Assembly (NCBI GenBank): GCA_043809585.1
Contig: JBDROZ010000121.1
Coordinates: 1-36,372 of the forward strand
Origin: Candidatus Eiseniibacteriota bacterium
GTDB lineage: Bacteria > Orphanbacterota > Orphanbacteria > Orphanbacterales > Orphanbacteraceae
Length of the DNA: 36,372 nucleotides
Direction of reading: 5' to 3'
How positions within the stretch are numbered: position 1 is the stretch's first letter; each line of letters opens with the position of its first letter. The translations under genes were made by a program, and so were the position numbers. Under the pieces are notes generated by a model. It was not told the DNA's origin and searched no databases. It saw only the letters and a program-made list of their open reading frames with translations. Positions 1 to 36,372 of the stretch are shown here, piece after piece.

Positions 1-54
1 TCCGGATAGATTCTGGACATCCCCGCACCTCGGCGGGTTCGGAAGGAGGGCGCG

Positions 55-879
55 ATGGCCAGGAGCGCGGCGCATCGACTGGCGGAGAAGACGGTCGAGC
101 GGCAGTTTTTGTACGAGCTAGAGACGGATTTTGAATTAGCACCTGCGACTTCGCGTTCGGTCTTGGAGACGGCGCAGCAGGTGCTTTTTCCTTTGGTGGG
201 AGAAGGGGAGGTGCGAGAGGGTCAGATGCGCGTGACGGTGGTGAGCGTGGCCGAGCCGTCGGGGAAGCCTCTTTCGGCGATGCGGAAGGTGGGTGTGGTG
301 GTGACGGTGGACGGGGGTATGGAAGACCTGGCGGTTCAGGAGCGGTTCGGGTTGGGATCGCTTCGGCGCTTTCGCCTGCTGCGGATGACCGAGGAGGCGG
401 TGGATCAGGGGGGTGTGCTGACCCAGGAGGATCTGGCTCGTCTTCTGCAGACGGACGTTCGAACGATCCGTCGGGATGTGAAGGAGCTTCGAGGGGCGGG
501 GCACTGGGTACCGACCCGTGGGACGGTGAAGGAGATCGGCGGGGGTCAGTCGCACAAGGCGAAGATCGTGGAGCTGTATCTTCGTCGGATGACGTACTCG
601 GAGATCGTCCGTCGGACCCGTCATGCGCCGGGATCGGTGAAGCGGTACGTGGAGACGTTCGGCCGTGTCGTGGTCCTTTGGGAGAAGGGGATCCGGGAGG
701 CGGAGGAGATCGCGTACGTGGTGGGTATCAGCGAGCGGCTGGCTCGGGAGTACCTGGTGCTTCGGGAGCGGTATGATCGGGAGGCGTACCGGGATCGATT
801 AGAGGAGATCGCCCGTCAGGTGCGCCGATCACTCTCCGGGGACGGGGAGGAAAAAAGGGGCTCCCGATGCGGACGTTGA
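55..879 (+). CDS. DUF1670-family multi-HTH protein (first of tandem pair)
   Basis: Strong SD (GGAAGGAGG) before ATG55. Motifs EAVDQGGVLTQEDLARLL..DVRTIRRDV (HTH), PTRGTVKEIG...SHKAKIV and EIVRRTRH...VKRYVETF match my recollection of DUF1670. Codons are G/T-ending, unlike the C-ending host genes. Confidence 0.75.
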   Translation: MARSAAHRLAEKTVERQFLYELETDFELAPATSRSVLETAQQVLFPLVGEGEVREGQMRVTVVSVAEPSGKPLSAMRKVGVVVTVDGGMEDLAVQERFGLGSLRRFRLLRMTEEAVDQGGVLTQEDLARLLQTDVRTIRRDVKELRGAGHWVPTRGTVKEIGGGQSHKAKIVELYLRRMTYSEIVRRTRHAPGSVKRYVETFGRVVVLWEKGIREAEEIAYVVGISERLAREYLVLRERYDREAYRDRLEEIARQVRRSLSGDGEEKRGSRCGR

Positions 880-1793
880 GGGATCGCTACGCGACGGTGG
901 GCCGGCGAGACTTCCGTTCGGCGATCGAGTACCTGCTCGAGACGGAGTTCAAGTTGGTGGGGAGCCACCGGGTGATTCGTCTGATCGCGGATGCGGTTGT
1001 GGAGCTGCACCGGGAGTTTTATCCGGAACTTCGGCGGCAGGAGCCGGGGACGGTGGTGTGGGGGACGACGAAGGCGGGGGAAGGGGCGAAGGTCAGCTGG
1101 GGGAAGCGGGCGGAAGAGTACGGGACGCAGGTGGTGCACTTGCCTCTGGTGACGAAGGCGGAGATCGAGTCGCGGATGCAAGGGGGGCCGGGCCGGGATC
1201 CGAAGGACAATCGGAGGAAAGAACTCCGCCGGGACACGGAGACGCTGGTGCGTCTTGTGAAGAGCGCGGCCGAGCAGGGCGGACTTCTGACCGGCGCGGA
1301 ACTCTCGGTGCTGATGAACCGATCGCTCTCCAAGATCCATGAGTACATCCGTACGTACGAGGAGGTAACGGGCGAGGCACTTCCGCTGAAGGGCTACGTT
1401 CTGGACATGGGGAGCTCGCCGACGCACAAGGGGATCATCTGCCGGAAGCTCGAGGAAGGGATGAGCCCGCCGGACATCGCGAGGGCCACGGGGCACACGT
1501 TGGCGGCGGTCGACAACTACCTCGGGACGTACGACCGGATCAAGGTGCTGCTCCGGAAGGGACTCGATGCTCCCACTATCTGCCAGGTGACGGGAAGAGC
1601 CCCGCGGACCGTCGCCCAATACCTGGTGATCGTCGAAGGGTACCATCCGGATCTGATGAAGGCGGAACACCGGAATTGGCTCGCTAAGCGCCGAGAAAAG
1701 AACAACCTGGCTCTCCCCATGGAGGTGGGGAAGAAGATCATCCGAGACATCAAGGAAGGCAACCCGGGAAAGACCCCGAAAGTGGTAAAATAA
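867..1793 (+). CDS. DUF1670-family multi-HTH protein (second of tandem pair)
   Basis: Paralogous motifs AEQGGLLTGAEL..LM, PLKGYVLDMG..PTHKGII and DIARATGH...VDNYLGTYDRI. Overlaps the upstream gene by 13 bp with SD AAGGGG, implying translational coupling. Confidence 0.75.
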   Translation: MRTLRDRYATVGRRDFRSAIEYLLETEFKLVGSHRVIRLIADAVVELHREFYPELRRQEPGTVVWGTTKAGEGAKVSWGKRAEEYGTQVVHLPLVTKAEIESRMQGGPGRDPKDNRRKELRRDTETLVRLVKSAAEQGGLLTGAELSVLMNRSLSKIHEYIRTYEEVTGEALPLKGYVLDMGSSPTHKGIICRKLEEGMSPPDIARATGHTLAAVDNYLGTYDRIKVLLRKGLDAPTICQVTGRAPRTVAQYLVIVEGYHPDLMKAEHRNWLAKRREKNNLALPMEVGKKIIRDIKEGNPGKTPKVVK

Positions 1794-1977
1794 CACTCAC
1801 CGGACATATGCCCTGAGAGTCGGTAGTACGGGCGCGCGCGTAGCACGGGCAAGTCATGAGACCCTCGCGGCAGGACACGGCCGGGTTTTCGCGCGGGCAG
1901 GTCCTGTCCGCTCCTGTCCGCTGCGGTGCTCGCTTCGCCCCGCTCCTCCCCTCGAATTTCCAGCGGCCACGATCATC

Positions 1978-2151
1978 GGCGGGGCGGGGGGGCCGGCTGA
2001 GGGAGGGATAGAGGGGCAGACTTGGACGCTCGTCGTGCTGCGGGAGAAAGCCCTCCCATTCTCCGGGCTCGCAGAAGAGGCGTCGCGAAGGACGGCAACA
2101 ACTCCCCGGTTATGCCCCCCATCCCTCCCGAAGCCGGACCACCGTCCCGCC
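1978..2151. repeat. Dispersed ~175-bp palindromic repeat, family A, copy 1
   Basis: The core 1993-2137 aligns with 16639-16782 with 13 substitutions and 1 indel (by eye). The ends are imperfect inverted repeats: CCGGCT-GA-GGGAGGGAT..GGGGCA / TGCCCC..ATCCCTCCC-GA-AGCCGG. Confidence 0.9.
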
Positions 2152-2239
2152 CCCCTCTGGACGGACATCGCACGCGAGCACAACTGCTCCAGGGTGCAGA
2201 GGAGGGGTCGAAGGAAGACTTCGACTACGGAGTGAGCCC

Positions 2240-2965
2240 ATGACAGACGACTCTCATCCTACCGACGCCCGCCTCATCCTCGACTTCCTTCACCGCCTCG
2301 CCATGCACCACGCCATGTGGTACGCCGAGGTGAAGGAGAGGCTCGGGAGCGAAAAGGCGGGCGAGGTCTTCCGGAAGGCGTACGAGACCGGTTCGGCGAT
2401 CCAATGGAAGCGGCTCGCGAAGACCCTCGGCTTCGAGATGAAGGGGGACCTCCCGGCGCCCCTGGCCGATCTGCCGGCGGAGACCCTCGCGTCGCTGAAG
2501 GAGGCGGTCGCGATCAATTGGCTCGCGAACGACGGGGTCTGGTTCCAGGCGGTCGAGTTCTCGGAGGACATGGCGGCGGCGAAGGCGTGCAACGACGCGT
2601 GCTGGGCGAAGTTCTCCCCCCTCGAGGCGTGGTCGATCCGCCGGCTCCTGGACCTGCCGGAGAGGCCGGGGCTGGAAGGCCTGAAAGAGGCCCTCGAGTA
2701 CCGTCTGTACGCGGCGATCAACGTGCAGTCCGTCGACACCGAATCCGGGAGTTCCTTCGTCTTTCGCATGAACGAGTGCCGGGTGCAGGCGGCGCGGAAG
2801 CGGAAGGGGCTCCCCGACTACCCGTGCAAATCGGCGGGCGTGATCGAGTACTCCACATTCGCCGAGGCGATCGACCCGCGCATCCGCACCGAATGCGTCG
2901 GCTGCCCCCCCGACGACCACCCCGACGAATGGCAGTGCGCCTGGCGGTTCTCGCTGGAGGAGTAG
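2240..2965 (+). CDS. DUF6125-like cytosolic protein (Cys-rich, V4R/ATC-hydrolase-like ligand-binding fold)
   Basis: Host-like codon usage. Motifs NWLANDGVWFQAVE, CRVQAARKRKGLPDYPCKSAG and CVGCPPDDHPDEWQCAWRF. Confidence 0.7.
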   Translation: MTDDSHPTDARLILDFLHRLAMHHAMWYAEVKERLGSEKAGEVFRKAYETGSAIQWKRLAKTLGFEMKGDLPAPLADLPAETLASLKEAVAINWLANDGVWFQAVEFSEDMAAAKACNDACWAKFSPLEAWSIRRLLDLPERPGLEGLKEALEYRLYAAINVQSVDTESGSSFVFRMNECRVQAARKRKGLPDYPCKSAGVIEYSTFAEAIDPRIRTECVGCPPDDHPDEWQCAWRFSLEE

Positions 2966-3254
2966 GGGGGGGAAGGCACCGGAGTGGGGGCCTCCCTAAG
3001 GCTCTGCAGTCATGAGGGTTGGCGGGTGGCCCTCCGGGTCCCCGATTTCACGATTCTCCTCGGGCCGACGCCGACTCCGTCCAGCGACACCGACCTGGAT
3101 TCGACACGCAAGTTGTGTTACACTTATGACTTGTACGGAACCTGTCTTTCACACATTTCAATTCCTGCCCGCAGGCCCTGCCGGGGTTCCCACCCCGCGC
3201 TCCCCCAGGGAAGTCTCCTCTCCGGGAGGCCCTCGGACAGAAAAGGGGAGCGTC

Positions 3255-5738
3255 ATGAGGAAACTGCTGATCGCGGCCGTGCTCTTTTCCGTCGTCTCCG
3301 GCGCCTTCGCGGCGAACGGAGGGGAGAGGGCGCTCGTCGCCGTCAATCATCCGGACCCGGGAACCACGGCCACCCTGCTCGATAGCGACGTGATGGTCGT
3401 CCGCGACATGGAGCGCTATCTGCTCGCCGCGGTCACGCCCGAGGAACTCGCGCGCCTGAACGACACGGGCGTCGTCTGGCGGGTCCTCGACGAGTCGATG
3501 ACGGGCAAGACGTACTACACCGTCACCCTCGGGCGCGAATCCCGTCTCGCGGAACTCGAGTTCCTCGTCCGAGTCCTCCGAGCGGACGCTTTCGACGCGG
3601 TGGTCGAGGCCTCGCCCGGCGAGATCGAGAAGGTCATGACCGCCGGGTTCGAGGTGGCCCGGGTCTTCGTCCGCCCGATCCGTCTCTCCAAGACCGCCGC
3701 GCCGGCTCGGGCCGGCAAGACGATGGTCGCCGATCCCCAGATCCAGGCGATGGTCAACGCCGTCTCGATCACCAATTACAACTCCTATGTGCAGCGGCTC
3801 CAGGACTTCGTGACCCGCCAGGCGAACACGGACAGCTGCCAGGCGGCGGCGAACTGGATCAAGGCGACGTACGAGTCCTTCGGCATCGACAGCGTGATGT
3901 TCCACAACTTCAGCAGCACCTACAAGGACAACGTGGTCGCCACGATCCCCGGCGTCGGCGACCCGAGCAAGATCATCCTGATCGGCGGGCATTACGACTC
4001 GTACACGGGGACCACGAACAACGCCCCCGGCGCGGACGACGACGCCACGGGGACCGCGTGCGCCCTCGAGTGCGCACGGATCCTCAGCCAGTACGAGTGG
4101 AACTACACGCTCGTCTTCATGGCCTTCGGCGGCGAGGAGTACGGGCTGTACGGCAGCGAGGGATACGCGAGCGACGCGGCGGCCCGGGGGGACGACATCG
4201 TGGCCGCCGTCTGCGTCGACATGATCGGTTACGTGGCGGGAGGCGACGCGATCGATCTCGACATCATCAGCAACACCGGTTCCCAGTGGATCCGGGCCGC
4301 CGTAGACGTCGCGGCGACGGACTACGTGCCGGCGCTCTCCGTCGTGACCGGCTCCCTTCCGGGAGGGGCGAGCAGCGATCACGCGTCGTTCTGGGCCCAC
4401 GGTTACGACGCGATCCTCTTCTTCGAGGACACGGGGAACTACAGCCCGTACATCCACACGACGAACGACGTGGTCGGCGTGAGCTACAACAACCCGACCC
4501 TGGCCGAGCGCTCCGTGAAGGCCGCCGTCGCCCTTCTCGCCACGCTGGCCGAGCCGTTCCAGATCGCCATCATCCACGACCCGCTGGCGGACACGGAAGA
4601 CACTTCGAACGACTACCGGGTCGCGGCGGAGATCGTCTCGGCGGAGGCCCTCGAGCCCGATTCGCTTCTCGTCCACTGGTCGAACGGCGGCGGTTGGAAC
4701 GAAATCGCCATGACCGCCACGGGCAACCCGGACGAGTACGAGGCGTTCATCCCGGCCCAGCCCGGCGGGACGTGGGTCGAGTACTACATCTCCGCGGGGG
4801 ACATAATCGGCAACCGCGCGACGGACCCGAAGGACGCCCCGCTGTCGACCCACACGTTCTTCGTGGGAGTCATCACCACGACCTGGTTCGACGATTTCGA
4901 GGCGAACCTCGGTTGGACCGTCGGGGACGCGGGCGACGACGCGACCACAGGCGTCTGGGAGCGGTGCAACCCCCAGGCGACGGACGCCCAGCCCGAGGAC
5001 GACCACACGCCGGCTCCCGGAGTGAACGCCTACATCACCCAGTGCGCGGCAGGCACGAGCATCGGTTCCTACGACGTGGACGGCGGAAAGACGACGCTCA
5101 TCAGCCCGAACATCGATCTTTCGGGCGAGACGAACGCCTACCTTCGCTACTGGCTCTGGTACGTGAACGACGCGGGCTCCGCGCCGGGGACGGACTACTG
5201 GTACGTCCGGGCGTCGGACGACGGCGGCCAGACGTGGGTCACCCTCGACTCGACATACAGCAGCACGCGGCCGTGGACGCTGGCGCAGCACGACCTGTCC
5301 CAGTACATCGCGCTGACGAATCAGGTGCGCTTCAAGTTCGTCGCGAGCGACGAGGGGGACGGTTCGATCGTCGAGGCGGGCGTCGACGACGTTGCGATCG
5401 TCAGCTATCAGAGCGGAATCTCCACCGGGATCGGCGAGAACGGCCCGGCGGCTTCGGCGCGGGTCGTGCTCGGCCCGAACGTGCCGAACCCGTTCAACCC
5501 GGTCACGGATATCCGTTTCGCCGTACCCGCGCCCGGACGGAAGGTGACGCTTAAAATCTACGATCTGTCCGGCCGTGAAGTGCGGACTCTGGTCGACGCG
5601 GAGAAGCTCTCCGGCGAGCGGAACGTCACGTGGAACGGTACGGACAACGCCGGCCACGATGTGGCGTCCGGGGTGTACTTCTACCGGCTCGAGGCGGGCG
5701 GGGAGAAGCTCGCGAAGAAGCTGCTGCTCGTGCGGTAG
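3255..5738 (+). CDS. Secreted M28-family metallo-aminopeptidase with Ig-like, MAM/jelly-roll-like and C-terminal FlgD-Ig (T9SS-CTD-like) domains
   Basis: Start moved to ATG3255 (SD AAGGGGAG, signal peptide MRKLLIAAVLFSVVSGAFA). M28 motifs GGHYDS, GADDDATG, GGEEYGLYGS, VDMIGY, SDHASFW and IHTTND. C-terminus NVPNPFNP...IYDLSGREVRTL...WNGTD...VASGVYFYRL. Confidence 0.9.
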   Translation: MRKLLIAAVLFSVVSGAFAANGGERALVAVNHPDPGTTATLLDSDVMVVRDMERYLLAAVTPEELARLNDTGVVWRVLDESMTGKTYYTVTLGRESRLAELEFLVRVLRADAFDAVVEASPGEIEKVMTAGFEVARVFVRPIRLSKTAAPARAGKTMVADPQIQAMVNAVSITNYNSYVQRLQDFVTRQANTDSCQAAANWIKATYESFGIDSVMFHNFSSTYKDNVVATIPGVGDPSKIILIGGHYDSYTGTTNNAPGADDDATGTACALECARILSQYEWNYTLVFMAFGGEEYGLYGSEGYASDAAARGDDIVAAVCVDMIGYVAGGDAIDLDIISNTGSQWIRAAVDVAATDYVPALSVVTGSLPGGASSDHASFWAHGYDAILFFEDTGNYSPYIHTTNDVVGVSYNNPTLAERSVKAAVALLATLAEPFQIAIIHDPLADTEDTSNDYRVAAEIVSAEALEPDSLLVHWSNGGGWNEIAMTATGNPDEYEAFIPAQPGGTWVEYYISAGDIIGNRATDPKDAPLSTHTFFVGVITTTWFDDFEANLGWTVGDAGDDATTGVWERCNPQATDAQPEDDHTPAPGVNAYITQCAAGTSIGSYDVDGGKTTLISPNIDLSGETNAYLRYWLWYVNDAGSAPGTDYWYVRASDDGGQTWVTLDSTYSSTRPWTLAQHDLSQYIALTNQVRFKFVASDEGDGSIVEAGVDDVAIVSYQSGISTGIGENGPAASARVVLGPNVPNPFNPVTDIRFAVPAPGRKVTLKIYDLSGREVRTLVDAEKLSGERNVTWNGTDNAGHDVASGVYFYRLEAGGEKLAKKLLLVR

Positions 5739-5762
5739 GTTTCGATCGATGAGTGCGCGACG

Positions 5763-5792
5763 GGGCGCCCGGTCCGGGCGCCCTTTCTCATT
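5763..5792 (+). terminator. Probable intrinsic terminator of the M28 gene
   Basis: GGGCGCCCG-gtc-CGGGCGCCC stem followed by TTTCTCATT, 24 nt after the stop codon. Confidence 0.55.
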
Positions 5793-5950
5793 GGAAATCC
5801 CTTTGGCCCCCCCGGCGTTCAACCGCTACATTCAGAGAAGAGCAGGGGAATCCCGGGTGCTCCCGGTGTGCGATCTCTCCGCCGTTCCCGCGGCGCATGT
5901 CTTCATCTCGGCTTCCCTGATCCCGCGAACCTCCGAGGAAAGGAACCGGC

Positions 5951-6379
5951 ATGGCTGAGGCGAAGAGCGGCGACAAGGTCCGCGTCCATTACACGGGGAA
6001 GCTGAGCGACGGCACGGTCTTCGATACCTCCGCCGAGGGGGACCCCCTCGAGTTCACCCTCGGGAAGGATTCGGTGATTCCCGGATTCGAGAACGCCGTG
6101 AGCGGCATGGCCCCGGGAGAGAGGAAGACCGCCCGGATCCCGTGCGATGACGCCTACGGCCCGCGGCGGGACGAGCTGACCCTCGAAGTGAACCGGAGCG
6201 AGTTCCCGGAAGGGGCGGATCTGAACGTGGGGCAAAGGGTGCGGGTGACCCAGCCCGGAGGCGACACCTTTCTCGTCACCGTCGCCCGGGTCGGCGAGGC
6301 GGACGTGATGCTCGACGCGAACCACCCCCTGGCGGGCGAGGACCTCGTTTTCGACATCGAGCTCGTCGAAATCGTCTAA
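5951..6379 (+). CDS. slyD: FKBP-type peptidyl-prolyl isomerase, SlyD/SlpA-like, without His-rich tail
   Basis: GDKVRVHYTGKLSDGTVFDTS, VIPGFENAVSGM, DAYG and LDANHPLAGEDLVFDIELV. SD GAGGAAAGGA. Confidence 0.85.
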   Translation: MAEAKSGDKVRVHYTGKLSDGTVFDTSAEGDPLEFTLGKDSVIPGFENAVSGMAPGERKTARIPCDDAYGPRRDELTLEVNRSEFPEGADLNVGQRVRVTQPGGDTFLVTVARVGEADVMLDANHPLAGEDLVFDIELVEIV

Positions 6380-6415
6380 GCTCGGAAGGGCTCCGGAGAC
6401 CGAGAGAAGATCCGG

Positions 6416-6444
6416 TAGCATTTTCCAACTCTTCGTGATATACT
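6416..6444 (+). promoter_or_regulatory. Candidate sigma70 extended -10 promoter of the cys leader/cysKE operon
   Basis: TG-a-TATACT at 6436-6444 in an AT-rich patch. Weak -35 (TAGCAT, 6416-6421) at 17-bp spacing. Confidence 0.6.
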
Positions 6445-6479
6445 TAGCTCACGAATCCACCCGTTTGGAGAGGACTGAA

Positions 6480-6560
6480 ATGGACCGCCGAACCTGTTGT
6501 TGCTGTCGCGACAAATCCCGGAAGGGGGCAGGGCCTCGGCGTATCCGTATCCGCGTTTAG
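6480..6560 (+). CDS. Cys-rich leader peptide (MDRRTCCCCRDKSRKGAGPRRIRIRV, 26 aa)
   Basis: SD GGAGAGGA (6467-6474), ATG6480, TGT TGT TGC TGT at 6495-6506, TAG at 6558-6560. Lies immediately upstream of a terminator and cysK. Confidence 0.85.
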   Translation: MDRRTCCCCRDKSRKGAGPRRIRIRV

Positions 6561-6600
6561 TCGCGTAGAGAAGACGGAATGACTCGAGCCCGCGGCCCCC
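6486..6600 (+). promoter_or_regulatory. Attenuator protector and antiterminator helices
   Basis: Protector: CGCCGA(6486-91) with TCGGCG(6536-41), and CCTG(6493-96) with CAGG(6529-32). Antiterminator: GGGGGC(6524-29) with GCCCCC(6595-6600), GGGC-c-TCG(6531-38) with CGAGCCC(6585-91), and TCCGT(6544-48) with ACGGA(6574-78). Confidence 0.75.
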
Positions 6601-6619
6601 GCCGCGGGCTTTTTCGTTT
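6586..6619 (+). terminator. Attenuator intrinsic terminator upstream of cysK
   Basis: Perfect 10-bp stem AGCCCGCGGC-cccc-GCCGCGGGCT followed by TTTTCGTTT, about 60 nt before the cysK start. Confidence 0.9.
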
Positions 6620-6678
6620 CCATTCCGAAAACAGGGCGCGATGCGCCGCCGACCTTCCTCCCGGAGAAGGAGAACAGC

Positions 6679-7647
6679 ATGGGACGGATCTTTAAAGACA
6701 TCACGGAAGCGGTGGGCCGCACGCCGCTCATCGAGCTTTCCCGGTTCGCGGGGGGCGGGGCCCGCGTCCTCGGCAAGGCGGAGTTCTGCAACCCCCTGTC
6801 GAGCGTGAAGGACAGGATCGGCGTGCACATGGTGAACCGGGCCGAAAAGGACGGCCGCATCCGGCCGGGGAAGACGGTGCTGGTGGAGCCGACGAGCGGC
6901 AACACCGGCATTTCCCTCGCCTTCGTCGCGGCCGCCAAGGGCTATCGCCTGATCCTGACCATGCCCGAGACCATGACTGTGGAGCGGCGGAACATGCTCC
7001 GCGCCCTCGGCGCGGAACTGGTGCTGACGCCCGGCGAGAAGGGCATGCCCGGGGCCATCGCCCGGGCGACGGAGATCGCGGAGAGCACGCCGAACGCGGT
7101 GGTCCTGCAACAATTCGAGAATCCCGCGAACCCGGAGATTCACCGGTTCACGACGGCGGAGGAGATCTGGGATGACACGGAGGGGGGCGCCGACATTCTC
7201 GTCGCCGGTGTCGGAACGGGCGGGACCATCACGGGGGTCAGCCAGTTCTTCAAACCCCGGAAGCCGGAGTTTCGGGCGATCGCGGTGGAGCCGGTCGACT
7301 CGCCGGTCCTCTCCGGCGGCTCGCCGGGGCCCCACAAGATCCAGGGGATCGGCGCCGGTTTCATTCCGGGAATCCTGGAGATGGACCGGATCGACGAGAT
7401 CATTCAGGTGACCTTCGAGGAGGCCGTGGCGGCGGCGCGCCGGCTCGCGCGGACCGAGGGGATCCTCGCCGGGATCTCGACCGGGGCGAATGTTCACGCG
7501 GCGCGGGAGGTCGCCCTCCGGCCGGAGAACGAGGGGAAGACGATCGTGACCATCCTCTGCGACACGGGAGAGCGCTATCTGTCGACGGTGCTCTTCGCCC
7601 CGGAAGAGTCGGAAAAGAAAGCGGAGGTGGGCCATGGAAAGCGCTAG
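6679..7647 (+). CDS. cysK: Cysteine synthase A (O-acetylserine sulfhydrylase)
   Basis: PLP-lysine motif [48 protein letters not shown] and [17 protein letters not shown]. Confidence 0.97.
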
Positions 7648-8371
7648 CGTTCGGGCGGCGGCCCGAGCCCGGGGAGGGGACGCCCTCGCCGGAGCGAGGC
7701 CCTTGGGTGTCGTGGCACGGGTGCGCGAAGACATCCGGACCGTCTTCGACCGGGACCCGGCGGCTCGGAGCGTCCTCGAAGTGATCTTCTGCTACCCCGG
7801 GTTTCACGCGATGCTCCTGCACCGCGCGGCCCACGGGCTCTGGCGGCGGCGGTTCTACTTCCTCGCCCGGTGGCTCAGCCACGTCAACCGGGCCCTCACG
7901 GGCATCGAGATCCATCCGGGGGCGACCATCGGCCGGCGGTTCTTCATCGACCACGGCATGGGCGTCGTGATCGGCGAGACCACGGAGATCGGGGAGGACG
8001 TCACGCTTTATCAGGGGGTGACCCTCGGCGGGACCAGCCTCGAGAAGAAGAAACGGCACCCGACCCTCGGCAACGGCGTGATCGTCGGCGCGGGGGCGAA
8101 AGTGCTCGGCGCGCTCACCGTGGGGGTCGGGGCGCGGGTCGGCGCCGGCGCGGTGGTGGTGAAGGACGTGCCGGCCGGCGCGACGGTGGTCGGCCTCGCG
8201 GGCCGCATCGTGGGCTCCGGACGGCGGGGCGAGAAGCGGGAACTGAAGCTCGACCTCACCGAGAGCCGGGGGGACCACGACGTGCGTGTGGGCGAGGTGC
8301 TTCTCGAGCGGGAGGAGAGACCCGAGAACCCGCCGAACGGGCAGGCCCCGGAGGATGAATACGGATCCTGA
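7634..8371 (+). CDS. cysE: Serine O-acetyltransferase
   Basis: [55 protein letters not shown] and KRHPTLG. Overlaps cysK by 14 bp; the exact start is uncertain. Confidence 0.95.
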
Positions 8372-8556
8372 GCGTCTTCGCGAATCGCCCCTCCTCGGAA
8401 GGAGGGGGGGCGATCCCGGAGGGGCGACCACGGTTTTCCCCGGGTGCCGGCCGGGGCGCGACGCTCCCCCCGCGCCCCGGCCCGGCCGCAAATGGACCGG
8501 CATCCCCTCCCGCTTCCTGATAATCTGACGGGGTCGTTCACCGGAAGGAGCGGGCG

Positions 8557-9609
8557 TTGATCCGGGCCGAACCATCCATGGGAAGGAAGATCCTCTTCGG
8601 CGCCGCCGTCACGGTTCTCTTCTTCGGAATCCTCGAGGGAGGGGCCCGCTTGTTCGTTCCTCCCGGCGACCCGATCCTGTACGAGACCCACCGGAACATC
8701 ATCACCATCCTCGGCCTTCCCGAGATGAACGACATCATGGATTACGATCCCCGTCTCTTCTGGACCTTGAAGCGGGGCCTTCCGGGGAAGCGGATCGTCG
8801 GGTCGATCACGGGGGAGCCCATGGATTTCACGGTCTCGACGAACCGTCTCGGGCTTCGGGGACCCGAGGTCGGAGAGAAGCGGGGCTTCCGGGTGCTCGC
8901 GATCGGCAACTCGTGCACCTTCGGAATGGGGGTGCAGGACGGCGAAACCTGGCCCGCCCGGCTCGAAGCGATCCTCCAGGAGCGGACGGGGACGGAAGCG
9001 GAGGTGATCAACGCGGGCGTACCCGGCTACACATCCTTCCAGGGCCTTCGGTACCTGGAAGAGCGGGGGCTCGACCTCGAGCCGGACCTGGTCATCGCCT
9101 GCTTCGGGTTCAACGACTCCGACCCGTGGGGGCCGGACGGGGACGAGGCGATCGCCGGGAACCTCCGGGGGCGCTCATTGGACCGGGCCCTCTCCCGGTC
9201 CCGCTTCTACCGGGGGCTCGCCGGCCTGATCCGGAGGGGGGCCGGGGAAGAGGGGGGGGGCGGCGGTGTCGGGCCCCCCGAGGCGCGTCGCCCCCGGGTA
9301 TCGGCGGACGAACTCCGCCGGAACCTGCTGGGCATGAAGGCGATCTGTGAAGAGCGCGCGTCTTCGGTGATGTTCCTCCTCTGGCCGTACCGCAAGCAGA
9401 GGCTGGAGAAGATCCGGGATCCGGTCGTCTTCCAGCCCATCATCGTCCGGGCGGGGCAGGAAGCGGGGGCGCCCGTCATCGACCTGGTCGGCCCGTTCGT
9501 CGACGCCGGCGAGCCGGTCTTCCTCGACCACATCCACGCCACGCCGGCCGGGTGCAATCTCGTGGGTGAGACGATCGCAGACGCACTGGACCGTGCCCGG
9601 GCCCACTGA
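8557..9609 (+). CDS. SGNH/GDSL-family hydrolase with N-terminal membrane anchor
   Basis: Block I AIGNSCTFG, block II EVINAGVPGY, block III FGFND, block V LDHIH. TTG8557 has SD AAGGAG; ATG8578 is an alternative start. Confidence 0.85.
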   Translation: MIRAEPSMGRKILFGAAVTVLFFGILEGGARLFVPPGDPILYETHRNIITILGLPEMNDIMDYDPRLFWTLKRGLPGKRIVGSITGEPMDFTVSTNRLGLRGPEVGEKRGFRVLAIGNSCTFGMGVQDGETWPARLEAILQERTGTEAEVINAGVPGYTSFQGLRYLEERGLDLEPDLVIACFGFNDSDPWGPDGDEAIAGNLRGRSLDRALSRSRFYRGLAGLIRRGAGEEGGGGGVGPPEARRPRVSADELRRNLLGMKAICEERASSVMFLLWPYRKQRLEKIRDPVVFQPIIVRAGQEAGAPVIDLVGPFVDAGEPVFLDHIHATPAGCNLVGETIADALDRARAH

Positions 9610-9826
9610 CCGATGGTTATATTCCGTATTGAGAATCTAATTGGTTCGCGAAGCAGTTCCTTTACAGGGTTCGCCTCGTTCTTGAGACGAAAAACACGCA
9701 TAACATCCACCGTTTCAATCTATATGCGGCTTGCGTTATATGTTTGGGGCGTGGTAGGGGCCGGGATGGGTTTCATGGTCTCCCTTGTCCCGAGATGATG
9801 CGAAAGGCCGGCCGGTGAGGGCCTAA

Positions 9827-11822
9827 CCCAAGTTCCGCAGTTCGGGGGGTGGTTTTGAGGTTTTTCAACGACTTACGGGGTCGAGTCGGCACTACATTTT
9901 GGAGATTCCGGGAGGCGTGCGGAGTCGTTGGGGGAGGCGGAGCCCGAGGCGATCGAGGAGCAGGGCTTGGGCTTTGTCGGGCCGAACGACGCAGCGGAGG
10001 CGCATTTCTCGTCTCGATCCATCGGCGAGAGGAAGGATGACATCCGTGCTCTGGATCCGGCTGAGCTCTCGGAGGATGGTTCGGGGGCTGCTGCCGAGGC
10101 CCGCTTGGCGCTGCCACTGTTCGAGCGTTTTCCAGAGGACATAGGCGAGGAAGCAGACCAGGATGTGGGCCTGGACCCGATCGGGTCTCTGGTGCCAGAT
10201 GGGGCGGAGGGAGAGGTCGCTCTTCTGGATCCGGAAGGCGGCTTCGGCTTCGGTGAGTTGGATGTATGTTTGCCAGAGAGTCTCGGGAGTCCAGTCGGCG
10301 ATGTTTGTTCGCAGAACGTAGCAGCCTTCGCTCCAACGAGCCCAGTCGTTCCACTCGGGTCGTGCGGACCAGGAGAGACGAAGCTTCGAGATCTGCGTAG
10401 TGTCTTGGAGCAGGCGGATCGTGTAGCGGCCGGCGGCGCGGGAGTTCCGCTCGAGGAGGCGGCCGATCTGTCGTTCGATCGCTCCTCGATCGAGAGGGGA
10501 GCGGGCGTGTTCGATGCGTCGGGCGAGCGAGGCGAGACCGGCTTCGATGCGAGCGGCGAACCGTTCATGCATCGCCTTTTCCTTTTCCCGGCGCTCGGCG
10601 GAGCGACAGAGGAGGAACGTCTCTTTCCCGCCCGGTCCGGCACAGAGCTTCACCTCGATCCCCTCGCGGACCGTCTTCCAGTCGGTCGCTGCGGCGATTT
10701 CCCGGCTCCACTTCTTGACGTCGCCTCGATGCGTCCCGAGGAGGTACCGCCGCCCGGTCTCTTGGAGCCACGCGAGGTTCTCCGCGCTCATCATCCCGCG
10801 GTCCATCACCCAGATTCGATCGGCAAGACCGTAGCGGGCTTCCATCGTCTCCACGATCTCCTCGACTGTGGTGACATCGACCCGGTTGCCGGGAAAGACC
10901 TCGTAGCCAAGAGGCACCCCCTCGCGTGTCACGACCAGAGCGATGCAGACTTGCTTGCAGTCCGGCCGATGGTCGCGACTGTAGCCGCGTTGGGCGAGAG
11001 GATTCCGAGCGGCGAGTCCTTCGAAGTAGGTGCTCGTGACATCGTAGAGCAGAAGGTCGTAGTCGAGGGCGAAGAGCTCGCCGAGGCGACGCACGAGATG
11101 CCGCTCGATCGCGGCCTTGTGGGGAAGCAGACGATCGAGAGCGCGATAGAGTCGATCGACGTTCACGCTCTCGCTCGGGAGTCCGAGCAGATCTTCCAGC
11201 GCTGTTGCGCGATACCAGCTCTCGGCGATGTGGAGCTCGCTGGAGGGTTCACAGAGCCGAGCGACTACCAACACGGCCGCCAGAAGAGACCAGGCGTACT
11301 CCTCGCGCCCTTCGGGCAAGAACTCTTCGCACGCCTCCTCCAATCGAAGAGCCCGCCAGAGAGTCCAACCGAGCCAGACATCCCCAAAGGATCGGCCGCG
11401 CTCGAGGCGCACTCGGTTCAGTTGAACCGGAACCGCGGTCGCGTCGCAGCAGAGGTCCTCGAAGAGCCCGTGTTGGCTCGCTCGTCCGACCATCGCGCGC
11501 GCCAGAGCCCTCGCCTTCGCACGCCCCTCAGCGTCCAACTCCCCGAGCTGCGCGACCGTCTCCTGCACCACTTTCCCGTTCCGACGAACGGATCGCACCA
11601 GACGCCAGTACGTGTGCGTCTTCCCATCCTTGCGACGAACCGTGTGCCGAAGGTACATCTCTCTCCCTCGTCACTCCGGTATCGCAGATCAAAACCGCTC
11701 AGGCAAGGGGGTAGGTCGGCACTACATGGCCCTCCGCGCCCACCCAGCACGCAAGGACACACACTTATACCGTCCCCCTCCTCGAAAAAAACCGCGAGAG
11801 GCACGAAACTGCGGAAGTCAGG
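9827..11822 (-). mobile_element. IS1634-family insertion sequence
   Basis: Imperfect TIRs CCCAAGTTCCGCAGTT (9827-9842) and AACTGCGGAAGTCAGG (11807-11822), 13/16 matches, bracket a DDE transposase. No target duplication is visible. Confidence 0.88.
9892..11658 (-). CDS. IS1634-family DDE transposase
   Basis: N-terminus [34 protein letters not shown]. Catalytic motifs [30 protein letters not shown] and Y..L..AEAAFR..KSDL.LRPIWH...RV.AHI.VCFLAY. Confidence 0.93.
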
Positions 11823-11999
11823 CTCGCCCGGGTGGGCGAACGTCTCTACTCCCCCCTCTGAGGGCGGTGGGGGCTTCGCTCACCTGTCTTTCGCCCTTCG
11901 ATACGGACCTCCGGTCCTACTCAGGACGAACGGGGGAAGGAGTATCACCCAGGATGTTCAATCCTTTGGTACTGGGGCGAATCCCCTCCCCGCCGCCCG

Positions 12000-13253
12000 C
12001 TACTCCACCCGCACCCATGTGTACGGCCCGTTCGGGATCACCGCCACCGACGGGTTCGCCGAGCCGTGGATCGCCGCGTCGATTCCCGCCGCCGGCGAGT
12101 CGACCGGCGTCAGCCCGAGGATCGACGCCGTCGACCGGTGCAGATGTTCCGAGTAAACATAGATCCGTTTTCCCCGCATCGCCTCCCGGAGGTGCTGGAC
12201 CATCCACTGATCCCGCCGGAAATTCCCCTCCTTCGACGCCCAGGCGAGAAACGAATCCAGGTCGGGCGCCTCCGTGAGGAGCGAAAGAAACGACTCGCTC
12301 CCCCACCCCTCGTCGCAGGAGGCGCACAGAAGAATCGCCCCTCCCGGCTTCACGAGCGCCTCGGCCCCCACGATCCCCTTCACGCTCTGGTAGAACGTGG
12401 CGTCCAGGGGGGCGCCCCCGCCCGAGGTGATCACCAGGTCCCGCCCCCCCCGGTCGGTCCGTCCCGTCCGGGTGACGGCCTCGCACGCCGCCCGGTGAGA
12501 AAGATCCGGCTCCCCCGCGAAGACGCCCGAGAGCCTCCGCCCCTTGCCGATCGTCACGTTCACCGTGAAGTGAAGCCCCGAGGCCCGCGCGATGGCGAGC
12601 GCCTCCGAGTGCATCGGGTTCCCGTCGAGAACGCCGGCCCGCGCCTTCTCGTGGCCCACGATTCCCGGCCCGTGAAGGACCCGCATGGTCTCCATCGAGA
12701 CGAGGCCGGGCCCGACCAGCTTCCGCCCCCCCGAAAACCCCGCGAGAAGATGGGGCTCCACGAGGCCGACCGCGATCCGGAGATCGGCGTCCAAAAACCT
12801 CTCGTCCACGTCGATCGCCGCGCCCCGATCCGTCACCCCGAGATTGCGCGTCCTCGCCGGATCGTGAGATTCCCAGCGAAGCTCCGAGGCGAGAGTCTCA
12901 CCGAGAAGACACCGCGCCTCCTCCTCCGTCACCGGCCGGTGCATGCCGGTCGCGAAGAGAACGAGCACCTTCTCCTTCGGGATCGACGGCGTGATCGCCT
13001 CGAGAAGAGCGGGGAGGATGGCGGGAAGGGGAATGGGGCGCGTCGCGTCCGGCACGGAGAAGACCGCCGTCTTCTTGCCCGCCGCGAGCTCACCGAGGGG
13101 CGCGCTCTCGATCGGATTCGCGAGCGCCGCGGCGATCGCCGAGGATGGATCGGAAAGGGGGTCGGTCTCCTTCGACTCGATCACGTCCGCCGTGACCCCG
13201 GGCGGAAGGAGAACGTCGATCATCCCCGTCCCGTAGGCGAGCCGGACGTTCAT
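12000..13253 (-). CDS. larA: Nickel-pincer-dependent lactate racemase-family (LarA/DUF2088) protein
   Basis: Motifs PDATRP, ATGMHRP, VEPHLLAGFSGGRK and TFYQSVKG correspond to LarA active-site and cofactor-binding residues. Substrate unknown. Confidence 0.85.
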   Translation of the reverse strand: MNVRLAYGTGMIDVLLPPGVTADVIESKETDPLSDPSSAIAAALANPIESAPLGELAAGKKTAVFSVPDATRPIPLPAILPALLEAITPSIPKEKVLVLFATGMHRPVTEEEARCLLGETLASELRWESHDPARTRNLGVTDRGAAIDVDERFLDADLRIAVGLVEPHLLAGFSGGRKLVGPGLVSMETMRVLHGPGIVGHEKARAGVLDGNPMHSEALAIARASGLHFTVNVTIGKGRRLSGVFAGEPDLSHRAACEAVTRTGRTDRGGRDLVITSGGGAPLDATFYQSVKGIVGAEALVKPGGAILLCASCDEGWGSESFLSLLTEAPDLDSFLAWASKEGNFRRDQWMVQHLREAMRGKRIYVYSEHLHRSTASILGLTPVDSPAAGIDAAIHGSANPSVAVIPNGPYTWVRVE

Positions 13254-13257
13254 CGGA

Positions 13258-14382
13258 TCAGTAGCTCCGGAAGAGGGCGCCCCACTCGGAGTCCATGTAC
13301 TTCGCCACCCGCTTCGACCCGATGAGGGGATACCAGTACCAGTCGTGATACGCCCAGGACGCCATGTACGTCAGCACCACGAGAGGCGTGTGCGTCAGGA
13401 GCCGTTCGACCGGCTTGAAGAGCCCGTGGTAGAGCATGTGCTGGCCCTTGCTCGCGAACGTGTCGGTCCGGGTGCAGTCGAAGTCGACGGCGTCGATGTT
13501 TTCCCCAACGATCTCGATCTCCTTCGGGTCGCCGACGCCGAGCCCCTTCTCGTGGGCGAGGCGGATGAACCGGAGCTCCATCGGATCGAAGCCCATCATC
13601 TTCGACGCCACCGCGTCGATCGCCACCTGATCCGCCGACGCGAGGACGTACCCCCCCTCCTTGATCTCCATGCAGCGCGGCCCCGGTCCGTCGCCGACCA
13701 CGGTTCCGTCCATGACGGCGAAGATCCCCGAGTGGATCTCCTTCTGGATCATGAGGAGGTCGACGAGGGTCTCGTGGATCACGCTGTGGGTCCAGTGCCT
13801 CTTCCGGTCGAGGAGCCCGCCGAAGGCGTTCTTCATCGCCCCGGTCATGCTCGTGAAGACGTGGGTCTTCATCGTGGGGAGGTGGATGATGTTCTCCCCG
13901 TGGAACCGCCGCGGAATGTGCACGCCCTCCGGAAAAACCCGGTCGAGCACCAAGTATTCCCCCTTCGGCTCGTACAGGTCCCACGGCTCCCCTTCGTAGA
14001 GATGGATGTTTCGGAGACCGTGCTTCCGCACCACCCGGATATGCTTGTTCTTCCGCTCCCCCCGCTTCGAGTTCACCACCACCGTGTTGTTGTGGCACGC
14101 GTGGATCAGGTTCTTGTCGTAACCGTCCTCGAGGAGGCACTCGGCCACCGCGTCGAGCTGCCACGGCGTCGTGGAGCAGGCGGGATAGAACTTGGCCCAC
14201 GAGATGTTGATCTTGAGCGCCGTGTCGCTCGTCTTCGGGAGGTGATCCTGATAGCTCAGCGAGCGGAGGAGTTCCTTGTACTTCTCCTTCACGTTTCCGG
14301 GCGTCACCTTGAGCACGCCGACCTTCGCGGTCCGGGGGGCGCTGTCGGGGGTCTTCACGTCCTGGGGCGCCGAATCGGCCAT
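13258..14382 (-). CDS. DUF362-domain protein
   Basis: Start moved to ATG14382 (SD GAAGGAGGAA). Motifs ALKINIS, TTPWQL, LPTMKTH...MTGAMKNAFG, AVMDGT..GDGPGP and ASADQVAIDA. Ends 4 bp before larA. Confidence 0.8.
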   Translation of the reverse strand: MADSAPQDVKTPDSAPRTAKVGVLKVTPGNVKEKYKELLRSLSYQDHLPKTSDTALKINISWAKFYPACSTTPWQLDAVAECLLEDGYDKNLIHACHNNTVVVNSKRGERKNKHIRVVRKHGLRNIHLYEGEPWDLYEPKGEYLVLDRVFPEGVHIPRRFHGENIIHLPTMKTHVFTSMTGAMKNAFGGLLDRKRHWTHSVIHETLVDLLMIQKEIHSGIFAVMDGTVVGDGPGPRCMEIKEGGYVLASADQVAIDAVASKMMGFDPMELRFIRLAHEKGLGVGDPKEIEIVGENIDAVDFDCTRTDTFASKGQHMLYHGLFKPVERLLTHTPLVVLTYMASWAYHDWYWYPLIGSKRVAKYMDSEWGALFRSY

Positions 14383-14499
14383 CGGATCGGTTCCTCCTTC
14401 GACTTCGTCGCAAACGCCGGAATCTCCCCCAAGAATATCCACGGCATCCCGTCTTGGCAAGGACGCAGCGTCCCCCTACTATGGGAGGAGGAGGAAGTC

Positions 14500-16596
14500 A
14501 TGGACCGGCGCCGGGCTCTTGTCGCTCTCACCCTCGCGATCGTCGTGCTTGCCCTCGGCGCGCGAATCGCCTACTTCCTCACCCTCGCCGGCCACCGCGA
14601 GTTCCGGACGCCCATGCTCGACGCCGAGTGGTTCCACGCCCAGGGAAGCGCCGTCGCCGCGGGGACCTGGGGAGGGCCGGAGTCGGTCTTTCGCGCGCCC
14701 CTCTACCCCCTCCTCCTCGGCGCCCTCTACTTTGTGACGGGCCCGGACCCGGCGGCGGCGCGGCTCGCTCAGCTACTCCTCGGCGGCCTCACCGTCTTCC
14801 TCGTGATCCGCCTCGGCCGCCGGCTCTACGGAAACGCCGCCGGTCTCCTCGGGGGGATTCTCGCCGCCCTTTACGGTACCGCGATCTACTTCGAGGGGGA
14901 GCTCCTGATCGCCTCCATCCTCCCCTTCCTCGGCGTGCTCATCCTGCTCGCTCTTCTCCGCGCGGACGAGAGCGCCCGCGCCCGGGACGGGCTCCTCGCC
15001 GGACTCGCCATCGGTCTTTTCGCCGTGGCGCGGCCGAACATCCTCTTCTTCGCGCCGGCGGCGGCGGTCTGGATCTGGTGGCGTCGCGGAGAGGGGGGCG
15101 GCCGGAACCGGAGAGGGGCGCTCTTCCTCCTCGCGGGGGTTCTCCTTTTCGTCTTTCCCGTGACGGCGCGAAACCGGATGGTCACCGGCGAGTGGATCCC
15201 GATCGCTTCCCAAGGGGGCCTCAACTTCTACATCGGGAACCACCCCGGCTCGGACGGGAGGCACGCCGTCTTCCCCGGGCTCGCGTCGTGGCGGAACGAC
15301 GACATCGAGCGGCTCACCGCCGCCCGCCTCGGACGGAAGCCGACGCCGGGGGAGATCTCGAGGGTCTGGTTCGGCGAGGCGACTCGGGAGATCGGCTCCG
15401 ATCCCGGCGCCTTCGCCGCCGGCCTTCTCCGGAAAGCGTACTTCCTGGTCCAGGAGTACGAGATCGGGAACAACCGGGACCTGACCCTCTTCCGCCGGGA
15501 GAACGCCTTCCTGCGGCTCCCCCTCGTGGGGGCGGGGATCCTCTTTCCCCTCGCCGTCCTCGGTCTCGTCGCCGCGCGGGCCCGGAGGCGGGGACGCTCT
15601 CTTCTCGTCTTCTACCTGTTTCTCTACGGGTTCTCGGTGATCCTCTTCTTCGTCTGCGCCCGCTTTCGGACGCCCCTTCTTCCCGCCCTCTTTCCCGCGG
15701 CGGGGGCGGGGCTCGCCCGCATCGGCGAAGGGGTCCGCCGGAGGGATCTCCGGCGGGTCGTCCCGGCCCTCGCGGGGATCCTGGCGGTCATGGTCCTGAT
15801 CTCGATCGATCCCTACGGAATCCGCGTCGTCGCGGAAGGACAGGAGGCGTTTCACCGGGGGAACGTCTACGCGCGGCAGGGACGCGCGGCGGAGGCGATC
15901 GAGGCGTACGAGGAAGGAGCGCGGCGCCTCCCGAACTTCGCCGGGGTCCGGTTCCACCTCGGCGTGGTCCTCCTCGGCGAGGGACGGGAGGAGGAGGGGC
16001 GGCGCCTTCTGGAGGAGGCCCTCGCCCTCGAGCCGTCGAACCCGAGGATCGCCGTCACCCTCGCCGATCTCCTGGCCGAGTCGGGACGGGAAGCCGATGC
16101 GGAGGCGCTCTACCGGGAGACGATCAGGAAGGACCCGTTCTTCCCCGACCCCTACGTCAATCTCGGAGGATTCCTCGCGGAACGGGGGCGCGCGGAGGAG
16201 GCGGAGGGCCTTCTGCGAATAGCCCTCGACCTCGTCCCGGACGATCCTCCGGCCCTCCTCGATCTGGGCAAACTCCTCGCCTCCACGGGACGGTGGGGAG
16301 AGGCGGAGCCGCTGCTCGCGCGGTTCACCGGGCTCCGGCCGGACCGCGGGGAAGGGTGGTTCGAACTGGGGAACGTCTATCTTCGGGGGGGGAGAACTTC
16401 GGACGCGATCGGAATGTACCGGCGCGCGGCGGGCATCGACCGGAACGATGTCCGGTCCCGTCTGAATCTCTCCCTCGCCCTCGTGCAGGCCGGCGACATC
16501 CCGGGGGCCGTCATCGCCCTCCGGGAGGTCCTCGCCATCGATCCCGGAAACGAGACCGCCCGCCGCCGCCTCGAGGAACTCACGGGCTCCCCCTGA
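14500..16596 (+). CDS. GT-C (GT39/PMT_2/ArnT-like) membrane glycosyltransferase with C-terminal TPR repeats
   Basis: Start at ATG14500 (SD GGAGGAGGAGG). Multiple TM helices, MLDAEWF, FRAPLYP, ARPN, GLNFYIGN and RFR.P, then about seven TPR-like units. Confidence 0.8.
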   Translation: MDRRRALVALTLAIVVLALGARIAYFLTLAGHREFRTPMLDAEWFHAQGSAVAAGTWGGPESVFRAPLYPLLLGALYFVTGPDPAAARLAQLLLGGLTVFLVIRLGRRLYGNAAGLLGGILAALYGTAIYFEGELLIASILPFLGVLILLALLRADESARARDGLLAGLAIGLFAVARPNILFFAPAAAVWIWWRRGEGGGRNRRGALFLLAGVLLFVFPVTARNRMVTGEWIPIASQGGLNFYIGNHPGSDGRHAVFPGLASWRNDDIERLTAARLGRKPTPGEISRVWFGEATREIGSDPGAFAAGLLRKAYFLVQEYEIGNNRDLTLFRRENAFLRLPLVGAGILFPLAVLGLVAARARRRGRSLLVFYLFLYGFSVILFFVCARFRTPLLPALFPAAGAGLARIGEGVRRRDLRRVVPALAGILAVMVLISIDPYGIRVVAEGQEAFHRGNVYARQGRAAEAIEAYEEGARRLPNFAGVRFHLGVVLLGEGREEEGRRLLEEALALEPSNPRIAVTLADLLAESGREADAEALYRETIRKDPFFPDPYVNLGGFLAERGRAEEAEGLLRIALDLVPDDPPALLDLGKLLASTGRWGEAEPLLARFTGLRPDRGEGWFELGNVYLRGGRTSDAIGMYRRAAGIDRNDVRSRLNLSLALVQAGDIPGAVIALREVLAIDPGNETARRRLEELTGSP

Positions 16597-16622
16597 CGGA
16601 AATTCGTGTCCCCGGATTTCCC

Positions 16623-16797
16623 CGGCGGGGCGTGGGGGCAGGCTGAGGGAGGGATAGTGGGGCAGACTTGAACGCTCGTCGCACGGCGGGAGAGAGCCCT
16701 CCCATTCTCCGGGCTCGTAGAGGAGGCGTTGCGAAGGGCGGTAACAACTCCCCGGTTATGCCCCCATCCCTCCCGAAGCCTGACCCCCGAACCGCCG
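16623..16797. repeat. Dispersed palindromic repeat, family A, copy 2
   Basis: About 90% identical to copy 1, lies between convergent genes, and has outer stems CGGCGG/CCGCCG and CAGGCT/AGCCTG. Confidence 0.9.
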
Positions 16798-16932
16798 CCC
16801 GATCCGGATCACCTCTTCTCCGGGCTCGTAGAGGAGGCGTCGCGAAGGGCGGTAACGACTCCCCGGTTATGCCCCCATCCCTCCCGAAGCCGGACCCCCG
16901 AACCGCCGCCCGATCTCCCCCCGGATCACCTC
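16705..16932. repeat. Tandem duplication (111 + 117 bp) producing a partial third family A copy that overlaps the dehydrogenase 3' end
   Basis: 16705-16815 and 16816-16932 are near-identical (TTCTCCGGGCTCGTAG...CCGGATCACCTC); the first unit lacks 6 bp. Confidence 0.88.
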
Positions 16933-19770
16933 GACGAAGTGGATCGCCCGGCGCCCCGTGGCGTCCGCGATCTGGTGCCGGCAGCTGAACCCGCACGCCA
17001 CGATCCGCGCCTCTTCCGGCAGGGCCCGGAGGGCGGGGAAGAGCCGGTCCTCGCCCACGGTCATGGAAAGGTCGTAGTGCTCCTTCTCGTATCCGAAGGA
17101 GCCCGCCATTCCGCAGCAACCCGAGTCGATCTCCTCCACCGCGAGACCCGGCGCGGCGGAGAGAATCCTCTTCATCGCCGACGTGCCCCCGAGCGCCTTC
17201 TGATGGCAGTGCCCGTGGATCACGATTCTCGCCTCGGGAGAAACGAACTTCGACTCGAGCCTCCCCTCCCGGATCTCCCGGTCGAGAAACCCGTCGATGG
17301 GAAAGACGCCCCGGGAGACCCGCGCCGCGAGTTCCTCGTCGTCCATCAGGTCCGGGAGATCGTCGGCGAGGGCGGACGCGCATCCCGGTTCACAGACGAC
17401 CACCGGCATCCCCTTCCGGACGAAACGATCCAGGTTCCGGAGCGTCGTCTCCCCCTCCTGCGCCGCCTCCCGGAGAAAGCCGTGGGAAATGCGGGGGCGC
17501 TGGCAGCACCCGGCCCGGGCGAGGATCACCGAGTACCCGCACGATTCGAGGAGCTCCGTCGCGGCGACGCCGACCCGGGGCTCGTGGAAGTTCATGTACG
17601 TGTCGTCGAAGAGCACCACCGGCGGGCCCCCCTTACTCCCCTTCCTCTTCGAAAAGAGGCGGGGGAAGGACTCCCTCGCGTAGGGGGGAGGGACGCGCCG
17701 CCGATCGAAGCCGGCCGCCTTCTCGAGAATTCCGCGGAAGAGGGCGCTCCTCTGCACGGCGTTCACGAGGGGGGCCGCGAGGCCCGCCGCGATCGACGCC
17801 GCCCGGGGGGAGAGGGCGACGATCCGCTCCCGCAGGGGGGCCCCCTCCCGGTCCCATCGGGCCTGGAGTTGCTCGCTCTTCAGCCGGGCCATGTCGACGT
17901 TGCTCGGGCACTCGGCCTTGCACGCCTTGCATGAGAGGCAGAGGTCCAGGACCTCGTCGAGGCCCTCGGCGGTGAGGCCCCCCGGACCGAGACCCCCCGT
18001 GATCGCCTGGCGAAGGGCGTTCGCCCTCCCCCGGGTCGAGTGCTCCTCATCCCGGGTGGCGATGTAGCTCGGGCACATGGTCCCGGTCAGCCTCTTCCGG
18101 CAGGCGCCGACGCCGTTGCACATCTCCACGGCGGCGAGGAATCCCCCGGACGAGCGGTAGTGGAACCGGGTGGGGGGGACCACGGGGCGGTAGTGGGGCC
18201 CGTAGCGGAGGTTCTCGTCCGGACGGGGGGCGCCGACGATTTTTCCGGGGTTCATGATTCCCGCCGGATCGAAGAGGGTCTTCACCTCCCGGAACGCGGC
18301 GTACACTTCGGGACCGAAGAACTCCTCGAGGTAGGCGCTCCGGACGAGGCCATCGCCGTGCTCGCCGCTCCACGACCCGCCAAACTCGCGAACGAGCTCG
18401 AAGGCCTCCCGGGCAATCGCCCCCATCCGCCCCACGTCCTCCGGATCGTGGAGATCGAGGGCGGGCCGGATGTGGAGAACGCCGACGCTCCCGTGGCCGT
18501 AGAGGGACGCCCCGGTCCCGTGCTCCCGGCAGATCTCGAGGATGCGGCGGACGTACTCGGCGAGGCGCTCCACGGGCACGCACGCGTCTTCGATGAAAGG
18601 CACGCCCTTCCGCGCGCCGGGGATCGCCATGACGAGCCCGAGCCCGGCCCGGCGCACCTCCCACACGCGGGCCTGCTCGGCGGCGCCGAGCCGGATCGGG
18701 CAGGCGTACGCCCTCCCCCGCTCCACCGCCTCCTCGGCGAACCGCCGGGCCCGCTCCCGGGTCTCCTCTTCGTTTTCGCCCGAGAACTCGACGATCAAGA
18801 TCCCGTCCGGCTCCCCTTCGATGAAGTCGGAGATCGGCGCCGTCGCCGGGTTCGAGACCGCCTGGGCCACCACCGAGCGGTCGAGGACCTCCACCGCGGT
18901 CGGCCCGTGGAGGAGGATCCCGGGTATCGCCCGGAGGGCCTCGTCGAGGGTTCGGTAGTGGGGGACCGAGAGGGCGGTCGCCGCCGGTTTCCGCTCGAGG
19001 TTCACCTTCGCCTCGAGGAGCGTCGCGAGGGTCCCCTCGCTCCCCGCTATCAGCTTCGAGAGGTTCCATCGGTCCGTGGCGGTGAACTCGTCCAGGTTGT
19101 AGCCGGCGACGCGGCGCATCACTTTCGGAAAACGCCGGACGATCTCCTCTCGGCGGGATTCGACGATCCCCCGGAATCCGCCGAGGATCCGGCCCTCATC
19201 GCCGCCGCCGGCCGCGCGACGTCCGTACTCCGCCGGCGAAAGCTCTTCCAGAGCGAGCACGCTCCCCCCCGCGAGGGCGATCTTCATGGCGAGGACATGG
19301 TCCACTGCCTTCCCGTAACGGACGCTCCGCATGCCGGACGAGTTGTTCCCGAGGATGCCCCCGAGTGTGGCCCGGTCGGAGGTGGCCGGATCGGGGGCGT
19401 AGAAGAGGCCGTGCGGGGCGAGCCCGGCGTTCAGGTCGTCCCGGACGAGGCCGGGCTGTACCCGCGCCCACCCCCCGGCGGGGTCCACCTCGAGCACCCG
19501 GTTCATGTGCTTCGTGAAATCGAGAACGAGGGAAGGTCCCGTCACCTGGCCGCCGAGGCTCGTCCCCGCCCCCCGGGGGATCACGCTCACGGCGTGCTCG
19601 GCGGCGGCGGCGAGGGCGGCGATCACGTCCTCCTCGTCCCGGGGGACCGCCACCGCCACCGGACGGATCTCGTAGATACTCGCGTCCGTGGCATAGATGC
19701 CGCGCCGGAGCCGGTCGCCGTGCACGGCTCCCTTCATCCGTCCCCGGAGGTCTCTCACGAAGGCGTCCAT
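16867..19770 (-). CDS. FAD-binding/(Fe-S)-binding oxidoreductase (GlcD-GlcF fusion, YdiJ-like D-2-hydroxyacid dehydrogenase)
   Basis: YATDASIY, PRGAGTSLGGQ, GSEGTLA, SGEHGDG, FDPAGIMNPGKI, CNGVGAC, CLSCKACKAECP and CCG-domain motifs (CCQR, HGHCHQK, CCGMAGSFG). Confidence 0.92.
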   Translation of the reverse strand: MDAFVRDLRGRMKGAVHGDRLRRGIYATDASIYEIRPVAVAVPRDEEDVIAALAAAAEHAVSVIPRGAGTSLGGQVTGPSLVLDFTKHMNRVLEVDPAGGWARVQPGLVRDDLNAGLAPHGLFYAPDPATSDRATLGGILGNNSSGMRSVRYGKAVDHVLAMKIALAGGSVLALEELSPAEYGRRAAGGGDEGRILGGFRGIVESRREEIVRRFPKVMRRVAGYNLDEFTATDRWNLSKLIAGSEGTLATLLEAKVNLERKPAATALSVPHYRTLDEALRAIPGILLHGPTAVEVLDRSVVAQAVSNPATAPISDFIEGEPDGILIVEFSGENEEETRERARRFAEEAVERGRAYACPIRLGAAEQARVWEVRRAGLGLVMAIPGARKGVPFIEDACVPVERLAEYVRRILEICREHGTGASLYGHGSVGVLHIRPALDLHDPEDVGRMGAIAREAFELVREFGGSWSGEHGDGLVRSAYLEEFFGPEVYAAFREVKTLFDPAGIMNPGKIVGAPRPDENLRYGPHYRPVVPPTRFHYRSSGGFLAAVEMCNGVGACRKRLTGTMCPSYIATRDEEHSTRGRANALRQAITGGLGPGGLTAEGLDEVLDLCLSCKACKAECPSNVDMARLKSEQLQARWDREGAPLRERIVALSPRAASIAAGLAAPLVNAVQRSALFRGILEKAAGFDRRRVPPPYARESFPRLFSKRKGSKGGPPVVLFDDTYMNFHEPRVGVAATELLESCGYSVILARAGCCQRPRISHGFLREAAQEGETTLRNLDRFVRKGMPVVVCEPGCASALADDLPDLMDDEELAARVSRGVFPIDGFLDREIREGRLESKFVSPEARIVIHGHCHQKALGGTSAMKRILSAAPGLAVEEIDSGCCGMAGSFGYEKEHYDLSMTVGEDRLFPALRALPEEARIVACGFSCRHQIADATGRRAIHFVEVIRGEIGRRFGGPASGGMGA

Positions 19771-19776
19771 GGGCCG

Positions 19777-19785
19777 ATTGTAGCA
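19777..19785 (-). promoter_or_regulatory. Extended -10 element positioned for a leaderless transcript
   Basis: The minus strand reads TGc-TACAAT-cggccc-ATG; there is no SD. Confidence 0.55.
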
Positions 19786-19969
19786 GGTGCGGCGGCGGAG
19801 GGACGGGGGCCGGCGGGGCCCTCCGATTTGGCGTGACGGGGCGGGGGAGAGTTGTTAGCATCGCATGAAACATCGGAACCTGATGGCGGATCCCCGCTTC
19901 CGCATTCCCGGGCGTCTCCGGCCGATTGGCGCGGAGCGAGGCCGGGCGTCCGGCATCGACACAGAGCAC

Positions 19970-20440
19970 ATGGCAGCGAGCATCTCTCAACTCATCGACG
20001 AGAGCCGGGTCCTGTTGCCCCTCGCGTCCACCGCGAAGGAGGGGGTGATCGGCGAGATCACCGCCTTCCTGGTCCGCGCCGCCGGACGCGAAGATCTCGA
20101 GGGGACCATCCTCGAGGGAATCTGGGAGAGGGAACGGGAGATCTCGACCGGCATCGGCCGGGGGATCGCCATTCCTCACGCGGAGATCGGCGCCGACATC
20201 GAGACGACCGCCGTGATCGGCATCGCGCCGGGCGGCGTCGATTTCGACGCCCTCGACTCCCGTCCCGTGTCGATCGTCTTTCTGCTCGTGGTCTCCCACG
20301 GGAATCGTCAGGAACGTCTCGGCATTCTGAAGAGCCTCTCGGCGCTCTTCGGGGACGCGGAGGTGCGCCGGGCGCTCAGGAAGGCGGCGTCGGAGGCCGA
20401 GGTGGTCCGCATCATCCGCGAGAGCGAGGGGAGTGGGTAG
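19970..20440 (+). CDS. PTS EIIA type-2 domain protein (PtsN-like)
   Basis: EREREISTGIGRGIAIPHAEI carries the phospho-His; also GVDFDALDSRPVSIVFLL. The start is uncertain (ATG19970 or ATG19865). Confidence 0.85.
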   Translation: MAASISQLIDESRVLLPLASTAKEGVIGEITAFLVRAAGREDLEGTILEGIWEREREISTGIGRGIAIPHAEIGADIETTAVIGIAPGGVDFDALDSRPVSIVFLLVVSHGNRQERLGILKSLSALFGDAEVRRALRKAASEAEVVRIIRESEGSG

Positions 20441-20444
20441 GTCG

Positions 20445-21824
20445 ATGGAATACCCGATGGAGCCGTACAAGATCAAGGTGGTCGAACCGATCGCACGGAC
20501 CACCCGGGAGGAGCGGATCCGCATCATGGAGGAGGCGGGCTACAACCTGTTCAACGTGCCCGCCGAGAAGGTGACCATCGACCTCCTGACCGACTCGGGC
20601 ACGTCCGCCATGAGCGACAACCAGTGGGCCGGCATCATGATCGGCGACGAATCGTACGCCGGGAGCCGGAACTACTACCGTTTCGAGAAGACCGTCCGGA
20701 GCATCTTCGGCTTCGAGCACGTCATTCCCGCCCACCAGGGACGGGTGGCGGAGAATCTCCTTTTCACGACCCTCGTCAAGAAGGGGGACTTCGTACCGAA
20801 CAACATCCATTTCGACACGACCCGGGCGAACGTGGAGCACAACCGGGGCGTCGCCGTGGACTGCGTCATCGACGAGGGCCTGAATCCCCGGGTCGAGCAT
20901 CCCTTCAAGGGGAACATGGACCTCGGGAAGCTGGAGAACCTGATCAAGAAGGTGGGGAAGGAGAACGTCCCCCTCTGCCTGATGACGATCACCAACAACT
21001 CCGGGGGCGGCCAGCCCGTCTCGCTCGAGAACATCCGGGCCACGAAGAAGCTTCTCGAGAAGTACGGCATTCCCCTCTACTTCGATGCGTGCCGGTTCGC
21101 CGAGAACAGTTATTTCATCAAGCGCCGGGAGAAGGGGTACGCCGAGCGGGACATCCGGTCCATCGCCCGGGAAATTTTCTCCTACGGCGACGGGTGCACG
21201 ATGAGCGCCAAGAAAGACGGGCTCGTCAACATGGGCGGGTTCCTCTGCACCAACGACAACACCCTCGCCGAGACGATCACGAACCTGCTCATCCTGGTCG
21301 AGGGATTCCCCACGTACGGCGGTCTTGCCGGCCGCGATCTCGAGGCGATCGCCCGGGGGCTCGAGGAGGTGCTCTCCGAGGACTACCTCGAGTTCCGCAT
21401 CGCCCAGGTCCGGTTCCTCGGGAACTTGCTCGACCGGGCGGGGGTACCCATTCTGAAGCCCGTCGGCGGCCACGCGGTCTACCTCGACGCCCGCGCGTTC
21501 CTCCCCCACATCGCCCAGAGCCGTTTCCCGGCCCAGGCCCTCACGGTGGAGCTCTACGTCGAGGGGGGGATCCGGGGGGTCGAGATCGGGAGTCTCATGT
21601 TCGGCCACAAGGATCCGGAGACGGGACAGGACGTCTTTCCCGAGCTGGAAATGGTCCGGCTCGCCGTGCCCCGCCGGGTGTACACGACCATGCACATGCA
21701 ATACGTGGCGGAGACGATCGAGTCGATCTTCAGTCGCCGGGACGGGCTGAAGGGACTCGAGATCGTCCACGAAGCTCCCGTCCTCCGTCACTTCACGGCG
21801 AAACTGCGCCCCCTCGGGGCTTGA
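20445..21824 (+). CDS. tnaA: Tryptophanase (tryptophan indole-lyase)
   Basis: IDLLTDSGT, GDESYAGS, FDACRFAEN, PLP-Lys TMSAKKD and EGFPTYGGL. VEIGS and LRHFTA are TnaA-type rather than tyrosine phenol-lyase-type (MERG, LRFFTA). Confidence 0.88.
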   Translation: MEYPMEPYKIKVVEPIARTTREERIRIMEEAGYNLFNVPAEKVTIDLLTDSGTSAMSDNQWAGIMIGDESYAGSRNYYRFEKTVRSIFGFEHVIPAHQGRVAENLLFTTLVKKGDFVPNNIHFDTTRANVEHNRGVAVDCVIDEGLNPRVEHPFKGNMDLGKLENLIKKVGKENVPLCLMTITNNSGGGQPVSLENIRATKKLLEKYGIPLYFDACRFAENSYFIKRREKGYAERDIRSIAREIFSYGDGCTMSAKKDGLVNMGGFLCTNDNTLAETITNLLILVEGFPTYGGLAGRDLEAIARGLEEVLSEDYLEFRIAQVRFLGNLLDRAGVPILKPVGGHAVYLDARAFLPHIAQSRFPAQALTVELYVEGGIRGVEIGSLMFGHKDPETGQDVFPELEMVRLAVPRRVYTTMHMQYVAETIESIFSRRDGLKGLEIVHEAPVLRHFTAKLRPLGA

Positions 21825-21844
21825 TTCCTGAAAGGACACCGGCG

Positions 21845-23659
21845 ATGACGAGCCGTCCCATCACCCCGTTCATCCCCCATCCGGCCGCCCGGCTCGCCCT
21901 GCTCTTCTTCGTCCTGATTTCGCCTTGGATGGCGGGGGGCGCCGCGGCGCAGGAGAGTCCCTTCGCCTTCGGCGCGGAGGCGCGTCGCCTGCGGGCGGAG
22001 CCGGAACGGGGAGAGATCCGGGTCTTCATCGAGGTGCCGGCCGGCCACTACCTCTACCGCGAGGAGATCTGGGTCGAGTTCCCCGACACGTCCGCCCTCC
22101 GGGTGACGGCGATCGAATACCCGAAGGGAAAAGTAAAGTACGACAAGTTTCTCGAGAGGGAAGCGGAAATCTACGAGCACCCGGTGACGATCCGGAGTGT
22201 CTTGGAGCTCCGGCCCGGCGCCGAATTCCCCGAGGCGATGACCGTGATCGCCGGTTACCGGGGATGCACCGCCGAGTACTGCTTCTTCCCCGAGGAGCAC
22301 GAGGCGTCCCCCTCCTTCGAATGGAAGGAGACGGGGGGCGTCTCCGCGGCCGTCGAAGAGGCGGAGGAATCCGCCGCGCCCCCGCCCCGGACGGGGGCCG
22401 ACTCCTTCGACGTGGCGGCGCGGATCGCGTCCAAGGGGCTCTTCCTGACTTACCTCGGCGTCTTCTTCGCGGGGATCCTCCTCTCCTTCACGCCCTGCGT
22501 ATTCCCCATGGTGCCGATCACCCTCGCCATCATCGGCGCCCGGGGGGAGACGAAACCGGCGAGAGGGTTCACCCTCTCCCTCTCCTACGTGCTCGGCATG
22601 GCGCTCACCTACGCCACCCTCGGACTCGTGGCGGCGAGCACGGGGGCCCTCTTCGGGGCCTTTCTCCAGAACCCGATCTTCATTCTCCTGATCGCCTCGA
22701 TCTTCATCACCCTCGCGATCAGCATGTTCGGCGTCTTCGAGCTCCAGATCCCCCCGTCGATCGCCACCCGCATGCAGGGGGCGGGGGGCGGTGGGAGCTA
22801 CGTGGGCATCTTCCTCATGGGGATCGTGGCGGGGCTGATCGCGTCCCCCTGCGTCGGCCCGGTGCTCGTGGGGCTCCTCGTCTACATCGCCCAGACGGGG
22901 AACGCCCTCCTCGGTTTCACGCTCCTCTTCACCCTCGCCATGGGGATCGGCGTCATCTTCCTCGTCGTCGGCACCTCGTCGGGTATGATCGGCCGCCTGC
23001 CGGGCGCCGGCTTGTGGATGGACCGGGTGAAGCAGTTCTTCGGGTTCGTTCTTCTGCTCGGCGCGGCCTATTTCGCCCGCACCCTGATGCCCGACCGGCT
23101 CGTCACCGCCCTCTACGGGATCCTCCTGCTCTTCGGCGCCGCCGTCTTCGGCCTCTTCGATCCGATCCCGGCGGGGTCGGGCGCCTGGCGCCGGGTGGGG
23201 AAGGCCGTCGCCCTTCTCGTCGCCGTCTACGCCGTGGTGCTCTTCGCGAGCGCCGTCATTCTCCCCATGCTCCACCTGCCGGTCGCGATGGGTCCCGCGG
23301 GCCCCGCGGCGACGATCGCCTGGGGGGAGGACCACGACGAGGCCTTGGAGCGGGCCGCCGCGGAAGGGAGGCCGGTGATGATCGACTTCACCGCCGACTG
23401 GTGCGCCGCCTGCAAGGAGCTCGAGCACTACACCTACACGGATCCCTCCGTGATCGACCAGAGCCGGCGCTTCGAGATGGTGATGATCGACGCCACGCGG
23501 TCGACGGACGAGGTGAACCGATTGAGGGACCTCTACGGAGTCAGAGGGCTGCCGACGGTGGTCTTCATCGGCTCCGACGGCGAGAGGATCGAAGGCCACA
23601 CGGTGACCGGATTCGTCGAGGCGGAACCGTTCCTCCAATTGATGAAGTCCGTGGAGTAG
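21845..23659 (+). CDS. dsbD: Thiol:disulfide interchange protein DsbD
   Basis: Start at ATG21845. N-domain GHYLY and GCTAEYCF, TM domain FTPCVFPM and ASPCVGP, thioredoxin domain DFTADWCAACK. Confidence 0.92.
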   Translation: MTSRPITPFIPHPAARLALLFFVLISPWMAGGAAAQESPFAFGAEARRLRAEPERGEIRVFIEVPAGHYLYREEIWVEFPDTSALRVTAIEYPKGKVKYDKFLEREAEIYEHPVTIRSVLELRPGAEFPEAMTVIAGYRGCTAEYCFFPEEHEASPSFEWKETGGVSAAVEEAEESAAPPPRTGADSFDVAARIASKGLFLTYLGVFFAGILLSFTPCVFPMVPITLAIIGARGETKPARGFTLSLSYVLGMALTYATLGLVAASTGALFGAFLQNPIFILLIASIFITLAISMFGVFELQIPPSIATRMQGAGGGGSYVGIFLMGIVAGLIASPCVGPVLVGLLVYIAQTGNALLGFTLLFTLAMGIGVIFLVVGTSSGMIGRLPGAGLWMDRVKQFFGFVLLLGAAYFARTLMPDRLVTALYGILLLFGAAVFGLFDPIPAGSGAWRRVGKAVALLVAVYAVVLFASAVILPMLHLPVAMGPAGPAATIAWGEDHDEALERAAAEGRPVMIDFTADWCAACKELEHYTYTDPSVIDQSRRFEMVMIDATRSTDEVNRLRDLYGVRGLPTVVFIGSDGERIEGHTVTGFVEAEPFLQLMKSVE

Positions 23660-23663
23660 GGCC

Positions 23664-24968
23664 TCAGCGCGCGCTCCCTCGATCCGTATTCCCCGCCGCC
23701 CCCCGCACCACGACCGGCACAACGATCCGCCCCTCGAGGGGCGGATCGAAGCCCCGCGCGACGATCACGAGCGTCCCCTCGCCCGCCTCACCGGCGACGA
23801 AGACCCGGCTTCCGTTGTGAAAGGCGCCCAGCCGGGGGGGAATCACGGTCCCGAAGAAGAGAAGACGATCGTGGGCGATCTCGGGACCTGCGGGGAGGGA
23901 GGCGCGGAGATCGAGGGCGATGGACTCTCCGCTCCCGAGATCGATGCGGGAGGGCGTCACCGCGAGATCGAGCTCCCCGTTCTCGAGCCGGATCGAGAGG
24001 GGGGCCGACGCCCCGATCCGGAGGCCGTTCGGCGAGAGCCATTCGGCGATCAGACGGCCCCGGTAGGGGAAGGCGTTCGCGATGTCCGTGACGTTCCCCG
24101 CGAAGGAGAGCACGGTTCGGTTCCCGACGGGAGGGTGGGGGCGGAGAACGCCGGGCGGTTCGACGCGCCACTCCACGACAGGCGATGTGTCGAACGACGG
24201 TCCGACGAAACGGGCCCGGAAGGGGACGCCTTTCCCCGAGAGAACGTCGGCGGGCGCGACATCCCGGACCCAATCCCTCGGTTCGATGACGAGCTCCCCG
24301 GGGAGCTCCTCGCCGCCGATCAGGATTCTCGCGCGGCCGTGAATCACCCCTCCCCCCGACTCGGCCCGGGCGACCACCACGCCCTCCCGCCGGGTCAGCT
24401 GGCGGCTCCCCGCGTCGGCGAGCACCTCGTTGGCCGTGAACACGCCGTCCGGCGTGATCGCGCCGATCGCGTTCGGGCGGACCGTCCAGACGACGGGGAT
24501 CGACGGGTCGATCTCCTCGGCCCGAAAGCGGACGCTCTCGCCGGGGAGCACCCTCACCGTCCGGGGACGGATCCGGATCTCGGGCCCCCCCCGGGGCCTC
24601 CCCGAACCGACGAGGAGAACGGCGTGGCCCACCCGGCGCTCCTCGGTCCCGCCGACGACGGCACGGACGATCCCGCGCCCCTCCCGGGGGCCGGCGCGGA
24701 AGAGGCCGCTCCCGTCGATGTCCCCGAGAAAGCGGGGGATAACTTCCCACTCGACCTCGGCCTCCGTTCCTTCGAGGGTGAACCGGACGCTCTCTCCCGG
24801 CCCGACCGAGGCGCGACCCGGCGTCACCCGGACCGGTCCCTCCTCTGCGGCGGCGGCCGGGGGGGCGACGAGAAGGGCGACAAGGACCCACGCCGCCGAG
24901 AGCGCTCGGACGAACCGGCCCACCCGGCCTCCCCTTCGATCGGTCATCACGATTCTCTCCCGCTTCAT
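23664..24968 (-). CDS. Exported protein with repeated bacterial Ig-like (Big-2-like) domains
   Basis: Signal peptide ...AAWVLVALLVAPPAAAA. Repeats V.P..A.V.PGESVRF...V.W.V.P...G.I..DG.F.A. Start is ATG24968 or ATG24947; the upstream extension in the ORF track is spurious. Confidence 0.7.
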   Translation of the reverse strand: MKRERIVMTDRRGGRVGRFVRALSAAWVLVALLVAPPAAAAEEGPVRVTPGRASVGPGESVRFTLEGTEAEVEWEVIPRFLGDIDGSGLFRAGPREGRGIVRAVVGGTEERRVGHAVLLVGSGRPRGGPEIRIRPRTVRVLPGESVRFRAEEIDPSIPVVWTVRPNAIGAITPDGVFTANEVLADAGSRQLTRREGVVVARAESGGGVIHGRARILIGGEELPGELVIEPRDWVRDVAPADVLSGKGVPFRARFVGPSFDTSPVVEWRVEPPGVLRPHPPVGNRTVLSFAGNVTDIANAFPYRGRLIAEWLSPNGLRIGASAPLSIRLENGELDLAVTPSRIDLGSGESIALDLRASLPAGPEIAHDRLLFFGTVIPPRLGAFHNGSRVFVAGEAGEGTLVIVARGFDPPLEGRIVVPVVVRGAAGNTDRGSAR

Positions 24969-24982
24969 AGGATTCGCTCTCT

Positions 24983-27022
24983 TCAAAAACGGCGGCCCGC
25001 CAGGAGGGAGAGGAGATGCTGCGTGTATCTCTCCTCCTCCGCCGGGTCCTCCTCGTCGATACGCTCGTACTCGATCCGCCACTCGAGCCCCCCCCCCGTG
25101 ACCCCCATCTCCGCTTCGAAGGTCCACCGGGTCGGTTCGGAGACGGTAACCTCCCGCCCCGAGCCCGTCGTATCTTCCACGGTCTCGGAGGCGCTGAATC
25201 GCTCCCCTATCTTCCAGGTTACACGACCTTCGGCGAATTGACCGCTCCCGTAGGCGCTTCCGGACCAGGTCCTGGTCCGGGAGGAGGAGCGGCTCTCGCT
25301 CCCCGACCCGTTCATGGAGAGGGTGGTGGCACCCCGGCGGACGTAGAGGCCGAGGGTCCCGTACCGGCTCCGGTACGGGTCCGACTCGTAGGGGATCTCG
25401 TACGTGCGGAAGAGGAAGTACGTGTTCCCGTCGACGGTTCCCGCTTTCCAATCCACGTCCGTCCGCCCGAGAAACTGGACGATCTTCCCCCCCTCTTCGA
25501 CCTCCTGGGCCGTCTCCCGATCCTCGTACACTTCCGCCTTGAGGGACTGGCGGAGACGGGTGCCGAGGCGGATCATCCCGTCCACGATCACTCCCCGTTC
25601 CCCCCCGTCTACGGTGGGGCTCGAGAGGGTGTAGAAACCGGGCCGGTAGTCGTGGTACTCCACGCTCAGTCGATGCCGGGGCGAGCCGAGCAGGGTGAGA
25701 AGAGCCCGCCACCCCCCGGCGGATGTCGTGTCGTCCCCCTCCGTTTCGCTCCGGCCCGCCTCGACGTGGAGTCCCCCTTCCCCCAGGAAACGGACGTCGC
25801 CGCTTCCCGTGGCCACCAGGTTCTTCAAGGGCCGGAAGAAGCGGAGCGAATCGGGGATCGACGTCTCCCGCTCCCATCCATAGACGGCGTTCGCGGCGGC
25901 GGTCCACCGCTCCCGGGAGTAGGCGAGCCGCTCCCCGGCGGCGAACTGGGAGTAGGTGCCGAATCCGTCCGTCGTGTCCGAGGGGAGGGTGCGGACGAAG
26001 AAGAGGGAGCTTTCGAACCCCCGGCCCCGGGCCCCGACCCGCCCCCCCTCGCCGGAGAGCCAGGAGACGGTCATCTCCGAGAAGGAGGGGTAGATGTCTC
26101 CCGCCTCGAGGGTCAGGTGGTCGCCGCCGAGGCGGGCGGTGATCCGCGTCTCGTCGTCGTAGATCGGGTCCCGGGCGGCGGAGAAGTAGACGGAACGGCC
26201 CGACCAGTCGCCGTAGGCGTACAGATCGAAGAGGAGGGAGGAGGTCTCGTCGTAAGGGAGGTAGGGTTCCCCCCGGAGGTTCGCGCTCGAGACGCGCGCG
26301 TACCCCGCCTCGATCTTCCCGGAGAGGGAGAGGTCGATGGGCCGTTCCCCTTCGTCGCGGAAGAAGAAGCTCCAGCGGCGTTCGCCCGCGCCGCCGTCGG
26401 CGCCGAGGAGGACCACCGCCGCTTCGTGGGCGCCGGGCCGGAGGGCTCCGCCGGGACGGTAGAGAAGGTAGTCGGGCGTGATCTCCAGGGGCTCCGCGAC
26501 GGTTTCTCCGTCGAGGGAGAGGAAGACCGAGTCGCCGGCGAGGAGGGGGGGGTCGAAGAGAACGGAGATCATCATCTCGTCCATGGAAGCGACGATTCGG
26601 TCCTCCTCGGGGGCGAGAACGACGATCCGGTCCGCGGCCCCTTCGGCCATCACCCGCACCCGGTGGGGGGAGCCTTCGGCGTCCCGGTAGGGGCTCGTGA
26701 TCTCCTCGCCGGCCCCGGTCCGGACCCGGATGAAATACTGAAAGCCGGGAGGAGAAGCGAGGGATCGGGGAACCGCCGCGCGGAAGACGCCCTTTCGTTC
26801 GTCCGCGGCGACCGCCGTGAACACCGCCTCGGCGCTTTTCCGGAAGAGAACCTCCGCGGATACCGCCTTCTCCTCTCCGAGCACGGTAAAGAGGATCTCC
26901 GTTTCAGAGCCGGCCGTGACGGGACCGGGGGGTGCGTGGACCACGCGGGTGCCCTCGGCGGCGGCGGAACGTACGGACAGGGCGAGAAGGAAGACGATGA
27001 TCGGGGTGATTCGCCGGGACAC
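24983..27022 (-). CDS. Exported protein with N-terminal Ig-like domains and a probable C-terminal outer-membrane beta-barrel
   Basis: GTG27022 with SD AAGGGAG and a signal peptide. The C-terminal ~450 aa show alternating amphipathic strands and end in Phe (LSLLAGRRF). Confidence 0.65.
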   Translation of the reverse strand: MSRRITPIIVFLLALSVRSAAAEGTRVVHAPPGPVTAGSETEILFTVLGEEKAVSAEVLFRKSAEAVFTAVAADERKGVFRAAVPRSLASPPGFQYFIRVRTGAGEEITSPYRDAEGSPHRVRVMAEGAADRIVVLAPEEDRIVASMDEMMISVLFDPPLLAGDSVFLSLDGETVAEPLEITPDYLLYRPGGALRPGAHEAAVVLLGADGGAGERRWSFFFRDEGERPIDLSLSGKIEAGYARVSSANLRGEPYLPYDETSSLLFDLYAYGDWSGRSVYFSAARDPIYDDETRITARLGGDHLTLEAGDIYPSFSEMTVSWLSGEGGRVGARGRGFESSLFFVRTLPSDTTDGFGTYSQFAAGERLAYSRERWTAAANAVYGWERETSIPDSLRFFRPLKNLVATGSGDVRFLGEGGLHVEAGRSETEGDDTTSAGGWRALLTLLGSPRHRLSVEYHDYRPGFYTLSSPTVDGGERGVIVDGMIRLGTRLRQSLKAEVYEDRETAQEVEEGGKIVQFLGRTDVDWKAGTVDGNTYFLFRTYEIPYESDPYRSRYGTLGLYVRRGATTLSMNGSGSESRSSSRTRTWSGSAYGSGQFAEGRVTWKIGERFSASETVEDTTGSGREVTVSEPTRWTFEAEMGVTGGGLEWRIEYERIDEEDPAEEERYTQHLLSLLAGRRF

Positions 27023-27063
27023 GGGAAGGCCTGCTCCCTTCGGGGAGGACGGGTTCCGCCGCG

Positions 27064-28038
27064 TCAGCGAAGGCCCATCGCGCGGCGTACGCCGTCCATG
27101 GTCTCCGCCGCGATTCCCCGGCAGCGCTCCGCCCCCTCCGCGAGCGGGGCCCGGACCTCGTCCGGGTGGTCCAGGAGGTGGTGATAGCGCTCCCGGATCG
27201 GCTCGAGCTCCGCGAGCATCCGATCGCCGAGCTTCTTCTTGCAGTCCACGCAGCCGATGCCAGCCCGCCGGCATTCGACGTCGATCATCTCCACGTCTTC
27301 GGCGGGGGAGAAACTCTTGTGGAGGGTGAATATGTTGCAGATGTCCGGATTCCCCGGATCGTTCCGTCGCTTCCGGTTCTCGTCGGTGAGCGCCGTGGCG
27401 AGTTTCTTCCGGATCGACTCGGGCTCCTCCACGAGGCCGATGTAGTTGTTCATCGACTTCGACATCTTCGTCTTGCCGTCGAGGCCCATGATGCGCGGCG
27501 TCGGCGAGAGGAGCGCCTGGGGCTCGGGGAAGACCTCGCCGAACCGGGCGTTGAACTTCCGCGCCACTTCCCGGGAGAGCTCGATGTGCTGCACCTGGTC
27601 TTCGCCGACCGGCACCTTGTCCGCCTTGTACAGGAGGATGTCCGCCGACTGGAGCACGGGGTAGTCGAAAAGACCGACGTTGATGTTCTCCGGGTGCCGC
27701 CTCGATTTTTCCTTGAACTGCGTCATCCGCCCGAGGTCGCCCATGGACGTTACCGTGTTGAAGTACCAGGTCAGTTCCGTGTGCTCCGGCACGAGGGACT
27801 GAACGAAAAGAACGCACTTCCTCGGGTCGAGCCCGGCCGCGATGTTCGCCGCCGCCGCCTCGAATATCCGGCGCTGCAAACGGTCCGCCTCGTACTCCAC
27901 GGTGATGGCGTGCTGGTCGACGATGCAGAAGATCGACTCGTGATCTTTCAGGAGCTTTACCCAGTTCCGGATCGCTCCCAGGTAATTGCCGATGGTGATC
28001 TCGCCGCTCGGCTGGATTCCGCTGAAGATGCGACTCAA
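27064..28038 (-). CDS. trpS: Tryptophanyl-tRNA synthetase
   Basis: IFSGIQPSGEITIGNY (HIGH-like TIGN), YPVLQSADILLY, VPVGEDQ.QH.E and KMSKS. TTG28038 has GGAGG 8 nt upstream; ATG28080 is an alternative start. Confidence 0.96.
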   Translation of the reverse strand: MSRIFSGIQPSGEITIGNYLGAIRNWVKLLKDHESIFCIVDQHAITVEYEADRLQRRIFEAAAANIAAGLDPRKCVLFVQSLVPEHTELTWYFNTVTSMGDLGRMTQFKEKSRRHPENINVGLFDYPVLQSADILLYKADKVPVGEDQVQHIELSREVARKFNARFGEVFPEPQALLSPTPRIMGLDGKTKMSKSMNNYIGLVEEPESIRKKLATALTDENRKRRNDPGNPDICNIFTLHKSFSPAEDVEMIDVECRRAGIGCVDCKKKLGDRMLAELEPIRERYHHLLDHPDEVRAPLAEGAERCRGIAAETMDGVRRAMGLR

Positions 28039-28101
28039 GGCCAATGCCTCCCTCTTGCGCCCGCCCCCCGAGCGGGGCATTGGAACTTTAGACGCCGCAA
28101 T

Positions 28102-28130
28102 AGAATAGCAACGCGCATTCCCGGTGTCAA
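28102..28130 (-). promoter_or_regulatory. sigma70 promoter of trpS
   Basis: The minus strand reads TTGACA-17 bp-TATTCT with a TG extension. Confidence 0.8.
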
Positions 28131-28178
28131 GGCCGCCCTCGCCGGGGCCGAAAAGAGGGTCATGAGGAGGAATTCACC

Positions 28179-29342
28179 ATGAAACGCCGTCCTTTGACGC
28201 TCGTTCTCGCGTTCTTGATCGCCTTTCCGCCCGCGACCCTCGCGGTGCCCGACGGTCCTTCCCGGGAGGGGGACGGGTCATCCTGGATGAGCGGCCCCTT
28301 CTTCTGGGGGGCTTTCGCCTTCCTGAACGGCGCGATTCTCGCGTCGAGCATCATGGACATGCAGTTCTACCAGTCCCGGGCGACGGACTTGGAAGGGACC
28401 GGCGAGGATGCCGGGGACTACTGGGACGCCTCGTCCCGGGAGAAGGTGATGATCGGCATCTCCACCGCGTCCCTTCTCTTCTCCCTCGCCGCACTGAAGA
28501 GTTCGTTCCGGAACGAACCGGCGGAAGAGCCCCCGTCTTTTGCGGCGGTTTCCGCCCCCCCCGCCGCGCCCGGCGTGGAAAGGGGAGTGACGGTTCTCTC
28601 CCACGAGGGACGCATCCGGTACGACACGCTGGTCACGAGCGGAACGCCGGCCCCCTTCGAGTGGTTCGAGATGGGGAAGTTCCCGGCGGCCGCCGGGGAT
28701 GAGGGGGGAGCGGTTTCGCCGGAAGAGGGGACGAAGACGGCGGTCCTGCCGGAAGGGGAGAAGGCCGTATCCCTCGGGGACCTCGCCGACGGGGAGGACG
28801 TGTTCACCGAAACCGGGATCGGGAGCGGGCCGTCGTCTCCTCTCGATCCCCCCCCCCCGACGGACGATCTGGACCGTCTGCTCGCTTATCTCCGGGAGGA
28901 GCGGGCCCGGCAGGAGGGGCCGCCGAAGACGGCGCCGGCGATCGCCGTGGCGGAGGCGGAGCCTTTCGCGCCGTCCGGCGGGAGCGATCCCTTGGCCGGT
29001 CTGATTCGGGGCACGGACAAGGAGAACGGGAAACCGGCGCCGCCGGCGGAGCCCGAAATCCCGCGGGAGGAGACGGGGCCGGCGACGTTCTCGCTCATGC
29101 CCTACGGGGTTCACGTTAGCTCGTACCGAACCATGGCGTTCGCCGAGAAGGACGAAGCCCTCTGGGCGGGCCGGGGGTACCGGGTGGTGATCGAGGAGGA
29201 CGTGATTCCGGAAAAGGGGACGTGGTTCCGGGTCTTCCTCGGGAACTTCGAGTCATGGGGCGAGGCGAAGGCGTTCGCCGCGGAACTCACAGGGCGGTAC
29301 GGGCTCGATTACGCGCAGGCGAAGAAACGGTCCGGTTTCTAG
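28179..29342 (+). CDS. Membrane/exported protein with Pro/Glu-rich linker and C-terminal SPOR domain
   Basis: SD GAGGAGG and a signal peptide. C-terminal YGVHVSSYR...KGTWFRVFLGNF.S..EA..FA..L. Confidence 0.75.
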   Translation: MKRRPLTLVLAFLIAFPPATLAVPDGPSREGDGSSWMSGPFFWGAFAFLNGAILASSIMDMQFYQSRATDLEGTGEDAGDYWDASSREKVMIGISTASLLFSLAALKSSFRNEPAEEPPSFAAVSAPPAAPGVERGVTVLSHEGRIRYDTLVTSGTPAPFEWFEMGKFPAAAGDEGGAVSPEEGTKTAVLPEGEKAVSLGDLADGEDVFTETGIGSGPSSPLDPPPPTDDLDRLLAYLREERARQEGPPKTAPAIAVAEAEPFAPSGGSDPLAGLIRGTDKENGKPAPPAEPEIPREETGPATFSLMPYGVHVSSYRTMAFAEKDEALWAGRGYRVVIEEDVIPEKGTWFRVFLGNFESWGEAKAFAAELTGRYGLDYAQAKKRSGF

Positions 29343-29519
29343 CCCGCGATTCGGAGTCGGTTCCTACTGCGGGTGAGAATCGCGGCCTGCGACGGTGTTT
29401 CTCCGTCGGCCGCTTCCTCGACATAGCCATGGCTATGCTTCCGGGAGCGGCCTCGTCCGAAACACGTCTCGGCAACGCGTTTCTCCCCCTCGCTACGGAA
29501 CCGACTCCGAACCGCGGGC
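29342..29519. repeat. 178-bp palindromic MITE/REPIN-like element between convergent genes
   Basis: 23-bp terminal IR with 1 mismatch (GCCCGCGATTCGGAGTCGGTTCC / GGAACCGACTCCGAACCGCGGGC) and a central perfect palindrome CATAGCCATGGCTATG (29422-29437). Confidence 0.8.
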
Positions 29520-29600
29520 GCCTGCTGAAACCGATGCGATCACAAGTGCAGAAGAGGAGTCCGAGGAAGCCAGGAGCTTTGGAATGTGCGCTTCCCCCGC

Positions 29601-31634
29601 CTACTTCTTCGCCACCTGGCGATAGAGGGCGGCGGTCTGGGACGCGACGACGTCCCAGTCGTATCGCTGGAGGATCCAATCCCGCGCTTTTCCCCGCATC
29701 ACGTCGACCCGGTCGGGATCGGCGAGAAGACCGGCGATCGCCCCCGCGCAGTCCTCCACGTCCCCGTGCCGGAACCGGAAACCCACGGGCGGGCCGGGCC
29801 GGAGGGCCGGGTCGTTCCACGCCTCGGCCGGCGTGTTCTCGTCGGTCAGCACCTCCAGGTTCTCCTCGATGTCGGAGACGAGCACCCCGGCCCCGAAGGA
29901 GAGCGCTTCGAGCAGCGAAATGGCGAGCCCTTCGAGATCGGAGGGGAGCACGTACAGATAGCAGTGGGCGTACAGCTCCTTGAGCGCGTCGCCGTAGACA
30001 TAATCGAGGAACCGGATCCGGGGATCTCCCGCCGCCATCTCCTTCAGCTCTTCCAAGTACGCGTCCGAGTGGCTCGATCCGCCGGCGATGGCGAGATCCA
30101 TGTCCGTGTCGAGGCTCCGGAACGCCCTGATCAGGTAGTGGCACCCCTTCTCCGGAACGAGACGGCCGACGAAGAGCAGGTAACGCCGGGGCCGGAGACC
30201 GAACTCGTCGATGATCTCCTTGGCCGGCGGAATTTCCTCGACCCGAATCCCGTTCGGAATGTACGTTACCGTCCGTCCGTACTTTTCCTCGTAGTATCTC
30301 TTCAGCGTCCGCGATACGGTGATCGTCCGGTTCGGGAACCGCGCGGACGCCGCCTCGCCCATGCGGAGGCATTGCTGCGCCATCCGCCCCCACTTGTCCC
30401 GCTTCCAATCGAGGCCGTGAACGGTGACCACGGTCCTGATGCCGAAGAAGCGCGGGACGAAGGAGAGGACCGACGGCCCCTGAGCGTGATAGTGGGCTAG
30501 GTCGACCCGCTGAAAGAGGGTGTGGATCGTGGCGAGGGCGGAGTGGGTGATCGCGTCGAGATGTTTCGTGTGGATCGTCGGCAGCCGCTGGATCTCGATC
30601 CCCTGGAAGCGGCCTTCCATGGTCGTGTAGTACGGTCTCGAGTAGACCTTCATGATGAAGCCCCGGGTGGCGAGCCTGTTCGACAGCTCCGCCACGTGCC
30701 GCTCGATGCCGCCGAAGGTGGGCGGTATCCCCTTCGCGCCGATCACGGCGACCGTCGCGAGCTCCAGCTCGAACCGGGGATTCACCCACTGGTAAAGCTC
30801 GAATACCAGGTCCTCCTTCGTGCGGTCGGGAACGGGCAGCGTCTCGGAGAGGAGAAGGCGGCTCACGATCATCTGAAGATGACCGGGGATGACGCGCACC
30901 GCCACCCCCGTCGCGCGCGCGGCCTCGATGACCGTGAAGATCTGTTTCAAATCGGTGGACGGCGCGGCGAGAAAAATCTCCCGCACGCCGGTCTCCCGGA
31001 TCAGCGCCGCGAGCGCCTCCGCGTCGGGCAATCGCTCCGTCTCCTCGTCCGGCGGCGGCCCCTCCGCCCGGACCACCACCTTCCGGAGCACGCCCACGCC
31101 GAACCACCTGTTGAACGCGAGCCGAGTTTCCAGATCCCGCCGTTCCTCTCCCTCGCCGACGACGAGGGTCGGCCGGAGCAGGCGCCCTCTCCGGAAGAGC
31201 GCGAGCTGCAGCAGGCCGAGCGCGAACCGGCCGGCGCAGATGTTGATGATCGAAAGGGTCCAGAACGCCACGAGCGTGGGACGGGAAAAATGAAACACCT
31301 CCCGGTGGCGGGAGAGCCCCTTGGAGAGGAAGATGATCATGACCGAGGCGACCATGGTGACCAGGATCATTTTCGCCACCCGGGGGATGACGAAGGTCGG
31401 CTTGAACCGGCGGGGAAAGAAGACCTCCCGGTAGTAGAGCAGCAGGACCAGCCAGATCACGTTGGTCGCGATGATCAGGTAGAGGTAGTAGGGGCCGAAC
31501 TGATGGGACCACCGCGCCCAGTTGAGGTAGTAGAACCGAAGAACGAGGGCGGTCAGATAGGCGGCGTTCAACGCGACCAGATCGGTCACGACGAGCAAGA
31601 GGGGAAAGATCGTTCGCTGGGGAGAGAGACGCAC
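29601..31634 (-). CDS. Fusion of a WcaJ/WbaP-type N-terminal TM + CoA-binding-like region with a GT4 (GT-B) glycosyltransferase
   Basis: N-terminal TDLVALNAAYLTALVLRF, about 4 TMs, TLVVGEG and VREIFLA...VAVRVIP. Then VAVIGAKGIPPTFGGIERHV, HGLDWKRDKW, FVGRLVPEKG and PSDLEGLAISLLEA. Likely start GTG31634 (SD GAGGA); alternative 31682. Confidence 0.8.
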   Translation of the reverse strand: MRLSPQRTIFPLLLVVTDLVALNAAYLTALVLRFYYLNWARWSHQFGPYYLYLIIATNVIWLVLLLYYREVFFPRRFKPTFVIPRVAKMILVTMVASVMIIFLSKGLSRHREVFHFSRPTLVAFWTLSIINICAGRFALGLLQLALFRRGRLLRPTLVVGEGEERRDLETRLAFNRWFGVGVLRKVVVRAEGPPPDEETERLPDAEALAALIRETGVREIFLAAPSTDLKQIFTVIEAARATGVAVRVIPGHLQMIVSRLLLSETLPVPDRTKEDLVFELYQWVNPRFELELATVAVIGAKGIPPTFGGIERHVAELSNRLATRGFIMKVYSRPYYTTMEGRFQGIEIQRLPTIHTKHLDAITHSALATIHTLFQRVDLAHYHAQGPSVLSFVPRFFGIRTVVTVHGLDWKRDKWGRMAQQCLRMGEAASARFPNRTITVSRTLKRYYEEKYGRTVTYIPNGIRVEEIPPAKEIIDEFGLRPRRYLLFVGRLVPEKGCHYLIRAFRSLDTDMDLAIAGGSSHSDAYLEELKEMAAGDPRIRFLDYVYGDALKELYAHCYLYVLPSDLEGLAISLLEALSFGAGVLVSDIEENLEVLTDENTPAEAWNDPALRPGPPVGFRFRHGDVEDCAGAIAGLLADPDRVDVMRGKARDWILQRYDWDVVASQTAALYRQVAKK

Positions 31635-31748
31635 CGTGATCCTCGTATCCTTCCTCGGCTCCGGCGACCCTTCGCGCCGCAAGACAGTTTACAGGATCGG
31701 CAATCGGGAGGGGCAAATTTTCTCCGCTCCCCCGGCCCATCTTTCGGG

Positions 31749-31777
31749 TTGCGCTCCCCGGGGCGGGCCCCTATGGT
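31749..31777 (+). promoter_or_regulatory. Candidate sigma70 promoter of galT
   Basis: TTGCGC-17 bp-TATGGT. Confidence 0.4.
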
Positions 31778-31851
31778 AATACGTCGAATGTTGTACCGCT
31801 CGCGGACGCCGGCCCGTCACCCTCCCGTGGGCCGCGGGGAAAGGAGCCGCC

Positions 31852-32937
31852 ATGTCCGAGCTCAGGCACGACCCGATCCAGAGGCGCTGGATCATCATCG
31901 CCACGGACCGTGCGCAGCGACCGGACAGTTTCGCCGTGGAGCCGGAGCGCGTGATCCAAGGCGCCTTCTGCCCGTTCTGCGAGGGGAGCGAGGAATCGAC
32001 GCCTCCCGAGATCGTGGCGATCCGCGACCGCGGGTCGCGGCCCAACACGCCGGGCTGGAAGATCCGCGTGGTGCCGAACAAGTTCCCCGCCCTCCGGATC
32101 GAAGGGGTGCTCAAACGCCAGGGGATCGGCATCTACGACCGCGTGAACGGCATCGGGGCCCACGAGGTTTGCATCGAGAGCCCCGACCACCTGAAATCCC
32201 TCACCGATTTCGACGTCGAGCACGGCGGCGGGATCTACCGGATCCTTCAGGAACGGCTCATGGACCTCCACCGGGACGGGCGTTTCCGGTACGTCCTGCT
32301 CTTCAAGAATCACGGCGCCGTGGCGGGGGCCTCCCTGCCCCATCCCCATCATCAGGTGATCGCCGTCCCGGTCACGCCGAAGACGGTCAGCACCGAGCTC
32401 CAGTCGGCCCGCGACTACTATCTCGACAAGGAGCGCTGCATTTTCTGCGACATGATCCACCAGGAAATCGAGACGGGCGAGAGGATCGTGGCGCTGACGG
32501 AGGATTACGTCGCCTTCTGCCCCTACGCGAGCCGGTTCCCCTTCGAGATCTTCGTCGCCCCCCGGGAGCACGAGCACTCTTTCGCCGAGACGGCGCCGAA
32601 AGGGCTCGCGGGACTCGCGGAGATCATGAAAGACGTTCTCGGCCGCCTCCGGGTCGGCCTGAACAACCCGCCCTTCAACTACATGTTCCACTCGACGCCG
32701 AATACGGAGATGAAGCCCCGGCGGCCCGGCTACTGGGCGACGGTGAAGTACGATTACCACTGGCACATCGAGATTCTGCCCCGGCTCACCCGGGTGGCGG
32801 GATTCGAGTGGGGAACCGGGTTCTACATCAATCCCGTTCCCCCCGAGCAGGCGGCCGCTCATCTCCGGAGTGTCGACCCGGCCCTGGCCCCCTCCGGGCC
32901 CGCCCCCGCCCTTGATGGAGCGGGGGATTCCGAGTAG
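31852..32937 (+). CDS. galT: Galactose-1-phosphate uridylyltransferase (GalT family)
   Basis: MSELRHDP...W.IIATDRAQRP, CPFC, VVPNKFPAL, GAHEV..ESPDH, FKNHG..AGASLPHPHHQ, CIFC and AGFEWGTG. SD AAGGAG. Confidence 0.9.
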   Translation: MSELRHDPIQRRWIIIATDRAQRPDSFAVEPERVIQGAFCPFCEGSEESTPPEIVAIRDRGSRPNTPGWKIRVVPNKFPALRIEGVLKRQGIGIYDRVNGIGAHEVCIESPDHLKSLTDFDVEHGGGIYRILQERLMDLHRDGRFRYVLLFKNHGAVAGASLPHPHHQVIAVPVTPKTVSTELQSARDYYLDKERCIFCDMIHQEIETGERIVALTEDYVAFCPYASRFPFEIFVAPREHEHSFAETAPKGLAGLAEIMKDVLGRLRVGLNNPPFNYMFHSTPNTEMKPRRPGYWATVKYDYHWHIEILPRLTRVAGFEWGTGFYINPVPPEQAAAHLRSVDPALAPSGPAPALDGAGDSE

Positions 32938-32947
32938 ATTCGAATCC

Positions 32948-35929
32948 ATGGAGGTTCATCAATTGCGAAGGACGAAGCGTCTCCCCCTGCCGCTCCCGCG
33001 CCAAGGGGGTTTCTTCTTCCTTCTGGCGATGACCATGGCCATGACGGCCGCTTCGCCGGCCCTCGCCAAGCGCGGCGTAGGTCAGGGCCCCGCCGTGGAG
33101 AGGAACATTCCCCGGGCGGAGCGGCTCCTCGCGGCCGAGCGCGCGGGGGAATGGACGGTCCGGCGGGACGGCACGAGCGGGCGGGTGAGCCGGGTGGAGC
33201 CCGCGACGGCGCGCGCCGGCGCGGCGAAGGGGGAATCCCCCGCGGAGCGTACCTTGGGCTTCGCCCGGGAGCTCGCCCCCCTTCTCGGGATCGAGGGGGT
33301 CCTCGACGAGCTCGAAGTGGCGTTCGTGAGACGGGGTCTCGCGAGCGAGCACGTCGTCCTCCGGCGCGTCGCGGGAGGAGTCCCCGTCGAACCGGGTCGC
33401 CTGGGCGCGCATTTCGACAAGAGCGGGCGGCTCCTCTACGCCGACGTCACTCTCGACCCCCGCCCGGTCTCCGCGTCGAAGAGCGCGGCCGTGGCGGCGT
33501 CCGCGGCGGAGGCGATCGCGGCGGAGGGGCTCGTTCCGGGCGGTGAGGCCCGGACCGAGCTCGTCTGGAGGGAGACCGGGGAGGGAATCCGGCTCGCTTG
33601 GAGAGTCGATGTTTCCTCCGAGGAGCCCGCGGGGCTCTGGACCTCTTTCGTCGACGCGTCGTCGGGCGAGATTCTGGAACGGGCGAACCGTTCCCCCCAC
33701 GCGACGGGGAGCGGCCGGGTCTGGACGCCGAACCCGGTGAACGTCCTCGAGACGACGAACCTCTCGGACATGAACGACACGGATCAGGGGGTCTTCGATC
33801 CGGCCTACCGGATCGTGACGCTCCAGGGGCTCTCCGAGTCGGGGGCGCCCGCCCAGTACCGGCTCGAGGGCCCGTACGTGGAGATCGTCGACTTCGAGAC
33901 GCCCACCGTTCCGCCCCCCGTCGCGGGGAACCCCGACGGCTTCCGTTTCTACCGGGCCGACGACCGTTTCGAGGCGGTGATGGCCTACTATCACATCGAC
34001 GAGTGCCAGCGCTACCTCCGGGACCTCGGTTTCGACGGAGTTGCCGCTGACTCGATCGTCGTCTCGCCGATTCCGGTCGACGTCCACGGCTTCCAGGGGC
34101 AGGACAACTCCCGGTACGATCCCTTCCCGCTCCACCGGCTCTCTTTCGGCGACGGCTGCGTCGACGACGCGGAGGAAGCGGACGTGCTGATCCACGAGTA
34201 CGGCCACGCCATCGAGTTCGGCCAGGCGCCCGACTGGGGATACCCCGGCGGTTACATGGGGGCCATGGCGGAAGGGTTCTCCGACTACTGGTCCGAGTCC
34301 CACGCCGCCCGGCGGGGGGTGACCTTCGACCTCGGCCAGGTCTTCGATTGGGACCGGGGCCCCGTGGATTTTTGCTGGCTCGGCCGGCGGGTCGACAACG
34401 CCAAGACCATGGACGATCTCCGGCCCCTCACGTCGGGCAACATCTACGACAACAGCCAGATCTGGTCCGGCTCCCTCTGGGACCTCCACGGCGCGGTCGG
34501 CGGGCCGTACGCGGACAGCCTGATCCTCGAGTCCCACTTCTACTACAACGGCGCCGCGCCGAGCGTGTCCTTCGCCGACGGCGCCTTCGCGATCATTGAG
34601 GCGGACCGGACCTTCACGGGGGGCGCCCACGGCGAGGAGATCTTCAACGTGTTCAAGGCGCGGGGCGTGCTCACGGGGGACGACACCAGCGAGCCGACGA
34701 TCCTCTCCGGGAGTCATCCGCCGTTTCTCTTCGCGGGGGAGGTGTTTCTCTGCAGCCTGACTCTCCGTTCGGAGGTGCCGATCCGAGCAGTGGAGATCGT
34801 CTACGGCGTGACGGAGGCGGCGGGGGACACGGCGGATCTCGCCACCGGGGGCGATTCCCTTTGGGTCGGGTCGGTGACGCCCCCTCCGGAGTCCGATTCG
34901 CTTCTCTATTCCTACATGGTGACGGACCTTTTCGACCGGACCGTCCTCCTGCCCGATCCGGGAAGGTTCCTGAGCGTCATCGTCGCGGACGTCCAGGCCC
35001 CGAACATCACCCACGCTCCGGCGGCGGACGCGCTCGACAGCGCCCTGCCCGTCCCCCTCTCGGTGACGGCGACGGACAACTCGGCGGTCGACCCCGATTC
35101 GGTGATCGTCTACTGGAGTTTCGACGGAGCCGCGGGGAGCGACTCGGGAGATTTCGCCCTCTCCGCCGGCGCGGGGGACTCGGTCTTCACGGGTCCGTTC
35201 CCGGAGGGGCCGGGCCGGATCGGAACGTACGAGTACCGGATCCTCGCCGTCGACGTCTCCGCCGCGCGGAATCGATCCTATGAGCCGCCCTCGGGCTTCC
35301 ACTCCTTCTCGGTGTTCGCCGACACGACCGCGCCGGCCCTCACGCACACGCCCCTCCCGGACGTGAAGGAGGGGGAGGGCCTTCCCGAGGTCCGGACGAC
35401 GATCACCGACGACGGCGCCCTCGATGGGGACTCTCTCTACGTCGAGTACCTCTTCACCGGAGCGGAGGGGGGGGAAGGCGCCGGGAAAATGACCCTCGCA
35501 GCCCGGGGGGACGACGAATACGCCGCGACCTTCCCCGAGTTCTCCGAGGAGATCGGTTCGGTGGAGTACAGGATCGTCGCCGTCGACGCCGCCCTCGCGG
35601 CGAACCGGACGGTGAGCCCGGCGGCCGGGTATCACGAGTTCGAGATCTACCCCTCTTCGGTCCGTCTCGCCCTCCGGGGACCGAACCCGTTCGCCGAGCG
35701 GGTCGCCTTCACTCTGTACCTCTCGAAGGACGCGAACGTCCTCTTCGAGATCTACGATCTCGCCGGGCGCCGGATCCACGGCGAAGAAGTCGCCCTCACC
35801 CGGGGCGCGGGCCACTTCGAATGGAACGGGAGAAACAGCGATGATCGACGGGTCGCGCCGGGCATCTACCTCTACCGGGTCGCCGCGGACGGGTACGAGA
35901 AGACGGGTCGTATCGTCCATCTACGTTAG
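32948..35929 (+). CDS. Secreted M36/M4 (fungalysin/thermolysin-like) zinc metalloprotease with FTP/PepSY propeptide, Ig-like repeats and FlgD-Ig C-terminus
   Basis: Signal peptide ending ASPALA, FVDASSGEIL (PepSY), AYYHID, DVLIHEYGHAI (HEXXH), AMAEGFSDY and GPNPF...IYDLAGRRI...WNGRN...VAPGIYLYRV. Start is ATG32948 or TTG32963 (GGAGG 8 nt upstream). Confidence 0.85.
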   Translation: MEVHQLRRTKRLPLPLPRQGGFFFLLAMTMAMTAASPALAKRGVGQGPAVERNIPRAERLLAAERAGEWTVRRDGTSGRVSRVEPATARAGAAKGESPAERTLGFARELAPLLGIEGVLDELEVAFVRRGLASEHVVLRRVAGGVPVEPGRLGAHFDKSGRLLYADVTLDPRPVSASKSAAVAASAAEAIAAEGLVPGGEARTELVWRETGEGIRLAWRVDVSSEEPAGLWTSFVDASSGEILERANRSPHATGSGRVWTPNPVNVLETTNLSDMNDTDQGVFDPAYRIVTLQGLSESGAPAQYRLEGPYVEIVDFETPTVPPPVAGNPDGFRFYRADDRFEAVMAYYHIDECQRYLRDLGFDGVAADSIVVSPIPVDVHGFQGQDNSRYDPFPLHRLSFGDGCVDDAEEADVLIHEYGHAIEFGQAPDWGYPGGYMGAMAEGFSDYWSESHAARRGVTFDLGQVFDWDRGPVDFCWLGRRVDNAKTMDDLRPLTSGNIYDNSQIWSGSLWDLHGAVGGPYADSLILESHFYYNGAAPSVSFADGAFAIIEADRTFTGGAHGEEIFNVFKARGVLTGDDTSEPTILSGSHPPFLFAGEVFLCSLTLRSEVPIRAVEIVYGVTEAAGDTADLATGGDSLWVGSVTPPPESDSLLYSYMVTDLFDRTVLLPDPGRFLSVIVADVQAPNITHAPAADALDSALPVPLSVTATDNSAVDPDSVIVYWSFDGAAGSDSGDFALSAGAGDSVFTGPFPEGPGRIGTYEYRILAVDVSAARNRSYEPPSGFHSFSVFADTTAPALTHTPLPDVKEGEGLPEVRTTITDDGALDGDSLYVEYLFTGAEGGEGAGKMTLAARGDDEYAATFPEFSEEIGSVEYRIVAVDAALAANRTVSPAAGYHEFEIYPSSVRLALRGPNPFAERVAFTLYLSKDANVLFEIYDLAGRRIHGEEVALTRGAGHFEWNGRNSDDRRVAPGIYLYRVAADGYEKTGRIVHLR

Positions 35930-36105
35930 AACTCATTTCAAGACCCCTTCCTGCTGCGGTTGGCTGCAGGGACGGCCCGGCTTCGTCCTCGGGCAAGAAT
36001 GTCCCGGGCGGCCCTCCAGGGCCGCCTCCGGGCATTCTCGCCCTCGATCCTCGCCGTCCGTCCCTTCGCTCACCCTCGCGACGAAAGGGGTTTTGAAAAG
36101 AGTTC
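35929..36105. mobile_element. 177-bp MITE with 21-bp TIRs and TA flanks
   Basis: GAACTCATTTCAAGACCCCTT (35929-49) versus AAGGGGTTTTGAAAAGAGTTC (36085-105), 19/21 matches. TA at 35927-28 and 36106-07. Internal nested stems such as GCGGCCC-tcca-GGGCCGC. No coding capacity. Confidence 0.8.
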
Positions 36106-36183
36106 TAGCCTGGATTATGCATGAATCTCCGTCACGAGGGATCGGATCGCCTGACGAGAAGCTGACTTGCACCCTTCGCGCTG

Positions 36184-36370
36184 CCGCGCTCCGGGTACTC
36201 CCGGCGCCGACCCGCCGTCGCTTCGCTCCGACGGGTACCCCGGCGCGGTCGGACTTCCGCCACCGGAGGCGTAGTCATAAGAGCCTCCCCCCGGGCGCTA
36301 CCACTTATCGCTCCTAGCCGTCGCGATAAGTCCAAGCGCCCGACGGGCCCCGTCGAGGAGGCGGCGAAGG
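36184..36370. repeat. Cluster of nested REP-like hairpins, probably truncated by the window edge
   Basis: CCGTCG/CGACGG (36215-36234) lies inside a CGCG..CCGGGTAC/GTACCCCGGCGCG stem. GGGCGCT..ACTTATCGC pairs with GCGATAAGT..AGCGCCC (36293-36341). Confidence 0.6.
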
Positions 36371-36372
36371 AA

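Follow-up and report, generated by a model that had tools for sequence, protein, structure and literature searches.

A candidate ribosome-mediated, terminator-based cysteine attenuator upstream of cysK-cysE in an uncultured Ca. Eisenbacteria-like bacterium

The classical enterobacterial attenuators trpL, hisL, leuL, thrL, pheL and ilvL have the same parts in the same order as the leader described here: a promoter, a short open reading frame (sORF) led by a Shine-Dalgarno sequence, a run of regulatory codons, four RNA segments and a terminator. To our knowledge, cysteine is not among the amino acids of these six leaders. Elsewhere, cysteine and methionine genes are under T-box or S-box control. 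CysB, the Rrf2-family regulator CymR and Cys T-boxes or S-boxes act on the same targets, cysK and cysE, and respond to sulfur or cysteine supply, but these are protein- or tRNA/ligand-binding systems, whereas the present leader has no match to a T-box or SAM riboswitch in Rfam.

The closest described cysteine-codon leaders are the poly-Cys sORFs of actinobacteria, which share with our locus a short ORF with consecutive Cys codons ahead of cysteine genes and in which stalling is thought, or has been shown, to relieve repression. These leaders have “no obvious terminators,” and their Cys run adjoins the stop codon (Seliverstov et al. 2005, PMC1262725). In Canestrari et al. 2020 (10.1101/834739), the actinobacterial Cys leader is described as a leaderless translational attenuator that unmasks the downstream ribosome-binding site, and the experimentally studied poly-Cys leaders are mycobacterial only and act translationally. 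A first-pass annotation of the locus had stated that the known poly-Cys sORF attenuators are leaderless and without a classic terminator, and these two sources agree with that statement.

Documented terminator-based attenuators were found for the amino acids Trp, His, Leu, Thr, Phe and Ile/Val; Cys was not among them. No terminator-based cysteine attenuator appeared in the literature searched, outside which lies a survey by Lopatovskaya and colleagues from 2010 that reportedly covers attenuators across bacteria and could bear on novelty. Within that literature, Naville & Gautheret 2010 (PMC2965389) names cysteine nowhere but in its list of references, none of the eight leader peptides in a reannotation of S. 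lividans (PMC8079986) is a Cys leader, and cysteine is unmentioned in PMC4833913.

We analyzed a 36,372-nt stretch of DNA (hereafter the window) from an uncultured Ca. Eisenbacteria-like bacterium. Read from the sequence, the order of elements is a slyD-like gene, an extended −10 element, a Shine-Dalgarno sequence, a 26-codon sORF, a terminator and cysK-cysE, with the following coordinates.

6436..6444, + strand: putative extended −10 promoter element, TGATATACT, read from the sequence
6467..6474, + strand: Shine-Dalgarno sequence of the leader sORF, GGAGAGGA, read from the sequence, 5 nt ahead of the ATG at 6480
6480..6560, + strand: leader sORF of 26 codons plus TAG, encoding MDRRTCCCCRDKSRKGAGPRRIRIRV (ORF reading, putative translation)
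6495..6506, + strand: regulatory codons TGT TGT TGC TGT, codons 6 to 9 of the sORF, read from the sequence
6586..6619, + strand: predicted intrinsic terminator, with an 11-bp stem at 6586-6611 (9 of the 11 pairs G-C) that closes a loop of 4 nt and is followed by T-rich sequence as far as 6619
6679..7647, + strand: cysK, encoding O-acetylserine sulfhydrylase A and the first gene under the predicted control (437.2 bits on TIGR01139, cut-off 350.95; Pfam PALP)
7634..8371, + strand: cysE, serine O-acetyltransferase (244.8 bits on TIGR01172, cut-off 210.65)

The end of cysK and the start of cysE overlap by 14 nt, and the two genes are therefore presumably cotranscribed. Ahead of cysK lies an intergenic region of 299 nt (6380-6678), bounded upstream by the slyD-like FKBP gene. 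The Shine-Dalgarno sequence of cysK, whose ATG is at 6679, is GGAG-rich and resembles that of the leader sORF.

The first-pass annotation had listed an extended −10 element at 6436-44 and a Shine-Dalgarno sequence ahead of the sORF, and both are present in the sequence. From the extended −10 match we infer a promoter upstream of the sORF, with transcription probably starting near 6451-6453. The intergenic region 6380-6678 holds only two TAnnnT hexamers, both 5′ of the sORF, one of them in the 6436-6444 box, and this box lies in a patch of 45% G+C in a genome of about 67% G+C. A consensus scan of 5800-8800 returned no full −35/−10 sigma70 promoter, and the window shows no enrichment of TGnTAnnnT motifs (10 on both strands, with about 18 expected from base composition). 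Between the terminator and cysK (6612-6678) there is no TA dinucleotide and so no sigma70-type TAnnnT −10 element, from which it follows that cysK transcription must pass the terminator. A distance of 35 nt separates the end of the candidate −10 box from the sORF ATG, and the sORF is preceded by a Shine-Dalgarno sequence, so that the leader would differ in this respect from the leaderless poly-Cys sORFs of actinobacteria.

The sORF itself, with its four Cys codons, was confirmed at 6480-6560 and 6495-6506, and its stop codon (6558-6560) lies 118 nt ahead of cysK; a GTG-extended form of 41 amino acids would begin within the putative promoter. Besides this CCCC, the 72,740 codon positions in the six reading frames of the window contain no run of at least four Cys. 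Across 80 comparison loci, we counted eight runs of at least four Cys in 1,020,560 codon positions, two of which belong to actinobacterial Cys leaders, and against this background the chance expectation for CCCC in the 299-nt intergenic region is about 0.002. As had been claimed for this locus, three of the four sORF Cys codons are TGT although the host favors TGC: 16 Pfam-backed host genes contain 6 TGT and 73 TGC codons (binomial P = 0.0017). The regulatory codons thus specify cysteine, matching the pathway of the downstream genes cysK and cysE.

The terminator hairpin folds at −23.3 kcal/mol, and the 36-kb window has only one other intrinsic terminator of comparable strength. This second one (5762-5784) follows the M28 peptidase gene, 24 nt past the gene end, which indicates that the organism uses such terminators. 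The location, GC-rich stem and U-tract attributed to the leader terminator held, but its stem has 11 bp and not the 10 bp initially assigned. Since no T-run follows the stem on the reverse strand, the terminator should act on the + strand only. It lies 207 nt past the slyD stop, compared with 24 nt for the other strong terminator; it could also stop slyD transcripts, and may serve that gene too, because slyD has no other terminator after it. A strong intrinsic terminator sets this locus apart from the actinobacterial poly-Cys leaders, for which no obvious one is described.

Three mutually exclusive pairings (1:2, 2:3 and 3:4) had been proposed from the sequence, and all three were recovered in ViennaRNA folds. 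They involve four segments, as follows.

6480..6497, + strand: segment 1, the 5′ strand of a 1:2 “protector” hairpin, a segment spanning the start codon and the first of the Cys codons (minimum-free-energy folds)
6524..6548, + strand: segment 2, the alternative partner of segment 1 or segment 3 (folds)
6574..6600, + strand: segment 3, which holds the terminator 5′ arm (6586-6596) and loop (6597-6600) (fold with 6483-6515 masked)
6601..6611, + strand: segment 4, the terminator 3′ arm (terminator stem)

In the minimum-free-energy folds, the 1:2 hairpin (6477-6551, −32.1 kcal/mol) pairs 6480-6484 with 6544-6548, 6486-6491 with 6536-6541, and 6493-6497 with 6528-6532. When the 5′ part of the leader (6483-6515) was masked, the 2:3 antiterminator formed instead, with pairs between 6524-6529 and 6595-6600, 6531-6534 and 6588-6591, 6536-6538 and 6585-6587, 6540-6542 and 6579-6581, and 6544-6548 and 6574-6578. 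The antiterminator originally drawn between 6524-38 and 6585-6600 was thus recovered, and the helix reaches further, to 6544-6548/6574-6578; the stretch 6520-6600 folds at −37.5 kcal/mol. In these in silico folds, the antiterminator excludes the terminator, and the 1:2 helix excludes the antiterminator. The energy of the 1:2 hairpin was equaled by 16 of 1,000 shuffled sequences and that of the antiterminator by 83 of 1,000, which makes the latter unexceptional on its own for this G+C content; a requirement for at least 12 paired segment-3 bases in addition reduced the count to 31 of 1,000. The whole leader fold has a z score of −2.4 (3 of 200 shuffles equally good).

We then folded the full-length RNA (6452-6611) for 26 ribosomal A-site positions and for a ribosome-free state. 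The terminator was part of the minimum-free-energy structure without a ribosome and at 24 of the 26 positions, and the antiterminator replaced it at the remaining two, which are the first two Cys codons. As a graded measure, we computed an energy profile along the A-site positions, defined as the energy with the terminator enforced minus the energy with its 3′ arm unavailable. The terminator advantage was −12.5 kcal/mol without a ribosome and −4.7 to −6.6 kcal/mol with a ribosome on the four Cys codons, and it was this low only when the ribosome stood on or just ahead of them. From A-site 6513, two codons beyond the Cys zone, to 6552, it was −15 to −21 kcal/mol, followed by −12.0 kcal/mol at 6555 and −15.5 kcal/mol at the stop codon. 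The zone boundary was stable over three footprint sizes, with a single outlier (−13.2, for the smallest footprint on Cys codon four). After shuffling of 6507-6585, a switch at one or more Cys positions was seen in 13 of 400 sequences; in 6 of 400 it extended to at least two positions, which is what the real sequence shows. The modeled profile, low only around the Cys codons, fits the earlier proposal that a ribosome stalled on 6495-6506 would leave segment 2 free, in a trpL-like geometry.

The same measures were applied to the E. coli trpL leader. There, the full-length fold gave the antiterminator at none of 15 positions, and the energy shifted merely from −13.7 to −11.9, a much weaker signal than that found here, and we therefore regard the full-length and energy tests as conservative. 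A truncated-transcript test behaved differently, as it discriminates between ribosome positions for E. coli trpL but not for the present leader. In RNAs ending at 6595-6605, the antiterminator was the minimum-free-energy fold even without a ribosome, and in RNA ending at 6600, 4 to 8 of the 11 terminator 5′-arm bases paired upstream in all 27 states. Discrimination in the growing transcript would therefore rest on folding kinetics.

The elements present, their order and rarity, and the alternative folds with their computed energies together fit a scheme in which, we infer, the sORF is translated, ribosomes stall on it, transcription terminates in the leader, and these events respond to cysteine. 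Transcription would start at about 6451 from the extended −10 promoter, and a ribosome would load onto the 26-codon sORF by way of its Shine-Dalgarno sequence and ATG. With plentiful Cys-tRNA, the ribosome would cross segment 2 until it reached the stop codon (6558-6560), in the apical region of the antiterminator that might otherwise form, and segment 2 would then be either covered by the ribosome or, behind it, paired once more with segment 1. This would let the 11-bp terminator with its U-tract form, and transcription would end some 60 nt short of cysK. If the sORF were not translated at all, the 1:2 hairpin would form as well, again leading to termination. When Cys-tRNA is scarce, the ribosome would stall at 6495-6506 and cover segment 1, leaving segment 2 (6524-6548) available to segment 3 (6574-6600) when the latter leaves the polymerase; the resulting 2:3 pairing would sequester the 5′ arm and loop of the terminator and allow RNA polymerase to continue into cysK-cysE. 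The ribosome-position logic computed here matches the trpL logic reproduced on the E. coli leader. The leader nevertheless differs from the six classical ones in that its sORF crosses segment 2 and stops in the apical antiterminator, in its host, an uncultured Ca. Eisenbacteria-like bacterium, and in having no sequence or covariance-model similarity to the enterobacterial leaders.

Taken together, we consider it likely that the leader works as a ribosome-mediated transcription attenuator of the classical type, with charged tRNA-Cys as its signal and cysK-cysE as its target. This had been the central proposal of the first-pass annotation, and the match between codons and pathway, the Shine-Dalgarno sequence, the terminator, the lack of a later −10 element and the modeled energy profile all argue for it.

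The genomic context was compared with 80 cysK loci, taken from among the matches listed and with CysK identities of up to 69%; closer CysK relatives were found as proteins, one of them 89% and others about 73 to 79% identical, and one carries the name Ca. Eisenbacteria. The leader architecture was present in none of the 80 loci. Clusters of at least three Cys in six residues within 450 nt upstream showed no excess on the gene strand (20, versus 15 on the reverse complement), and a true poly-Cys run upstream of cysK occurred only in the locus of Ca. Mycobacterium methanotrophicum (L073; a run of nine Cys). A second actinobacterial locus, from an uncultured actinomycete (L076), has a run of five Cys 1.4 kb upstream. 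In both of these loci, as in the leaders described by Seliverstov et al. 2005 (PMC1262725), the Cys run stands next to the stop codon, whereas it occupies codons 6 to 9 of 26 in our sORF, and our peptide has no similarity to the L073 and L076 peptides. No hairpin followed by a T-run was found within 400 nt ahead of cysK in L073. An sORF with a start codon and a “CC” pair was seen in 10 of the 80 loci, and in two of these (L038 and L071), neither of which has three consecutive Cys, there is also a weak hairpin (−11.8 to −13.8 kcal/mol) with a T-run. One candidate, three consecutive Cys 159 nt upstream of cysK in Methylopila (L042), was rejected because the frame has no start codon.

Synteny matches to the slyD-like, GDSL and M28 proteins were absent from all 80 loci, and cysE was matched in 10; in 7 of these it follows cysK at a distance of no more than about 1.4 kb. 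Twelve relative CysK proteins were checked for N-terminal over-extension; the longer ones are extended at the C terminus, and the sole N-terminal extension, of 20 amino acids in P0035, is uninformative on the upstream DNA. In two alphaproteobacterial loci (L042 and L033), cysK is immediately preceded by what we take to be a gene for an Rrf2-type regulator. The window has no Rrf2-type gene in that position and carries the slyD-like FKBP gene there instead.

The same elements can be read in other ways. A Cys-run sORF might sense cysteine through translational attenuation, Rho-dependent termination or mRNA stability, next to a terminator that is constitutive, leaky and mainly that of slyD. Canestrari et al. 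2020 (10.1101/834739), in which the experimentally studied poly-Cys leaders are translational, points in this direction, as do the lack of any other terminator for slyD and the unexceptional energy of the antiterminator (83 of 1,000 shuffles). We consider this reading unlikely, however, since masking of the cysK Shine-Dalgarno sequence, its translational form, found no support: the fold of 6612-6700 is ordinary (z = +0.75, with 150 of 200 shuffles as good), and the Shine-Dalgarno sequence is touched only by one weak 5-bp stem. Moreover, the 118 nt between the sORF stop and cysK make direct coupling unlikely, and the computed energy profile shifts sharply right past the Cys run, on the terminator itself. 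Coincidence would require that the hairpin is simply the slyD terminator, that cysK is transcribed by read-through or from an unrecognized promoter, and that the CCCC frame arose by chance in G+C-rich sequence and is not translated. The case concerns a single locus known from its sequence, the comparison loci contain six spurious CCCC runs per roughly 1 million codon positions, alternative helices come easily in G+C-rich RNA, and the promoter is read from an extended −10 match in a region where the consensus scan gave no full promoter. Against this stand the joint improbability of the CCCC run (about 0.002), the codon choice (P = 0.0017) and the switch (6 to 13 of 400 shuffles), the good in-frame Shine-Dalgarno/ATG directly ahead of two cysteine-synthesis genes, the lack of a −10-like element past the terminator, and the distance of that terminator from slyD (207 nt, compared with 24 nt for the other strong terminator and its gene), and we hold coincidence to be quite improbable.

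Less probable still is that the leader is a riboswitch, a T-box or a protein-binding RNA, or that the sORF encodes a functional Cys-rich micropeptide, with the Cys codons incidental to regulation. T-boxes and S-boxes do control cysteine and methionine genes elsewhere, and a UGU/UGC repeat could in principle be a protein binding site. Yet a permissive Rfam search of 6300-6750 returned nine matches at E ≤ 10, none of which came close to its gathering score; the best scored 17 bits against a threshold of 49.5, and most aligned on the terminator hairpin. Trp_leader (RF00513; 16.9 bits versus 41, its conserved columns mostly on the terminator hairpin) and Thr_leader (RF00506; 15.2 bits versus 55) likewise stayed below their gathering thresholds. 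As for a micropeptide, the 41-amino-acid form had no homologue among 5.8 billion protein clusters and no candidate sharing three 5-residue words with it, a null result that says little because such short ORFs are rarely annotated. The peptide 3′ of the Cys run is Arg/Gly-rich, as expected if RNA pairing constrains the sequence.

Whether the attenuator reading of this leader also makes it the first leader-peptide Cys attenuator with an intrinsic terminator, arisen in Ca. Eisenbacteria independently of the actinobacterial sORFs, is in our judgment evenly balanced, and with it the suggestion that such leaders could be the main control of cysK-cysE in the phylum, replacing CysB- or CymR-type proteins. 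The conceptual advance would be modest, because leader-peptide attenuation itself is textbook knowledge. If the reading is true, cysteine would join the amino acids sensed by Shine-Dalgarno-led, terminator-based attenuation, and the sensing of Cys codons would be a convergent invention in an unrelated, uncultured phylum. The leader would then be a compact element of about 170 nt that is testable in a heterologous host or in a coupled in vitro system, and the locus would illustrate that cis-regulatory logic may be read from metagenome contigs of lineages without cultured members.

The gap between the slyD-like gene and cysK measures 299 nt and holds a promoter motif, a Shine-Dalgarno sequence, a small open reading frame (sORF) and a terminator, in that order. 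We re-read these elements in the sequence and found the first-pass annotation correct in its coordinates for the −10 element, the Shine-Dalgarno sequence, the sORF, its Cys codons, the terminator and cysK-cysE; the sole correction needed was to the terminator stem, which had been described as 10 bp and counts 11 pairs.

5951-6379: slyD-like FKBP isomerase gene (Pfam FKBP_C)
6436-6444: putative extended −10 element, TGATATACT, with a perfect TGn extension and a 5/6 match to the −10 hexamer
6467-6474: Shine-Dalgarno sequence of the sORF, GGAGAGGA
6480-6560: leader sORF of 26 codons, MDRRTCCCCRDKSRKGAGPRRIRIRV, with ATG at 6480 and TAG at 6558-6560
6586-6611: intrinsic terminator hairpin, 11 pairs (9 G-C) and a 4-nt loop, with a T-rich tail to 6619
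6679 (start): cysK, with its own GGAG-rich Shine-Dalgarno sequence (NCBIfam equivalog TIGR01139, 437 bits against a cut-off of 351)
Overlapping the cysK end by 14 nt: cysE (NCBIfam equivalog TIGR01172, 245 bits against a cut-off of 211)

The putative −10 element lies inside a patch of 45% G+C (6405-6480), compared with about 64 to 72% for the genome. A perfect 7-bp inverted repeat, TTCGTGA/TCACGAA, its arms 10 nt apart (6432-6438 and 6449-6455), brackets this element and the putative transcription start. Judged from sequence, it may serve a dimeric repressor as operator, which would be a second control layer; the rough chance expectation of such a repeat in a region of this kind is about 0.4. 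Another 7-bp inverted repeat (6575-6581/6621-6627) lies on either side of the terminator and might lengthen it at the base in transcripts that read through, and a 16-nt pair, 81% complementary, is formed by 6507-6522, just after the Cys codons, and 6550-6565, around the sORF stop.

Apart from the four Cys codons of the sORF, none of the six frames of the window (36 kb; 72,740 codon positions) contains a run of at least four Cys. Across 1,020,560 positions, the 80 comparison loci contain eight runs of that kind, of which two are genuine actinobacterial Cys leaders; the spurious rate is thus about 6 per million positions, giving an expectation of about 0.002 for the intergenic region on this strand. 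As had been claimed, three of the four sORF Cys codons are TGT, whereas the 16 Pfam-supported genes of the window prefer TGC (6 TGT against 73 TGC, P = 0.0017). Terminators with at least 10 pairs and at least 9 G-C pairs number two in the window, the leader's and one 24 nt past the M28 peptidase gene, the latter indicating that such signals are in use by the organism.

When folded free, the leader formed a large hairpin between segments 1 and 2 (1:2; 6477-6551, −32.1 kcal/mol) together with the terminator (3:4; −23.3 kcal/mol). Masking of 6483-6515, the stretch that a stalled ribosome would cover, led to a long imperfect helix of 6524-6548 (segment 2) with 6574-6600 (segment 3), the region 6520-6600 folding at −37.5 kcal/mol. 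This 2:3 antiterminator sequesters the entire 5′ arm and loop of the terminator, carries the sORF stop codon in its apical part, and stayed the minimum-free-energy fold even with the full terminator sequence (to 6611). All three mutually exclusive pairings that had been read from the sequence were thus recovered in the computed folds.

An A-site scan, in which a ribosome was placed at all 26 positions and the full-length leader folded each time, returned the antiterminator only with the ribosome on the first or the second Cys codon, two positions in all; the other 24 and the ribosome-free state gave the terminator. The energy gain from terminator formation was −12.5 kcal/mol without a ribosome, −4.7 to −6.6 kcal/mol on the four Cys codons, −6 to −10 kcal/mol on the few codons flanking the run, and −15 to −21 kcal/mol with the A-site from 6513 (two codons past the last Cys) to 6552; it was −12.0 kcal/mol at 6555 and −15.5 kcal/mol at the stop codon. 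The boundary was stable across three footprint sizes, with one outlier (−13.2, fourth Cys codon, smallest footprint). This profile marks the Cys run as the last positions where a paused ribosome leaves segment 2 free. A ribosome at the sORF stop would cover part of segment 2's partner region, and segment 1 would re-pair with segment 2 behind it, letting the terminator form.

Shuffling 6507-6585 only, we found that the ribosome-free fold still contained the terminator in 397 of 400 sequences; a switch at one Cys position or more appeared in 13 of the 400, and at two or more, as in the real sequence, in 6. The 1:2 hairpin energy was equalled by 16 of 1,000 shuffles and that of the antiterminator by 83 of 1,000 (31 under the added requirement of at least 12 paired segment-3 bases), and the antiterminator counts make the structural evidence alone moderate. 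The same scripts were applied to the E. coli trp leader (L081) as a positive control. Its full-length fold gave the antiterminator at 0 of 15 positions, and its energy shifted at the Trp codons only from −13.7 to about −12, indicating that the equilibrium tests are conservative and that the window's leader gives a clearer pass in them than the archetype does. A test with truncated transcripts had the opposite outcome: for trpL it selected the two Trp positions and the Arg position and no others, but on the window's leader it did not discriminate ribosome positions, since 4 to 8 of the 11 bases in the 5′ arm of the terminator are paired with upstream sequence in every state. With RNA 3′ ends at 6595-6605, the antiterminator was the minimum-free-energy fold even ribosome-free, so that discrimination would depend kinetically on how long the pre-formed 1:2 hairpin lasts.

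A CysK scan of genome contigs (at least 599 stretches) yielded at least 80 loci from many phyla at 58 to 69% CysK identity. Among the matches listed, none exceeded 69%, and none of the 80 loci shared the window's flanking genes or leader architecture. A protein collection (NCBI among its sources) held closer CysK relatives, one cluster at 89% (P0002) and about 60 at 73 to 79%, one of these named Candidatus Eisenbacteria; the three best named hits of the TrpRS encoded at 27064-28080 (79, 77 and 76% identity) all bear that name, which makes this uncultured phylum the most likely source of the contig. C-terminal FlgD Ig-like domains, common among FCB-group candidate phyla, fit this assignment and occur twice among the other features of the window.

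55-879 and 867-1793, plus strand: two adjacent, overlapping DUF1670 genes, each with a helix-turn-helix domain
3012-5738 and 32870-35929, plus strand: two large proteins with a C-terminal FlgD Ig-like domain, one an M28 peptidase
9892-11658, minus strand: DDE transposase, 588 aa (Pfam DDE_Tnp_1)

The transposase lies about 0.3 kb downstream of a GDSL-type hydrolase gene, which itself follows cysE, placing an insertion sequence near the cys locus.

Poly-Cys sORFs occurred among the 80 listed loci only in L073 (Ca. Mycobacterium methanotrophicum; 2578-2697) and L076 (an uncultured actinomycete; 1394-1555), both upstream of the cysK region and of the known actinobacterial type. The two are related, with 9 (L073) and 5 (L076) Cys codons immediately before the stop; that of L076 lies about 1.4 kb upstream of cysK and so is probably the leader of a different operon gene. 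Scanning the 400 nt before cysK in L073 revealed no hairpin-plus-T-run. At 10 of the 80 loci an sORF with a start codon had two adjacent Cys, and two of these loci (L038 and L071) also had a weak hairpin and T-run, neither with three consecutive Cys. A Cys-leader lead in L042 (Methylopila) was rejected, its frame having no start codon. In L042 and L033, both alphaproteobacterial, the gene just upstream of cysK (about 170 to 480 nt) resembles an Rrf2-type regulator, which would be a different solution, based on protein, for that position; an AT-rich stretch separates it from cysK.

In architecture and predicted function, the window's leader matches the trpL/hisL-type leader-peptide attenuators, and the five defining features accessible to in silico checks are all present. 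The nearest known cysteine system is the actinobacterial poly-Cys sORF class, but the leader lacks the class-defining features: it has a Shine-Dalgarno sequence, places the Cys run near the start of the ORF and has a strong terminator after it. For the actinobacterial leaders, PMC1262725 reports no obvious terminators. The Mycobacterium smegmatis sORF has been shown to be leaderless, as the first-pass annotation had stated for mycobacteria, and to unmask the downstream ribosome-binding site (10.1101/834739); the mechanism is also cited as translation attenuation (PMC13236596). A terminator-based Cys attenuator was not found in the literature searched, whose coverage of attenuator surveys is incomplete.

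The codons, terminator, folds and energy profile all support the interpretation first proposed from sequence alone, in silico and for one locus: the leader is probably a Cys-tRNA-sensing, terminator-based attenuator before cysK-cysE. That the Cys run is a real sensor acting through another route is unlikely. Slightly less probable is a coincidence with a terminator of slyD. Between the terminator and cysK there is no TA dinucleotide, hence no TAnnnT −10 element; the gap contains just two TAnnnT hexamers, both upstream of the sORF. Barring an unrecognised promoter type, polymerase must therefore traverse the terminator to transcribe cysK-cysE, which by itself argues for a conditional terminator. 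A riboswitch, a protein-binding RNA or a functional micropeptide we consider very improbable; no Rfam leader family is homologous to the leader in sequence or structure, and the sORF peptide has no homologue in the protein database, as expected for so short an ORF. For a Cys-tRNA-sensing attenuator, the mechanism itself would be textbook, and what is new, as far as could be found, would be the sensing of cysteine and the lineage in which it occurs.

Follow-up and report, generated by a model that had tools for sequence, protein, structure and literature searches.

A putative cysteine-sensing leader-peptide attenuator with an intrinsic terminator upstream of cysK-cysE in an uncultured bacterial phylum

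In the leader-peptide attenuators E. coli trpL and Salmonella hisL, a short ORF in which codons for the product of the pathway stand in tandem is followed by an intrinsic terminator ahead of the first gene; the 1:2, 2:3 and 3:4 helices are mutually exclusive, and segment 2 becomes free once a ribosome stalls on those codons. The thrL, leuL, pheL and ilv leaders are likewise classical leader-peptide transcription attenuators. The locus described here is laid out in the same way, but differs from trpL and hisL in the amino acid that would be sensed, which is cysteine, and in its host, which belongs to a small uncultured phylum. For cysteine genes in Firmicutes, the charging of tRNA-Cys is sensed by T-boxes through a terminator/antiterminator pair, without translation. 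Lyubetsky et al. 2014 reportedly predicts Rho-dependent or classic attenuation at Cys-codon leaders before sulfur genes in Actinomycetales, a prediction that is said to concern Actinobacteria only.

Two described systems are more similar. The polycysteine leaderless sORFs of mycobacteria, Ms5788A and Rv2334A, the latter before cysK1-cysE (10.1101/834739; PMC1262725), share with our locus a poly-Cys short ORF that senses, or in our locus would sense, Cys-tRNA, before cysK-cysE or other sulfur genes. According to the available text of Canestrari et al. (10.1101/834739), these ORFs are leaderless, have their Cys tract near the stop codon and no conserved terminator, and Ms5788A acts by hiding the downstream Shine–Dalgarno (SD) sequence, whereas our locus has an early Cys run, an SD-bearing ORF and a terminator as its putative output. 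The same available text states that uORF-mediated attenuation for cysteine was undescribed. The closest published prediction, going by the available text of Brewer et al. 2021 (PMC8632094), is uORFC-8-2, in which an AUG-started uORF carries adjacent Cys codons and is followed by a terminator with a U tail; read-through upon ribosome stalling was proposed for it. There, it is described only for Rhodobacterales and only before cysS (a tRNA synthetase gene), and its Cys codons number two, are mostly UGC and occupy positions 14-15. By contrast, the Cys codons of our locus number four, are mostly UGU and occupy positions 6-9, and the genes downstream are biosynthetic. As for other accounts, what is available of PMC13236596 names cysteine under translation attenuation only, and no cysteine leader is given in the available parts of PMC2965389 and PMC4833913. 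A full-text literature search, with most subscription journals outside its reach, found no tested transcription attenuator for cysteine and, within the same scope (title and start of abstract), no Cys leader that works through a terminator ahead of genes for biosynthesis.

The leader lies in a stretch of 36,372 nucleotides from Candidatus Eiseniibacteriota (contig JBDROZ010000121.1), which was analysed as a whole and is hereafter called the window; its upstream neighbour is an FKBP-type gene that ends at 6379. An extended -10 promoter element, TG-A-TATACT (TG-N-TATACT), can be read at 6436..6444 (+), from which transcription would start at ~6451. A consensus sigma-70 scan did not call this promoter, which has a poor -35 match; in the same place, the homologues show TTGACG or TTGACA and then, after 17-18 nt, TAAACT or TATACT. 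The SD sequence GGAGAGGA (6467..6474, +) sits 5 nt ahead of the ATG at 6480, which opens a leader ORF of 26 codons (6480..6560, +) that has no match in NCBIfam. A 41-residue form starting from an in-frame GTG at 6435 was rejected because its start falls inside the predicted promoter. Codons 6-9 are four tandem Cys codons, TGT TGT TGC TGT (6495..6506, +), which are the proposed sensing codons. The window has no second run of four, and 0 of 100 shuffles produced one. A search of the entire genome (4.24 Mb, 97% completeness) gave 11 ATG-started Cys-rich short ORFs, of which the window's alone is followed by a terminator. Candidates for other leader types in this genome are three, of the Trp or Ile/Val kind, and look spurious on reading.

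Three segments of the leader can form competing helices. Segment 1 (6486..6496, +) pairs with 6529-6541 to give the 1:2 protector, which is present in the free fold (duplex of -14.3 kcal/mol). The G-rich segment 2 (6524..6541, +) pairs with either segment 1 or segment 3 (6585..6600, +), the latter being the 5' arm and loop of the terminator, and its 2:3 duplex (6524-6538 with segment 3) amounts to -23.3 kcal/mol; both helices form as the sequence-only reading had claimed. That reading had also described a 10-bp GC terminator with a U tract. An intrinsic terminator is indeed present (6586..6619, +), but its stem (6586-6611) has 11 pairs, nine of them G-C, closed by a 4-nt loop (-23.3 kcal/mol), and its U tract, TTTTTCGTTT at 6610-6619, is interrupted. 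The genes that follow are cysK, encoding cysteine synthase A (6679..7647, +; TIGR01139, 437 bits for a cut-off of 351), with the SD AAGGAG at 6667-6672, and cysE, encoding serine O-acetyltransferase (7634..8371, +; TIGR01172, 245 bits for a cut-off of 211), whose first 14 nt lie within cysK and which is the sole cysE detected in the genome. The parts of the leader lie at the positions originally proposed. Directly after cysE, at 8372-8480, is a pair of GC hairpins of very high stability (-70 kcal/mol over 112 nt); they lack a clear U tract and may represent a palindromic repeat. An IS1634-family transposase is encoded at 9892-11658 (-).

The leader belongs to none of three other described types. 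An Rfam search of the window gave no match, and the T-box model (RF00230) has 0 matches in the window and 0 in the genome, which sets T-boxes aside. Membership of the mycobacterial leaderless class was rejected in view of the SD and of the 35 nt that separate the ATG from the -10 box (with a predicted start site). Pairing of the Cys tract with the downstream SD in place of a terminator, as in mycobacteria, was rejected too: in the fold of 6451-6700, the Cys tract is paired within the leader rather than with the cysK SD, and the terminator forms. Identity with uORFC-8-2, compared by what is available of its published description, was rejected because cysK is the gene downstream and because the Cys codons here number four and are codons 6-9 of the ORF. 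In the same folds, a weak hairpin spans the cysK SD (6653-6670); it is missing from most of the centroid structure and could add a translational layer.

The leader is conserved in the phylum, which was sampled with 10 genomes from seven genera and two families, the window genome being G000. A poly-Cys leader with a terminator precedes cysK-cysE in each of the 3/10 genomes that have cysE (G000, G004 and G007). In the 2/10 that have a sulfite reductase domain (G005 and G009, the latter from the second family), leader and terminator stand before an operon with siroheme (cysG-type) genes, a sulfite/nitrite reductase family gene and cysH, plus sat in G009. In other words, they directly precede the cysteine-pathway operon in 5/5 phylum genomes having one; in the remaining 5/10 (82-96% complete), neither cysE nor a sulfite reductase domain was found. 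A sixth leader comes from a metagenome contig, L231, whose CysK and CysE are 79% and 86% identical to those of the window; as G004 and G007 are of one genus, these six lineage leaders are not six independent cases. Searches of the phylum with the four-Cys pattern gave 98 matches, and examination of 30 loci and 20 regions found a terminator or a sulfur gene at five leaders only, while none of twenty further cysK-like loci in the phylum has a leader plus terminator.

The five homologues have Cys runs of 4-6 codons, and the run is the only conserved part of the peptides, whose length and remaining sequence vary freely. In 6/6 lineage leaders, the spacing from Cys run to terminator is 72-78 nt, a G-rich stretch lies equally far past the Cys run, promoter-like boxes are found just upstream (weakest in G009) and the hairpin and U tract are retained. 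GAGGA precedes the leader ATG in G004 and G007; in G005 (L117:1430-1500) and L231 (860-900), the ATG lies 9 and 6 nt past the -10 box, respectively, with no SD. Leadered and nearly leaderless forms therefore appear to coexist in one lineage, the SD being no family trait. The terminator covaries, with 5/11 pairs changed on both sides among the six leaders, a score reached by 0/500 shuffles in a control that ignores relatedness. For the antiterminator in the window's register, the six leaders show no significant covariation (56% of cells paired, with 151/500 shuffles as high). The check in relatives suggested at the outset therefore came out positive for the Cys runs and the terminator, and negative for covariation of the antiterminator. 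In an Rfam search of 20 homologous loci, one tRNA was the only match.

The genome of the window has a sulfate adenylyltransferase (sat) gene at G000:C87:44208-45323 and no match for a sulfite reductase or cysH. Since this comes with cysK-cysE, G000 probably draws sulfide from outside and would control the last two steps of cysteine synthesis, while G005 and G009 would control sulfide production instead. No cysE match exists in these two genomes (L181 and L184), both of which have a sulfate-assimilation operon; cysteine is possibly made there by another route, and their cysK-like genes are without a leader.

Taken together, we read the leader as a classical trp-type, ribosome-mediated transcription attenuator that would gauge the supply of Cys-tRNA through its Cys codons, a reading to which we assign a probability of roughly 85% and which is supported by conservation in relatives, a strict link to cysteine and sulfur genes and a folding switch that depends on ribosome position. 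The leader is real, it is conserved and it very probably functions, and cysK-cysE would most likely be switched on only during cysteine shortage. In this mechanism, polymerase would initiate at ~6451 and a ribosome would load at the ATG at 6480. With ample charged tRNA-Cys, the ribosome would clear the four Cys codons and cover segment 2, so that the 3:4 terminator could form and transcription would end at ~6612-6619, ahead of cysK; in an untranslated leader, segment 2 would be occupied by the 1:2 helix and the terminator would form as well. When Cys-tRNA is scarce, a ribosome waiting at 6495-6506 would cover segment 1 and leave 6524 onward free, and the free segment 2 would capture the 5' arm and loop of the terminator, leading to read-through into cysK-cysE. 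The start site, leader translation, termination, the response to cysteine and an inert peptide are what we infer. The hallmarks of a classical attenuator that can be seen in the sequence are a start signal, tandem Cys codons, cysteine genes downstream and an intrinsic terminator; an antiterminator that excludes the terminator, and becomes available only with a ribosome on the Cys codons, is seen in folding models only, and is sensitive to the footprint used.

In these models, the ribosome was represented by forced single-strandedness to 12, 15 or 18 nt beyond the first A-site base. With the 12-nt edge and transcripts ending at 6612 or 6619, the probability of the terminator is 0.93-0.98 for ribosome-free RNA, falls to 0.01-0.13 whichever of the four Cys codons the ribosome occupies, and is 0.94-1.00 with a ribosome at codons 12, 16, 20 or 27. 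The antiterminated fold is the 2:3 helix (6524-38 with 6585-6600), and the free fold contains the 1:2 helix. The modelled leader switches in the way proposed at the outset. In the folding models, antitermination extends over the Cys codons and ceases just past them; a ribosome on codons 2-3 causes antitermination too. With the 15-nt footprint, the fourth Cys codon stops antiterminating, and with 18 nt the third and fourth both do. The two alternative states are only ~3 kcal/mol apart. When the spacer between Cys run and terminator was shuffled, a comparable switch appeared in 3/60 cases. Of the individual helices, the 2:3 duplex was matched by 78/300 doublet shuffles of the G-rich segment in the window and by 251/300 in G005, its strength being largely due to base composition, and the wider 1:2 duplex was equalled or beaten by 13/300. 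In a nascent-RNA model, whose transcript ends at the loop of the terminator, window RNA without a ribosome also favours 2:3 (0.70), and therefore the protector must win kinetically, by forming first.

An equilibrium switch is likewise present in G004, G007 and G005 (4/60 shuffles each) and in L231 (3/30), that is, in five of the six lineage leaders. The exception is G009 (P 0.97), for which the nascent-RNA model has the terminator arm captured at 0.69 with the ribosome on the Cys codons, 0.01 when free and 0.0 at the stop codon, a capture equalled by 7/50 shuffles. For 4/8 further metagenome leaders that were tested, there was no equilibrium switch.

The choice of Cys codon is another shared property. 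The sequence-only reading had pointed to a TGT-rich run in a host that mostly uses TGC, and this is confirmed: TGT accounts for 535/4843 (11%) of the Cys codons in 1034 crudely called genes of the genome, against 3/4 in the window leader (p = 0.005 relative to genome-wide usage), and the TGT:TGC ratio is 20:5 in the five genome leaders, again against 11% TGT genome-wide. The genome has one tRNA-Cys, with anticodon GCA, which means that UGU is read by wobble, and this may lengthen the stall. What is available of PMC1183508 treats codon bias in leaders and leaves cysteine unmentioned.

Similar leaders exist well beyond the phylum. Metagenome contigs were scanned with a pattern derived from the five genome leaders, and 80 loci were analysed of at least 120 stretches. 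TGT, the spacing and the U tract are selected by the pattern itself; the association with sulfur genes does not depend on it. An ATG-started ORF no longer than 34 residues is combined with a terminator-like hairpin at 43/80 loci, with sulfur or cysteine genes downstream in 42 of these 43: a sulfite/nitrite reductase family gene in 35 (by BLASTP to one member, 5/35 having been scanned in Pfam), cysK-cysE in two, a cysteine-synthase-like gene (below cut-off or partial) in three, and, in one each, PAPS reductase and a TauE exporter then cysH. The remaining leader precedes a RimK-like ligase. In the other 37/80 loci, there was no sulfite reductase, cysK, cysE, cysH or sat, and cobA was present in one. 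One of the loci (L203:670-2288) has six Cys codons right after the start, a terminator and then cysK-cysE, and belongs to an unrelated lineage, its CysK being 51% identical to that of the window. Another (L215:1480-2620), with the poly-Cys leader before the RimK-like ATP-grasp ligase, shows a clean modelled switch (0/30 shuffles) and may mark a cysteine-using ligase.

A check that started from protein only, in which the reductase was searched against 151 genomes from the class of an Acidobacteriaceae genome (which we take to be Terriglobia), gave matches in 27. A Cys-rich short ORF lies within ~400 nt upstream of 26/27 reductase loci, and 18/27 also pass a simple terminator score; without two unpublished genomes (G141 and G157), these counts are 24/25 and 17/25. 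In these 24 leaders from the Acidobacteriota class, the TGT:TGC ratio is 93:56 and a terminator was called in 22, of which 20 have the 5' arm captured with a ribosome on the Cys codons and 15 release it again at the stop codon. When 25 Acidobacteriota-type leaders were aligned with that of the window, the terminator covaries (0/500 shuffles), and the antiterminator is 95% paired and nearly invariant, with a negative covariation test; these sequences are too short to tell whether the two groups share ancestry. Besides their sulfite reductase leader, two Acidobacteriaceae genomes have a further leader of the poly-Cys type, likewise with a terminator, upstream of a peroxiredoxin gene (L327, G062:C355; L328, G061:C49), which suggests a small Cys-leader regulon.

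At 110 cysK loci, a loose Cys pattern occurs upstream in 24, compared with 17 when the reverse strand is read, and a started ORF with at least four Cys in a row in L001, L002, L004 and the mycobacterial L103 only, meaning that most close cysK genes of other phyla are without this form of leader; two-Cys leaders would be missed by this survey. A loose three-Cys pattern in 10 genomes from named lineages was at control level overall, and following it up yielded leaders in 4/9 regions, all from two Acidobacteriaceae genomes.

Could a genuine Cys leader work in some other way? The most serious competitor, which we nevertheless consider improbable, is a leader that acts chiefly on translation or through Rho, in the manner of the mycobacterial ones, with the hairpin serving as a pause site or a leaky terminator. 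In its favour, the U tract is interrupted, Rho is encoded in the genome, folds show a local hairpin over the cysK SD and the tested mycobacterial poly-Cys leader works on translation according to the available text (10.1101/834739). Yet, the Cys codons pair inside the leader rather than with the cysK SD, the hairpin over the SD has little stability and is largely missing from the centroid structure, and the terminator hairpin with its U tract is not only kept in 6/6 lineage leaders but covaries.

Two further possibilities concern the peptide and the transcript themselves. A constitutive terminator might release a small RNA, or the mRNA of a Cys-rich, metal- or redox-binding peptide, with cysK-cysE controlled separately, for instance by some of the three Rrf2 and two LysR-domain proteins encoded in the genome, any link of which to cysK-cysE is putative. 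This is highly improbable when set against a peptide unconstrained in length and sequence outside its Cys run, a preference for the rare TGT codon, and an element that tracks cysteine-pathway operons of two kinds; moreover, no promoter-like site was called between terminator and cysK, although the scan also missed the leader promoter. Slightly less credible still is the idea that the ribosome stalls in response to its nascent peptide, or to a small ligand of that peptide (sulfide, O-acetylserine or a metal), rather than for lack of Cys-tRNA. Arrest peptides do occur in other leaders, and the leaders before peroxiredoxin in two Acidobacteriaceae genomes would fit such a scenario, but no residue is conserved beyond the Cys run, and the ribosome positions that antiterminate in the models take in the Cys run and stop shortly behind it. 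Attenuation by Cys-tRNA supply is the reading that we retain.

The initial suggestion that this is a Cys-tRNA-sensing attenuator, probably undescribed in its lineage, has gained from the conservation, gene link and fold switch; the concept of a Cys-codon leader with an intrinsic terminator, however, was already predicted before cysS in Rhodobacterales, in the available text of PMC8632094. What is new is the lineage, together with the finding that a single leader design stands before two different operons. The mechanism is textbook, which limits the surprise, but the locus holds the full four-segment design before cysK-cysE and offers a compact construct for a direct test. That the leader tracks the cysteine-supplying operon in 5/5 cases in the phylum, on two unrelated operons, shows how such regulators are redeployed.

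On balance, we favour a broader view in which terminator-based leader-peptide attenuation would be a widespread, so far unrecognised control of cysteine synthesis outside model bacteria. The leader would be a portable module placed at the step that limits cysteine supply (cysK-cysE here, and a sulfate-to-sulfide operon in sister genera and Acidobacteriota), wobble-read UGU would sharpen sensing, and the peroxiredoxin and the RimK-like ligase would be marked as cysteine-responsive. Cys-run leaders with terminators could also help to link genes of unknown function in uncultured bacteria to sulfur metabolism.
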